IMG/VR virus record: IMGVR_UViG_3300035698_014118
Span: 14,190-78,189 of that record
Origin: a virus
DNA length: 64,000 bases
Reading direction: 5' to 3' (one strand)
Both the position numbers and the translations under genes were made by a program. Of the stretch, positions 1 through 64,000 are shown in pieces (within the stretch, counting starts at the first letter, position 1; each line of letters opens with the position of its first letter). A model generated the notes under the pieces. That model was given only the letters and a program-made list of their open reading frames with translations. It had not been told where the DNA came from and ran no database searches.

Positions 1-32
1 GAAAAGGATTCGACATAAGCAGTATAGAAGCT

Positions 33-2084
33 TTGATCAAACAAATAGAAGCATCTCAACCACCCTCCGGTGAACTTGATAAAAAGAAAAAAGACCAAGG
101 CGTTGCTTTAAGGGTCAAAGATGTAGTTGGGGTAACTAATGGTAAGTGGCATCTTGCATTTGGTTTCTATAGAAAAGGGACTGATGAGGGAGAGTATCTT
201 AAAGAAATTATCAAATTTTCTTTTCCTATGTATGGAGTAGATAAACAAAGATTTGTTGACAGTGTAGGTGGCGGCAAATTTAAAGAATATCTTGTTAAAG
301 GAACCTATGGAGATTATAGAAGATTACACGATATTTTTACGACATACGGTTTCGATACTTCAGAATTCGACAGACTTGTTAATGGATTTATAGATAACGA
401 TATTGTGCAGATAGATAGAATTGAGGGAGACCTCGATGGATATCAAACAGAATATCGTGACGCAAAAGGAAGAATCAGAAAAAGAAATGATCCTGAAGCA
501 TTCTATAAAACCATTGAAGATACTTATGAAGGTAAAGTAGAAAAAGACGGGAAAATAATTGACTTCAAACTTTATCCTGAACAAAAAGAAGGTGTTGCAT
601 TTTTGTATGGAAGAAAGTCTGCAATTCTTGGAGACGAAACAGGTGTTGGTAAAACAGTACAGATGGTAATAGCTGCCGACATGCGAATGAGACAAGATGG
701 TGGAAGAACTCTTGTAATAACAGTCAATGATATCGTCCAGCGACAATGGATTGCTGAAATCAAGAGATTTACAGAAACCGAAGAAAGTAGTATTTCCACA
801 GACCCTACTCATGGTAAGACATGGACAGTAATGACATATTCTGCTTTTAGCTCTAAAGCATCTAGAGAATACAATGTTTCTACTTTACAAGCACAAATCA
901 AAAGTGGAGAAATCGTTTGTTGTCTATTAGATGAAATCGATTCTGTAAAAAATACAGGGTCTCAAAGAACAAAAAGCGTACAAAGTCTTACTCATTTTGA
1001 GGAAGAAGACCAAACATTTGAAATACCATTTGTGTGGGGCGGAACAGCTACGGTTGTTGCCAATAAACCTGTTGATGTATACAACCAGTTAAAAGCTATT
1101 AATCATCCATTAGGACAAGTAAGCTTTATTACATTCGCAAAAGAATTCGGTGGAATGGTTCAGGGAAAATATGGTTGGGAATCAGGAGAACCAGCAGCAG
1201 AAATAGAAGCAGCCAACAAACTCAAAGAATGGCTGATCAATTATGGAGTCTATATACAAAGAACCAAAAAAGATATACGAGAAGATATGCCAGACCAGAT
1301 TGTTTCAGAAGAAAACGTTCAACTGGATACTTCTCAACTATATACAAAAGCTCAAGCAAGAATGGCTGGATATAAAGACCCCAATCTTCCTATATCTGCC
1401 ATGATAGCAATGAGAGCAGAGCTTGCAGAAGCAAAAGCTCCTTTAAGTGTACAGAAGCTTATTCCACACCTTAAGGGCGGAAAGAAGGTAGCTGTCTTCA
1501 CTATGTTCAAGAATTCCTCATTTGAATTAGTCAGAGGGCTACAGATGGCTCTCGATGCTATCGGTGAAGGCGGTACTGTCGGTGTTATTGCTGGCGGTAT
1601 GCATAAGAAAACAAAAGAAAAAGTTATCACGGACATCAAAAACCCGAATAGTAGTATGAGAGCTATCGTAATTACTATTACTGCTGGTGGAACAGGACTC
1701 GATTTCCCCAACGTAACTTCTATTACAAGAGTCAATGACTTTGATTGGACTCCAAGAAGCGCAGAACAATCAGAAGGACGGTTCTATAGAATCATTACAG
1801 ATCATGATGTTCATACTGTATATACAATTGCAGCGGGAACAGAAGATGAAGATTTTTATAATAGAGTTCAGAATAAAAGAAAACTTGCAAAAATCATTCA
1901 AAGACTTACTCAAAAACAAATGGGTATGATTATGAAGGGTGTTAGACGAGGAAATAAGGATAGGAAAAAAGTTGAAGAAGAACTTGGTAAAGCAATTCTA
2001 GAACAGATTAAATCTGAACAGACAGATAAAGCGTTCATGGCTAAGAAGTCAAGAGAAATAAGAAATAGGATGAGTGGTTCTTAG
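33..2084 (+). CDS. SNF2/SF2-family helicase (5' end probably outside the window)
   Basis: Motifs LYPEQKEG, GDETGVGKT, LLDEID, GGTATV, AGGTGLDF, QSEGRFYR. The frame has no stop back to base 3. Confidence 0.85.
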   Translation: MIKQIEASQPPSGELDKKKKDQGVALRVKDVVGVTNGKWHLAFGFYRKGTDEGEYLKEIIKFSFPMYGVDKQRFVDSVGGGKFKEYLVKGTYGDYRRLHDIFTTYGFDTSEFDRLVNGFIDNDIVQIDRIEGDLDGYQTEYRDAKGRIRKRNDPEAFYKTIEDTYEGKVEKDGKIIDFKLYPEQKEGVAFLYGRKSAILGDETGVGKTVQMVIAADMRMRQDGGRTLVITVNDIVQRQWIAEIKRFTETEESSISTDPTHGKTWTVMTYSAFSSKASREYNVSTLQAQIKSGEIVCCLLDEIDSVKNTGSQRTKSVQSLTHFEEEDQTFEIPFVWGGTATVVANKPVDVYNQLKAINHPLGQVSFITFAKEFGGMVQGKYGWESGEPAAEIEAANKLKEWLINYGVYIQRTKKDIREDMPDQIVSEENVQLDTSQLYTKAQARMAGYKDPNLPISAMIAMRAELAEAKAPLSVQKLIPHLKGGKKVAVFTMFKNSSFELVRGLQMALDAIGEGGTVGVIAGGMHKKTKEKVITDIKNPNSSMRAIVITITAGGTGLDFPNVTSITRVNDFDWTPRSAEQSEGRFYRIITDHDVHTVYTIAAGTEDEDFYNRVQNKRKLAKIIQRLTQKQMGMIMKGVRRGNKDRKKVEEELGKAILEQIKSEQTDKAFMAKKSREIRNRMSGS

Positions 2085-2088
2085 TAGA

Positions 2089-2844
2089 TTATGTAGAACG
2101 CATCATTTCAACTAGTTCTACAGAACGATCTCCAACTTGATTGTACCATTTAGAATCTACCATTTCATCTGCTGCTTGTTGGAAATCATTTCTAGCTAAG
2201 GCTCGTTTGAATTTTCTGAATCCTGCGAATCTATTAGGTCCAAGATTAAACATCATATCTACAATGATATGCTGAACGTTTGAGGGTAGTCTATAAAAGT
2301 TTGGTATTTGTTGTTTGGAATATTTCATAGCTTCTTCTAGGTTAATATGAAAAAGAGTATCTATTTGTTCTGGGGTAAGAACTTGTTTACCGTCTAAAAC
2401 TGCATTATAATTTGCTCCTAAGTCTGTGATGAGTTTTCTTGCATCTGATCTTCTTAGATTAAAGCCTATACCAATTGTAGGGATTTTTTTGGAATCAAAG
2501 TATCTGCGATTTTTATTACCTTCATGTCTTGAGATCATATCACTTAAAGCTTTGTTTTTTTGTTCTTCTGGTGCAAATTTCTTTTTAGTAGGTTCAATTG
2601 GTAATTTTGTTTCAGGTTCAACAACTTTTTCAGAAGGTGCTTGTTCTCTAGTTTCTGTTTGTTGTACTTGCTTTGCTAATTCTTTTTGTGCGGGTACCGG
2701 ATTCCCATTATGTTTGGAAAATAGATTTTGAACATCAAGCTGGGTAAGACCCAACATAAGTATAAGAGAAATGAGAGGAGGAGTTAGAAATGCTTTCCAA
2801 GACCATTCGCCTTGTTTATATTGTTGTGTTCTGTACCAATTCAT
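2089..2844 (-). CDS. GH24/T4-like lysozyme with an N-terminal hydrophobic segment
   Basis: HEGNKNRRYFDSKKIPTIGIGFNL (E-x8-D-x5-T), DMMFNLG, AADEMVDSKWYNQV. Confidence 0.85.
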   Translation of the reverse strand: MNWYRTQQYKQGEWSWKAFLTPPLISLILMLGLTQLDVQNLFSKHNGNPVPAQKELAKQVQQTETREQAPSEKVVEPETKLPIEPTKKKFAPEEQKNKALSDMISRHEGNKNRRYFDSKKIPTIGIGFNLRRSDARKLITDLGANYNAVLDGKQVLTPEQIDTLFHINLEEAMKYSKQQIPNFYRLPSNVQHIIVDMMFNLGPNRFAGFRKFKRALARNDFQQAADEMVDSKWYNQVGDRSVELVEMMRST

Positions 2845-2923
2845 AAAAAGGAATCCTTGTTTTTCCGATACTATTATATAGTATGTTTCATCAAAAATCC
2901 TTTATTAAATATAGGAGAAATTA

Positions 2924-3232
2924 ATGCCACTAGATGATGATTTTAAAAAAATAGCTCTTGAATACGGAGAAAAGGTATACAACGAAATCTACGTTTCTAT
3001 GCAAGACCCTACTCAGAGTATCGAGGGTGAAACCCTAAAGGTCTATAACGAGCTAAGAGATTGGGGTTGGCTAGATGAACATCCTGTAGAAGATCAGAAT
3101 GCTCATATTGTCTACGTCAAGATGATTGCTATGCAAAAGTATAGACATCTTAGATGGGATAAAGCACATCCGCCTAAGAGAAAACTTACTAAATGGGAAA
3201 TAGTTACTGGTCGTCTGGGCGGCAAAAGATAA
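2924..3232 (+). CDS. hypothetical protein
   Basis: ORF with AGGAG RBS. Confidence 0.6.
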   Translation: MPLDDDFKKIALEYGEKVYNEIYVSMQDPTQSIEGETLKVYNELRDWGWLDEHPVEDQNAHIVYVKMIAMQKYRHLRWDKAHPPKRKLTKWEIVTGRLGGKR

Positions 3233-4417
3233 CTATATCTTCAATATCTTTTTGCAAAGCTCTACTTCTTCGACTTTACCTGTATGCTTACCTACTGAAT
3301 CAGAAAGCTTGCAAGTAGAAGTCCAATCCATTCCGAAAGGTTTGGCACCTGTCATCTTGATTACCATGTTAAGCGGCTTGATATCGACATCGTTAGTCAA
3401 CCAAGTTCCGATACCAAATGCTTGACGAATGCTTCCTTGACCACAATTAACAATTTCTTTGATTTTTTCAATGCTGGAAATACCATCGCTATAAATAATG
3501 GTCTTTGTGGTTGGATCAATTCCAAGCTTATTGTAATGACGAATTACCTTAGACGTAAATTCAATGGGATTGCCGCTATCTTGACGAACACCATCGAACA
3601 ACTTTGCGTAGAACGAATTGAAAGAGCGAAGGAATACATCTGTAGTAAATGTATCTGGCAGAACGATACCTAATTCTCCCTGGTAAACATCAGTCCAAGC
3701 CTTCATACTCGTAAGGTTAGCCATCTTGTAACCGAATTTGGCAGCATGGAATTGGATGAATTCGTGGGCTTGAGTTCCTTTAGGAATCATATCATTGAGC
3801 ATTGCAAAATGTACGTTGCTTGTTCCAACGCAACAGTCAGAACCTCTCAAAGCTTCAATGACTGTTTTCTGGACATTGTAAGAATGTCGTCTACGAGTTC
3901 CAAACTCTGACAAAAGAATCTTCATAACTTCGAATTCTTTTCTCTTTTTTTCAGTTCTTTTCTTTGCCAAAGAAACTACTACTTCTTTCGACCTATTATC
4001 AGCATAGTTGAAATATGACTCGCTGATAATAGACATAATAGGAACTTCCCAAAGAACGGTTCGATACCAAGGACCAGTAATACTAAGACATAACTGATTC
4101 TTTGAATTTAGCGATGTAGAGATTTCATTCGGCTGGAATCGATATCCTCGCAAAAAGTCCAAATATGTTGCATTTAGATATGGGCAACATGAGCGAAGGA
4201 AGTCATATCCTTGTTTAGTAAGAGACAAATTAGACATGGCGTAAATCTGTTCGCGAATTTCATTTACGATGTCTGCGGTGAACGTATGAGTACCTCGATT
4301 GATAAAGGTGTATTCCACTTCTGCTTTCGGATACTTTGAAATGATGGCTTGTTGCTGAGTTAGCTTATACAAGTCGGTATCCAAAATACTTGGAATCATG
4401 TTATCTGTCGCGCTCAT
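3233..4417 (-). CDS. pncB: nicotinate phosphoribosyltransferase
   Basis: DTDLYKLT, EFGTRRR, GTSNV, GTQAHE, RQDSGNP, FGIGT, KLSDSVGK. Confidence 0.92.
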   Translation of the reverse strand: MSATDNMIPSILDTDLYKLTQQQAIISKYPKAEVEYTFINRGTHTFTADIVNEIREQIYAMSNLSLTKQGYDFLRSCCPYLNATYLDFLRGYRFQPNEISTSLNSKNQLCLSITGPWYRTVLWEVPIMSIISESYFNYADNRSKEVVVSLAKKRTEKKRKEFEVMKILLSEFGTRRRHSYNVQKTVIEALRGSDCCVGTSNVHFAMLNDMIPKGTQAHEFIQFHAAKFGYKMANLTSMKAWTDVYQGELGIVLPDTFTTDVFLRSFNSFYAKLFDGVRQDSGNPIEFTSKVIRHYNKLGIDPTTKTIIYSDGISSIEKIKEIVNCGQGSIRQAFGIGTWLTNDVDIKPLNMVIKMTGAKPFGMDWTSTCKLSDSVGKHTGKVEEVELCKKILKI

Positions 4418-4545
4418 AGGTTCTCCTTTGTGTCTTTTTAGTATTGTGAAAGTTATTCCTGTAATATAACGGGTGTAATGTTTTCCTTTGTCATGACATT
4501 ATACCTGTTGCGGCGCAGTATGACAATGAAATAGGAGATTTTTTT

Positions 4546-5370
4546 ATGGATGCTTCTGAAGTGAAAAAGATATGGGACACCTTCTTGGTAAAGAAGGATG
4601 AAAAGTCTCGCAAGAAGCTGTTAGAGCATTACTTTACGTATGTTCAAAAGATTGCCACAAACCTATCTAAGAAGTACAACAATAAGGTATCTTCGGAAGA
4701 ATTGGCTTCTCATGGCATTACTGGACTGTATCGAGCTATCAACTATTATGATGAAGATCGTGGAGTCAAATTTGAGACATATGCTTATTCAAGAATCAAG
4801 GGAGCTATGATCGATGGAATCAGAAGTGAAGACTGGGTTCCAAGAAGTGTAAGATTACGTCAAACATCAATAGAAAAAGAAAAACTCAAAAAAGAATATG
4901 AATTAGGACACAGAGTACCAGAAACTGATGTATTAAAGGGGATGGGAATCAAAGAAGCTGAATTCCACAAGAAAAGGAAAAAGTATCGTGCTATTTCCGT
5001 GTCTAGTTTAGAAAATACATTATGTTCTGATATTGATGCAGATGAAAATAAAAAAGACTTTAACAAGTATTTGGCAGATTCAAGCGAAGAAGTTCCGGGT
5101 GGAGGGATGATTAGAAAGGAATTTCTAAAGAAACTTATGAGCAAAGATTTCAATATGATGGAAAGAAAAATGATTTACTTCCATTACTATGAAAATCTTA
5201 CTATGAAAGATATAGCAAACAGATTTGATATATCTGAATCGAGAATGAGCCAAATACACCGATCTGTTTTGAAACGGCTCAAGAATAAGATCAAAAACAA
5301 TCCTGCATATTTCAGTAAAGATGTATTGTCTCTAGTTAGCACCTGTAATAATAAGGATTCTCTCATATAA
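4546..5370 (+). CDS. RNA polymerase sigma factor, FliA/WhiG (sigma28) family
   Basis: RGVKFETYAYSRIKGAMIDGIRSEDWVPRSVR; region 4 YYENLTMKDIA..SESRMSQIH. Confidence 0.9.
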   Translation: MDASEVKKIWDTFLVKKDEKSRKKLLEHYFTYVQKIATNLSKKYNNKVSSEELASHGITGLYRAINYYDEDRGVKFETYAYSRIKGAMIDGIRSEDWVPRSVRLRQTSIEKEKLKKEYELGHRVPETDVLKGMGIKEAEFHKKRKKYRAISVSSLENTLCSDIDADENKKDFNKYLADSSEEVPGGGMIRKEFLKKLMSKDFNMMERKMIYFHYYENLTMKDIANRFDISESRMSQIHRSVLKRLKNKIKNNPAYFSKDVLSLVSTCNNKDSLI

Positions 5371-5371
5371 C

Positions 5372-6346
5372 ATGTTCTCTATACTGAAAAAAGGCGAGAT
5401 AGCTAGTGATGATAAATCGTACCTTTCTTTTCCTGATGTTATAAAAGGTAAGAATAATAAAGAAGCATTTTTGATTTATAGAGATGCCAATAATCATCAT
5501 CCAACTTCTTCTTGTTTAAGATTTTTGAAATCTATTGACTATGGTAGTTCTTGGCTTGAGACTTTTCATATTAATGCATCTTTGATGAAGCAAGGATATG
5601 TATGGAATTGTCCAAGGTTGTCTTACTTACCTGATGGAAAACTATATATAATTTGTGATATAAAAAATCATATTAAAGAGAGTATGGCTTATTTCAAAAT
5701 AGTATTTATAGAAGTTAATTCTGAAGGTAGCGAACATGGAACTGTAGCTTTATCCGGATTAGAGGGTATGGTGCCGGATAAATTCGTATATTTTGGTAAC
5801 AAGATTACTTGTGCCGCACATGAACGAGATAAACATTCTGACGAGTTAATCCAAAGGGTTCACTGGTCTAGAGACTATGGCAAAACATTTGTAGACTCTA
5901 ATTTGCTTGCAAGACAATCTGGCAAAAACTTCTGTGAAGCATCTTTGGTGAATTTTAGAGAACAATATCTGTTAGCGTATTTGAGAGAAAACTCAAAAAA
6001 GAAATCTAACGTATATTTTACTTCTTCTAACAACGTTATGGAATGGGGAAAACCAACTAAAATTCCTATACATGGACACAGAGTCACAGCTTCTTATCAT
6101 CAAGGTGATGAAGTCATTGGGACATTCAGAAATACTAAAGATATGAGTATATCTATCTTTTCACATAATCCATTAGACTCTAGTAAAATAGAGTATCTGA
6201 ATATAGAAGAAGAAAAAGAAGAGAATATCTACAACTTTGGTTATTCTGGTTGCTTCCAAATTAAGTCTGGTGTCTTCTTTGTGACGTATTATCTTAAGCA
6301 AGATAGGGATCAACCCTTCATTGGGTATGCTATTGTGAAAAGGTAA
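5372..6346 (+). CDS. BNR/Asp-box (sialidase-like) beta-propeller protein
   Basis: Asp boxes SIDYGSSW and SRDYGKTF; YLSFPD and FGYSG motifs. Confidence 0.65.
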   Translation: MFSILKKGEIASDDKSYLSFPDVIKGKNNKEAFLIYRDANNHHPTSSCLRFLKSIDYGSSWLETFHINASLMKQGYVWNCPRLSYLPDGKLYIICDIKNHIKESMAYFKIVFIEVNSEGSEHGTVALSGLEGMVPDKFVYFGNKITCAAHERDKHSDELIQRVHWSRDYGKTFVDSNLLARQSGKNFCEASLVNFREQYLLAYLRENSKKKSNVYFTSSNNVMEWGKPTKIPIHGHRVTASYHQGDEVIGTFRNTKDMSISIFSHNPLDSSKIEYLNIEEEKEENIYNFGYSGCFQIKSGVFFVTYYLKQDRDQPFIGYAIVKR

Positions 6347-6420
6347 ATATTTTCATATTTTTGATGATAAGCACCTGTTCATTGGGTATACTAATCAAGA
6401 AGATGCAGAAGGGAGCAATT

Positions 6421-7056
6421 ATGAATTCGTTAAGAAATATAACTTTGGTGCTGAATAAGAGTTGGTTACCAGTCCGTGTAGAAACGGCCAAGATGTCCAT
6501 TAATAGAGCTTTCAACGGTTTTGTTTCAATCGTGGACGAGGAAGACCTACAAGCTTATAGCTGGGAAGATTGGGTTAGCAATTTTAGTCTGCCCAGAGAT
6601 CAGGATTGGCCTTACGATACTCTATATGTTAGTGCTTCGCATATTAATATACGTCTGCCTCGTGTAATTATTTTGATCAACTATAACAAGTTGCCAAAAA
6701 TGAGTATTAGGCTAACTAAAAAGAATCTACTTATCAGAGACAGATACCGATGTCAGTATACGGGTAGGAAGCTCAGAGCGGATGAAGCTACTGTTGACCA
6801 CGTTAAACCAAAAGCGCAAGGTGGAAGACACATATGGCCTAACGTAGTTATCGCTTGCGAAGAGGCTAATTTACGAAAGGCAGATAGAACGCCTGAACAA
6901 GCTGGTATGCCTCTGTTGAAAAAGCCAAAGGCTCCAATCTGGGACCCAGTTTATCCGTCAGTTATGACTGGTGAAGCTCCTGTTTTCTGGAAAAAGTTTA
7001 TTAAGATGAATTATCCAGAAATGAGTGAAGATTCCAATATGTTAAAAGTTGAATGA
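6421..7056 (+). CDS. HNH endonuclease (McrA-like)
   Basis: TLVLNKSWLPV, RDRYRCQYTG, TVDHVKPKAQGG, NLRKADRTPEQAGM. Confidence 0.85.
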   Translation: MNSLRNITLVLNKSWLPVRVETAKMSINRAFNGFVSIVDEEDLQAYSWEDWVSNFSLPRDQDWPYDTLYVSASHINIRLPRVIILINYNKLPKMSIRLTKKNLLIRDRYRCQYTGRKLRADEATVDHVKPKAQGGRHIWPNVVIACEEANLRKADRTPEQAGMPLLKKPKAPIWDPVYPSVMTGEAPVFWKKFIKMNYPEMSEDSNMLKVE

Positions 7057-7796
7057 TCTATAAAAGGTTAAGACATTACGCAGTAACACAACGTACAACC
7101 TTACGATCATGGTCTATGAGAATGAAGGGTCTTCCCTGTTTTTTAATAGGGAATGGCCCTTCATTGTCAGACCAACCTGTAAGGGGAATTGAGCCTTATT
7201 TTTCTATAGGAGTGAATAGGGCATTCAAACTTATAGACCCAACTATCTTGATGTGGCAGGATATAGAATTATGGATCACTGAGAGAAAATTTCTTAATAA
7301 ACTTAAAGCTGTAAAATATTGTAGGGATGTTGCTGATCCAGAAAATATAGCTTATCATTTCAAACTATCTAATGGTGGGTATAAAATCCCGAAAGACCCA
7401 TTACTATTATGTGGTAGGGGAAGTACTGGACCCTTGGCATTTCAATTAGCTTGTCTTCTAGGATGCAGTCCGATTATACTTTTGGGGTATGATTGCAAAT
7501 ATAGAGGAAAGAAAACTGATTTTTGGGGTAAAAACAGATTTCACAAACCACATACGCTGACCAACTGTAGTAGGGGTTTGAAATGGATAAAAGCTACTAG
7601 TGATAACAACAACATAGAAATTATAAATTGTTCTGATAATGATGTATTTGAAAATCGTTGCTCTTTAGATTCAGCCATTTCTCAAGTAAAAGACAAGTAT
7701 TCATATGTTGGAAGGGACATTTTGCTATGTATGTTATTTGGATTGCTATGCGATGCTTCTGATGATCCATCATTAAAACATCGAAAAAAGCCCTAA
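7053..7796 (+). CDS. DUF115/MptE-like (Maf-type) protein
   Basis: CFLIGNGPSL, IGVNR, LGCSPIILLGYD. Confidence 0.65.
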   Translation: MIYKRLRHYAVTQRTTLRSWSMRMKGLPCFLIGNGPSLSDQPVRGIEPYFSIGVNRAFKLIDPTILMWQDIELWITERKFLNKLKAVKYCRDVADPENIAYHFKLSNGGYKIPKDPLLLCGRGSTGPLAFQLACLLGCSPIILLGYDCKYRGKKTDFWGKNRFHKPHTLTNCSRGLKWIKATSDNNNIEIINCSDNDVFENRCSLDSAISQVKDKYSYVGRDILLCMLFGLLCDASDDPSLKHRKKP

Positions 7797-7981
7797 AGTT
7801 AATCAAGTGATTTTTATGTACTTATAATCGTTTTATATTGATTGTAAGTACATTTTTTTGTGCTTGGAAGGCAAGTTCCGACGACGATTTATAACTTTTT
7901 TTGCAGATTCTCGATGAAGATAAAGGAGTGAATTTTGCCGAATTGAATCAAGCCTATAACAACTAGGTACAGGAGAGAATA

Positions 7982-10900
7982 ATGACAGTAAAATTCGGCA
8001 AAAGCAAAACTAGTATCAGTACCATTTCTTATGATGAAGCTTTCAAGGCTTCTTTAGAGTATTTCAAAGGCAACGATCTAGCAGCAAAGGTATTTTTAGA
8101 CAAATATGCTTTAAGAAACAAAGAACAAGAATTACTAGAAGCCACTCCAGCGGACTTGCACAAAAGAATAGCTAAAGAATTAAGTCGAATAGAGAAGAAG
8201 AAGTTTAAAAAACCTCTATCGTTTGATACAATTTATTCGTATTTGGATCATTTCAAAAAGATTATACCTCAAGGTTCTCCTATGTATGGAATAGGAAACA
8301 CGTTTCAGTATGTCACTCTCTCTAATTGTTTTGCTCCAGGAACAAAAATCCTTACTGATATCGGAGTTAAACGTATTGAAAAAGTCAATATTGGGGATAA
8401 AGTTATCACCAAAACTGGAGTGATCCATGCTGTAGAACAAATTCATAATAATGTGGTTAATGACAGACAGCTATATGAAATAAAATGTTACAGAACTCCA
8501 ACTTTACAAGTAACGGGTAATCATGAATTTTGGTCTATTACTAAGGAACAACAAGAATGGGGTGAAGAAGTTCAATGGAATTCTATAGACCAATTACGTA
8601 AGGGCGATTTCATAGCAATTCCATGTAAAAACGAGATAGCCGCCGAGCCAACTATAATTAATGTTCGTAACGAATTTGATCTTTGCGATTTAACAGATAC
8701 CATAGAATACACCTATGCATTATCTGGATGTTATAATCAAGAGAAGATGATAACAACTTCACATTGGATTGGTGGGAATGGTGCCAAGGGTCATAAAGAA
8801 CATAGACCCATTAACGTGAAATGGACGGTAGATAAGGAGTTTTCAAGATTTTTAGGATTATGGTATGGCGACGGGTGTATATTCTGTGAAGGTGGGAGTG
8901 GTCATAATCGAAACAGAATTCGTGGTATTACTTTTACTTTTGGCAGCGACGAAGAAAACTTAATCGAATTTGTTAGTTCATATGGTACAAAACTATTTGG
9001 AATCTTACCTGATATAAACAATAATTCCGGTATAGATGGAACGGTACAAATCGTTTTTCATTCCTTTTTAATTGGCAAAGTATTCGAGCAAATGTTCGGT
9101 CGAGGATGCAGTGGGAAAAAGATGTATACTCCTGCATTTAAGTGGAGTAATTATCTAATCGAATCTCTTCTCGTTGGTATGATCGAGTCTGATGGTACTG
9201 TTACAAAAGAAGGTCAGGTTAGGATCGTACTAAATAATAGAAATCTTATCGAAAGTTGTTACCATCTGGCGCGTTCTATAGGTTTGCCCGTAGGTATAAC
9301 TCATGGGATAGAACCTCACAAATATAGTAGAATTAATTTTCCCCAAAATTCAAGACTACTCAATAATGTGAAAAAAAGTTATAACGATGATAGAATAAAA
9401 AAAGCCATATCTACAAAAGAATCACTTGTTAAGATACTAAAAAAAGATGGTTATCTTTTAGTAAGAATTGATAAGAAGAATAAGATAGAATCTAATCCAA
9501 CTGATGTAGTTTATAATTTAGGTATATCCGGAGAACATTCTTACAATGTCGAGGGATTAATATGCAAAAACTGCTATGTTATTGCTTCTCCTGCTGATGC
9601 TTATTCTGGAATATGTCATGCAGATCAAGAGCTTGTTCAAATTAGTAAAAGACGTGGTGGGGTTGGTCTTGACATCTCAAATCTTCGTCCTGTTGGAACA
9701 GCTACGTCGAATGCAGCAAAAAGTAGTACTGGCATTCTATCTTTCATGCAAAGATATTCCAATTCTATTCGTGAAGTTGGACAGCATGGAAGAAGAGGAG
9801 CTTTGCTTATATCGATGAGCGTTCATCATCCTGAAATTCTTAGATTTGCCAAGTCTAAAAGAGATTTGCAGAAAATTACAGGTGCTAACATCTCTATTAA
9901 ACTTACTGATGAGTTCCTGGAGGCTGTTAAGAAGAATAAGAAATACGAAGTACGTTGGCCTGTTGATTCTAAGAATCCTACGATTAAACAAGAAATAGAT
10001 GCAAAAGAAGTATGGATGACTATTATAGAGAATGCCCATGCGACCGGCGAACCTGGACTTTTGTTTTGGGATAAAATCATTTCTGAAAGTCCTGCTGATT
10101 GTTACGCCGAATTCGGATATGCAACAATCAGTACAAATCCGTGTAGTGAATTACCGCTAAGTGCCTATGATTCATGTAGACTTCTAGTATTGAATACATT
10201 AACTTATGTGAAAAATCCGTTTACTAAAGAAGCGGTTTTTGACTACGAAGAATTCTATAAAGATGCACAAATTGCTCAAAGATTAATGGATGATATTTGT
10301 GATCTTGAAATAGAAAGTGTCATGCGAATTCTTGAAAAGATCAGGAATGATCCTGAGTCAGACGAACTAAAGAATGTTGAACTTAAATTATGGAAGAAAA
10401 TCAAAAAGAGATGTTCCCATGGCAGAAGAACCGGTACAGGCGTAACTGCTGTAGGCGATACGCTTGCTGCTTTGGGTATCAAGTATGGTTCTAGTGACAG
10501 CATTAAAACAGTTGGTGATATATATAAAACTTTGAAACTTGGATGTTATCGAAGTTCTGTAGATATGGCTAAAGAACTTGGCCCATTTAAAGTATGGAAT
10601 CATAAGCTAGAAAAACAAAATCCATACTTGCTTCGCATAAAAGAAGAAGATAAGGTGCTGTGGCAAGACATGAAAAAATTTGGCAGAAGAAATATAGCAT
10701 GTCTAACCACAGCACCTGCTGGTAGTGTCAGTATCTTAACAGAAACTACATCAGGTATCGAGCCTCTTTTCCAGATGCAATATAAACGTCGTAAAAAAGT
10801 CAATCCTAACGATAGTGATATTAGAATAGATTTCGTGGACAAGACTGGCGATACATGGCAAGAATTTATTGTGTATCATCCTCAAGTTACAACTTGGACT

Positions 10901-11749
10901 AAAATAACAGGAGAAGAAGATATAACCAAATCTCCTTGGGCAAGTTGTTGTGCACAAGATATTGATTGGCAAAATAGAGTTAAGTTACAAGCAGAAGCTA
11001 CCAAACATATTGATCATTCTATATCGTCTACTGTCAATTTGCCTGAAGATGCCACTGTAGAAGATGTTGCTAAGATATACGAAGAAGCATGGAAAGCTGG
11101 ATGTAAAGGCATTACGGTATATCGTGAAAATTCCAGAGCAGGCGTTTTGATTGATAATAAACCAGACAAGAAAAAGAAAGAAGACGACGATTGCATTGAT
11201 TGCAAAAGACCTCCAAAAAGAGAGTTTATCGATAAGATCAACAAAAATCATGCTCCTAAGCGACCTAATACGCTGCCATGCAACATATATCACGTAAGTG
11301 TTAAAGGCGAAACGTATTTTGTTATTGTTGGCTTGTTGGCAGATGAACCATATGAAGTATTCGCTGGCAAAAACGGACAAATTAAAAAGAATGTAAAGAA
11401 AGGCGTTGTTACTAAAGTAAAAAGAGGTCAATATAAATTAGTATTAGAGGATGGAACAGAGATAGAAAACCTTGGAGATTATTCAAGCGAAAATGAAGAA
11501 GCAGTAAACAGGATGACATCTACTTCTTTGCGTCATGGAGCGGACATATCGTTTGTTGTTCATCAACTTGAAAAGGTCAAAGGCGATTTAATGAGTTTAG
11601 CTAAATCTATGTCTAGAACTCTAAAGAAGTACATAGAAGATGGAACTAGAGTAACAGGGGAAACCTGTGAAGAATGTAAGATGGATAGCCTTGTGCGAGA
11701 GCAAGGGTGTGTAAGTTGCCTAAATTGCGGGTGGAGTCGCTGCTCCTAA
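7982..11749 (+). CDS. nrdJ: class II (B12-dependent) ribonucleotide reductase, intein-containing
   Basis: LSNC, RRGGVG, TNPCSE, TAPAGSVS, GCKGITVYR, C-terminal TSCPD/Zn ribbon. No nrdB in the window. Confidence 0.9.
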   Translation: MTVKFGKSKTSISTISYDEAFKASLEYFKGNDLAAKVFLDKYALRNKEQELLEATPADLHKRIAKELSRIEKKKFKKPLSFDTIYSYLDHFKKIIPQGSPMYGIGNTFQYVTLSNCFAPGTKILTDIGVKRIEKVNIGDKVITKTGVIHAVEQIHNNVVNDRQLYEIKCYRTPTLQVTGNHEFWSITKEQQEWGEEVQWNSIDQLRKGDFIAIPCKNEIAAEPTIINVRNEFDLCDLTDTIEYTYALSGCYNQEKMITTSHWIGGNGAKGHKEHRPINVKWTVDKEFSRFLGLWYGDGCIFCEGGSGHNRNRIRGITFTFGSDEENLIEFVSSYGTKLFGILPDINNNSGIDGTVQIVFHSFLIGKVFEQMFGRGCSGKKMYTPAFKWSNYLIESLLVGMIESDGTVTKEGQVRIVLNNRNLIESCYHLARSIGLPVGITHGIEPHKYSRINFPQNSRLLNNVKKSYNDDRIKKAISTKESLVKILKKDGYLLVRIDKKNKIESNPTDVVYNLGISGEHSYNVEGLICKNCYVIASPADAYSGICHADQELVQISKRRGGVGLDISNLRPVGTATSNAAKSSTGILSFMQRYSNSIREVGQHGRRGALLISMSVHHPEILRFAKSKRDLQKITGANISIKLTDEFLEAVKKNKKYEVRWPVDSKNPTIKQEIDAKEVWMTIIENAHATGEPGLLFWDKIISESPADCYAEFGYATISTNPCSELPLSAYDSCRLLVLNTLTYVKNPFTKEAVFDYEEFYKDAQIAQRLMDDICDLEIESVMRILEKIRNDPESDELKNVELKLWKKIKKRCSHGRRTGTGVTAVGDTLAALGIKYGSSDSIKTVGDIYKTLKLGCYRSSVDMAKELGPFKVWNHKLEKQNPYLLRIKEEDKVLWQDMKKFGRRNIACLTTAPAGSVSILTETTSGIEPLFQMQYKRRKKVNPNDSDIRIDFVDKTGDTWQEFIVYHPQVTTWTKITGEEDITKSPWASCCAQDIDWQNRVKLQAEATKHIDHSISSTVNLPEDATVEDVAKIYEEAWKAGCKGITVYRENSRAGVLIDNKPDKKKKEDDDCIDCKRPPKREFIDKINKNHAPKRPNTLPCNIYHVSVKGETYFVIVGLLADEPYEVFAGKNGQIKKNVKKGVVTKVKRGQYKLVLEDGTEIENLGDYSSENEEAVNRMTSTSLRHGADISFVVHQLEKVKGDLMSLAKSMSRTLKKYIEDGTRVTGETCEECKMDSLVREQGCVSCLNCGWSRCS
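8327..9571 (+). mobile_element. 415-aa intein with a LAGLIDADG endonuclease, in NrdJ
   Basis: Starts CFAPGTKI after LSN; TGNH block B; LGLWYGDG and VGMIESDG; ends VYNLGI..CKN before extein Cys. Confidence 0.9.
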
Positions 11750-11827
11750 TCACATTTATACCAGGATAAATGAAGGAGATATACATTAGATATGTAACCT
11801 GTAGATAGAACTATAAGGAGATATCTT

Positions 11828-12574
11828 ATGAGAAAATCCAACAGGCTTATAGATTTAACTGGAAAAATCGCAGGTAACTGGATGGTTATTGAAAGAGATA
11901 CCAAAAACCATAAAGGAAATTCGGCGTATTGGGTGTGCAGGTGCAAATGTGGTAATGAAAAAGCATTGCGTTCTGATGTCATACGTAAGCATTTACCTAA
12001 ATCTTGTGGGTGTGCTAACTTCCGGGTATCGACAGGAGACAAGATAGGCCATTTAACAGTTGTTGGTCGTGACAATAAACCAATCAGGAATAGAAGCAGA
12101 AGTGTATTCTGGATATGTCAATGTAGTTGTGGAAAACAAATTAGTATATCCTCTGCGGCATTGAAATATGGTTGTAACAGGTCTTGTGGTTGTAAAATGA
12201 ATAGAGTAGGTACAGAACATCCATGTTTTGCTGGATATAAAGAATTACCGAAATCAATCATTGCTCGTGCAAAAAGTGGAGCTAGAATTAGGAACTTGGT
12301 ATTTGATGTATCTGCTAAATATTTATATGAATTATACATTAAACAAAACAAATGTTGTATATTATCTGGATTACCTATAGTTTTTGGTAATAAAAGTCGA
12401 GACAAAACAAAAGCTATAGAATGTACCGCGAGCTTGGACAGAATCGATTCTACTAAGGGGTACATAAAAGGCAACGTTCAGTGGATGCACAAAACAGTAA
12501 ACCTAATGAAAAATAAATTAGATCAAGCATATTTTATTGATATGTGCGTACATATATCAAATAAATGCAATTAA
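11828..12574 (+). CDS. free-standing HNH-type homing endonuclease
   Basis: Repeated W.C.C.CG..SCGC units; ASLDRIDSTKGYIKGNVQW..VNLMK. Confidence 0.8.
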   Translation: MRKSNRLIDLTGKIAGNWMVIERDTKNHKGNSAYWVCRCKCGNEKALRSDVIRKHLPKSCGCANFRVSTGDKIGHLTVVGRDNKPIRNRSRSVFWICQCSCGKQISISSAALKYGCNRSCGCKMNRVGTEHPCFAGYKELPKSIIARAKSGARIRNLVFDVSAKYLYELYIKQNKCCILSGLPIVFGNKSRDKTKAIECTASLDRIDSTKGYIKGNVQWMHKTVNLMKNKLDQAYFIDMCVHISNKCN

Positions 12575-12589
12575 GAAAGGAAATGTATA

Positions 12590-13018
12590 TTGAAAATTGA
12601 AATTAAGAAGTTAAGAGAAGATGCTGTTATCCCTAAGTACCAGACTACAGGTGCAGCAGGATTTGATATTCACTCTTTAACAGAAGGTTTTGTAGAAGCA
12701 GAAAATAAACTTATTGTTGATACAGGATTAGCGTTTGCTATTCCCGAAGGTTATGAACTTCAAATACGTCCTAGAAGTGGATTGGCTTTTAAGTATAACA
12801 TAACAATTATTAATTCGCCTGGTACGTTAGATTCTGATTATCGCGGCGAGCTGAAAGTTGCTTTATTCAACTTGTCAAAGGTCACACGACTTGAAGTCAA
12901 GATGGGTGATCGAATAGCACAATGCATTGTCAATAAGATAGAGCAAGCTGAAATTCTTGTAGTTAATGAGTTAAGCGAAACAGAAAGAGGCGATAACGGC
13001 TTCGGCTCTACTGGATAA
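12590..13018 (+). CDS. dut: dUTP diphosphatase
   Basis: AAGFD, RPRSG, GTLDSDYRGE, RIAQ, RGDNGFGSTG. Confidence 0.95.
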   Translation: MKIEIKKLREDAVIPKYQTTGAAGFDIHSLTEGFVEAENKLIVDTGLAFAIPEGYELQIRPRSGLAFKYNITIINSPGTLDSDYRGELKVALFNLSKVTRLEVKMGDRIAQCIVNKIEQAEILVVNELSETERGDNGFGSTG

Positions 13019-13040
13019 ATAAAGGTTTTTCAAGGGAACG

Positions 13041-13074
13041 ACGATAGTATGTACGTATACATACTATCGTTTTT
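13041..13074 (+). terminator. probable intrinsic terminator
   Basis: Perfect 13-bp stem ACGATAGTATGTA/TACATACTATCGT followed by a T tract, just after dut. Confidence 0.6.
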
Positions 13075-13094
13075 CATGTACATAGAAGGATAAA

Positions 13095-16000
13095 ATGAGC
13101 GCTAAAATATTCGTAGCTACTAACGGGGACGACGCTGGCGGTGACGGCAGTTTCCAAAATCCTTATAGGACTATTGATAAAGCCAGACAAGCTTTACGCG
13201 ATGTTGATGATAAAACCAATGCAGTTGTCATATTGAGAGAAGGGACATATTACATCAGTAGTACTGTTGAATTTGATTCTGGGGATGCAGGTGTAGAAGA
13301 TTCACCCATCACTTATATGTCTATGGCTGGTGAGACAGCTACCATTAGTGGCGGAAGTATTATCTACGGGACATGGGAAGCTATGGGTAGTGGTATTTAC
13401 CGTATATCAACTACATTATCTTTTAGGCAGTTATATGTAAATGGTCGCAGAGCCACAAGAGCCAAAAGTCCTTATTATTTAATTACAAAATACGAGCCTA
13501 TTATTGAAGGTGACGTTGTTACTAACGGTATATCTGGTCGCATTATAGTTCCTCAAGAACAAGTAACAATATATAGTAATCTTATTGGTGTTGAGATGAA
13601 GTTAAAAAGAAAATGGGCACAACATACACTAAGAATAGCTAGTATAGATAACGATGTTCGTGCTGGTGATGTAGTTAGTGATACTTCTAATTATAGAGCT
13701 ATTAGTTTTGAAGCTGAAGAAACAGCTATTTTACCAGTATTTAAACTAAGAGCAAATGTAGATTATTACTTCTTTGAACACGCCCAAGAATTTCTTACAG
13801 ATACAGATGAATGGTGGTTAGATGATGCAAATAATTATTTATATTACAAACCAGTTATAGGTGAAACAATAACAGAAAGTGATTTTATAGTTCCTGTTGT
13901 AGAAAATCTAATTCATTTTAATGGTACTACAAATATTGTTATACAAGGTATAGAGTTCCAACATGCTTCTTGGGAACGTCCTAGTGATGAAGGTTTTCTG
14001 GGACAACAGGGCGGTTTTTACGAGACATCAACTGTCTTCTACGGTGGAGCATTATATGTCCCAGAATCTGCAATACAAATAAATAATTCTACCAATATCA
14101 AATTATATAAATGTAGAGTAGAACATTGCGGAGGATGTGGTATAGGTTTTGGTAAATATTCTGATGATAATATAATTTCTTGGTGCCATATAGAGGATAT
14201 ATCTTGTATCGGAATTTGTATTGCGCCATTTACAGATGATGTATCAACAACTTTATTAACGCTGGATAATATTAGTGTAACTAATACAATCGTTAAATAT
14301 ATAGGTAAAAACTATTATGGTTCCACTGGTATATTTTGTCCATATACAACTAACACTACAATTAATCATAATGAAATATCATATACTCCTTATACATCTA
14401 TACACGGTTCATTAGGAAATAGCGACGAGGAAAATAATCTTTATGAATATAATCATATTCATCATTTTATGTCTGAAACAGCAGATGGTGCAGCAATGTA
14501 TTGTTCGGGTGCAGTGATTTTCGATAATCTTAAATGGAGATATAACTATATCCACGATGTTGTTATTTCTGATTATAGCAGTGCCCCAGGAGGCGCACAT
14601 GCTGCATGGTATTGTGACCAAATTGGTTCTTCTGGTATAGAACTAGCATATTCTATTGCTAATATGAATTATGTTGGGACAGCAAATGTCACTGCATTAT
14701 GGGCCTATTGGGCTGGCAACGATGTTCATGATCTTGAATATGATGTAACTGCAAACGAAATTGCTTATAATGCTGGACCTCAATATACTATCATTCGACC
14801 GAATGATACTTACAGACTTAATTATGGTGAAATTGTTAAGTTTGTTGGCGAAGATGGCGAACAAGCTTATGTTGTTATTAATGGTGTTAAATATACCGTC
14901 AAAAATGAAAGTGGAGTTGCAGTTTGGTATCTAGGAGATGAAAAACAATATACATTTTCTTCTCTTGGAAGTTCATTTACAGGAGATGCTGATGCGCAAC
15001 CTTATCAAGTAACATATGCTGCTGAAGGTAGCTTTATTCTAGAAATATCTACAGCAACTAGTGAATTGGTAAATGGAACGGTTGTCGCATATAGAGAAAA
15101 TGATTCAGACAGTGAAGCTTTTGCAGATGAGTATCTTGAAAAATGGGGTTTGGATTCTACTCATAAAATATCAGTCCAATGCAGCACTACCGAAATACTT
15201 TCATCTTATTCTGTATTCTTGTCCGAAGTAGAAAACCCTATTATTGCATCTATAGCTGTGTTGCCATTTACGACATTAGTAATTGTCTTGGGATTCAATG
15301 TGCCAGGTGGATTTATAGACGATGGAGATATAATTTCATCCACTTCTAGAATATCGCGAATATTAAATGCTTATTCTAAAAAGACTGAAAACTCCATGTT
15401 TGATTTGAAAGATTTCAAACGATACACGGATATCACTGACAATACAGATAGAGGCTTAATAGTTGGCAGAATAGATGCTCCTACACTATCCGATGCATTG
15501 AAAATTATATCTTTTGGACAAGAACTTAGAAATCAAGCTCAGGTAACAGGAAGATTTTACTTTGATCCATATTCTAATATGTCAGGTTCTCAAGCGAGTT
15601 CATACTATGACGAGTTAAATAACTTCTCTACAAGAGTTTTACCTTCTTTGAATTTGAAAACATGCTCAACTACGTTCGTAGACCCTTACGTAGATGTAGT
15701 TTTGCCTTACCTGCAACATGATGCTTTTTCTTGGTCATGGTTTACAGATAGAACCGACTTGTCATTTTTCAGAGATACCGATACAGCTAGAGCGTTTTTG
15801 TACAATGCAGACTATGACGGTGGATATACTTTAAGGTCTACAGAAGAAGGATATTGGGTACCTTTTGCTTTGAGTTCTGGATATGTATCAGCGGCTGGCG
15901 CGTTATCTGATCCGTCAATAGATGGCTTCTTAAGACCAACGCCATTCTTCATAGCATTACTCCAAGGTGCTACGTTGGGAGAATCTTTCTTGTATTCTAC

Positions 16001-16829
16001 TCCATTCTTAGATTGGACACTAGGATTCTTTGGCGATCCTTTGGTATCGTTTATATTCCCTGGTCGAGCGACATTCACTGAAACTTTAGAAGAACCAGAC
16101 GAATCGGAATCTTGGAATGAAATGAATGTAGATTTGGCTAAAGCTATATCCTATTACTACAAACGAGAAAATGATTTTATAGATATTAGAAACAGAATAG
16201 TATTTAGCACAGATGTAGCAACTGAAGTTGATTTACTATATCCTGCACAAGCTTTAGTTTTGAATAATGGATTGGATAAAAGACGCTCTATCTTTGGAAA
16301 AATATCTAGTGATCTTTTGCAATTTGTTTCTGACAGATTAAGAAATGGTGTAAATGCAGAAGACCCACAGAGTGTAACTATAAACCAGTTCTTGGATTTC
16401 TCTGATTACAAACTAAGCAGAGTAATCACAGAAAGCTCTCTGTACGATTACGGAGTAGAAGATGTTTATTTGTATGACGAAGGGTACTGGGAATTTGAAA
16501 TAGATATACTCAATGATGATGAAGATGTATTTTCCAAATACTTCTTCGAACTAGATGTTTCTCTACAAGCGGACTTTTCTAATATTGTAGTAAGCGTAGA
16601 TTCGTATGCCGATACTACAAATTGGGAATATGAAAAATACGAAAATGAATTTGTTAACATTCCTAGTGATGGAGTGGGTTCTAACTATGCTAGTAGAAGA
16701 ATAAAGTATACAAGCCGACCATCTGATTATCTATTCAGAGGCGAGTTGTATTATTACAGAATTAGGCAAAAAACAACAGAAACTACTTATGGTACTTATA
16801 GGTATTTTAACCAGATTATTTATACATAA
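13095..16829 (+). CDS. right-handed beta-helix protein fused to a TIGR03790-like domain
   Basis: N-terminal FVATNGDD..GSFQNPYRTI..LREGTY, RQLYVNGRRA; C-terminal GRIDAPT, GATLGES, GDPL. Confidence 0.65.
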   Translation: MSAKIFVATNGDDAGGDGSFQNPYRTIDKARQALRDVDDKTNAVVILREGTYYISSTVEFDSGDAGVEDSPITYMSMAGETATISGGSIIYGTWEAMGSGIYRISTTLSFRQLYVNGRRATRAKSPYYLITKYEPIIEGDVVTNGISGRIIVPQEQVTIYSNLIGVEMKLKRKWAQHTLRIASIDNDVRAGDVVSDTSNYRAISFEAEETAILPVFKLRANVDYYFFEHAQEFLTDTDEWWLDDANNYLYYKPVIGETITESDFIVPVVENLIHFNGTTNIVIQGIEFQHASWERPSDEGFLGQQGGFYETSTVFYGGALYVPESAIQINNSTNIKLYKCRVEHCGGCGIGFGKYSDDNIISWCHIEDISCIGICIAPFTDDVSTTLLTLDNISVTNTIVKYIGKNYYGSTGIFCPYTTNTTINHNEISYTPYTSIHGSLGNSDEENNLYEYNHIHHFMSETADGAAMYCSGAVIFDNLKWRYNYIHDVVISDYSSAPGGAHAAWYCDQIGSSGIELAYSIANMNYVGTANVTALWAYWAGNDVHDLEYDVTANEIAYNAGPQYTIIRPNDTYRLNYGEIVKFVGEDGEQAYVVINGVKYTVKNESGVAVWYLGDEKQYTFSSLGSSFTGDADAQPYQVTYAAEGSFILEISTATSELVNGTVVAYRENDSDSEAFADEYLEKWGLDSTHKISVQCSTTEILSSYSVFLSEVENPIIASIAVLPFTTLVIVLGFNVPGGFIDDGDIISSTSRISRILNAYSKKTENSMFDLKDFKRYTDITDNTDRGLIVGRIDAPTLSDALKIISFGQELRNQAQVTGRFYFDPYSNMSGSQASSYYDELNNFSTRVLPSLNLKTCSTTFVDPYVDVVLPYLQHDAFSWSWFTDRTDLSFFRDTDTARAFLYNADYDGGYTLRSTEEGYWVPFALSSGYVSAAGALSDPSIDGFLRPTPFFIALLQGATLGESFLYSTPFLDWTLGFFGDPLVSFIFPGRATFTETLEEPDESESWNEMNVDLAKAISYYYKRENDFIDIRNRIVFSTDVATEVDLLYPAQALVLNNGLDKRRSIFGKISSDLLQFVSDRLRNGVNAEDPQSVTINQFLDFSDYKLSRVITESSLYDYGVEDVYLYDEGYWEFEIDILNDDEDVFSKYFFELDVSLQADFSNIVVSVDSYADTTNWEYEKYENEFVNIPSDGVGSNYASRRIKYTSRPSDYLFRGELYYYRIRQKTTETTYGTYRYFNQIIYT

Positions 16830-16830
16830 T

Positions 16831-18084
16831 ATGACTTCCGAATTAAACAAAAAACTTGAAAACAATAATGTGCAAATTGGACAGAAGTTCGCAGACGTTT
16901 CTGATCGTATAAACATTACTATTGATGAAGATAATATTATACCTAAAGTTGTTATTCCTAATCCTTTATTCCCGCTTGTGCTGTATACTCCTGGATATTG
17001 GGCAAGTATGTATAGTTTAGATAATGGAGGTTCTATTGCAACCGCACAAGCTTCTCAATATCTTGAAAACTTATTAAATATAGGTGTGACGACAACAATG
17101 TTGAATGAATCGGTAAATGAAGTAATATATGAAGAAGTACTTAATTGGGGAGCAAATTTAATACGTTCATATGATATGACTGTCGGCCTTTTTGTGTATC
17201 CTTTTCATCATGGATGGAATGGAAATGATTCAATGTCTCCTGACGGTGCAACTTGGGGAGGAGATACTAGTAAACATATGGAAGTCTACCATACTTCATA
17301 TATTCTTGGAGCTTCGTACTATAATGCAGTATGCCCTGGTTATAGAGGAACATTATATCAATCTACATTGAATCGTTTGACTGCATATGTAGCAGCATGT
17401 AATCCATCTTTTATATATTCTGATGATGAGTTGTTTAGAGCACCTGGTACTGTTGAAAATTCAGACCCTGGAATTATTGCTACTTGCACTAGATGTGGTT
17501 CTGTGGAAAAGCACACACAAAATCATAAAGATATTGCAACAGCTATGGTAACTATAGCAGCCTCTGCGAGTAACAATCCTGAAGGAGTATGTATGTTTTA
17601 TGGAGGATATTATGGAGGTTTAACATGGCCCTGTGATGTAGGAAGTGCATTTAGTCCTCAAATGTACTATTTATCAGATCCTGCATATTATGCTCCATAT
17701 GAAAATCCTTTAGATGCTTTAAGGGAACGATGTCGTAATGGTTTTAGAACTCAATACAGATATCCCTGGATCGGTGTTTCTGGTGCTTTTCCCAGTACAG
17801 ATTTATATCAAATGAAAGCCGGTTTTGACATAGATGTACCTCCAGATGGTACTAGCGGATATTACAAAACTATAAATGATTTTTATGATATATGTACAGT
17901 AATAGCAGAAGAAGGAGCACATGGAATTTACGTATCCCCAGGACCGGCTGGTTTTATATCTTACAAACCAGGATATTCCGAATACTGGGAATCTTATAGA
18001 TTAAATCTTTTAAAAACTGCTATAGAAGCATTTAGTAATCACTATAATATTACTTATAGAACTAATATATCAACGCTAATTTAA
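16831..18084 (+). CDS. hypothetical protein, possibly glycoside-hydrolase-like
   Basis: Long Y/G/W-rich ORF following the previous gene. Confidence 0.5.
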   Translation: MTSELNKKLENNNVQIGQKFADVSDRINITIDEDNIIPKVVIPNPLFPLVLYTPGYWASMYSLDNGGSIATAQASQYLENLLNIGVTTTMLNESVNEVIYEEVLNWGANLIRSYDMTVGLFVYPFHHGWNGNDSMSPDGATWGGDTSKHMEVYHTSYILGASYYNAVCPGYRGTLYQSTLNRLTAYVAACNPSFIYSDDELFRAPGTVENSDPGIIATCTRCGSVEKHTQNHKDIATAMVTIAASASNNPEGVCMFYGGYYGGLTWPCDVGSAFSPQMYYLSDPAYYAPYENPLDALRERCRNGFRTQYRYPWIGVSGAFPSTDLYQMKAGFDIDVPPDGTSGYYKTINDFYDICTVIAEEGAHGIYVSPGPAGFISYKPGYSEYWESYRLNLLKTAIEAFSNHYNITYRTNISTLI

Positions 18085-18154
18085 AAAGTCAAGAAGTTAA
18101 ATTATCTAAAGTTTTCTAGAGGTTATATCTGAATAAAACCAGAATGATATTATC

Positions 18155-18421
18155 ATGCTAAGTACAACAGATTATCAATATATAACTGACAAAATTGCTG
18201 ATGCCCAGCAACAAAGCTATAATTCTTTAGAAGCTTTATCTTCTATACTTTTATCTTTGAGTTATTTAACTAGTACTGCTGTTAATTCAATACCAGAAAA
18301 TTTTACTCTTCATACTCAGAATGCTTATAGTTATATAGTAACCTATGACATATTAGATAGCAGATTGATGCATGATATGACAAAAGCTCTTCAGAATCAT
18401 ATTCTTGTTCATTGGGATTAA
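18155..18421 (+). CDS. hypothetical protein
   Basis: ORF only. Confidence 0.5.
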   Translation: MLSTTDYQYITDKIADAQQQSYNSLEALSSILLSLSYLTSTAVNSIPENFTLHTQNAYSYIVTYDILDSRLMHDMTKALQNHILVHWD

Positions 18422-18468
18422 AATGACTCTATTGAAGGAGTAATGTAGTTATTACATAAGAAACAATT

Positions 18469-20346
18469 ATGCCAAGAAAGAAGTATAAATCTGTACAAGA
18501 CATGGTAGATACCATGAAGCAAACAATACAGCCTGTTGCTTCTAAAGGTCTTCCAGACATTATGACTTTTTGCGAGAGCAAAAATTATCTAGGACTTCCA
18601 CATCTAACCAACCCTATTAATCTTTATCCTGCGCAAAGGATAATTCTAAAAGCTTTCTATAGAGGCTCTATAGGAAATGAGAATATATTTTTGACGGATG
18701 AAGAAACAGAGCTATGTGAACAATGGGGTTTAAATTGTGCAGACAACGGAGATGTTTTAGGGAAATACGAAAATGATGAAATATTTCGTGAACTAGTATT
18801 AGTCTGGGGACGACGTTCAGGTAAAGACTTTATATCTAGTATCGTAGCTTTGTACGAAGCTGCAAGACTTCTTGAATGCGAAGGTGGTGATCCGTATGCC
18901 ATCTATAAAATATCTTCAGCTAACCCTATTACAATTCTTACCGTTGCTACTGCTGGCGGTCAGGCTAATATTGCATTTAGAGAAATTAAAGAAAAACTTC
19001 TTGGTAGCAAATATTTCGCTGATAAGCTTCTAAAAGATGGTATAGGAACTTCTCAAATTTGGCTTATGACACCAAAGGACAAAAAAGACAATGAACTCTT
19101 TACTAAGAAGGGTTTGCCTTTGAAAAAGGGTTCTATCTGTATAGAAGTAGGTCATAGTAACTCTGACTCTTTGTTGGGTAAAGGTATTTTTGTTCTTATT
19201 CTTGATGAAGTTGCAGCTTATAAACAAACAGGAAGTTCTTCTTCAGGCGAACGTATTTATACAGCTTTGACTCCTGCACTTAATACATATATGAGGAGAA
19301 TACCTGTTCTAGATAAAAATGGTCAACCTATTTTAGATGAAGATGGAGAAGTTAAAAAAAGAATAATCTATGACAGTAAAATCGTAAGCATCTCTTCTCC
19401 TAGAGGTAAAGAAGGTATATTCTGGAAGTTGTTTACAGAAGACAAAGAAGTTCCTACTAGAATGTCATGTAGGCTACCGACTTGGATCGTTAATCCATTA
19501 CAGGATAAAGAAAGGCTTAGAGGAAGTGCTTCTAGCATGACTGAGGAAGAGTTCTATATGGAATATGGTGCTGAGTTCTCAGGTACTGCTGGTGAAAACT
19601 TCTTCCCTAAAGATTCAGTAGAAAAATGCTTCTTAAAAGGAAAAAGATTATCTGAAATAGGAAAACCGGGTTTTGCTTATTTTGCTCATTTGGACCCTGC
19701 TAGAACAAGTCATAACTATGCATTAGTTGTAGTTCATAGAGAGAATTTTATGAACGAAGAAACAATGAAAACAGATTTCTATATTGTTGTAGATCATATA
19801 AAATATTGGCATCCTTTACCGGGAAAACCAGTACAAGTTGAAGAAGTTAATGAATATGTTTTGAATCTTAGAAGAAGATTTAATTTAGTTCTAGTTACAT
19901 ACGATCAGTGGAATTCATCAGAGAGCATAAAGCTGTTAAGAAAACGAGGTATGCCAGCAAAATGTACCCAGTTTAACAAAAACTACAAAATTGCCATTTA
20001 TGACGAACTTTACAATATGGTTGTGGGTGGAAGATTAAAAATACCTTATCATAAACTTATGTCAGATGAGATGGTTCATTTACAAAGAAAATATACGCAT
20101 AATGGATACAAGGTTTATCCGATGACAGAGGGAGATGTCAGGACAGATGATTTAGTAGATGCATTAGCTGGTGCATGTTATAACACTGTTAATGCGTATG
20201 TCAATAGATTACCTACTGGCAAGCTAGTTCATACAGGTATAGTTCCATCAAACAATGAAAGAATGTGGCAGGGGATGCAGGGACCGATTGGATACGGTTC
20301 TGGTAAGCAAGTAGCAAGAAGGCTAGAAAGTAGAAAGCCTTTTTAG
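18469..20346 (+). CDS. terL: terminase large subunit
   Basis: Walker A WGRRSGKD, Walker B ILDEVA, ISSP, nuclease HLDPA / YDQWNS / DDLVDALAG. Confidence 0.9.
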   Translation: MPRKKYKSVQDMVDTMKQTIQPVASKGLPDIMTFCESKNYLGLPHLTNPINLYPAQRIILKAFYRGSIGNENIFLTDEETELCEQWGLNCADNGDVLGKYENDEIFRELVLVWGRRSGKDFISSIVALYEAARLLECEGGDPYAIYKISSANPITILTVATAGGQANIAFREIKEKLLGSKYFADKLLKDGIGTSQIWLMTPKDKKDNELFTKKGLPLKKGSICIEVGHSNSDSLLGKGIFVLILDEVAAYKQTGSSSSGERIYTALTPALNTYMRRIPVLDKNGQPILDEDGEVKKRIIYDSKIVSISSPRGKEGIFWKLFTEDKEVPTRMSCRLPTWIVNPLQDKERLRGSASSMTEEEFYMEYGAEFSGTAGENFFPKDSVEKCFLKGKRLSEIGKPGFAYFAHLDPARTSHNYALVVVHRENFMNEETMKTDFYIVVDHIKYWHPLPGKPVQVEEVNEYVLNLRRRFNLVLVTYDQWNSSESIKLLRKRGMPAKCTQFNKNYKIAIYDELYNMVVGGRLKIPYHKLMSDEMVHLQRKYTHNGYKVYPMTEGDVRTDDLVDALAGACYNTVNAYVNRLPTGKLVHTGIVPSNNERMWQGMQGPIGYGSGKQVARRLESRKPF

Positions 20347-20417
20347 TTAAAAATAAAGATAGATTTCATAAAGGTTATTGACTAACTGTACAGTAATGTT
20401 ATGAAAAGGAAACCACT

Positions 20418-21494
20418 ATGACCTCAAAATTCAACTTAAACAAAAAGAAAGAAGCTCAGTCAGTTATTCATGAGAAAATGCTCAATACTAACAGAGATAG
20501 TCATGATACCAAAGCTAATGATGATACTGGTAATTTGGATTGGCTATTAAAGGACGTTAGAAAAAATGACGCTGGTGATAAGATTCAAGAAAAACGTCTC
20601 GAAGATGTACGCGTTAGTAATGATAATGACATGATTATAGAGGGCGAACTCAACTCTGAAAAAGGTACTCTTAATAAGTTAAGAGTTAGTGACGATGAGT
20701 CTAAACCTCTTATGGATTATGCTATTCAATATGATATTGAAAGAGAAAAGGCTTTCAAAGAAGCTGATGATGTTGGCAAGAAGGATAGAGATACATCACT
20801 TTGGGACAAATATATTGGTGTTCAGTTGGATAACGAAAAGACTACTATAACCAATAATGTTCAACCAAGTCAGCTTTTATCTAACTATGATAGTAGAGAA
20901 GATATGTTTAAAAAAACCAAATCTAAAAAGGTTGCCCAGCTTATGACATCTTTGATGGATGCCGATGCTATGCTTTACCATATTTTCAGGACTGCATCGT
21001 CTGAAGGCAGAGAACTCGATAGCAATGAAACACATCAAATCCAAGATATTAATAGCGGGAAGATTAGAGTACTTGCTCAACTTGGTGAGGGATTTCCAAA
21101 CGAAGCGGACTTTAATCCAGCAGAAAGATTAGAAGAAGATAGGTATGAAGCAACAGCATTGAGGGGAGAACAAGAAGAAGAGGTTGGGGAATCTAGAATA
21201 TCAGCACTTCCAGATTGGGCCGAATATATGAAGGTAGATGAAGCGATAGAAACTTTACCTATTACAAATGCTACTAGACAAGAACTTTTAGATGCTATGC
21301 CTGATGCGTATGCAGATGTTCCTTATTCAGAAACTCCTCCGGAGCCAGATGCAAATCCAGATAAGAAGCTTTCTAGAATTTGGGATGAATTAAGTCAAGC
21401 CGCTCAGAATGATATTGTTCAGTCCTATGAGAGCGAAAACCTTGAACGAAAACAATGGACTGATCCTGTTGGCGGTCCTTTGCCGAGATTTTAA
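20418..21494 (+). CDS. hypothetical head-module protein
   Basis: FNLNKKKEAQ start; I.EK.L repeats like those in the 2010-aa protein. Confidence 0.6.
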   Translation: MTSKFNLNKKKEAQSVIHEKMLNTNRDSHDTKANDDTGNLDWLLKDVRKNDAGDKIQEKRLEDVRVSNDNDMIIEGELNSEKGTLNKLRVSDDESKPLMDYAIQYDIEREKAFKEADDVGKKDRDTSLWDKYIGVQLDNEKTTITNNVQPSQLLSNYDSREDMFKKTKSKKVAQLMTSLMDADAMLYHIFRTASSEGRELDSNETHQIQDINSGKIRVLAQLGEGFPNEADFNPAERLEEDRYEATALRGEQEEEVGESRISALPDWAEYMKVDEAIETLPITNATRQELLDAMPDAYADVPYSETPPEPDANPDKKLSRIWDELSQAAQNDIVQSYESENLERKQWTDPVGGPLPRF

Positions 21495-21691
21495 TGAAAA
21501 AGATAACAACGAAACAATTTAAAGCGTCTGAAAATCTGAATGAACGCAAAGTTAGAGTACATACCTATATCGATATATGGGTACCTCGTTCTGGTGACGA
21601 TTTGGCAGATCAAGAAGTTGCAAGAAGAAAAGCAGAAGAATACGTCATGGAAATACCAAATGCGTTCATCTCTGATGTGGATGCTTGGTAA
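21494..21691 (+). CDS. hypothetical protein
   Basis: Coupled to the upstream stop (TAATG). Confidence 0.5.
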   Translation: MKKITTKQFKASENLNERKVRVHTYIDIWVPRSGDDLADQEVARRKAEEYVMEIPNAFISDVDAW

Positions 21692-21695
21692 TAAA

Positions 21696-22217
21696 ATGTC
21701 TTATAATCATTTCAAACATAAATTTGCATATACCTGTCTTCAATGTGGAAGACAGGTTTCTTATGTTATAGCTCATTCTGGATGTCCAGAATGTAGTCAT
21801 TCTTTATTCAAAGTAGCTCGTAGAGGGACTGGTTATCCCAACGCATTTACTCCTCCTGATGAAGAAGAATTAAACCCATATAAACATGTTCCTATCATGA
21901 CTCCGGGTGATGAAGATGACGGCGGCGGTTTAGGAACTCGCGTAAGAGGCAAAGGGTTCCCGAAAGGTTGGACGGCAAACGATGAATATGAAGATCAACG
22001 CGATGATGATCTCCCAGAAGCCGATCATATGTTCATGGACGGTCCCCCGTGGGGCGAAGGAGTTAATGATGGTACATTTTATGATCCATCATCAGCACTA
22101 AGTAATGAACAAGCTACATCTGATGAACTATATAGAAAAACTCCTGTCGGTCCACATAATATGCAAAAAAATCGCAATGTTTTCGACAGAGTAAGAAAAC
22201 AACAGAGAGGAACGTAA
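21696..22217 (+). CDS. hypothetical Zn-ribbon protein
   Basis: CLQC..CPEC; likely start ATG 21696. Confidence 0.55.
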   Translation: MSYNHFKHKFAYTCLQCGRQVSYVIAHSGCPECSHSLFKVARRGTGYPNAFTPPDEEELNPYKHVPIMTPGDEDDGGGLGTRVRGKGFPKGWTANDEYEDQRDDDLPEADHMFMDGPPWGEGVNDGTFYDPSSALSNEQATSDELYRKTPVGPHNMQKNRNVFDRVRKQQRGT

Positions 22218-22218
22218 A

Positions 22219-22968
22219 ATGCCTAAAGTTAAGATTCCATCTACATTCAAAGGTGAGTTTCTATTCCCCGGTTCTGTTAATACCATGTTCGCTGGTCAGG
22301 TAAAGACACTAAGTGACAATGAATTTAATTCTGGCAATATACAACTTGCTATACAGCGAGGATTGCTAGAAGTAGTAGTAGAAGAAAAAGCCCCCAAAAA
22401 AAAAGTTAAAAAAGTAATTGCTGAAGATTTAGTCAAGAAACCGCGAGTTGCAGATGACGATGGTAATGATGTCGATCCAGAATATAAAGAAGACGATCCT
22501 ATTACAAACATGTCAACCTGGGACCCCGCTCAAGGACTTCTTGATAAAGATAAAAGTGGTTCTAAAACCATGAAAAATCTTAAAGCTACTGTAGCAGATT
22601 CTACTGTTTCAGAAGAAATTCAAGCTGGCGAAGTTGATTTCTCTAAAAAGTCGAAAAAGAAGACTACGAAAAAATCTACTGCAAAGAAGAAAGCTTCAAA
22701 GAAAAAAGCAACTACAAAGAAATCCGCAAAAAAAAAGAATACTAAGTCATTAAGCAAAGCTGCTAAAGCTGTAGCCGAAGTAGCCGAAGGCGCAAAAAAA
22801 CAAAGAAAGTCTTTGAATCCTGTTGGAACGAAGCGAAATAATAATGAAAGTTTAATTTCTGGCAATGAACCAGAAGGTATTGGCTTTGTAGATGAAGAAC
22901 AGGAGAAGGAAAGGTTACAGAATCATCCTGTATTGCGCGATGCTCAAATGAACGAAGAAGTAGACTAA
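22219..22968 (+). CDS. hypothetical protein with a Lys-rich histone-like segment
   Basis: KKKTTKKSTAKKKASKKK tract. Confidence 0.6.
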   Translation: MPKVKIPSTFKGEFLFPGSVNTMFAGQVKTLSDNEFNSGNIQLAIQRGLLEVVVEEKAPKKKVKKVIAEDLVKKPRVADDDGNDVDPEYKEDDPITNMSTWDPAQGLLDKDKSGSKTMKNLKATVADSTVSEEIQAGEVDFSKKSKKKTTKKSTAKKKASKKKATTKKSAKKKNTKSLSKAAKAVAEVAEGAKKQRKSLNPVGTKRNNNESLISGNEPEGIGFVDEEQEKERLQNHPVLRDAQMNEEVD

Positions 22969-22986
22969 TGCGTATAGTCGAATATA

Positions 22987-23805
22987 ATGGAAACGATTTG
23001 GGAAACATTGCAGAAAGAGCTTGCCGTTTACGGAATTAAGCTTGTTGATTCCGATCTATGCGAATGTACTAAATCGGGTAAAAAAGTTAAAATGCCGATC
23101 CGGTACAAGATTCGACTTCTAAACAAATCTATTAGACATAATATCTCTGTTCTTGAAGACTTGATCAATAGTCTTTTAGAGCTTTTAGAAGAACGAGCAG
23201 ATTGTAACTTCCCTTCAAACAAAATAGTTGATATCAGGGAAATTAATCTATTTGTAAATTCTATAACAAGCTTTGCTGATTTTGTAAAGTTCATATTAGA
23301 ACAATATGAAGAATGCATCACTGGTATAGATATAGAAAAAGCTAAGAGAACTATTCAATTAGCTTTAAACACTGACAGTAAATCATTTCAAAGACTAGCA
23401 ATCCAATGTGTACCTAGTTATAAAATATCTATTGATTGGATTCATAGAGTTGTTTGTCAACTTCATTACATTAAAAAACTGCTTAGGTTTGCATCAACTG
23501 GTCAGGAGAATGTAAATGGATTACAAACAAAATTTGCTGATGGAGTTCAGGGTCCATGGTCTAATCTTGATTTGCCAAGACAAGAAAGAGAATTTTCATG
23601 GACCGATATAGAAGAAGAAGTAAGAGGCAGAGATCGCGATATCCGCAGACAACGAAGATATAGAATGGGATTAGAAAATTACAATAACGATGGTCGTGTA
23701 GGAGACGGGTACAATTGGAGAGAAATAAGGAACGAACCGTTTTCATGGAATGACAGAAGTACTGATAGTCCTTATCCTGGCAGGAGTATACTTTCAAAGT
23801 ATTAA
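22987..23805 (+). CDS. hypothetical protein
   Basis: ORF in operon. Confidence 0.6.
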   Translation: METIWETLQKELAVYGIKLVDSDLCECTKSGKKVKMPIRYKIRLLNKSIRHNISVLEDLINSLLELLEERADCNFPSNKIVDIREINLFVNSITSFADFVKFILEQYEECITGIDIEKAKRTIQLALNTDSKSFQRLAIQCVPSYKISIDWIHRVVCQLHYIKKLLRFASTGQENVNGLQTKFADGVQGPWSNLDLPRQEREFSWTDIEEEVRGRDRDIRRQRRYRMGLENYNNDGRVGDGYNWREIRNEPFSWNDRSTDSPYPGRSILSKY

Positions 23806-23810
23806 AAAAA

Positions 23811-24230
23811 ATGGAAAAAATAAATCAATCAATTGTAGACATTTTTCTACAACACTTAGAGATGGTTAAGAAGAATACGAATAAAAGTGGCGATCTAGGA
23901 AATGAAGCCGCAATGAATTTGTATAAGGTGTGGAAGAATCAAGAAAACAAATTGTCTGATACTATATACAAAAGACCTGTAACTATGTCTCTTGAAGAAA
24001 TAAATAATCTACAAAAAAGTGGACTAGTACGTAATCTCGGAGACAGGTTTGAAGTTACTGCTAAAGGTGCAAAGATAATTAAAATCATGATATTGGGCGA
24101 TGACGGTTCTGTCTTTGATAAAAATAAAAGCCAAATAACTTATGCTGAAGCCGTTGCTAATACAAAAGAGCGTTCTATTAAGACATCTAAGAAACAAGAA
24201 GATAGCTGGTGGACGCAAGCTTTAAAATAA
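23811..24230 (+). CDS. hypothetical protein (possible winged helix)
   Basis: LQKSGLV..FEVTAKGAKI. Confidence 0.5.
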   Translation: MEKINQSIVDIFLQHLEMVKKNTNKSGDLGNEAAMNLYKVWKNQENKLSDTIYKRPVTMSLEEINNLQKSGLVRNLGDRFEVTAKGAKIIKIMILGDDGSVFDKNKSQITYAEAVANTKERSIKTSKKQEDSWWTQALK

Positions 24231-24232
24231 CT

Positions 24233-24637
24233 ATGTCTATAACGATATTACTTTTTGATAAAGAAGAAAACAGTACCAATAAGGTCAAGGTTGAAAAAAA
24301 GCTTCTTTGGTATGACAATGACTATCACGAAATGCTTACTTTTAAAGGTGGAGCATTAGATTTAGTTCATAAAGTTTTTGATAAAAAGCGTAAAAGGTTT
24401 GTTCCTAAAGTAATAGATATTTTTGAAAATACTAATAGTAGAATTAAAAGTAAGAAAGCTTTGTTGGATTGGTTTGATAAGTATTCTGGATATAACCCAA
24501 TAAAAGCCTCTGAAGCAGAACCTACATCAGATGGAGTATTGATATCTTTAGCTGATAATACAACTAGGGATAAAGAAGAAATAGATAATTTTATTTACGA
24601 GTTGGAAAGAAACAATATCAAGTATAGGATCGAATAA
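24233..24637 (+). CDS. hypothetical protein
   Basis: ORF in operon. Confidence 0.5.
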   Translation: MSITILLFDKEENSTNKVKVEKKLLWYDNDYHEMLTFKGGALDLVHKVFDKKRKRFVPKVIDIFENTNSRIKSKKALLDWFDKYSGYNPIKASEAEPTSDGVLISLADNTTRDKEEIDNFIYELERNNIKYRIE

Positions 24638-25002
24638 TGTTATATGTAGAAGTGGCAGAGACACCACATCAACTTGAAACTGGACTTATGTTCAGAACTA
24701 CATTAGCTGAAGACAGTGGGATGCTATTTAAGTTTTCTAGACCCGATGTAAGAAACTTTTGGGGTATGAATACTTATATTCCTTTAGACATAGCTTTTGT
24801 TTCTGAAGATGGAAAAATCATTAAGATTGATAGAATATCTCCATTTTCCTCTAGAGCCGTATCCAGTGATTCCGATTGTGTTATAGCTATAGAAGCAAAT
24901 GAAGGTTTCTTCATTAAAAATGACATTGGTATAGGCGATGCGATTTCAATAGATAATGATGACATCGGTTCTATTGTTTTGTTTGAAAAAAACAAAGGAT
25001 AA
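24637..25002 (+). CDS. DUF192 (COG1430) family protein
   Basis: VEVAET..GLMFR..GMLF..FWGMNTYIPLDIAF..AIEANEG. Confidence 0.85.
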   Translation: MLYVEVAETPHQLETGLMFRTTLAEDSGMLFKFSRPDVRNFWGMNTYIPLDIAFVSEDGKIIKIDRISPFSSRAVSSDSDCVIAIEANEGFFIKNDIGIGDAISIDNDDIGSIVLFEKNKG

Positions 25003-25029
25003 ACCGGTCTTTTTTTTTACCTTATACCA

Positions 25030-25548
25030 GTGAAGAATATAGCTACTAAAAAATACGTTAAATGGGTTCAAGCTCAAAGAATCATCGATTGGGATGATCC
25101 TGACGCTGGACCTGTAAATATAAACGAATTTTTTGTAGATCAAGAAGAAGCTGATCTTCCTGTTATACGAGAAGAAGATTTAGGGCAAATACTTGAAGAC
25201 GATTTAGAACTTGGAGAAGAAGCAGTACCTGAAGGTGCACCAGTTACTGACGTAAAACCAGAAGTACCACCAGAAGATAGACCACAATTTAATAATAAGC
25301 ATGAAGCTTTAGCTTGGGCCGAAGATAATAATGAGGTTGTTGAAATAAATTATACGACTAAAGGTGGTACTAACTTAATAAGAGAAGTAGAACCTCATGG
25401 TAAATTCTATGCTCATACAACGCATAGAAATATACTTGTAACTTTTGATAGATCGATAAATGCTATAAGGGCATTTATTATTAAAAACGTGAATACTTTG
25501 GATTTTACTGGAAAGAGGTTCCAGAAAAAGTTTGTAGTTAAAAGTTAA
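25030..25548 (+). CDS. WYL-domain protein
   Basis: VVEINYTTKGG..REVEPH..AIRAFII. Confidence 0.6.
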   Translation: MKNIATKKYVKWVQAQRIIDWDDPDAGPVNINEFFVDQEEADLPVIREEDLGQILEDDLELGEEAVPEGAPVTDVKPEVPPEDRPQFNNKHEALAWAEDNNEVVEINYTTKGGTNLIREVEPHGKFYAHTTHRNILVTFDRSINAIRAFIIKNVNTLDFTGKRFQKKFVVKS

Positions 25549-25558
25549 GGGAGAAGTT

Positions 25559-27016
25559 ATGGAAAATACAATATCGAGTCTAGTACGTCTGGCGGATACG
25601 CTAGACCAAAAAGGCTTTGTCAAAGAAGCCGTTCGTATAGACAACATAGCAACCAATCTCCATAAAGTAAAAGTTGCCCAATACGTAGGCGTTCAAGGAT
25701 ATTGGATAAGAAACGAAAGATGTTGGAGCAACTGTTACCGAATTAAGAGAGCCAACAAGCCTAGTTTGGCTGCTCAAGAAGTTTGGAGAGAATGTCAAAA
25801 CGAATACGTTGATTCTGTCAATGATGGCGGAACGACAGACTGGGATAAATATGCAAACGAAGAAAACAGTGTTCTACAGAAATTTTCATCTTCTAAAGAA
25901 GTTATAGAAGTAATAGAAGCTGAAGCTAGAGCATTCAGGCAAGAAGTAAATAAGAAGGTTTCTTCTGGTATTAAATTTCCTGTAGCGGTTTATGCTACTA
26001 TCAATGAAAACATTGAAAAGTATCAAAGTGATATGATGCAAGAAGCATCTGATTTACTTAAAGTTGCTAATTTGGTTAAAGAAGTAGACGAAAATACCTC
26101 TAATACTCTTTCAACTATTTCAACACAGATAACGAAAGAAGCCCAATTTGGTGCTTTGCAACAAGATGGTGGTAAGGGGCTATTCACCGCTCCTTTTGAA
26201 GCGTGGCGAGGTAGAAAAAGTGAAGGAGAGTGGAAAAATCTACTGAGCCGAATTAAAAGAACAACAAAAGCTATTGATGATACTTTTAATAATTTTAGTA
26301 TCCAGCAGATGAATACTTTAGCTCAAGAATTAATGAAAGAACAATCTGAATTATCTCAAATTGCAGCTAAAACAAAATCTGATAAGGTTAAGCAACTTGT
26401 TCCAACAATGCGTAATATGATTACGCAATTTTTCAGTGATGCAAAATCGTCTAGAAATCCCAGAGGTTCTTTAAGTAGATTTAAAAACAACATGGATACG
26501 ATGTTAATGAATGCATCAACGATTGATCCTAGCGGGATTGATCCAAATGCACAAGAACAATCTCCTGTTTCTCGCAGACCGGGAGAACGACCTTCTTCTA
26601 CAGAAGCCCCAGTAGTAGAAGGACCAGCAGTAGAAGATGCATCGGTAGAAGAGTCCACTGCTACGGATGCAGAATTAACCGATCCTATCAACCAACTTTC
26701 TGATGTAAGTAATTCAAACTATAATCCAGATTTAGACCCAGAAGTTGAACAAAACATACATGGATGGGAGGGACAAGAATCTGCTGGTGATGTTATAACA
26801 GAAGAAGCTAAAGCAGCATATACTGGTCCTGATGCAGCAGAAACACCAGAAACAGACATATCGGAATTAGCAAGACAAGAAACATTTTTAGAACCTAAGA
26901 TGATAATGAATAAAGTACAAGAGTTAGCTGCTTCAGGCGATCCACAAGTGGCTAAACTTGGTGGCTGGTCTCATGTTATACAGCTACTAAAGAAACTAGA
27001 TGTTTTGCCTAAATAA
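25559..27016 (+). CDS. hypothetical virion-associated protein
   Basis: LVRLADTLDQKGFVKEA..ID start; KVAQ and KEAQ motifs. Confidence 0.6.
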   Translation: MENTISSLVRLADTLDQKGFVKEAVRIDNIATNLHKVKVAQYVGVQGYWIRNERCWSNCYRIKRANKPSLAAQEVWRECQNEYVDSVNDGGTTDWDKYANEENSVLQKFSSSKEVIEVIEAEARAFRQEVNKKVSSGIKFPVAVYATINENIEKYQSDMMQEASDLLKVANLVKEVDENTSNTLSTISTQITKEAQFGALQQDGGKGLFTAPFEAWRGRKSEGEWKNLLSRIKRTTKAIDDTFNNFSIQQMNTLAQELMKEQSELSQIAAKTKSDKVKQLVPTMRNMITQFFSDAKSSRNPRGSLSRFKNNMDTMLMNASTIDPSGIDPNAQEQSPVSRRPGERPSSTEAPVVEGPAVEDASVEESTATDAELTDPINQLSDVSNSNYNPDLDPEVEQNIHGWEGQESAGDVITEEAKAAYTGPDAAETPETDISELARQETFLEPKMIMNKVQELAASGDPQVAKLGGWSHVIQLLKKLDVLPK

Positions 27017-27100
27017 ATAAAGGATATTTGTAGAAACTTAACTAAATAATAGTAATTAAGGAATGCCTTTGGATAAAGGCGGAAATATAGGAGTATTATC

Positions 27101-27679
27101 ATGGTAAAACTTTACACAGGAAAAATCCCGACAAAGGGAACGAGTTTCGAAGATTTTGTTAAGAAAGTAACTGGCGGAAACGAAGTTAAGACCGCATCTG
27201 TTAAAGAGGCAGAAGTAAAGACGGCTGAAGAGGCAGAAGAAGCAGAAACCAGCGGACAACCACAGGCAGAAGCTAAGTTAGTCAATGTTCCTGATAAGGA
27301 AGAGGGCAAAGCTCAGGATAGTGGTTCTGATAATTCTGAAGGCGAAACCAGCGGACAACCACAGGCAGAAGCAAAGCTAGTTAATACGCCGGAAGTAAAG
27401 AAAGACGCTGAAGTAGAAGACGAAGAGACCAAAGAAGCTAACGCTGACAACTTTGGCGATAAGAAAGCCGAACCGTTTGGCAAGAAGACCGACGACGACG
27501 ATGACAAGGATGATAAAGATGATGACGAAGAGAAGAAAGAAGAGAAGAAAGAAGCCGTATCAAAGCCTGGTTTCGTAAGATTAGCAAAGCTTAATCCACA
27601 GACTAAGGGATGGCTGAGAGATTACTGGCGTAACATTTATCCGTCAGACTATGTAGATGCAATGCTCGCAGACAAGTAA
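27101..27679 (+). CDS. acidic hypothetical protein with a duplicated ETSGQPQAEAKLVN repeat
   Basis: RBS AGGAG; internal direct repeat. Confidence 0.65.
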   Translation: MVKLYTGKIPTKGTSFEDFVKKVTGGNEVKTASVKEAEVKTAEEAEEAETSGQPQAEAKLVNVPDKEEGKAQDSGSDNSEGETSGQPQAEAKLVNTPEVKKDAEVEDEETKEANADNFGDKKAEPFGKKTDDDDDKDDKDDDEEKKEEKKEAVSKPGFVRLAKLNPQTKGWLRDYWRNIYPSDYVDAMLADK

Positions 27680-27708
27680 TCGTTACTTACTATAAAGGAT
27701 AAAATGTT

Positions 27709-28458
27709 ATGAGGATTGTACCCTCTGGCCAAAAACGCGAAATGGTGGCTCAGTCTTTTAGTGAGGCTGCACCAGATTTCAATAATGATATCCTTGGCGC
27801 ACCGACAGGGATGGGAGCAGAAGCTCCCTCCCTGCCTGCGCCTAATAATGGAGATCAATCTCTAGACCCAGAATCGTTAGACCCAGAATCGTTAGGTTTA
27901 GAAAAAGAAGAAGAACCTACGCAAAAAGAAGCAGACATAAAAGAATATGTTTTCAAGAAGTTAGAAGCTTTTGGATACCCTCCAAGAAGACTAGAAGAAT
28001 TCGAAGACGACTTCGTAACGGAGAAGATATATCCCGGTGAAGCTAGGGAAGTAGTTATCGTGATGCCAGACAGGTATTACGGTACTAGAAAAAGTATCAG
28101 TAGTGGAGACTTCAAAAAGATTATTCAAGAGATACAAAGTCAGTTCGGATTGTCTTTCGTAGAAGCAGAAAGAAAAGACAAAAGAATTGAAATCAAGTTC
28201 TCATCTCAAACAGAATCAGATGTAGAAGAAGAACCTGTAGCAGATGAGTTGGATGAGATTTATGGTGGAGGTGCAGGAAAAGGTGGCGGTAAGAAGAAAG
28301 CTAAAGGAAAACCGAAGCAGATAGACCCTGCTAAAGCTTCTATCGCTGGTGCTGAGGAATCTTCTAAGAAATATGCTGAGCTAAGTAGCCGATTAAACAG
28401 TGATGACATTAGCGACCTTTACCAGAAGCTGAATCCTCAAAAATTAACGGAGAAATAA
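27709..28458 (+). CDS. hypothetical protein
   Basis: ORF with RBS. Confidence 0.6.
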   Translation: MRIVPSGQKREMVAQSFSEAAPDFNNDILGAPTGMGAEAPSLPAPNNGDQSLDPESLDPESLGLEKEEEPTQKEADIKEYVFKKLEAFGYPPRRLEEFEDDFVTEKIYPGEAREVVIVMPDRYYGTRKSISSGDFKKIIQEIQSQFGLSFVEAERKDKRIEIKFSSQTESDVEEEPVADELDEIYGGGAGKGGGKKKAKGKPKQIDPAKASIAGAEESSKKYAELSSRLNSDDISDLYQKLNPQKLTEK

Positions 28459-28459
28459 T

Positions 28460-29110
28460 ATGGTTGACAGGGTATCAAATGAAAAGAGCATTGATTTTCT
28501 ATCCAAAGCACTTGGAGTAGAGAATAAAGAACAGGTTGCGAAACCTGTCGAGAATACCAAGAAAGCTGAAGCAAAACCGATGATAGGACAGCAGAATCTG
28601 GACACAAGAAATATGGAAGGTAAGGGAGCTAGCGTAAGCTCAGCTACTTCTGGCAAAATTACTAACTATGGTGGTCCCAAAAAGCAAATGCAGTCTGAAA
28701 CATCAAATAGCATTTGGGATTCTAATGCTCTTGGTAAGTTACATGAATCACAGGATAATAAAGAAAAGACAATTAAAGAGAGAGAACAAATAGATCATTT
28801 GAAAAAGAGTATGAAGCAAGGAAGACTAGATGACATGGTTGAATCTTTGCATAATACTGATACAAGAAAAAGTTCTACAGTTTCTGGTATGGCGGCTCAT
28901 TCTGGATCGAACTATCAGAAGCCTCAGAATGGAATCAGTATATTCGACTCTAATACTGATTTTGAAAGAGTTCCAGAACAGACTCACGGCGAGAAGATAG
29001 CAGAAGAAGCCAGACAACCTAAAGAGAAAGATGATTCTTGGCAGAAAGTATCTACTAAGAGAATGAAAGATTCTATTAACAGCCTATTCGACAATTTGAA
29101 TAAGGAATAA
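28460..29110 (+). CDS. hypothetical protein
   Basis: ORF with RBS. Confidence 0.6.
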   Translation: MVDRVSNEKSIDFLSKALGVENKEQVAKPVENTKKAEAKPMIGQQNLDTRNMEGKGASVSSATSGKITNYGGPKKQMQSETSNSIWDSNALGKLHESQDNKEKTIKEREQIDHLKKSMKQGRLDDMVESLHNTDTRKSSTVSGMAAHSGSNYQKPQNGISIFDSNTDFERVPEQTHGEKIAEEARQPKEKDDSWQKVSTKRMKDSINSLFDNLNKE

Positions 29111-29112
29111 TT

Positions 29113-30432
29113 TTGAATAAACTGTCACAACAATATACTACAGATTTAGATCAGCTTATTGAAGAGTTGAAATTAACAGGTCTTCAGGTACCAAATAATT
29201 TTGCAAATATGCAACCAGCAGAAGTCATGGCTTGGACTGAAGAATTAGCTGCTGATGCAAATACGACTGATGAAGTAGCAAACAAAATTAGAGATTTTTC
29301 GAATATACATAATCAAGTTGCTCAGCAACAGGCTAATTTTATGGAAGGTGGAGAAACAACTGGTCCGGGTTATACCGGTCCTACTATTGGTTCCACAAAA
29401 CCGTTTAATTTCAAAAAAGCTCAGTTGCTGGATGAAATACAAGAAGAACAGATGGGCGACCCATTGGGCGATCCTATGTTAGATGATTCGTTTGATGAAG
29501 AATTAGACGTAGGATTAGATGACGAAGAAATGAAGTTTAAAGATGGATCAGATTTAAAAGATTGGCTAGATCAACAAGAACCTGCTCAAGCTATAGAAAA
29601 ATTAACAAGTATATCTATCGATGAGCCTGTTATAGATACTCATGCGGACAACGATGTAGTTGATCCCATAGAAATAATTAAAGGCGGTATTCAAAGATTT
29701 TACTCAGAACCAGATCATGAGAGGTTAAGAATAGCTATGGAAATTTTCGATATTCTACCGAATTCAGTAAAAGTCCAAGAGTCTGATCAGGAAGCTGTCA
29801 TTGACGCTCCTTTCGAGACTCAAGAAATAGAAAATTTTGCGAATGATATTATGAATCGCATAAAGAAAATGGCCGAATCTTCTGTAGAAAAAGAAGTAAA
29901 GCCATTTAACATGAACAAAACTGCTCAGGCAAAGACCATAGAGAATACAATTATGTATGGTCCTAGCGAAAAAAGAATAGACCCGTTTGCACGACAGCCT
30001 GTATCTGATTGGAATGTTATTGAAAGAAACAAAGGTTTTGGACTAGTAGTTGATGATGTTTGGAATATAGATTGGGAAACAATTTGGCGCGGTACGGTAA
30101 TGGACAAGTACAGTCGTGCATATCGCGATAAAGATGGCAATTGGGTTGGCGGTTATATTCAAAAGAGATTTGAAGTAGATAAATGGATTCCAGAATATAA
30201 CAATTACCAGTTGAAGCCGGGCCAGTTAAGAAAACCAAGACTTCCAGAATTAGGCACTATAGAATCGCGTATGGAAGCAATGCGAGAAGGTAAGGGTATT
30301 AATAAGCCTGTTTCGATGTCAACTGGCGAAGAATACAAACCTGTTTCTATAGGCGAGTCGAAAGGTGATTCTTATAACTGGCAGAAATCTAAATTCAATA
30401 AGATCACTGGCGCAAAAAAAAAAGTAACGTAA
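29113..30432 (+). CDS. hypothetical head-module protein ending at an A10G slippery site
   Basis: TTG start; FNFKKAQ and FNMNKTAQ motifs. Confidence 0.65.
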   Translation: MNKLSQQYTTDLDQLIEELKLTGLQVPNNFANMQPAEVMAWTEELAADANTTDEVANKIRDFSNIHNQVAQQQANFMEGGETTGPGYTGPTIGSTKPFNFKKAQLLDEIQEEQMGDPLGDPMLDDSFDEELDVGLDDEEMKFKDGSDLKDWLDQQEPAQAIEKLTSISIDEPVIDTHADNDVVDPIEIIKGGIQRFYSEPDHERLRIAMEIFDILPNSVKVQESDQEAVIDAPFETQEIENFANDIMNRIKKMAESSVEKEVKPFNMNKTAQAKTIENTIMYGPSEKRIDPFARQPVSDWNVIERNKGFGLVVDDVWNIDWETIWRGTVMDKYSRAYRDKDGNWVGGYIQKRFEVDKWIPEYNNYQLKPGQLRKPRLPELGTIESRMEAMREGKGINKPVSMSTGEEYKPVSIGESKGDSYNWQKSKFNKITGAKKKVT

Positions 30433-30452
30433 AAGAAGCTCAGCTTCGACCT

Positions 30453-30953
30453 ATGGGCGATCCATTTGCAGACAAATCTAGAAAGCCCAAAGGCTCTAAA
30501 TGGTTAGAACCTGATCAATCTGTGTCCCCAGACATAGTATGTACTATATGCGGTTCTCAACTACCTTCTATATCTCCCGGTGATGGCAAATGCCCTAATT
30601 GTGGTAGCGACTACAACGAAAGCAAAAAGATAGTCGGTATCAATAATAAAGCTCCTGATCCAAGAGGGAAGCAGAGAAATCCGTATGGTAATACTAAGCA
30701 ACTTATTGTTCCTAATACAGCGTTAGCTGGAACGGATTTTATTTATGATGGAAAATCTGACAAGTTCATGGTTATGTCAGAAATAGATATAGCAGATGGT
30801 AAAAAGAAAAAAGATAAAACTGATGAAAAGAAAAATAAAGTTTTTGAATCAGAAGAGTTCAAACAATTAATAGGACCAAGCGATGACTTGACAAATAATG
30901 ACGATAATCCAGATATAGAACAAACCATGAAAGATTTAGCCTTTGATGGTTAA
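30453..30953 (+). CDS. Zn-ribbon protein; possible -1 frameshift extension of the upstream gene
   Basis: CTICG..CPNCG; frame open back through the A10 run; no clear RBS. Confidence 0.55.
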   Translation: MGDPFADKSRKPKGSKWLEPDQSVSPDIVCTICGSQLPSISPGDGKCPNCGSDYNESKKIVGINNKAPDPRGKQRNPYGNTKQLIVPNTALAGTDFIYDGKSDKFMVMSEIDIADGKKKKDKTDEKKNKVFESEEFKQLIGPSDDLTNNDDNPDIEQTMKDLAFDG

Positions 30954-30968
30954 TGCGAAAGGTGAATT

Positions 30969-33235
<2,267 letters not shown>

Positions 33236-33236
<1 letters not shown>

Positions 33237-33700
33237 TGGAAGACAAAAAAGCATTTAATTTAAAAAACGCTAGATCGTATACGCCTCCTAAATCACCTGG
33301 AAAAAGTAGAAAAAGAATACGAGACAGAGGTATTCGATGGAAAGAACAATATCATGATCGTTCTTTACCATTAAAGAAACGCTTCGATAAAGCAGTTGGT
33401 CCGGGTGCTTACCATAGATGGGAAGGACATGATTATACAACTGACTCTGATTATTTTATTGTAGTAGGACCAGCTATACAGAAGTACGGAGATAAATCGT
33501 TTTTTGCAGGTATTAAAAAATACCCTCCTAAATGGGAACGGAAGAAGACTTATGCCCCTAGCGGAAAATATTTTACCAACATATTGTCTGCTTTAAGCCA
33601 CGCTAGCAAGATGTGGGGGGTAACTTTCCCAGAAGATCAAAAAGACTACTCTACTGAAGAATTAGCCAATGTAGATATTCCTAGACATATGAAAGCATAA
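33236..33700 (+). CDS. hypothetical protein
   Basis: AFNLKNA start motif. Confidence 0.6.
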
Positions 33701-33795
33701 TTTAATATGTTTTAAGAAGGAATCATGTCTTTAAATAAAAATAGCATAACTATACATATAGTATGTTTATTTTATTCAGAAGGGTAATTTTTTAT

Positions 33796-34200
33796 ATGGT
33801 AAAAAAAGAAATTGAATCTGCTACCGGAAAAATCATTACCCGGCAAACCGGTATCAGTATCGGTATTTTGTTACTTCTGATAATGCCCTTGATTAGTGCT
33901 TGTATTTTTATAGCTTCTTCTAATCAAAGAATTAAAGTTCTTGAAAATGAAGTTACTGTTTTGAGTACAAAATTAGAAGAACATTCAAAATTAGGAGTTA
34001 ACGGGATACCTCACCCTCAAGGGATAAAGGCAGAAATAGAAAAAGTAAGAAACGAATTATATTTAAGAACAAGAAGCAGGTGGACCGATGCAGATGACGA
34101 ACATTTTATGCATATGTACACAAATAAAAATAATCTAGAGATGGTAGAGCACAAAAACATTGTGCCAATTAATGAAAACGGCCCGCGAGGCCGAGATTAA
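33796..34200 (+). CDS. membrane-anchored coiled-coil protein
   Basis: One TM segment followed by a coiled coil. Confidence 0.5.
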   Translation: MVKKEIESATGKIITRQTGISIGILLLLIMPLISACIFIASSNQRIKVLENEVTVLSTKLEEHSKLGVNGIPHPQGIKAEIEKVRNELYLRTRSRWTDADDEHFMHMYTNKNNLEMVEHKNIVPINENGPRGRD

Positions 34201-34214
34201 CGAGGGTCAAATTA

Positions 34215-34415
34215 ATGGGAATCGTTATATTAGCGACAATTTTAGGGACGGGCGCAGGCGTTGTAGGTCTTACTGCATTATCGATGGCCCCTGCCGGGTG
34301 TTCTTTATATAAAATGGTTGGTATGCCAGAATATAAAAACTCCTTACAAAAAGTGTCAGTTATAACTGCTGTTTTAACGACATTAGCAGTGTTGATAACA
34401 ATTATATTGGTTTAA
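34215..34415 (+). CDS. small two-TM membrane protein
   Basis: Two hydrophobic segments. Confidence 0.45.
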   Translation: MGIVILATILGTGAGVVGLTALSMAPAGCSLYKMVGMPEYKNSLQKVSVITAVLTTLAVLITIILV

Positions 34416-34431
34416 TTAGTGAGGAAATCGT

Positions 34432-37400
34432 ATGAGTCTTAATAAAACGGCGAGTATGACTTTGATTAATGTACAAGCATTGAACACTCCTGAACAATGG
34501 GAAGAATTTAATCTTGATAATATCAAAATAGCGTCTGCTCAAGAAAAGGAAGCATTAGGTGGATTTGATATAAAATCTGCCGTTACAGGTCATCCAGATC
34601 ATTTGTTTGTAAAAGTTTTTGCTATTAAGAAAGACGAAGTAAATGATAATGGAGATGCTTTCAGCGAAAAAGAACTACTTAAAGCATATCAAAGTTTCGT
34701 TGGAGTTCCTATCTTTTGTAATCATCAGAATAATGACATTGAAAAAGCTCGCGGCAAAGTAGCTCACTCATGGTATGACAAAAAACAGGGTGGTATTTTT
34801 ATTATTGCAAGAGTAGATAAGATTGCATATCCTAAACTTGCTAGAGGTATCGAAGAGGGATATATTACTGGCACTTCTATGGGATGTAGCGTAGAATATT
34901 CTGTTTGTTCTATCTGTCATCATCGTGCTGCTACAGCAGATCAGTATTGCGAGCATGTTCGCGAAAGAAAAAATAAGAAGTTCAGTGGTAATGTTGAATG
35001 TCAGTATGAATGCTTATCGGCCAACGATTCTTGTCCAGTTTGCGGTAAAACTCAGGATGAGAAAAAGATAGTTAAACATAATGCATCAACTGTTTTCGAA
35101 CATAACTTCGACTTAAAGTTTATTGAAAACAGTTTTGTTGTTAATCCTGCATGCCACGAATGCGGAGTAACAGAGATACTTAATCTTCCTGCAATAAACA
35201 AAAAAGTTGCTTCATTAAGAGAAACTTTAAAGAAGATTAATGAAACTGCATGTTCAGATGGTACTTGTAAACTTCAGAAAGTAGCAGGAAAACAAGAAGT
35301 AGACTATTTAAATGATGCAATGGACAAAATAGAAAGAGTTGCTAAGAGCATGATGTCTCAGAAGCATCATGTTTCTATGGAATACGTAAGTGACTTGGTT
35401 AAGGCATTGGCTGATGTTCAAGGAATAACCGATGAATTAGTAGAGATGGGTTACACACAACTTCCTTCTCCTGTAGTAACAGGCGAAGAAGATGTTGATT
35501 TATCCAAAGAATCTACTGATGAAATTGATCCTCAGCAACTTGGTGAAGCTCCTCAGCAACTTGGTGAAGCTCCTGCACAACCAGTTCAGACTACTGTAAG
35601 TCCTGCTGGAATTGTTAATGAAAACATTGGAGATGTTGGCTCTATAACAAAACCCAAATATTCATCTAATATAATTGATAAAAAAAAGAAGGAATTCATT
35701 ACTGCTTCTGACAATTTAATAAAAAAGCTAGCATTATTACAGGATAGCATTGTCGCTAAAGAAATCGTGAGTGAACAGCAAACTAACAGCACAGAAAACA
35801 TATCCGATAAGGAGTTAGAAATGACAGCGGAAAACGCGGATAAAGTCGGAACTGAACAGGACAACATGGAAAAAACAGCAGAACACAGTACCGAGGTTAT
35901 TACGGAAAAACAATTGCCTAATGCTGAAGGTGCTGGTGAACGTTGGGACGCTGCTCCCGATATCATAACTGAAAAACAGTTGGACAAGCCTACCGCTAAT
36001 AAAGACCCTAACGAAACTACAAGTGATAGCCCACAGCATAGAACAGGCTCTTATGAAGTTATCACTGAAAAGCAGCTTGATAGTATCGCTAGTGGTTATG
36101 TTACTAGGTGGAACGACTGGCCCAATGTTATTACAGAAAAGCAATGGACCGACGTTAGCCGTTGGATTGGTTCTACGCTGAGTAATGATCAGGATACAGT
36201 TATTAGCGAAAAGCAGCTTTCAGATTTCATGTCTCATCATGGCTATTCTTCTCCGACTTTTATTACTGAGAAGCAGCTTAACGGTTCAGACACTGAACAG
36301 ACTAAGCGATGGGCCGATGACACTTCTGGAATGATTAAAGCCGCTGAAGATGCCATTTCAGATACTATTGCATATTTCATGAAAACTCCTACTGAAGTTA
36401 AAAAGGCAATTGCTTTTATTCATGAGAATCCTAGAAATCTAGAAAAGGCCGCTTTCCTTACTTTGATCAACTCGCTTCCTCATAAGTCTGATGATAGAAA
36501 GAACGCAAAAGCTAAATACACCTATCTATCTAAAATGGCTCAGCAAGAAGTAGAGGGTCCGGGACTTCTAGATGCTCTTGTAATTAGTATGAGCGACAAC
36601 TTAAGTAGATTTAATACTGAAGATTTTATGTCAGCACTAAAGCATGTTTCTTCTAACAAGAAAGCTATGTCTCAGGTTGACAACATTGTTAGAATTAAAC
36701 TCGCAGGCGATCTTGAAGTTGAAGATGTCGTGACTAAGGAAGCTGCTTTTGAATCTGCCATTGCAAATCTTGATAGACCAGAAGATGGAACTTATCAGGT
36801 TAATGCAACCATTGCAGAAATCGGTAAAAATCCAAAGAATAAATCTGAATTTCTAAATGCACTACATGCATTTGCTGGAAACGTTATTAATGACGATGGT
36901 ATTAAGACAGCCATTACTAAGGTTGATTTGGATGAGAAAAAAGGTATTGTTGTTGCAACTCTTAAAAACGTAGAAGCCTTAACACCAGCAGAACAAGCTG
37001 CTATCGTTTCTCGACAAAATAGAAAACCAGTTGAAGAGCAGCGTGAATCCCTTGATGAAGAAGAAATGCTTCTGAATGGTAAGGATTCAATCAAAGGTGC
37101 GCCTAGAACTTATAGCTCTCGTAAAGAAGCTAGAGAAGGACTTCTAAAATCCGCTCAGATGTTTGGCGGCGAAATGGGCGGTCAGGGCGGCGCATCTCAA
37201 GCACCTGGCGCTGGCGCAAGCCTTCCTCAGCCGCCACAGGATATGGGACAAGCTCCTGTAGAAAGCTTCGAACAGTCTGATCTAGGTGAAGTCGGTATGG
37301 ACGAATCACTCCAACCGAAACCACCAGGTTCTTCATGCCCCGTTTGTACATCTGATGATGTAGACATTATAAATGGCGAAGGCAAATGTAATAACTGTGG

Positions 37401-40400
37401 TGCTGACATTAGTTACGAAATTCAGATTAAAGTAAAGAATTGGCCTAACACGATGGAAAGCAACAGAGACAGTTCTGAAGAAGGTGATACTCTTTCCGAT
37501 GAAGCTAATCTGGAAGAAGAGGACGCTGGATTCAAGATGCCTGAAGGCGGCGAGCCGATGGCCGCAGCAGCTTCAACTAAAAACGACAAGACAAAGAAAA
37601 CTGCTTCTGTTGAAGAATATGAAGTAGATAAATTTGCTGCAACTGTTCTTCTGAAGAAAGACGTTATCACTAAGGTTGCAGAAGCCAAGATTGCTCTTGG
37701 TTCAGTTAGCCCGTTGACTGGTAATACTGAAACAATAGATATCGGTAATGGAAAACATGTATGTTTGGATACTGGTGCTACTTATTCAGTACAGTATGCA
37801 GTTAGCAAAGCCGATCCTAAGAAAGTCTATGCAAGATGGATTTGGGAGCCAAAGACCGCTGATACTTGTTCCAATTGCAGTAGAGCTAAGACTGCTTTTG
37901 TTTCTGCTCTAAAATCTATGGGTTCCAGCGAAAAAGAATTTGACGAGCAAGATATCAAAAGCAAAGCAGAAACTATTTTGGCTATGAGAAAAGCTGGTCA
38001 TCTTAAAACAATCAAAATTGCTGAAAATAAAAATTCTGTTATAGAAGAGTATAAGAAAGCATACAACACTACGACTATGGGAGACAAATTCCCAATCGAA
38101 TCGTGTAGAGAAAAGCTTGCAAGACGTTTTGGAGAAAATGCATTGGCTTTAAGCGGTCCTTGCGAAGGTAAACCTCTATATGACTGCGTATGTTCTTCCC
38201 TTAAGAGTGCAGATGTTTATTCTCACGGTCTTGCTATTAAGGTTGCCGAAGTTTGGAAAGACAAAGAAGCTTCTTCAGAATGTATGGAAGATTTCGTTAG
38301 ACAGGGCTATGAACTTAAAGAAGCTGCAACTATATGCGAGCTTATGAGAATGAAGTATGCCCAGTTCGATGACGAATTTGCAACCGAATTAGAAGATGCT
38401 GTTTCGGACAACTTAGATCAAGTAGAAGACGATATCGACGGTCCAGAAGTTAGCCCGTTTGATAATTTGGACGAAGGTGTTGAGGGCGTTGACGAATCAA
38501 CCGTAACAATCGAACTTCCTGCTGAGTTGGTCGAACAGTTAGATGCTGCTTTAGATGTAAGTCTTGGTGAAAACCCAGCTATAGAAGATCATCATGAGGA
38601 TATTGTAGAAGAAGAAGGCGTAGCCGATATTGCAGAAATCGGTGGAGCCGAAGATGTTGTTGATGACGAACCTGTAGTAGAAGTTGGCGTTGCAGAATTA
38701 GGTGAAGAAAAAGACATGGTTGGCGGCAATCCTGCTGGCGATCTTGGAGGTGCAGGCGGCATGGGTGGCGATGTCAATCCAGCAGCCGGTGGGCAAGTTG
38801 CTAATCTTGAAGGCGGCGATGTACTAGCTCCTGAACTTGGCAGCGATCTTGACAGCGAAGTCGGCGGAGATGTTGACGGTCTTGAAATTGAAGTTGAACT
38901 TGGCGGCGAGGAACTTGGCGGCGATGAACTTGGCGGCGAAGAAGGCGGAAACCAATGTGAAGAATTGGCTAAAAAGGTCTTGTCTGAAGAACTTTCTTTG
39001 GCTGATGCTTTGAACCAAATTCCTGAAGAAGAACAGGACGCATTGTTGGATGCAATAAAAGCTGTTAATAATTGTGAAAAAGAAGAAGGAATTAAAAACG
39101 ATGTTGTTGAAACAGTAGAAGAAGACGCAACGGATGTTGTTGATGAAGGCGAAACCTTCAAAGAAGGTGGCGAAGAAGAAACAGTTAAAGAAGAAGGACC
39201 AGTTGTTGAAGAAGATAAAGATTGTATTGCATCGGAGAATACCGAAATGGTAACAACTCAGACTGAAGAGGAAATGATTATAGAAGCTCAGAAAATGCGA
39301 AGAGGAAGAATCGGCCATACAGGCGAGATCAACCTCGACCTCTCTGCTGTAATGAATGTTATTAATAAAGAAGCTGGCGAAAAAGAACTGAAACAGGAAA
39401 ATGCACAAGATACTCCTGATTTGGGCAAAGTAAAAGATACAACTACCATTGGCGACGAAGATGCATTCACTGATGGTGTTGATAGTAAACCAAACGTTCC
39501 GTCCGAAAATGCAACTATGGGACAGGAACCTAGCGATTTAAATCCATCATCTGCTCCGAAAGTAAAGATTCCTGTTGGAAGCGAAAACATGGGACATGAA
39601 GAGCTAGAAGGTGGAGATAATAGAGCAACTGGTGGCGAGCAGGGACAAGGAACATCAAGAGCTGCTAATACTAAAGATAGAATCACTGCTTTGGCAGAAG
39701 GAATTCTTCAAGCACAAGCTAACCAGATTAAAGTAGCAGACGAAAAGAAAGTCGAAAGACATCAGAATCAAGATGACGAAGATGTAAAACCTTATTCTGA
39801 AGGCGACGGTTCTTTCATGGGTAACGAAAAAGAAAGTATTGAATCCGTTCCCGCTGCCGAAGCAAAGCCAAGTCAGGTTCCAACAACTGACAGCGCTTTC
39901 ATCGGTAATGAAAAAGAAAGCATTGGCGACAAGCCTTCAGAAAAAGATACGCCAGATATTCCTGCCAAAGATGACAGAATTAAAGGCGAAAAAGATAATG
40001 AAAAGATTGCTCCCGAAAAGGAAGAGCAAGTAACAGGTATCACAGGTACCGGTCAGGGCGGAGTCATCGCTAGTAGCGATGCGGAGTCCAAGGTTCATAA
40101 GACCAACGAAGCAGCTTACAAACTAGCTGGCCGCATGTTGCAAAACAACATGATTGAAGTTGGACAGCTTGAAAGTAAGGTTGCAGAATTGAACAAGTAT
40201 GAATCTGCCCAGTTGAAAGATTTGGAAACAGCAATGTTTTCAGGGCAAAAAGGACTCAACGCACCGTCAGACGGCATAGAGCAAGCCGTAATTGTAGGCG
40301 AAGTCAGTAGCGAAAAAGAAGCTCAGAAAAGAAACGAGCATATGATGAAAGATGCTCAGGAAGAGCTTACTGGACAGCTACAAAGTATCTTCAGTCTTGC

Positions 40401-40464
40401 ACAGAAAAACGCTCTAGCAGAAGAGGATAATGATATCCAACTCCGTAAAGCATACGGAAGATAA
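34432..40464 (+). CDS. giant prohead protease/scaffold-like protein
   Basis: N-terminal NDNGDAF..NH..ARG..GTSMGC..FIENSFV protease-like domain; ITEKQ repeats; acidic C-terminal half; directly upstream of the capsid genes. Confidence 0.65.
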   Translation: MSLNKTASMTLINVQALNTPEQWEEFNLDNIKIASAQEKEALGGFDIKSAVTGHPDHLFVKVFAIKKDEVNDNGDAFSEKELLKAYQSFVGVPIFCNHQNNDIEKARGKVAHSWYDKKQGGIFIIARVDKIAYPKLARGIEEGYITGTSMGCSVEYSVCSICHHRAATADQYCEHVRERKNKKFSGNVECQYECLSANDSCPVCGKTQDEKKIVKHNASTVFEHNFDLKFIENSFVVNPACHECGVTEILNLPAINKKVASLRETLKKINETACSDGTCKLQKVAGKQEVDYLNDAMDKIERVAKSMMSQKHHVSMEYVSDLVKALADVQGITDELVEMGYTQLPSPVVTGEEDVDLSKESTDEIDPQQLGEAPQQLGEAPAQPVQTTVSPAGIVNENIGDVGSITKPKYSSNIIDKKKKEFITASDNLIKKLALLQDSIVAKEIVSEQQTNSTENISDKELEMTAENADKVGTEQDNMEKTAEHSTEVITEKQLPNAEGAGERWDAAPDIITEKQLDKPTANKDPNETTSDSPQHRTGSYEVITEKQLDSIASGYVTRWNDWPNVITEKQWTDVSRWIGSTLSNDQDTVISEKQLSDFMSHHGYSSPTFITEKQLNGSDTEQTKRWADDTSGMIKAAEDAISDTIAYFMKTPTEVKKAIAFIHENPRNLEKAAFLTLINSLPHKSDDRKNAKAKYTYLSKMAQQEVEGPGLLDALVISMSDNLSRFNTEDFMSALKHVSSNKKAMSQVDNIVRIKLAGDLEVEDVVTKEAAFESAIANLDRPEDGTYQVNATIAEIGKNPKNKSEFLNALHAFAGNVINDDGIKTAITKVDLDEKKGIVVATLKNVEALTPAEQAAIVSRQNRKPVEEQRESLDEEEMLLNGKDSIKGAPRTYSSRKEAREGLLKSAQMFGGEMGGQGGASQAPGAGASLPQPPQDMGQAPVESFEQSDLGEVGMDESLQPKPPGSSCPVCTSDDVDIINGEGKCNNCGADISYEIQIKVKNWPNTMESNRDSSEEGDTLSDEANLEEEDAGFKMPEGGEPMAAAASTKNDKTKKTASVEEYEVDKFAATVLLKKDVITKVAEAKIALGSVSPLTGNTETIDIGNGKHVCLDTGATYSVQYAVSKADPKKVYARWIWEPKTADTCSNCSRAKTAFVSALKSMGSSEKEFDEQDIKSKAETILAMRKAGHLKTIKIAENKNSVIEEYKKAYNTTTMGDKFPIESCREKLARRFGENALALSGPCEGKPLYDCVCSSLKSADVYSHGLAIKVAEVWKDKEASSECMEDFVRQGYELKEAATICELMRMKYAQFDDEFATELEDAVSDNLDQVEDDIDGPEVSPFDNLDEGVEGVDESTVTIELPAELVEQLDAALDVSLGENPAIEDHHEDIVEEEGVADIAEIGGAEDVVDDEPVVEVGVAELGEEKDMVGGNPAGDLGGAGGMGGDVNPAAGGQVANLEGGDVLAPELGSDLDSEVGGDVDGLEIEVELGGEELGGDELGGEEGGNQCEELAKKVLSEELSLADALNQIPEEEQDALLDAIKAVNNCEKEEGIKNDVVETVEEDATDVVDEGETFKEGGEEETVKEEGPVVEEDKDCIASENTEMVTTQTEEEMIIEAQKMRRGRIGHTGEINLDLSAVMNVINKEAGEKELKQENAQDTPDLGKVKDTTTIGDEDAFTDGVDSKPNVPSENATMGQEPSDLNPSSAPKVKIPVGSENMGHEELEGGDNRATGGEQGQGTSRAANTKDRITALAEGILQAQANQIKVADEKKVERHQNQDDEDVKPYSEGDGSFMGNEKESIESVPAAEAKPSQVPTTDSAFIGNEKESIGDKPSEKDTPDIPAKDDRIKGEKDNEKIAPEKEEQVTGITGTGQGGVIASSDAESKVHKTNEAAYKLAGRMLQNNMIEVGQLESKVAELNKYESAQLKDLETAMFSGQKGLNAPSDGIEQAVIVGEVSSEKEAQKRNEHMMKDAQEELTGQLQSIFSLAQKNALAEEDNDIQLRKAYGR

Positions 40465-40480
40465 AAAGGAGTAATGAACA

Positions 40481-41050
40481 ATGGCTCTTATTGAAATTTA
40501 TCATGTAGTAGCTGATTACTACCCAGTAGACCCTGATTGGACTAACCCGATTATTGAAGGTATGGCAGTACGTCTTAATGCTGCTGGTTTCGCTCAGGCT
40601 TCAACTGGCGCAGCTAATACACACGATATTGGCCTTGCTGGCGACAGCATGACCACTAACGTTCCCACAGCAGCCAACCCGCATACTCCGTATTCTGCCG
40701 CACTGACCGTAAACTCAGCAGGTAGTCAAGCTTGGACCCAGAACAGAGTTTCTGATGCATTCGATGAGACTTTGGCATCTGCCCAGCTAACTGTTTATAA
40801 CGGCGGCGGCAAGTTCGCAACTACAGAATACGAATTGCTCACCGGCGGCGTTCCTATTGCTTATGCAATAGGCGATGCATTGTATGCAAGCGCAAATGGT
40901 CGTTTGACCAGTGTAGCATCTGCAAGCGCTCAGATAATTGCAGACGTTGTTGGCACACCCGGAGCATATCCTAGTGGCGTACCGGGCACTGATACAGCAG
41001 ATGGCTCGCTGTCTCTAGGCACGTACCTCACTGTATTGCTGCGTAACTAA
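40481..41050 (+). CDS. probable capsid decoration/cement protein
   Basis: A/G/T-rich; GDALYASANGRLT; located between scaffold and MCP. Confidence 0.6.
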   Translation: MALIEIYHVVADYYPVDPDWTNPIIEGMAVRLNAAGFAQASTGAANTHDIGLAGDSMTTNVPTAANPHTPYSAALTVNSAGSQAWTQNRVSDAFDETLASAQLTVYNGGGKFATTEYELLTGGVPIAYAIGDALYASANGRLTSVASASAQIIADVVGTPGAYPSGVPGTDTADGSLSLGTYLTVLLRN

Positions 41051-41132
41051 TATAAATGCCTATATCTAATTTATTGTAGGGTTTATCTAATAAATGCCTA
41101 CAAACTTGGAATAGGATAAGGAGAAATTAACA

Positions 41133-42002
41133 ATGGCTATGACAAAGACTCTTACTGACCAACAGAAAGAAGAAGTAATTGCTCAGGCTCTAGAGACCGA
41201 TGAGGGTAGAGTAGCCCTAGCTCAGGCTATGGTAGAACCTATCCGTCGTTCCCTAGAATACCAGGCTGTCGGACGTAAGCTTCTGATGGTTGACGAACTG
41301 CCGCAGGGCGCACTCGCTCGTTACGAGAGAGACGTTGCCGCTATCGCGCATGTAGTTAGCCGTAGAGGTGCCGTACCTGACCAGATTCAGGAAGGCGAAG
41401 AAATTCTAGTTCCGACGTTTGAAATTGCTGCAAACCCAAGCGTACGTTTATCTGAGATCAAGGCACGTAGATTTTATATCGTTGACCGTGCCCAGATCAA
41501 AGCTAAAGAAGCTATCCAGAAAGAAGAAGACACAAACATTTTCAACGCATTGATCGCCGCTGCTAATACCAGAGGTACTCAGATTGTCCAGAACGTTGGA
41601 AACCTTACTGTCAACTCTCTGAACACCGCTTATAGACTTATTGAACAGCATGACCTTGTTTGCACAAAAGTAGTTATGCAGGCCAATAGATTTGCCGATA
41701 TTCGTTTGTTCGGTAAAGATTTCTACGACGAAGCAACGCAAAGAGAAATTATCACGACTGGTCTTTATGGACATCTTTGGACCGCTGACCTGCATGTTAG
41801 CTCTAGAATGTCCCCGAACACCGTTCTTTTGGTAGCTTCTCCCGACACAGTTGGTGCTTTCCCGATTCGTCAGGACATCACTGTGCTTCCGGCTGATGAT
41901 CCCAAGAAGTTGCGTCTTGGATGGGTAATTTACGAGGAAGTCGGAATCGTTGTAGTTAACGATTACGCTATCTCTCTCATTCAGATCGTTGCTGCTACGT
42001 AA
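41133..42002 (+). CDS. major capsid protein (HK97 fold)
   Basis: Strong RBS, biased codon usage, GRVALAQAMVEPIR, PTFEIAANP, followed by a terminator. Confidence 0.8.
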   Translation: MAMTKTLTDQQKEEVIAQALETDEGRVALAQAMVEPIRRSLEYQAVGRKLLMVDELPQGALARYERDVAAIAHVVSRRGAVPDQIQEGEEILVPTFEIAANPSVRLSEIKARRFYIVDRAQIKAKEAIQKEEDTNIFNALIAAANTRGTQIVQNVGNLTVNSLNTAYRLIEQHDLVCTKVVMQANRFADIRLFGKDFYDEATQREIITTGLYGHLWTADLHVSSRMSPNTVLLVASPDTVGAFPIRQDITVLPADDPKKLRLGWVIYEEVGIVVVNDYAISLIQIVAAT

Positions 42003-42027
42003 TAGATAGTTAAAACCTAAAACAACT

Positions 42028-42056
42028 AGGCCGGTAGAAATACCGGCCTTTTGTTT
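42028..42056 (+). terminator. intrinsic terminator after MCP
   Basis: AGGCCGGTA-GAAA-TACCGGCCT followed by TTTGTTT. Confidence 0.85.
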
Positions 42057-42100
42057 GTACTTATTGTGAATAGTTCCGATTATATAATAAGCAAAAGGAG

Positions 42101-42460
42101 ATGGACATGGATAATAAATCATATGCCTATTCTATATTGGAACTTTTGGGACAAGTCACTCACTGCCAACAAACTGGTAATGGTTTTGAATATAGACTAA
42201 ATAACTATAGTTTTATTTTAGATATTAATTTTAATGGATTCTACCAAATAGAAATTATCAATCATGATATTAATAAAAATTCATTTGAGATGGTGTTTGA
42301 TTTTGAAACATCTAAACAAATTAAAGATAAAGCTGAAGATGTATACTGCTCTCTACAAGAACTTATCGAGAGCGAAGAGGAATTACGTATTAAAGATGCG
42401 GATAGGGCTTTAGACATCTTAAGAATAGATATAAACAAAGTTATTTCTGTGATGCTATGA
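42101..42460 (+). CDS. hypothetical protein
   Basis: ORF with RBS. Confidence 0.5.
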   Translation: MDMDNKSYAYSILELLGQVTHCQQTGNGFEYRLNNYSFILDINFNGFYQIEIINHDINKNSFEMVFDFETSKQIKDKAEDVYCSLQELIESEEELRIKDADRALDILRIDINKVISVML

Positions 42461-42876
42461 TGAATGTACACAAAAAGAAAATAGAGTTCAAAAAAGAAGA
42501 TTTGGTTCCTCATAAAGCTGGATATAAAATAATGGTTCTTAGAACTATTGAAGAAGGCGACAGATATTCTATAATAGTACCTGAATTATTCTTTGATAAG
42601 TCTGGTAAATTGGTAACTAAAGAAGAATCTGTAAAACCAACAGGTGCTTTAGAAAAAGAACAGGTGCTAAGCATAATAAAATTGGTTGAGAAGCAGGCAC
42701 CTGTCAAAAACCTATACGTCTATATAGTAAGTAGAGAAGATGAACCTACAGCTTTTGGAATCTGTGCAGATATAAACCCATTAGAGAAATGGAGCTTCAC
42801 AGAGATGGCTCTTCCCGGCATGGAAGTGTCTGATATAGAGACGTTTGTGAACGATGAAAAAAATATTAAAAATTAA
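42457..42876 (+). CDS. hypothetical protein
   Basis: ATGA-coupled ORF. Confidence 0.5.
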   Translation: MMNVHKKKIEFKKEDLVPHKAGYKIMVLRTIEEGDRYSIIVPELFFDKSGKLVTKEESVKPTGALEKEQVLSIIKLVEKQAPVKNLYVYIVSREDEPTAFGICADINPLEKWSFTEMALPGMEVSDIETFVNDEKNIKN

Positions 42877-42888
42877 CAAGGATTTTAT

Positions 42889-42916
42889 TTGAAAGTGATA
42901 GAATCAGTGTTATAGT
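42889..42916 (+). promoter_or_regulatory. sigma70-type promoter of the tRNA array
   Basis: TTGAAA-N16-TATAGT with extended -10 TG. Confidence 0.5.
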
Positions 42917-42956
42917 AGTAACAGCAACCTTCCCTTCAGGGAAAGAAAGGCGTATA

Positions 42957-43043
42957 ATGTCGAGAACATTTAAACAATCCGACAGTTATCTTTGGCATTC
43001 ACTGCCATTGCGCCCCGATTTCCCGACATCGCGACATTGTTAA
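42957..43043 (+). CDS. putative 28-aa leader peptide MSRTFKQSDSYLWHSLPLRPDFPTSRHC
   Basis: AAGG RBS; stop lies inside a long hairpin just before the first tRNA. Confidence 0.35.
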   Translation: MSRTFKQSDSYLWHSLPLRPDFPTSRHC

Positions 43044-43121
43044 TCGGCTGCTCACAGCAGGTAGAATTAACAAAGTCGCGAAGAATTCCCCTTCTGTGAG
43101 TTTAGTCAATATGTATATAGC

Positions 43122-43192
43122 GGCGCAGTGACTGAGAGGAAAAGTGACGGTCTGCAAAACCGTAGACGTGGGTTCGAATCCCACCTGTGCCT
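43122..43192 (+). tRNA. tRNA-Cys(GCA)
   Basis: Cloverleaf; ACGGT-CTGCAAA-ACCGT. Confidence 0.9.
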
Positions 43193-43209
43193 TTGATAAT
43201 TAAATACGA

Positions 43210-43281
43210 GCGCCCGAAGCTCAAAAGGTGGAGCATCCGGCTTTTAACCGGAAGGACCGGGTTCGATTCCCAGCGGGCGTA
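43210..43281 (+). tRNA. tRNA-Lys(TTT)
   Basis: TCCGG-CTTTTAA-CCGGA. Confidence 0.85.
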
Positions 43282-43453
43282 TGCTTCAAAAGGAAGTGTT
43301 TGAAGTCGTTGATACCGTTTCATGGAAGATTTGAATTAGGCATCTGCGCCGCTGAACTGATATTGTTCAGATGATGTACTAGCTTTTTTATAACTGTATA
43401 TGGGTTTATTAATGTGCGATAACCGGGGAGGGTGTAACTACTCTCCCCGACAT

Positions 43454-43526
43454 ATTCCAGAAGCTCAAAAGGATGGGCGGCGGTTTACGGAACCGCAGGT
43501 TGGAGGTTCGAATCCTCTCTGGAATA
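43454..43526 (+). tRNA. tRNA-Arg(ACG)
   Basis: GCGGT-TTACGGA-ACCGC. Confidence 0.85.
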
Positions 43527-43536
43527 GTTTATATAT

Positions 43537-43612
43537 GGTGGGTGTAGCATAATTGGCTAATGCACCGTGTTGTGATCGCGGGGATTTGCGGGTTCGAATC
43601 CCGTCGCCCACC
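43537..43612 (+). tRNA. tRNA-His(GTG)
   Basis: G-1; CCGTG-TTGTGAT-CGCGG. Confidence 0.9.
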
Positions 43613-43704
43613 CGTAGGAAGGAGACCCGAGAACGACGGTTCAAGGCAGTACGGGAAAACTCAGCCTTCCCTTCTTCTTCGCGACGGTGGAGTGAAGGGA
43701 ATTA

Positions 43705-43780
43705 CGGAGTGTAGCTCAGTTTGGCTTAGAGCGCGGCGTTTGGGGCGCTGAGGTCGCAGGTTCGAGTCCTGTCACTCCGA
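43705..43780 (+). tRNA. tRNA-Pro(TGG)
   Basis: Canonical cloverleaf. Confidence 0.92.
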
Positions 43781-43786
43781 GTTTAA

Positions 43787-43933
43787 CGGTTGATGGAGTA
43801 AAAGTTTTGCATGATAGACATGAGACAGTCCGCGCGGATAACTCATGGAACACTAGTGAAATTCATGCAAGAAAATTCATCTCGCCAGGCATGGGGCTTG
43901 GAGATGGGGGTGAAAATCCCTCTCAGCCGACCA
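43787..43933 (+). ncRNA. tRNA-Pro(TGG)-like RNA with a ~70-nt structured D-loop insertion
   Basis: Acceptor CGGTTGA/TCAGCCG-A-CCA; CCAGG-CATGGGG-CTTGG; insert helix TTGCATGA/TCATGCAA. Confidence 0.65.
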
Positions 43934-43967
43934 TTATTTTTAAAAGAAGTGATTAGAACTTCTATAA

Positions 43968-44041
43968 CAGTGCGTAGCTCAGCTTGGCAGAGCGCCGGTT
44001 TTGGGAATCGGAGGTCGGAGGTTCGAATCCTCTCGCACTGA
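43968..44041 (+). tRNA. tRNA-Pro(TGG)
   Basis: Canonical cloverleaf. Confidence 0.9.
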
Positions 44042-44062
44042 GTAAGATTTTTCAAATTCTTG

Positions 44063-44090
44063 TTGAAAGATTCAATTAGCATGTTATAAT
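44063..44090 (+). promoter_or_regulatory. sigma70-type promoter of the large ncRNA
   Basis: TTGAAA-N16-TATAAT with extended -10 TG. Confidence 0.6.
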
Positions 44091-44096
44091 AGTTGA

Positions 44097-45060
44097 GTTG
44101 GAAGCAAAGCCCTTGATTAGAAGGGTTTCTTAAATCGCACAAAAGTGAATATAAGAGTATTCGTTATAGCTTCGGTTGTAACAAATACAAAGGGGCCGTA
44201 TAGGGTCCATCAAGAGTAAGGTTGGCGACAACCCCAAAGAATTGTTTGACATACAATTCGCCTTTCAATTATGTTAGGTTCATCTATAAAAGCCTACTCT
44301 TCTTGGTTTCCTGCAACGGGAACTAAGGACGGAAGTTAGGACTGGTGGAAGAGGCAAAATCCTGGGCAACGCTAGGGAGATAAGTCCTGCTCTTAGCAGA
44401 GCTACACTGTCATGCTAAAACTAATTACGTTTGAGAGAGAAAGGTAGTTACTGAGTTCAAGTACGTTGCTGTATAAGGGCGAAGTAGCAGTTCTAAAGAT
44501 TTTCGGGTTTGGCTTATGGAGGTTAAAGCCCATAAGGTAAACACGATTATCTTGAAGAACGGAGGAACCCAATTGGCAGTTGGGCCTCATGAACGGTGAG
44601 TGATATTGGCTACCTCAAAAGGGTAGTTAATCGCTGAGCCAGCGCGTCGTTCAGTCAACCACCCGTTTAGCTCATTAGTAGAGCGAAACCAATTTAAGGT
44701 TTAGGCAGTAGGTGCAATCCCTGCAACAGGTACCAAAGCAAAAAGGCTGGCTTGGCGCTCGATCAAAGCGGCTTAATTCTGTAGCCTTTCGGGGTAATAC
44801 AGACGTTTGAGGCTCGCAAGGCTGATAATGTTGATTCAGGATGACTATGTTAGCGGTTAGCTGCTGCTAATATGGTTGGAAGAATCGAGTAGTCGAGTGT
44901 TACAGAGGTAATGCCTCCTCTTTAAATTGGGCAGTCGTGAGTTGCTACATCTCGCAAGGGATGTGGATACGTTCTTAACAGTTCGGTAACTATTGCGGTT
45001 CGAACTGGTACGGGAACTAAAGGCGGCTCTAACATGGGTATAGTCTCAGCCCACGTTAAC
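44097..45060 (+). ncRNA. large structured ncRNA, GOLLD-like (boundaries approximate)
   Basis: ~1 kb without a credible ORF; many hairpins with GCAA/TTCG-type loops; lies in a tRNA array; contains an embedded tRNA-like domain. Confidence 0.55.
44661..44735 (+). tRNA. atypical tRNA-Lys(TTT)-like element embedded in the large ncRNA
   Basis: ACCCGTT/AACAGGT-A-CCA; AAACC-AATTTAA-GGTTT; lacks U33. Confidence 0.55.
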
Positions 45061-45079
45061 TTTTTCTCTGTTGCGATTC

Positions 45080-45152
45080 CAGCCTAAAGTGTTACTTGGC
45101 CGCATACCGCGTTTGGGGCGCGGTGGTTAGGGTTCAAATCCCTATAGGCTGA
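45080..45152 (+). tRNA. tRNA-Pro(TGG)
   Basis: CCGCG-TTTGGGG-CGCGG. Confidence 0.85.
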
Positions 45153-45214
45153 TTCATTTCTTCTTCTTCTGGTGTATCCTAATATTTGTAGAATGTTTTC
45201 GTTAGGAGAACTAG

Positions 45215-45601
45215 ATGAACATCTATGAAAAGCTACAAGAGTTTGACCAACGCATAAAAGAATGCGATGAGACTATCGATAACATGAAGTCTGAACGTAG
45301 TCTACTGCTCAAAGAGAGATCAACATTTTTAAAAGATTATAGACTAAAAGTAGGTTCTAACTCTATATCTTTTAAACCTTCTGGGGAATTTGTAATAAAC
45401 ACTCCTTTTAATGGCAGTTCATCGGCATATAGCGGTCATATGAATGCGGTTATAAGACCAGATCAGATCAAAGAATTTTGGAAGACAATGCTTAGATTCT
45501 TCGATGATGATCCGTCTATAGGAAAGACTAAAATCATTAAGAAAAAGAAGAAGAAATCTGGAAAAGATCAATATCAGTTTATGGATTTGGAAGACGAATA
45601 A
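45215..45601 (+). CDS. hypothetical protein
   Basis: RBS AGGAG; N-terminal coiled coil. Confidence 0.6.
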   Translation: MNIYEKLQEFDQRIKECDETIDNMKSERSLLLKERSTFLKDYRLKVGSNSISFKPSGEFVINTPFNGSSSAYSGHMNAVIRPDQIKEFWKTMLRFFDDDPSIGKTKIIKKKKKKSGKDQYQFMDLEDE

Positions 45602-45636
45602 GCATGTTCGCTGTTCGCGAACAACGAACAGCATTT

Positions 45637-45706
45637 ACGTCCGACTGCCTGGGTGTAGCTCAAGATTCCAAATCTTGAAGATGGGGTTCGAATCCTCACG
45701 GGCGTG
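45637..45706 (+). tRNA. tRNA-Trp(CCA) with an atypical D-arm
   Basis: CAAGA-TTCCAAA-TCTTG; acceptor ACGTCCG/CGGGCGT. Confidence 0.65.
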
Positions 45707-45743
45707 TTAAAGGTTTTGTAGTATATATTCCGAATATATAAGT

Positions 45744-46640
45744 ATGAAAGCATTCACATTAGTTGAACTACTTGTAGTAATAGCGATTATCGCTATGTTA
45801 GTATCTATGCTTATCCCAGAATTATCAGCAGCCAAATCTATTGCAAGGTCTACTATATGCAAATCTCATTTGAACCAAATAAGTAATGGATTTAAAGCTC
45901 CAAGAGGAAATGGAACTTCTAAATCGTTTCCAAATAAAAACTCTTGGCCTTCTATTCCTATGGATGTCTTATCAATCCCTGATATCTATGTATGTCCAGA
46001 AGATACAGATGAAGGACAAGGGACTCTTGTAGCAAACTATTCTCTTCATTATGGACCAGATTGTAACGAATTAGCAGGTTTGGATTTACTTATTGTCCCT
46101 GAATCAGATGGATTTGGTCATGGAGGCTCTCCTATATGTAAAGTTAGAGATATGGGAGATTGGACGCTTTACATATTTGATGATGGCATGTGTAGAGATT
46201 TGGATGATTGGGCTTTTCGCGTTACAAAAGGTTATCCGCGAACTGCTACTAGAATATTGAATCCAGAAAATACTGATAGTACTCCTAGCGGTGGAAGAAA
46301 AGTTTCTATTTATTGCAATGGTAAGCCATTACCAGGATGGGAAGATATGAGAGAAACAAGTCTTGTAGGTCAAAGTTTTGTTATGACCGAAGAAGGTACA
46401 TTGGATTACGGATATAACGCTCTTATAAGCGGTTATGAAGTTTCTCCAAAAACAATAGTTGCTCTTGATTATAATTTACGTCTTGCAAACGATGGAGAAG
46501 ATATGACTTCTGAATTGCAAAATGGAGCAAGACATCGTGGTAAGCTTAATGTATTATATACAGATGGTTCTGTAACACATTCTCGTCCTAGTCAATTGGA
46601 CCCTGCTATCAGCAACAATTCAATTCTTTGGACTCCGTAG
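45744..46640 (+). CDS. prepilin-type N-methylation domain protein with an H-X9-DG motif (DUF1559-like pseudopilin)
   Basis: [32 protein letters not shown]; C-terminal [15 protein letters not shown]. Confidence 0.88.
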
Positions 46641-46647
46641 TATTAAT

Positions 46648-46735
46648 GGATTCTGTTCTCTAAACCGGTCTGTAAAACCGGCGAAGTAAAAGAATTAGAG
46701 CGGTTCTTCGAGTGGTTCAACTCCTCCAGAATCCA
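46648..46735 (+). ncRNA. D-armless tRNA-Tyr(GTA)-like RNA
   Basis: GGATTCTG/CAGAATCC-A; CCGGT-CTGTAAA-ACCGG; T-loop GTTCAAC. Confidence 0.5.
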
Positions 46736-46796
46736 TTTAAATTTTAGAAGGATGATACTGTTTAATAGGGTAATACTCTACTGTAAGGAGAGTATT

Positions 46797-47186
46797 ATGA
46801 ATACAAAAGAAAAAGGTGATAAAGCAGTAGGGGTTGCAATAGCTTACTATAGTATGTCAAACATCGAAGTGCTACTACCGATAGGTGATAAAAAACCGTA
46901 TGATTTTGTTATTGATCGTAAGGGGAAGTTATTGAAGGTTCAATGTAAATTTGCTGGTCAAAAAACTCCCTATGGGATGTACAAGGCTAATCTTAGAGTA
47001 AAGGGCGGCAATCAGAGTTTTCATACTACCAAATTTTATAAGCCTGGTGATTTTGATTTGTTATTTTGCCTGACAGGGGATGGAAGAATATTCGAAGTAC
47101 CATCAAAGAAGACTAACAAATTAAAGAATGCGATTACTCTTGGCAAAAAATATAAATTGCATCAAAAAAAATTGTTGTTAACATAA
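46797..47186 (+). CDS. PD-(D/E)XK homing endonuclease (group I intron-associated type)
   Basis: KGDKA..PIGDKKPYDFVID..KVQCK..YKPGDFD. Confidence 0.8.
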   Translation: MNTKEKGDKAVGVAIAYYSMSNIEVLLPIGDKKPYDFVIDRKGKLLKVQCKFAGQKTPYGMYKANLRVKGGNQSFHTTKFYKPGDFDLLFCLTGDGRIFEVPSKKTNKLKNAITLGKKYKLHQKKLLLT

Positions 47187-47188
47187 AT

Positions 47189-47275
47189 GGGTAAGCGCCG
47201 CAGTTGGAGAGGCGGGCAAGACTATAAATCTTGTGGCTTAAGCCTGAGTAGGTTCGAATCCTGACGGCCCCGCCA
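47189..47275 (+). pseudogene. degenerate tRNA-Tyr(ATA)
   Basis: CAAGA-CTATAAA-TCTTG, long variable arm, mismatched acceptor and T stems. Confidence 0.55.
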
Positions 47276-47277
47276 TT

Positions 47278-47357
47278 GGAGAATAGGGAGCATGGTGCTC
47301 AACTGGTCTTGAAAACCAGCCCAGCTACGGTTGACTGTTCGATTCGGTTATTCTCCG
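47278..47357 (+). tRNA. tRNA-Ser(TGA)
   Basis: GGAGAAT/ATTCTCC-G; CTGGT-CTTGAAA-ACCAG. Confidence 0.75.
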
Positions 47358-47379
47358 TTAAAGAAAGAAAGGAGATGTC

Positions 47380-48360
47380 ATGAAACTAGAGGATATTGGA
47401 TTTTACACGTTATGTGATGAGAGAGCGAGAAATGTGGATGGTACATCTCCTATGTGGAGATGCGAGATGATGTTGACGGGCAGATGCAATTTTAGTTGTC
47501 CATATTGCAGAGGTCCAAGAAAAGAATATGCAAATGATATAGATACCGCAGAAGCTATTGCTACTACAGATTTGTGGGCTGAAGATGGTTTAAAGAACAT
47601 TAGATACTCTGGGGGAGAACCAACCGTACACCCAGACCTCGTAGAAATAGTTGCTAACGCCCGCGATAAAGGTATTGAAAGAATCGCATTGTCGTCTAAT
47701 GGTTCGGCTTCTTTTTCTTTGTACAGCGAATTAGTAGATGCCGGTGTAAATGACTTCTCTATCTCGTTAGATGCTTGTTGTGCTTCTTACGGCGACAAAA
47801 TGACTGGCGTAGATGGCGCTTTCGATAAAGTTATTTCTAATATTAAATTGTTATCTAAAATGACTTATGTAACTGTTGGAGTAGTTGCTACAGAGGATAA
47901 TGTTTCTACTTTAACAGATGTTGTCGATTTTGCTCACGATTTGGGAGTAGCAGATATCAGGATCATTTCTGCTGCTCAATACAATAGGATTTTGGAAAAC
48001 GTCAAGGGTTTGTCTGACGAAGTATTAGATGCTCACCCAATCTTGAAGTATAGAGTTGGAAACATCAGATCAGGCAGAAACGTCAGAGGACTTTCGGAAT
48101 CTGACTGTAAGAAATGTCACTTGATTAAAGACGATAGCGTAGTTGCTGGCGGTTATCACTTCCCATGCGTTATTCACATGAGGGAAGGTGGAGAGGCTAT
48201 CGGTAAGGTCGGTCCAAACATGAGGCAAGAGAGATTAGACTGGTGTGAAAGAACTAATGTCTTCGAAGATTTAATTTGCAGAAAAAATTGTTTAGACGTT
48301 TGTATTGACTATAATAACAAGAGCGAAGAATTGAAGTCGGAGTGTATTGTAGACGGGTGA
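47380..48360 (+). CDS. radical SAM protein (MoaA-like)
   Basis: CNFSCPYC, SGGEPT, SISLD, C-terminal Cys cluster. Confidence 0.85.
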   Translation: MKLEDIGFYTLCDERARNVDGTSPMWRCEMMLTGRCNFSCPYCRGPRKEYANDIDTAEAIATTDLWAEDGLKNIRYSGGEPTVHPDLVEIVANARDKGIERIALSSNGSASFSLYSELVDAGVNDFSISLDACCASYGDKMTGVDGAFDKVISNIKLLSKMTYVTVGVVATEDNVSTLTDVVDFAHDLGVADIRIISAAQYNRILENVKGLSDEVLDAHPILKYRVGNIRSGRNVRGLSESDCKKCHLIKDDSVVAGGYHFPCVIHMREGGEAIGKVGPNMRQERLDWCERTNVFEDLICRKNCLDVCIDYNNKSEELKSECIVDG

Positions 48361-48380
48361 AAATCACCCGTCTACAATAC
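48344..48380. repeat. perfect 17-bp inverted repeat
   Basis: GTATTGTAGACGGGTGA-AAA-TCACCCGTCTACAATAC. Confidence 0.85.
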
Positions 48381-48388
48381 GTATTGTT

Positions 48389-48535
48389 ATGAATGAAAAT
48401 TATAAAAATCTGGTGCTTAAGACATACATGGACTTATATGCTAAAGGTGTAATTGCTATGAGTACTTTGATGGATTATGCTAACGAACTATATCCTGATG
48501 AACAGTATTTCAAATGGCAGGATATAGCAATATGA
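48389..48535 (+). CDS. W-tag mini-protein, portal-like fragment (48 aa)
   Basis: Manual translation MNENYKNLVLKTYMDLYAKGVIAMSTLMDY..FKWQDIAI. Confidence 0.65.
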   Translation: MNENYKNLVLKTYMDLYAKGVIAMSTLMDYANELYPDEQYFKWQDIAI

Positions 48536-48723
48536 CATATGAAGAAAAAGAACGAGTTATAGCTGCTGCTTTAGTAGAATCCAAGAAGAATAAATTTTCT
48601 TCAATGTATAGTTCTCTTGCTGATAAATTAGTTAGTGTCCAACCGATGCCTTTGCCAAAAGGTCTAATCTACTATATTTATCGTTCAAAAGATGAATTCT
48701 TTTGGCAGGATATGGAAATATGA
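48532..48723 (+). CDS. W-tag mini-protein, capsid-like fragments
   Basis: MTYEEKERVIAAAL..VSVQPMPLPKGLIYY..FFWQDMEI. Confidence 0.7.
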   Translation: MTYEEKERVIAAALVESKKNKFSSMYSSLADKLVSVQPMPLPKGLIYYIYRSKDEFFWQDMEI

Positions 48724-48935
48724 CTTTACATAATAAAATGACTGAGGCCATGTATACTTCTATATACGATTTGTATCCAGAAGTATACGACAATAAACCT
48801 ATGCCAGATAAAAAGAGATTTTTAGAATTATCACTATATATCTTAAAACATGTCAAATACGACAAAGAGCCTGTTTTCGATTTGGTACGGGATTATTGTT
48901 CAGGAAATTTTATATGGATAAACATAAAAGACTAG
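48720..48935 (+). CDS. W-tag mini-protein
   Basis: Ends FIWINIKD. Confidence 0.6.
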   Translation: MTLHNKMTEAMYTSIYDLYPEVYDNKPMPDKKRFLELSLYILKHVKYDKEPVFDLVRDYCSGNFIWINIKD

Positions 48936-49105
48936 ATGGTAATTGGGAAATACATATGATATCTGCTCGTCAAACAGGTAAAACTACTTTGATGGAAGAT
49001 GTAATGAAATTAGCTTTTAAGAAAATGGGCGATTATCCTGTTTCCGGTTGGTATAAGAATGGCATTAAAAAGACGGATTTTGTATGGAAAACAATGAAAA
49101 TATAA
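48914..49105 (+). CDS. W-tag mini-protein with a terminase-type Walker A
   Basis: ARQTGKTT..FVWKTMKI; start may be 48956. Confidence 0.65.
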   Translation: MDKHKRLDGNWEIHMISARQTGKTTLMEDVMKLAFKKMGDYPVSGWYKNGIKKTDFVWKTMKI

Positions 49106-49233
49106 AGAAACCTGAACTTTTACCATGGGGCGAAAAAGAAGATGCATTGATGCTATTAGCTAATCGGTTGCTGGTATATAAGTTTATGATAAAGTACCCT
49201 GATTGGTTTTTTTGGAGAGAAATGGTAATATGA
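49084..49233 (+). CDS. W-tag mini-protein (49 aa)
   Basis: Manual translation ends WFFWREMVI. Confidence 0.6.
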   Translation: MENNENIKKPELLPWGEKEDALMLLANRLLVYKFMIKYPDWFFWREMVI

Positions 49234-49412
49234 ATAAACCATATACAAATGGTGTTAAAGCATCGGAGCTTCTGCCTGTCAAGTTCTTTTATGCTCCATA
49301 TATACCGCTTCTAACTACTTCTACACTAAACATTGAAGACTTGAGAACAAGAACGAAATATGGATTGAAATTATTAAAAGAAACGTTCGTTTGGAGAGAA
49401 ATGACGATATGA
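49230..49412 (+). CDS. W-tag mini-protein, T4 gp23-like fragment
   Basis: FFYAPYIPL..TKYG..FVWREMTI. Confidence 0.7.
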   Translation: MNKPYTNGVKASELLPVKFFYAPYIPLLTTSTLNIEDLRTRTKYGLKLLKETFVWREMTI

Positions 49413-49621
49413 CAGAAACTGCGTCCTATGATAAATGCTATGGCGAAGAATCTAATTATTTAAAAACTATGCTACCTAATGAAAGACATCTATTAATACA
49501 ATATTGGGAATCTCAGGCTTATAGTGGTAGCTACGTTGGAGATATTGGGTCAATGATAAGAGAAGAGCAGCTTAAGGTTCTTCGAAAAGGATTCTTTGAA
49601 TGGAAAAAGATGACGACATAA
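49409..49621 (+). CDS. W-tag mini-protein
   Basis: Ends FEWKKMTT. Confidence 0.6.
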   Translation: MTETASYDKCYGEESNYLKTMLPNERHLLIQYWESQAYSGSYVGDIGSMIREEQLKVLRKGFFEWKKMTT

Positions 49622-49761
49622 ACCCAGTTTTTGATATTAACGTTCAACATTGGACTATCAAAAGAATAAGCAATTACGAAGAAAAAGACGGTGTTATTGG
49701 AGCTAATTACTCTGTTAGATATGAACCTATAATTTTTAAATGGAAGGATATCTCTGTATGA
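49600..49761 (+). CDS. W-tag mini-protein (53 aa)
   Basis: Manual translation ends FKWKDISV. Confidence 0.6.
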   Translation: MEKDDDINPVFDINVQHWTIKRISNYEEKDGVIGANYSVRYEPIIFKWKDISV

Positions 49762-50177
49762 AAACTGATGACAAACCTGTTCGCGTAGGAACTGCTATTA
49801 TTCTTATTGATGATCAGAATAGAGTTCTGCTTGGTAAACGTTGTGGTAAATTCATGCCGGGAGTTTATGCTTTGCCGGGAGGTAAACCTGATTTCGGAGA
49901 ATGTCCAAAAAAAGCAGTCATCAGAGAGACGAAAGAAGAAACTGGACTGAAGATATTCGATGTTCAGGAATTTACATGGATCAATAATTTTATGCCTCAG
50001 CATGATATGCATTACGTAACTCTGTTCTATGTATCTATTATCTATAGCGGTACGCTTGAAGTAAAAGAAAAAGACAAATGTGAAAAATGGGATTGGTATA
50101 GTCAAGATAAGCTTCCTAATCCTATGTGGCCAGGATTAGAAAGAATCCTAATTAAGTATTGGGAAGAAAATGGATGA
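49758..50177 (+). CDS. NUDIX hydrolase (MutT/NUDT15-like)
   Basis: PGGKPDFGE..AVIRETKEETG; EKDKCEKWDW. Confidence 0.9.
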   Translation: MKTDDKPVRVGTAIILIDDQNRVLLGKRCGKFMPGVYALPGGKPDFGECPKKAVIRETKEETGLKIFDVQEFTWINNFMPQHDMHYVTLFYVSIIYSGTLEVKEKDKCEKWDWYSQDKLPNPMWPGLERILIKYWEENG

Positions 50178-50352
50178 GTCTTTAAAAAACCGTATAGACG
50201 AAATACTTTTTCCTAAGCTTTTATATGATATATCAGAGATGCAAGATAAAGCTCTTTTGGAAGCAATGTCGATGACTGAGTTTACTAGAAGACAAATTTC
50301 TCAGATATTCTATTCTAGAGATTTTTTCTTTTGGAAAGATATAGTATTATGA
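50170..50352 (+). CDS. W-tag mini-protein
   Basis: Ends FFWKDIVL. Confidence 0.6.
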   Translation: MDESLKNRIDEILFPKLLYDISEMQDKALLEAMSMTEFTRRQISQIFYSRDFFFWKDIVL

Positions 50353-50572
50353 TAATTGACATGGAAAGCATATAAATGGCTAATGGCGTACACCATATTC
50401 AATCTGTTTATGATCTCGCTAAACTAGATAAAAAATCTATTCGGGAATCCATAAGACTATTGGGTTTAACGGAATATAGAGCAACAGAAATATACTTTTT
50501 AGCTTTAGGAATATCTGAGGGGTGGTTTGTATGGCAAGGTATAAAGACATAATAATTGACATGGAAAGCATA
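50352..50572. repeat. 21-bp direct repeat flanking one mini-gene
   Basis: ATAATTGACATGGAAAGCATA at 50352-50372 and 50552-50572. Confidence 0.85.
50376..50552 (+). CDS. W-tag mini-protein (58 aa)
   Basis: Manual translation MANGVHHIQ..WFVWQGIKT. Confidence 0.6.
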   Translation: MANGVHHIQSVYDLAKLDKKSIRESIRLLGLTEYRATEIYFLALGISEGWFVWQGIKT

Positions 50573-50707
50573 CAGGATTCATACGAAATAACTAAATCTT
50601 GCAATATGGTTATCTCTTTCAGTAATGACGCTTTAAGTGATTTTATCAGTCATATTGATAGACTGATAGACCCTGTTTATTTTGAATGGAATGATATTAC
50701 AATATGA
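50561..50707 (+). CDS. W-tag mini-protein, helicase-like fragment
   Basis: MESIQDSYEITKSCNMVISF..FEWNDITI. Confidence 0.6.
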   Translation: MESIQDSYEITKSCNMVISFSNDALSDFISHIDRLIDPVYFEWNDITI

Positions 50708-50832
50708 ATAAAGGTGAATTAACGGTATTTGTCGGAAGGCATGGTTGTGTCCCAGATCAAATCTATGAAGGAGATGAAATGTATTTTCCTTGTAAAATAG
50801 AGTATTTTGTCTGGCAAGATATTACGATATGA
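50704..50832 (+). CDS. W-tag mini-protein (42 aa), helicase-like fragment
   Basis: MNKGELTVFVGRHG..FVWQDITI. Confidence 0.6.
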   Translation: MNKGELTVFVGRHGCVPDQIYEGDEMYFPCKIEYFVWQDITI

Positions 50833-50945
50833 CCGAAAAAGATAAAGAAACTTTATATAGAAGCATGGTTACATACGTTGGAAAATTTTATCGTCTAGGT
50901 AGTAAATTATTTTCTATGTTTGTCTGGCGAGATATCACTGTCTAA
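50829..50945 (+). CDS. W-tag mini-protein (38 aa)
   Basis: MTEKDKETLYRSMVTYVGK..FVWRDITV. Confidence 0.6.
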   Translation: MTEKDKETLYRSMVTYVGKFYRLGSKLFSMFVWRDITV

Positions 50946-50961
50946 TGTCGATATTTAATAT

Positions 50962-51171
50962 ATGAAAAACGGTAGAGATTTCATTCTAGAGAAAATCATT
51001 CTAAACATGCAGAAAACTACTGCTGGAATTAATGTTTTATCTAGATGCGTTGAGAATACCTTAACAGAAGAACAGAAAAAAGAATTAATAATCAATGGAT
51101 TTTCCAATGTAGAAATAAACGAATTTAACGTAGCTGTTGGATGGTTTTTGTGGAAAAATATAGAAATATGA
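50962..51171 (+). CDS. W-tag mini-protein
   Basis: TLTEEQKKELI..FLWKNIEI. Confidence 0.6.
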   Translation: MKNGRDFILEKIILNMQKTTAGINVLSRCVENTLTEEQKKELIINGFSNVEINEFNVAVGWFLWKNIEI

Positions 51172-51200
51172 GGCTCTGTGGCGGAATTGGCATACGCGCG
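51172..51200 (+). pseudogene. 5' remnant of a class II tRNA-Leu
   Basis: GGCTCTGTGGCGGAATTGGCATACGCG, then no anticodon or T arm. Confidence 0.7.
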
Positions 51201-51253
51201 GGTAGCTGAACTTAAGCCATTAAAAATCCGATATAAAGATAAAGGAGTAGATA

Positions 51254-51736
51254 ATGGCTAATAAAAAGTACAAACGTTATAGGGATAACGATATAATAGA
51301 AGCAGCTAAAACATCTTTTTCTGTAGCTGAGGTTTTGAGAAAAATAGGTTTGGTTCCAATTGGAGGAAATTATCAAACGATAAATAGGTCTATTAAGAGG
51401 CTCGATATTGATATTTCTCATTTCACAGGTAAAGGACATCTGAAGGGAAAAACACATAATTGGACACAGCCAAGACCTTTAAATGAAATTCTTGTAGAAG
51501 AATCCACTTATAGGAATACAAGCCATTTAAGATATAGATTACTTAAAGAAAATATTTTTGAGAAAAAATGTAACCGATGTGGAAGAAAGACTTGGCTTGG
51601 AAAACCTATATCTTTAGAACTAGAACATAAAAATGGCAATAAAGCTGATAATCGTTTAGAAAATCTAGAGATATTATGTCCTAACTGTCACGCTTTTACT
51701 CCAACATATCGAAAAAGAAAAATTGCGGCGGTGTAG
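51254..51736 (+). CDS. HNH homing endonuclease
   Basis: CNRCG..LELEHKNG..DNRLENL..LCPNCH; stop lies inside the next tRNA. Confidence 0.85.
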   Translation: MANKKYKRYRDNDIIEAAKTSFSVAEVLRKIGLVPIGGNYQTINRSIKRLDIDISHFTGKGHLKGKTHNWTQPRPLNEILVEESTYRNTSHLRYRLLKENIFEKKCNRCGRKTWLGKPISLELEHKNGNKADNRLENLEILCPNCHAFTPTYRKRKIAAV

Positions 51737-51799
51737 CCCAATGGCAGAGGCCCGGAGTTTAAGTCTCCGTAAGTGTGGGTTCGAATCCCATCACCGCTA
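51727..51799 (+). tRNA. tRNA-Leu(TAA), short variable arm
   Basis: CGGAG-TTTAAGT-CTCCG. Confidence 0.85.
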
Positions 51800-51830
51800 T
51801 TGAGTTATCGTTTATTAAGGAAGTTAAACT

Positions 51831-60090: not shown

Positions 60091-60422
60091 ATGAAAGAAG
60101 AATTGGACATTCCGAGTGGTCACTCTTTAGTCGATTGCGAAGTAGGATTAGGACAACTTTCTGTACATCATATTCTTCGTTCTCCTGAATCTTTCTCTTT
60201 TACTTATCAATGGATAGTATCACGTGATAACAGAATTGTCATGTATCTAAAAATATTAAATTTTACTATGATGATCAAACATGGGCAATTTTTGATGCAG
60301 ATGAATCATATATCGAATCAATAAAAATGCGTAGACCACATATTAATGATGCATTAACGAATGAGAGAACTATATATCTTCTAAATAAGAAGTGGTTTAT
60401 GTGGGTGAATATATTAGTATAA
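60091..60422 (+). pseudogene. frameshifted W-tag protein (family B)
   Basis: Frame shifts near 60250; the second frame ends WFMWVNILV. Confidence 0.5.
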
Positions 60423-60673
60423 TGAAATTTATACGTTCACATGACGTTTTTGATCTGTACCTTTCTTCCGATCATTGGATTGTAAATAGAGATGGTGATT
60501 TGGAAGCATATATATATTTTAACATAACAAAGAAAAAGTATGAGTGTGATATTCGTAAAGAAACAGTTAATGATTCTTGGAATTATTTAGAAGATTGTTT
60601 CTTCGAATGCTGTGAAATAATAGAAGAAATGTATCCTAGTATGTGGATAGAATGGCAAGATATCACGGAATAA
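60422..60673 (+). CDS. W-tag protein, family B
   Basis: Ends IEWQDITE. Confidence 0.6.
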   Translation: MKFIRSHDVFDLYLSSDHWIVNRDGDLEAYIYFNITKKKYECDIRKETVNDSWNYLEDCFFECCEIIEEMYPSMWIEWQDITE

Positions 60674-60915
60674 AAGAAAAGTTTGGGTTTGAAATACATG
60701 GAAGATTCTGCGATAATTCTTGCCAAGTAATTTATAACTCAGAAATTAAATCTTATATAGATTACGCTAATTCTATAGGTTATGTTTTTACTCCTAGTGA
60801 GAATTATTTCAACGAACATGGACCTTATGTTAGTATTCAAGATGCTTACGATGCATGTTGTGAATATTTGATGGAAAGAGACCGAGGTTTCTATTGGCAA
60901 CCAATAACAGTATAG
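60643..60915 (+). CDS. W-tag protein, family B
   Basis: AYDACC; ends FYWQPITV. Confidence 0.6.
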   Translation: MDRMARYHGIKEKFGFEIHGRFCDNSCQVIYNSEIKSYIDYANSIGYVFTPSENYFNEHGPYVSIQDAYDACCEYLMERDRGFYWQPITV

Positions 60916-60926
60916 ACTGGCCGTCG

Positions 60927-61193
60927 ATGAGTTGGTGCGGCAAAAAAGGCGATCTAGTTCTTTACCATAAAGGAACTAGCCGGTGGATAGTGGAATATCA
61001 TGATTGCAAAATGGGTTCGGTTTATGGGGACATGTTTAGCGGAGATTATTATTTTTCAGTAGATGGACTCTATAGCGAACCATCGCTTAAATTTGAAACT
61101 TTAAACGATGCTTTTGAAGCATGTTGTTTTCAAATAGATCATGAAGTACTCAATGAGCCACATTTGTTTTGGTGGCATCATATGGAGATATAA
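60927..61193 (+). CDS. W-tag protein, family B
   Basis: AFEACC; ends FWWHHMEI. Confidence 0.6.
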   Translation: MSWCGKKGDLVLYHKGTSRWIVEYHDCKMGSVYGDMFSGDYYFSVDGLYSEPSLKFETLNDAFEACCFQIDHEVLNEPHLFWWHHMEI

Positions 61194-61196
61194 TGA

Positions 61197-61469
61197 ATGA
61201 CTTTTCTTTATTCTAGATATGGTTATAGCCTTTATAAAAAAGATAATATCTGGATTGTTTCTGATAAACCAGATATTATTTATCTAACGGATTTGGCATT
61301 TATACACTATGGTGCGATCACGTTTGACAAATATAACAAACTTTACTATTATGCTTCGTATGGTAAATCTAGAGAAGAAGGGTTTCATTCATTAAATGGA
61401 GCTTTTCTAGGATGTTGCCTATATTTGTCTGGGCAAGAAGCATTTGGATGGCAAAACATGGAGATATAA
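61197..61469 (+). CDS. W-tag protein, family B
   Basis: AFLGCC; ends FGWQNMEI. Confidence 0.6.
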   Translation: MTFLYSRYGYSLYKKDNIWIVSDKPDIIYLTDLAFIHYGAITFDKYNKLYYYASYGKSREEGFHSLNGAFLGCCLYLSGQEAFGWQNMEI

Positions 61470-61604
61470 CATGTATTGGATAGAGAGAACAATCGGATAT
61501 GGCTTTTGGGTAAAGGAAAGTCATTGGTGTCATATATCAATCAAATATGTAATTTCGTTATGGTTGAGAGGAAGTAAAGTAAAGCTTGCAAAATGGTAGA
61601 ATGT

Positions 61605-61677
61605 GTTCCCTAAGCATTGATTAGTGATGTCTCGTTTTGTAAGCGAGGGTAAGTCGGTGCAAATCCGACAGGGAACT
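61605..61677 (+). tRNA. tRNA-Thr(TGT), atypical
   Basis: GTTCCCT/AGGGAAC; CTCGT-TTTGTAA-GCGAG. Confidence 0.7.
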
Positions 61678-61681
61678 TATC

Positions 61682-61755
61682 GCCTGCGTAGCTCAATCTG
61701 GTAGAGCGCCACTCCTGTAAAGTGGATGTTGTGGGTTCGATTCCCTCCGTAGGCT
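61682..61755 (+). tRNA. tRNA-Thr(TGT) (C33 variant)
   Basis: CCACT-CCTGTAA-AGTGG. Confidence 0.7.
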
Positions 61756-61759
61756 TGTA

Positions 61760-61832
61760 GCCGCCGAAGTTCATATGGGTGAACGCCTCATTGGTAATGA
61801 GGAGGAAGTGGGTCCGATTCCCACCGGTGGCT
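61760..61832 (+). tRNA. tRNA-Thr(GGT)
   Basis: CCTCA-TTGGTAA-TGAGG. Confidence 0.85.
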
Positions 61833-61834
61833 TT

Positions 61835-62128
61835 ATGTCAGAAAACTATGAAAATGAAAATCAAGTATGTATATCTAGCGTAGGAAACTATCATTTATTT
61901 TTTGACTCAGATTACGACAAATGGACAGTTTCTTACAGATACAAGACTATTTATACTATTAGAATAAGCGAGAAACAGGGATGTAAAGAAGGCGGGTATG
62001 ATCTTTATGGTTCAGGAGCATCGGAGTGGTATGGCGACAGTTACTTTGGGTTGCTAGGTATTTTTGCTATATGTATACACAAATACGAGAAAAACACATT
62101 ACTCTCATGGCAAGAGATGACAGTATAG
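61835..62128 (+). CDS. W-tag protein, family B
   Basis: Ends LSWQEMTV. Confidence 0.6.
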   Translation: MSENYENENQVCISSVGNYHLFFDSDYDKWTVSYRYKTIYTIRISEKQGCKEGGYDLYGSGASEWYGDSYFGLLGIFAICIHKYEKNTLLSWQEMTV

Positions 62129-62137
62129 GAGTATATC

Positions 62138-62377
62138 ATGGCTGGAACAAAACCAATTAATCCTAGAAGAGTATTTGAGAAGTTAATGGAAAAAGCTGCA
62201 TTCCGACGTATTGTAGCTGCTCCTGACGATATGATTGTTCGCAGATGTCTTAAAGAAGGAACACCAATACCTGAAAGATGTTTGCCGGGAAGATTACTTA
62301 ACTCGCTTACAGAGGAAGAACGAGAAGCATTAAAGAAGTTGACTTCTGATATGGTTGGGAATTACAGAATAGATTAG
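62138..62377 (+). CDS. hypothetical protein
   Basis: RBS AGGAG. Confidence 0.55.
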   Translation: MAGTKPINPRRVFEKLMEKAAFRRIVAAPDDMIVRRCLKEGTPIPERCLPGRLLNSLTEEEREALKKLTSDMVGNYRID

Positions 62378-62379
62378 TA

Positions 62380-62721
62380 ATGAAAATTCATAAAGATTAC
62401 ATGAAAAGATGTGGTATTACTAAAAGTGGAGCAATTCTATATTTTTTAAAACCCTATAAATGGCTTTGGTTTTATAAAACCGGTTCACAGTCTGCGATAG
62501 CTACTGTTAGCCCTGGAAAAGGAACGTTTGGATTTGATTTTTGGGAATTCAAATTTAAAAACCCTAAAAAACCTGATTGGGTTTATCAGAATCCTCGCAT
62601 AAATAGTGGAAATCTGTTTTCTGTCTTTCGTTGTTTGACTGACTTTGCTGCTTTAGGTGTTCCTATTCATGTTTTTGAAAACGAAATATTAGATTTTTAT
62701 TGGGAAGAGATGTTTGTATAA
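62380..62721 (+). CDS. W-tag protein
   Basis: Ends FYWEEMFV. Confidence 0.6.
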   Translation: MKIHKDYMKRCGITKSGAILYFLKPYKWLWFYKTGSQSAIATVSPGKGTFGFDFWEFKFKNPKKPDWVYQNPRINSGNLFSVFRCLTDFAALGVPIHVFENEILDFYWEEMFV

Positions 62722-62801
62722 GGAAGATTTGGGCATTGGCAGGCCCACTCGTTTCGAAAGCGAGCGCCTACGGGCTTATAGGTTCGATTCCTATCCTTGC
62801 A
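62722..62801 (+). pseudogene. tRNA-Ser(CGA) with a broken acceptor stem
   Basis: CTCGT-TTCGAAA-GCGAG and a T arm are present; the 3' acceptor strand does not pair. Confidence 0.55.
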
Positions 62802-62807
62802 AATCCA

Positions 62808-62829
62808 CGGGATGTAGCTCAGTTTGGTT
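62808..62829 (+). pseudogene. 5' remnant of tRNA-Pro
   Basis: CGGGATGTAGCTCAGTTTGGTT. Confidence 0.7.
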
Positions 62830-62890
62830 CTGGGATATGAAGAAGGAGTTCAAACTTCTATATCGAATGTAAGTCATAAAGGAGATACTT

Positions 62891-63250
62891 ATGGCTTACA
62901 CAGATAAGAATAAAAAACTAGCTTATGATAGAGAATACTATCGTAAACATAAAAGTAAAATAAATAGTAGACGTTATAAACGAATACGAATTAGTAGAAA
63001 GATATTCAAAGAAGAAATAAATACTCTAAAGGCAAAGCAAGGTTGTAAACTTTGCGATGAAAATCATCCATCTTGTTTGGTGTTTCATCACAAAAATGAT
63101 GACAAAATAGCAAATGTAGCTGATGCCATTCATTTGTCATGGTCAAGAGAAAGAGTTTTTAAAGAGATTAATAAATGTGATATTCTTTGTTCGAATTGTC
63201 ATATGAAATTGCATTGGAAGTTAACACGGGGCGTGGCGCAATTTGGCTAG
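62891..63250 (+). CDS. HNH homing endonuclease
   Basis: CKLCDENHPSCLVFHH..EINKCDILCSNCH; stop lies in the D-arm of the next tRNA. Confidence 0.8.
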   Translation: MAYTDKNKKLAYDREYYRKHKSKINSRRYKRIRISRKIFKEEINTLKAKQGCKLCDENHPSCLVFHHKNDDKIANVADAIHLSWSRERVFKEINKCDILCSNCHMKLHWKLTRGVAQFG

Positions 63251-63301
63251 CGTGCTTGTCTGGGGGACAAGAGGTTGCAGGTTCAAATCCTGTCGCCCCG
63301 A
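63227..63301 (+). tRNA. tRNA-Pro(GGG)
   Basis: CTTGT-CTGGGGG-ACAAG. Confidence 0.88.
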
Positions 63302-63321
63302 GTTAAATACGGAGAATAATT

Positions 63322-63519
63322 ATGATCGAATTTGGAAAACCAAATCTTACGCCTGGTGGAAAAAAAGGGCCGACAAAGAAGGGCCTGCTGAAGGCGAATG
63401 GCGATGCAGCCGTGCTTCGTAGTCTCCAGAAGCGAATCCAAGAACGGAAGCAAGCGGAGAAGGACCGGCTGCGGAGTCGTGGATTTATAGATCATAAAGA
63501 GTTGCGTCTTACGTATTGA
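63322..63519 (+). CDS. small basic hypothetical protein
   Basis: RBS GGAG. Confidence 0.5.
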   Translation: MIEFGKPNLTPGGKKGPTKKGLLKANGDAAVLRSLQKRIQERKQAEKDRLRSRGFIDHKELRLTY

Positions 63520-63543
63520 TTACTCGTTCTCATCCCGATTCAT

Positions 63544-63821
63544 TCCGCTGTAGTGTGAATAGCCGAAAGTTATTATGCATAGCGAAATGGCAAAGAAGGC
63601 TTATTTGAAAATCCTATAAAAGCTGTAAAGTAACATTCGCGAGAAGCTATAAAAACCTTGAACTAAGGGAAGGGCTTAGACAGGTTTTGCAGTAAGTAAG
63701 AAGAGAGTACGAGTAAGAAATACTTGTCTCAGTAATTATGTTGAAAGCTAAAGGCAGGTAGCACGCCGAAAGCTAACGCGAATTCAAAACGGTAGTCTGG
63801 GTTCGATTCCCAGTAGCGGAG
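63544..63821 (+). ncRNA. 278-nt tRNA-like RNA with a ~200-nt D-loop insertion
   Basis: TCCGCTG/TAGCGGA acceptor; D stem GTGT/GCAC; T arm CTGGG-TTCGATT-CCCAG. Confidence 0.6.
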
Positions 63822-63851
63822 TTTGTTGTTTACTTTTATAGGAGTAGTAAG

Positions 63852-64000
63852 ATGCCAAGATTTGACAAGACAGGACCAGAGGGCAAAGGCCCAAAGACTG
63901 GAAGAGGCGAAGGAGATTGTTCAGATAGTATGGCTGATAAGAAAAAACGTCAAGAAGATACGCTTGATGATCTAGGTGTAGGTCGTGGTGGTCGCGGTCG
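63852..64000 (+). CDS. DUF5320-like protein (truncated by the window end)
   Basis: MPRFDKTGPEGKGPKTGRGEGDC; RBS AGGAG. Confidence 0.65.
   Translation, partial: MPRFDKTGPEGKGPKTGRGEGDCSDSMADKKKRQEDTLDDLGVGRGGRG

What the first reader, a model, noticed from the sequence alone, without database searches (positions are those of the whole stretch)
48389..62721. Array of ~31 mini-genes sharing a C-terminal [FL]-x-W-x-x-[MI]-x-x-stop tag: candidate new system
Seen: otherwise mostly unrelated 38-113 aa ORFs all end with Trp exactly 6 residues from the stop. The endings are FKWQDIAI, FFWQDMEI, FIWINIKD, FVWKTMKI, FFWREMVI, FVWREMTI, FEWKKMTT, FKWKDISV, FFWKDIVL, FVWQGIKT, FEWNDITI, FVWQDITI, FVWRDITV, FLWKNIEI, LTWKDIAI, LYWEDMTI, FIWVDMEI, LYWNTMTC, FQWKNIFC, FRWKEMEI, FDWYVMEI, FYWNTMEE, FSWSDMQL, FFWGEMSA, FMWVNILV, IEWQDITE, FYWQPITV, FWWHHMEI, FGWQNMEI, LSWQEMTV and FYWEEMFV. 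Several members are below the ORF-track cutoff. Interspersed enzymes and endonucleases lack the tag. Many N-terminal parts are fragments of essential phage proteins (see the next findings). Inference: a modular library of variable bait plus a constant docking tag. It could act as (i) decoys for host sensors of capsid, portal, terminase or helicase, (ii) dominant-negative adaptors that send competing phages' proteins to a protease or hub, or (iii) cargo for packaging or export.
Basis: partly seen in the sequence, partly recalled or inferred. Interest (0 to 1): 0.93.

Follow-up and report, generated by a model that had tools for sequence, protein, structure and literature searches.

The report
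Phage mini-genes sharing one C-terminal tail
One huge salt-lake phage carries about 60 small genes, mostly unrelated to one another and some built from pieces of capsid genes, that all end in the same eight-residue tail; this looks like a shared address label whose reader is still unknown.

Summary
All 31 ORFs (window 48389-62721, + strand) end in [FLI]-x-W-x-x-[MI]-x-x-stop. The loose DNA form of the motif occurs 27 times against 0.5 expected, and nowhere else in the 78-kb contig.

Conservation follows codons, not bases, and all three stop codons are used. The tail is present whatever follows it: an ATGA overlap, a later start or a tRNA. ORF bodies have the phage's coding statistics. In two AlphaFold models the tail hangs, low-confidence, behind a folded body. 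I read it as a protein-level short linear motif, not a junction artefact.

A 147-kb IMG/VR contig has 29 more, but composition, complementary tRNA sets and gene content indicate the same genome. So this is one lineage with about 60 copies. Five complete relatives, 80 MCP-linked loci and 33 radical-SAM loci lack it.

Most bodies are orphans. Four to five are fragments of capsid proteins (own type and gp23 type) and one is a single FG-GAP blade. About 18 share a five-strand-plus-helix fold. The terminase, portal and helicase fragment claims were not supported.

Function is inferred only: a common docking or targeting tag, comparable to T4's capsid-targeting sequence or a C-terminal degron/adaptor peptide. 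No receptor was found.

The parts
48389..48535 (+). tagged mini-gene, 48 aa, ends FKWQDIAI
   Evidence: first gene after hairpin 48342-48382
48532..48723 (+). tagged mini-gene, 63 aa, ends FFWQDMEI; body is an MCP N-terminal fragment
   Evidence: Pfam Gp23 profile 18-43, E 0.008. 57% identical over 21 aa to the LR756511 MCP. Its N-terminus resembles the own MCP N-terminus.
48720..48935 (+). tagged mini-gene, 71 aa, ends FIWINIKD
48914..49105 (+). tagged mini-gene, 63 aa, ends FVWKTMKI; its start overlaps the Trp codon of the previous tag
   Evidence: The Walker-A-like ARQTGKTT has no significant family match.
49084..49233 (+). tagged mini-gene, 49 aa, ends FFWREMVI
49230..49412 (+). tagged mini-gene, 60 aa, ends FVWREMTI; body is a gp23-type MCP C-terminal fragment
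   Evidence: Pfam Gp23 profile 302-339, E 0.011. tblastn hits lie in T4-like major head proteins and the LR756511 MCP.
49409..49621 (+). tagged mini-gene, 70 aa, ends FEWKKMTT
49600..49761 (+). tagged mini-gene, 53 aa, ends FKWKDISV; followed by an untagged NUDIX gene
50170..50352 (+). tagged mini-gene, 60 aa, ends FFWKDIVL; the junction carries a truncated copy of the start of gene 50531
   Evidence: (D10)
50376..50552 (+). tagged mini-gene, 58 aa, ends FVWQGIKT
50531..50707 (+). tagged mini-gene, 58 aa, ends FEWNDITI
50704..50832 (+). tagged mini-gene, 42 aa, ends FVWQDITI; body copies own-type MCP residues about 64-100
   Evidence: blastp against own MCP: 60% over 20 aa, E 2e-4. tblastn: 42% over 31 aa.
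50829..50945 (+). tagged mini-gene, 38 aa, ends FVWRDITV
50962..51171 (+). tagged mini-gene, 69 aa, ends FLWKNIEI; its stop abuts a tRNA-like 5' half
   Evidence: (D7)
55564..55776 (+). tagged mini-gene, 70 aa, ends LTWKDIAI; starts a few bases after a tRNA-type 3' end
   Evidence: D6
55773..55958 (+). tagged mini-gene, 61 aa, ends LYWEDMTI; body copies own-type MCP residues 241-283
   Evidence: 53% over 43 aa, E 6e-10. It matches all 80 relatives' MCPs at 51-54%.
55970..56164 (+). tagged mini-gene, 64 aa, ends FIWVDMEI
56166..56489 (+). tagged mini-gene, 107 aa, ends LYWNTMTC; paralogue of 56483
   Evidence: E 9e-25; no homologue in the 5.8-billion protein set
56483..56818 (+). tagged mini-gene, 111 aa, ends FQWKNIFC; its stop is followed by a tRNA-like 5' half
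   Evidence: (D7)
57051..57323 (+). tagged mini-gene, 90 aa, Cys-rich, ends FRWKEMEI; starts right after tRNA-Leu
   Evidence: D6
57323..57496 (+). tagged mini-gene, 57 aa, ends FDWYVMEI
57768..57998 (+). tagged mini-gene, 76 aa, ends FYWNTMEE; distant paralogue of 56166
   Evidence: E 1e-4
58331..58639 (+). tagged mini-gene, 102 aa, ends FSWSDMQL
58636..58827 (+). tagged mini-gene, 63 aa, ends FFWGEMSA; no ORF overlaps its stop
60327..60422 (+). tagged mini-gene, 31 aa from the first ATG (63 codons open), ends FMWVNILV
60422..60673 (+). tagged mini-gene, 83 aa, ends IEWQDITE; family B
60652..60915 (+). tagged mini-gene, 87 aa, ends FYWQPITV; family B
60927..61193 (+). tagged mini-gene, 88 aa, ends FWWHHMEI; family B, modelled
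   Evidence: AF2: five strands plus helix 59-75 at pLDDT 80-90; residues 78-87 below 50
61197..61469 (+). tagged mini-gene, 90 aa, ends FGWQNMEI; family B
61835..62128 (+). tagged mini-gene, 97 aa, ends LSWQEMTV; family B; starts right after tRNA-Thr
   Evidence: (D6)
62380..62721 (+). tagged mini-gene, 113 aa, ends FYWEEMFV; body holds one FG-GAP-type repeat; its stop abuts tRNA-Ser
   Evidence: phmmer against 1.8 billion proteins: E 1.9e-8 to a six-repeat FG-GAP protein; tRNA at 62722
41133..42002 (+). the phage's own major capsid protein, the homologue of two mini-gene bodies
   Evidence: phrog_2522, E 1.4e-65
48342..48382 (+). 19-bp hairpin separating the radical-SAM gene from the first mini-gene

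Best explanation
The array is a lineage-specific expansion of small phage accessory proteins: about 60 genes in one huge phage, 31 of them in this window. They share an eight-residue tail, hydrophobic-x-Trp-polar-(Asp/Glu/Asn)-(Met/Ile)-x-(Ile/Val)-COOH, which sits at low model confidence behind the folded body.

The tail is selected as protein. It acts as a short linear motif that one common reader recognises together with the free carboxyl end. The variable bodies (small folded domains, orphans and fragments of capsid and repeat proteins) are what gets delivered or what does the binding.

Shown: the motif, its codon-level conservation, its strict terminal position, the low-confidence tail in two models, the mixed origin of the bodies and the restriction to one lineage.

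Inferred: that a reader exists, and what it is. I rank two options about equally.
(a) A recruitment or degron peptide for a protease, AAA+ or PDZ-type reader. This would make the mini-proteins adaptors, decoys or short-lived early proteins.
(b) A virion-packaging address analogous to T4's capsid-targeting sequence.

The tight stop/start overlaps add translational coupling on top of this. They do not explain the motif.
For: - Codon-periodic conservation: TT[TC] nnn TGG nnn [GA]An AT[n] nnn nnn stop. Phe uses both of its codons. Leu, Ile and Met replace Phe through other codons. All four ATN codons occur at position 6, and all three stops are used.
- Trp is exactly 6 residues from the stop in 60 of 60 cases, and the motif is never enriched internally.
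- The tail is present with every kind of junction: ATGA overlap 10, start over the Trp codon about 8, start 2-24 nt later about 9, tRNA or nothing 4. The base before TGG is not fixed, so the overlapping frame is not the conserved one.
- Bodies without the tail score best in their own frame under the phage's codon model in 31/31 and 26/26 cases.
- Two AF2 models of different families give a confident five-strand-plus-helix body and a tail of low confidence without regular structure. The ESM Atlas structural matches stop at residue 80 of 88.
- The bodies have different origins: own-type MCP (E 6e-10 and 2e-4), gp23-type MCP (two colinear Pfam Gp23 hits) and an FG-GAP blade (E 1.9e-8). The rest are mutually unrelated.
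- Precedent: T4 internal proteins of divergent sequence share a 10-residue capsid-targeting sequence (PMC9026906). Encapsulin cargo carries C-terminal targeting peptides (PMC10960027 and PMC8346489, abstracts).
Against: - No receptor was identified. No ClpP or S41 protease, and no PDZ domain above the Pfam cut-off, is encoded in the sampled part of the genome, about 46% by CheckV.
- There is no expression or proteome evidence.
- All copies come from one lineage, so conservation across independent phages is not shown.
- The purine-rich centre of the tag could double as a weak, distant ribosome-binding site for the next gene, so part of the conservation may be at nucleotide level.
- About 18 of the 60 proteins share one fold, so part of the array is ordinary paralogy.
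Confidence: 0.55

Rival explanations
1. Junction by-product. The conserved 27 nt is an RNA or DNA element at cassette boundaries: a restart or coupling signal for the next gene, or a recombination site for cassette shuffling like PeSLs or attC. The peptide is only its translation. Inserted DNA survives only if it keeps an open frame running into the junction.
For: - Stops overlap the next start (ATGA) in 10/31 cases here and in most junctions of the 32-37 kb array on the second contig.
- 28/31 tags have an ATG, TTG or GTG over the Trp codon.
- The centre of the tag is purine-rich and GGAG/AGGA-like.
- The junction at 50352 carries a duplicated 20-nt stretch and a truncated gene start, which shows cassette-level rearrangement (D10).
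- Gene fragments as bodies fit a picture of random insertions.
- PeSL cassettes are a precedent in T4-type phages (PMC2839356, PMC4122927).
Against: - Conservation has strict 3-nt periodicity with free wobble positions, and substitutions keep hydrophobicity rather than bases.
- The invariant TGG lies 14-15 nt before the ATGA start, too far for the AGGAG at -7 to -10 that this phage uses.
- The tail is equally conserved where a tRNA or no gene follows.
- The identical base stretches are too short for homologous recombination.
- Sigma-70-like promoters and terminators are not enriched.
Confidence: 0.17
2. Plain paralogue family. All the mini-genes descend from one small gene, and the tail is merely its best-conserved structural segment, with no separate tag function.
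For: - Two groups of paralogues exist in each contig.
- Family A (second contig) and family B (this window) have the same predicted five-strand-plus-helix topology.
- An hhalign of A against B aligns the C-terminal 29 columns at P = 0.002.
Against: - The tail is modelled outside the fold at low confidence.
- Bodies derived from MCPs and from an FG-GAP repeat cannot share that ancestor.
- Sizes range from 31 to 152 aa, with no body similarity for most pairs.
- Complete relatives with 71-82% identical MCPs have neither the tail nor homologues of two tested body groups, family B and 56483. The diversity is therefore too great for simple divergence since the lineage split.
Confidence: 0.15
3. RiPP-like substrates. 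The tail is the core or recognition motif for the radical-SAM enzyme encoded just upstream (47380-48360), for example a Trp cross-link as in streptide or triceptide systems.
For: - The radical-SAM gene (Pfam PF04055, E 1.7e-21) is nearest to MoaA, PqqE and SPASM-type maturases, and it directly precedes the first mini-gene.
- Trp-x-Asp/Glu/Asn recalls three-residue cyclophane motifs (from my own knowledge, not tested here).
Against: - 33 homologues of the enzyme (48-59% identical) in other phage contigs have no tagged ORF within 10 kb.
- The second contig's arrays have no such gene beside them.
- A 19-bp hairpin separates the gene from the array.
- The 'precursors' have no shared leader and are folded proteins.
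- All NCBIfam matches are far below their cut-offs.
Confidence: 0.04

Closest known systems
T4 capsid-targeting sequence (CTS) on internal proteins IPI, IPII and IPIII
   Same: A roughly 10-residue terminal peptide is shared by internal proteins whose mature parts have diverged. These IP genes are poorly conserved among related phages. The peptide alone directs foreign proteins to a common destination (PMC9026906).
   Different: The CTS is N-terminal and is removed by the prohead protease. The sequences are unrelated. T4 has a handful of such proteins, not about 60. Packaging of the tagged proteins here is not shown.
Encapsulin C-terminal cargo targeting peptides
   Same: A short targeting motif on dedicated cargo proteins mediates loading into an HK97-fold shell (PMC10960027, PMC8346489; abstracts seen). 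From my own knowledge, these peptides are C-terminal and flexible.
   Different: From my own knowledge, the usual encapsulin motif is Gly/Ser/Leu-rich, not Phe-x-Trp-x-x-Met, and does not need to end exactly at the C-terminus. Here the cargo would be dozens of proteins, and no binding to this phage's capsid protein is shown.
C-terminal degrons and adaptor docking peptides (ssrA tag, SspB XB peptide) and class II PDZ ligands (hydrophobic-x-hydrophobic-COOH)
   Same: An unstructured tail at the extreme C-terminus with a hydrophobic last residue. Position 6 is hydrophobic in 31/31 and position 8 in 26/31. The fixed distance to the free carboxylate is typical of such readers (established knowledge, not tested here).
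   Different: The motif is not LAA-like. Trp and Phe lie upstream of the last three residues. No PDZ domain above the Pfam cut-off and no ClpP or S41 gene was found in the sampled genome. No turnover data exist.
PeSL cassettes of T4-type phages and integron cassette arrays
   Same: Arrays of small, mostly orphan ORFs in one orientation, separated by a recurring short sequence, in fast-changing regions (PMC2839356, PMC4122927).
   Different: Those junctions are non-coding: a promoter plus stem-loop, or attC. Here the recurring element lies inside the ORF and varies like codons.

Membership tests
T4-type capsid-targeting sequence | Short terminal peptide shared by otherwise unrelated small phage proteins | tested here: met
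T4-type capsid-targeting sequence | N-terminal position, removed by the prohead protease | tested here: not met
   The peptide is at the extreme C-terminus in 60/60 cases. Cleavage cannot be tested.
T4-type capsid-targeting sequence | Tagged proteins are present in virions | not testable with these tools
   Needs a virion proteome.
Encapsulin-type C-terminal cargo peptide | Flexible C-terminal extension behind a folded cargo | tested here: met
   AF2 gives the tails low confidence and no regular structure.
Encapsulin-type C-terminal cargo peptide | Gly/Ser/Leu-rich consensus | tested here: not met
   The tail is F-x-W-x-[DEN]-[MI]-x-[IV]. The encapsulin consensus is taken from my own knowledge.
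Encapsulin-type C-terminal cargo peptide | Docks on the inner face of the HK97-fold shell protein | not testable with these tools
   Needs binding or cryo-EM data.
C-terminal degron / PDZ class II ligand | Hydrophobic-x-hydrophobic at the free C-terminus | tested here: met
   Position 6 is Met or Ile in 31/31; position 8 is hydrophobic in 26/31.
C-terminal degron / PDZ class II ligand | A cognate reader (PDZ, S41, ClpP) encoded alongside | tested here: not met
   No hit above cut-off in G000 or G001. One 15.7-bit PDZ_2 match in a tail-fibre-region ORF was judged spurious. The genome is only about 46% sampled, and a host reader remains possible.
C-terminal degron / PDZ class II ligand | Tail-dependent turnover or binding | not testable with these tools
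   Needs an experiment.
Radical-SAM RiPP precursor set | Co-occurrence of the maturase with the precursors in related loci | tested here: not met
   0 of 33 homologous radical-SAM loci carry tagged ORFs.
Radical-SAM RiPP precursor set | A shared leader or recognition sequence on small peptides | tested here: not met
   The N-terminal parts are unrelated, and several are folded domains.
PeSL / integron-like cassette junction | A non-coding junction repeat with a promoter plus stem-loop or attC structure | tested here: not met
   The repeat is in frame inside the ORF with codon periodicity. Promoter-like and terminator-like sites are at or below the shuffle expectation.
Major capsid protein (for the four fragment bodies) | A full-length HK97-fold subunit | tested here: not met
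   The matches cover only 20-49 residues each. Positions that are invariant in 19 real MCPs are changed in the fragments.

The most novel reading that the evidence does not exclude
The array is a protein-level interference library. Fragments of oligomeric or repeat proteins (capsid proteins of this and of T4-like phages, a propeller blade, and others not yet recognisable) serve as baits that co-assemble with their parent proteins. The constant C-terminal tail hands the complex to one effector, such as a protease or other hub. This would give the phage a modular, expandable way to neutralise competitors' structural proteins or host sensors of them.
Probability: 0.12. Interest if true: 0.92.

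Novelty: new variant of a known kind. Interest (0 to 1): 0.72.

Why it matters
Shared terminal address peptides on unrelated phage proteins are known from only a few cases, such as the T4 internal proteins. About 60 genes carrying one C-terminal motif, including deliberate-looking fragments of capsid genes, would be the largest such set.

It also offers a direct handle. An eight-residue peptide can be used as bait to find its reader, and could later serve as a portable tag. The system is absent from complete close relatives, so it arose and expanded recently, which implies either strong selection or a self-propagating mechanism.

If the bodies really are baits, this would be a new logic for phage-phage or phage-host conflict. 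If the tail is a degron or a packaging signal, it would show how a huge phage controls a whole class of accessory proteins at once.

Tried and rejected
- Radical-SAM link. 33 homologous loci in IMG/VR have no tags. Rejected.
- Second independent phage. The only other IMG/VR contig with an array (G001) has the same tetranucleotide signature (r = 0.92, against 0.1-0.5 for other phages) and the same GC content. Its tRNA anticodon set is complementary and its ends match in gene content. I treat it as the same genome, not as independent support.
- Metagenome scan with the strict pattern. It stopped at 120 rows and none of them held an array. It was not exhaustive.
- Relatives. 80 MCP-linked loci (69-91% identical) and five complete genomes of 461-548 kb show only background counts. 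They have no homologues of family B or of 56483.
- Homologue searches for 56166, 56483 and the second contig's 152-aa member found only the proteins themselves, or nothing.
- Terminase, portal and helicase fragment claims. No significant matches.
- Pfam and PHROGs scans of all 31 proteins. Only Gp23 (2 members) and phrog_2522 (1 member) stand out from noise.
- hhalign between families without their tails was not significant.
- Foldseek against PDB found nothing. Against BFVD it found only weak matches to uncharacterised small phage proteins.
- The second ESM Atlas look-up was uninformative.
- Complex prediction of a tagged protein with the MCP and the putative scaffold (40481-41050) gave no verdict. 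It is no evidence either way.
- Reverse search with the FG-GAP protein against the phage genomes found nothing, not even the known match, so it is uninformative.
- Sequencing runs. No RNA holder is listed. Four salt-lake metagenome runs hold short contigs identical to the window at low depth. The joints seen there have short sides in tRNA-like repeats and were not used.
- The megaphage LR756511, whose MCP matches two of the bodies, has no tag array.

Full report
**1. What is there**

The DNA form TTYNNNTGGNNNNNNATNNNNNNNTRR occurs 27 times in the window, all on the + strand. The expectation from 100 dinucleotide-preserving shuffles is 0.51 +/- 0.70. There is no intact case in the remaining 63.8 kb of the 78-kb contig. 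One interrupted look-alike lies at 45406-45432. Inside proteins the motif occurs at chance level, 1 observed against 0.97 expected.

From the likely starts the proteins are 31-113 aa long. The genes between them carry no tag: NUDIX, three HNH endonucleases, a LAGLIDADG/HTH protein, an interrupted UDP-glucose dehydrogenase and a lipoprotein-like ORF. Eleven of the window's 21 tRNA genes lie from 47277 onward, in or beside the array.

**2. Protein-level or nucleotide-level?**

- An alignment of the 31 junctions shows information at codon positions 1-2 of residues 1, 3, 5 and 6 and at the stop, with free third positions.
- Phe uses TTT 16 times and TTC 10 times. It is replaced by Leu (CTA, CTC, TTG) or Ile (ATA).
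- Position 6 uses all four ATN codons, and TAA, TGA and TAG all serve as the stop.
- The amino-acid pattern is F26/L4/I1; variable; W31; mostly K/Q/R/N; D12/E6/N5; M17/I14; T10/E8; I15/V6.
- The overlapping -1 frame is not the conserved one, because the base before TGG varies.
- The tail does not depend on what follows. Ten stops overlap the next start as ATGA. About eight next genes start over the Trp codon. About nine start 2-24 nt later. Four tails are followed by a tRNA or by nothing.
- The phage uses canonical AGGAG about 7-10 nt before its starts. The invariant TGG lies 14-15 nt before an ATGA start, so a ribosome-binding role cannot explain it, although the purine-rich centre may help coupling.
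- Bodies without their tails fit the phage's in-frame codon model better than either shifted frame, in 31/31 cases here and 26/26 on the second contig.

I conclude that these are real coding genes and that the tail is conserved as a peptide.

**3. Structure**

AlphaFold2 was run on 60927-61193 with its four paralogues. It gives five strands and a helix (residues 59-75) at pLDDT 80-90. Residues 78-87, which cover most of the tag (81-88), fall below 50 and have no secondary structure.

A member of the largest family on the second contig has the same topology. Its last ten residues have low confidence (mean pLDDT 54) and almost no secondary structure. The ESM Atlas model of the first protein is matched structurally only over residues 7-80. 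Fold searches find only uncharacterised small phage proteins. In both modelled families the tag is therefore a tail behind a folded body that the models do not place.

**4. Distribution**

- A strict pattern scan of IMG/VR gave 97 stretches. Only one contig had multiple hits: IMGVR_UViG_3300035698_019437, 147 kb.
- That contig has 29 tagged ORFs, all on the + strand. They lie at 2.4-10.5 kb among tRNAs and at 32.0-37.8 kb as a run of ATGA-coupled genes, with one more at 126.8 kb.
- The two contigs share almost no proteins. I first took this to mean two unrelated phages.
- Other evidence points the opposite way. Their tetranucleotide signatures correlate at 0.92, as high as the two halves of one contig, against 0.1-0.5 to other phages. 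GC is 36.4% against 36.0%. Their tRNA anticodon sets do not overlap. One contig ends and the other begins in tRNA/mini-gene DNA, and the opposite ends both carry glycosyltransferase-like genes (the window contig's by my reading of ORF starts, not profile-tested).
- They are best read as two pieces of one genome: CheckV 17% plus 29% complete, with relatives of 460-550 kb. So about 60 copies exist in one lineage, and there is no independent replication.
- The phage belongs to a populous clade of huge phages. Eighty IMG/VR loci have MCPs 69-91% identical, and none has a tag within 10 kb. In this window the array begins 6.4 kb after the MCP gene.
- Five complete relatives show only background pattern counts on both strands. 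They have no homologues of two tested body families.
- A truncated metagenome scan added nothing.
- Short contigs identical to the window occur at low depth in four salt-lake metagenome runs from 2017-2019.

**5. The bodies**

Without their tails, most pairs are unrelated by blastp and phmmer. The exceptions are 56166/56483/57768, the 60422-62128 group, and groups on the second contig.

Several bodies are demonstrably pieces of larger proteins:

- 55773-55958 copies residues 241-283 of the phage's own MCP at 53% identity, E 6e-10. The MCP is 41133-42002, phrog_2522, E 1.4e-65.
- 50704-50832 copies MCP residues of about 64-100.
- Both of these change positions that are invariant in 19 real MCPs.
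- 48532-48723 and 49230-49412 each hit Pfam Gp23, at profile positions 18-43 and 302-339, with E about 0.01 each. That two of 31 small proteins hit the same family in N-to-C order makes chance very unlikely.
- Their best tblastn matches fall colinearly in one MCP gene of megaphage LR756511.1 and in major head proteins of T4-like Aeromonas phages.
- The first of these two also begins like the own MCP: TYEEKERVIAAAL against TDQQKEEVIAQAL.
- 62380-62721 contains one repeat unit of FG-GAP propeller proteins, E 1.9e-8 against 1.8 billion proteins.

In total, 5-6 of 31 bodies are fragments, about 18 of 60 share one small fold, and the rest are orphans.

**6. Arrangement**

Genes and tRNAs are packed without spacers. 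Tag stops abut tRNA 5' ends, and tRNA 3' ends are followed within a few bases by TATTATG starts (D6 and D7). This suggests long transcripts punctuated by tRNA processing.

A 19-bp hairpin separates the radical-SAM gene from the first mini-gene. The junction at 50352 carries a truncated duplicate of the start of gene 50531 (D10), so cassettes are duplicated and deleted near the tags.

**7. Interpretation**

The data fit a short linear motif at the free C-terminus, read by one common partner and attached to many different bodies. The invariant spacing to the carboxyl end and the hydrophobic last residue are typical of readers of C-termini, such as degron or adaptor peptides and PDZ-type domains. 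The shared-address logic is that of T4's capsid-targeting sequence (PMC9026906) and of encapsulin cargo peptides (PMC10960027).

I cannot decide between recruitment to a protease or hub and packaging. No PDZ domain above the Pfam cut-off and no ClpP or S41 gene is present in the sampled genome, and half of the genome is missing.

The rivals are:

- a junction element whose translation is incidental, which the codon periodicity and the junction-independence argue against;
- a plain paralogue family, which the mixed origins of the bodies and the unplaced tail argue against;
- substrates of the neighbouring radical-SAM enzyme, which 33 tag-free homologous loci argue against.

It rests on six genes and no functional evidence, so I give it as the novel case rather than the main reading.

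**8. Verdict**

The feature is real, restricted to one lineage, and was not found in the family libraries or the papers searched. Its kind, a shared terminal address peptide on diverse phage accessory proteins, is known. Its position, sequence, scale and fragment cargo are new.

Noticed in passing
window 44591-45052 (+): A full-length GOLLD RNA (Rfam RF02032, 183.7 bits, E 1.5e-50) lies in the tRNA cluster upstream of the array. The tRNA-Lys that ARAGORN calls at 44661-44735 lies inside it.
   Followed up: no
G001 (L157/L158) 32.7-44.4 kb; relatives L287 15185-19523 and L349 14712-15629: A second multigene family in this phage clade shares a conserved N-terminus (MNWY[KR]xxQ, MNWFKQA, or MR/KxIRTxGxK) on proteins of 130-655 aa. 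This is a shared terminal peptide at the opposite end, and relatives that lack the C-terminal tag have it too.
   Followed up: no
window 51172-51799: A tRNA-like 5' half starts directly after the tag stop at 51171. Contigs from one salt-lake run join 51199 to 51773, skipping the HNH endonuclease gene (51254-51736). This looks like an endonuclease-bearing insertion in a tRNA gene. Similar 5' halves occur at 54734 and 56819.
   Followed up: partly
window 45406-45432 (+): A tag-like stretch, TTT TAA TGG CAG TTC ATC GGC ATA TAG (F*WQFIGI*), has an in-frame stop at its second codon. It lies in the tRNA region ahead of the array and may be a decayed tag or chance.
   Followed up: no
window 51831-54067: The UDP-glucose dehydrogenase is interrupted. 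The N-terminal and central domains are in 51831-52973 (Pfam). An endonuclease-like ORF follows at 53010-53777, then a 97-aa ORF whose sequence contains ...VTHNCFPKD.
   Followed up: no
window 34432-40464 (+): A 2010-aa protein whose first 185 residues or so match a head-maturation protease (phrog_18299). It sits just upstream of a 189-aa ORF and the MCP gene.
   Followed up: no
window 41133-42002 and alignment A3: The 289-aa MCP is nearly invariant over residues 25-137 across 19 clade members that are 70-91% identical overall. This is the region from which one mini-gene fragment derives.
   Followed up: partly
window 49383-49412 versus L164 3100-3195: The natural C-terminus of the gp23-type MCP of LR756511 (...KFYARMTIHNFVI) resembles the tail of mini-gene 49230-49412 (...TFVWREMTI) once a one-residue gap is allowed. 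The tag may have originated from a capsid-protein C-terminus, or the likeness is chance.
   Followed up: partly
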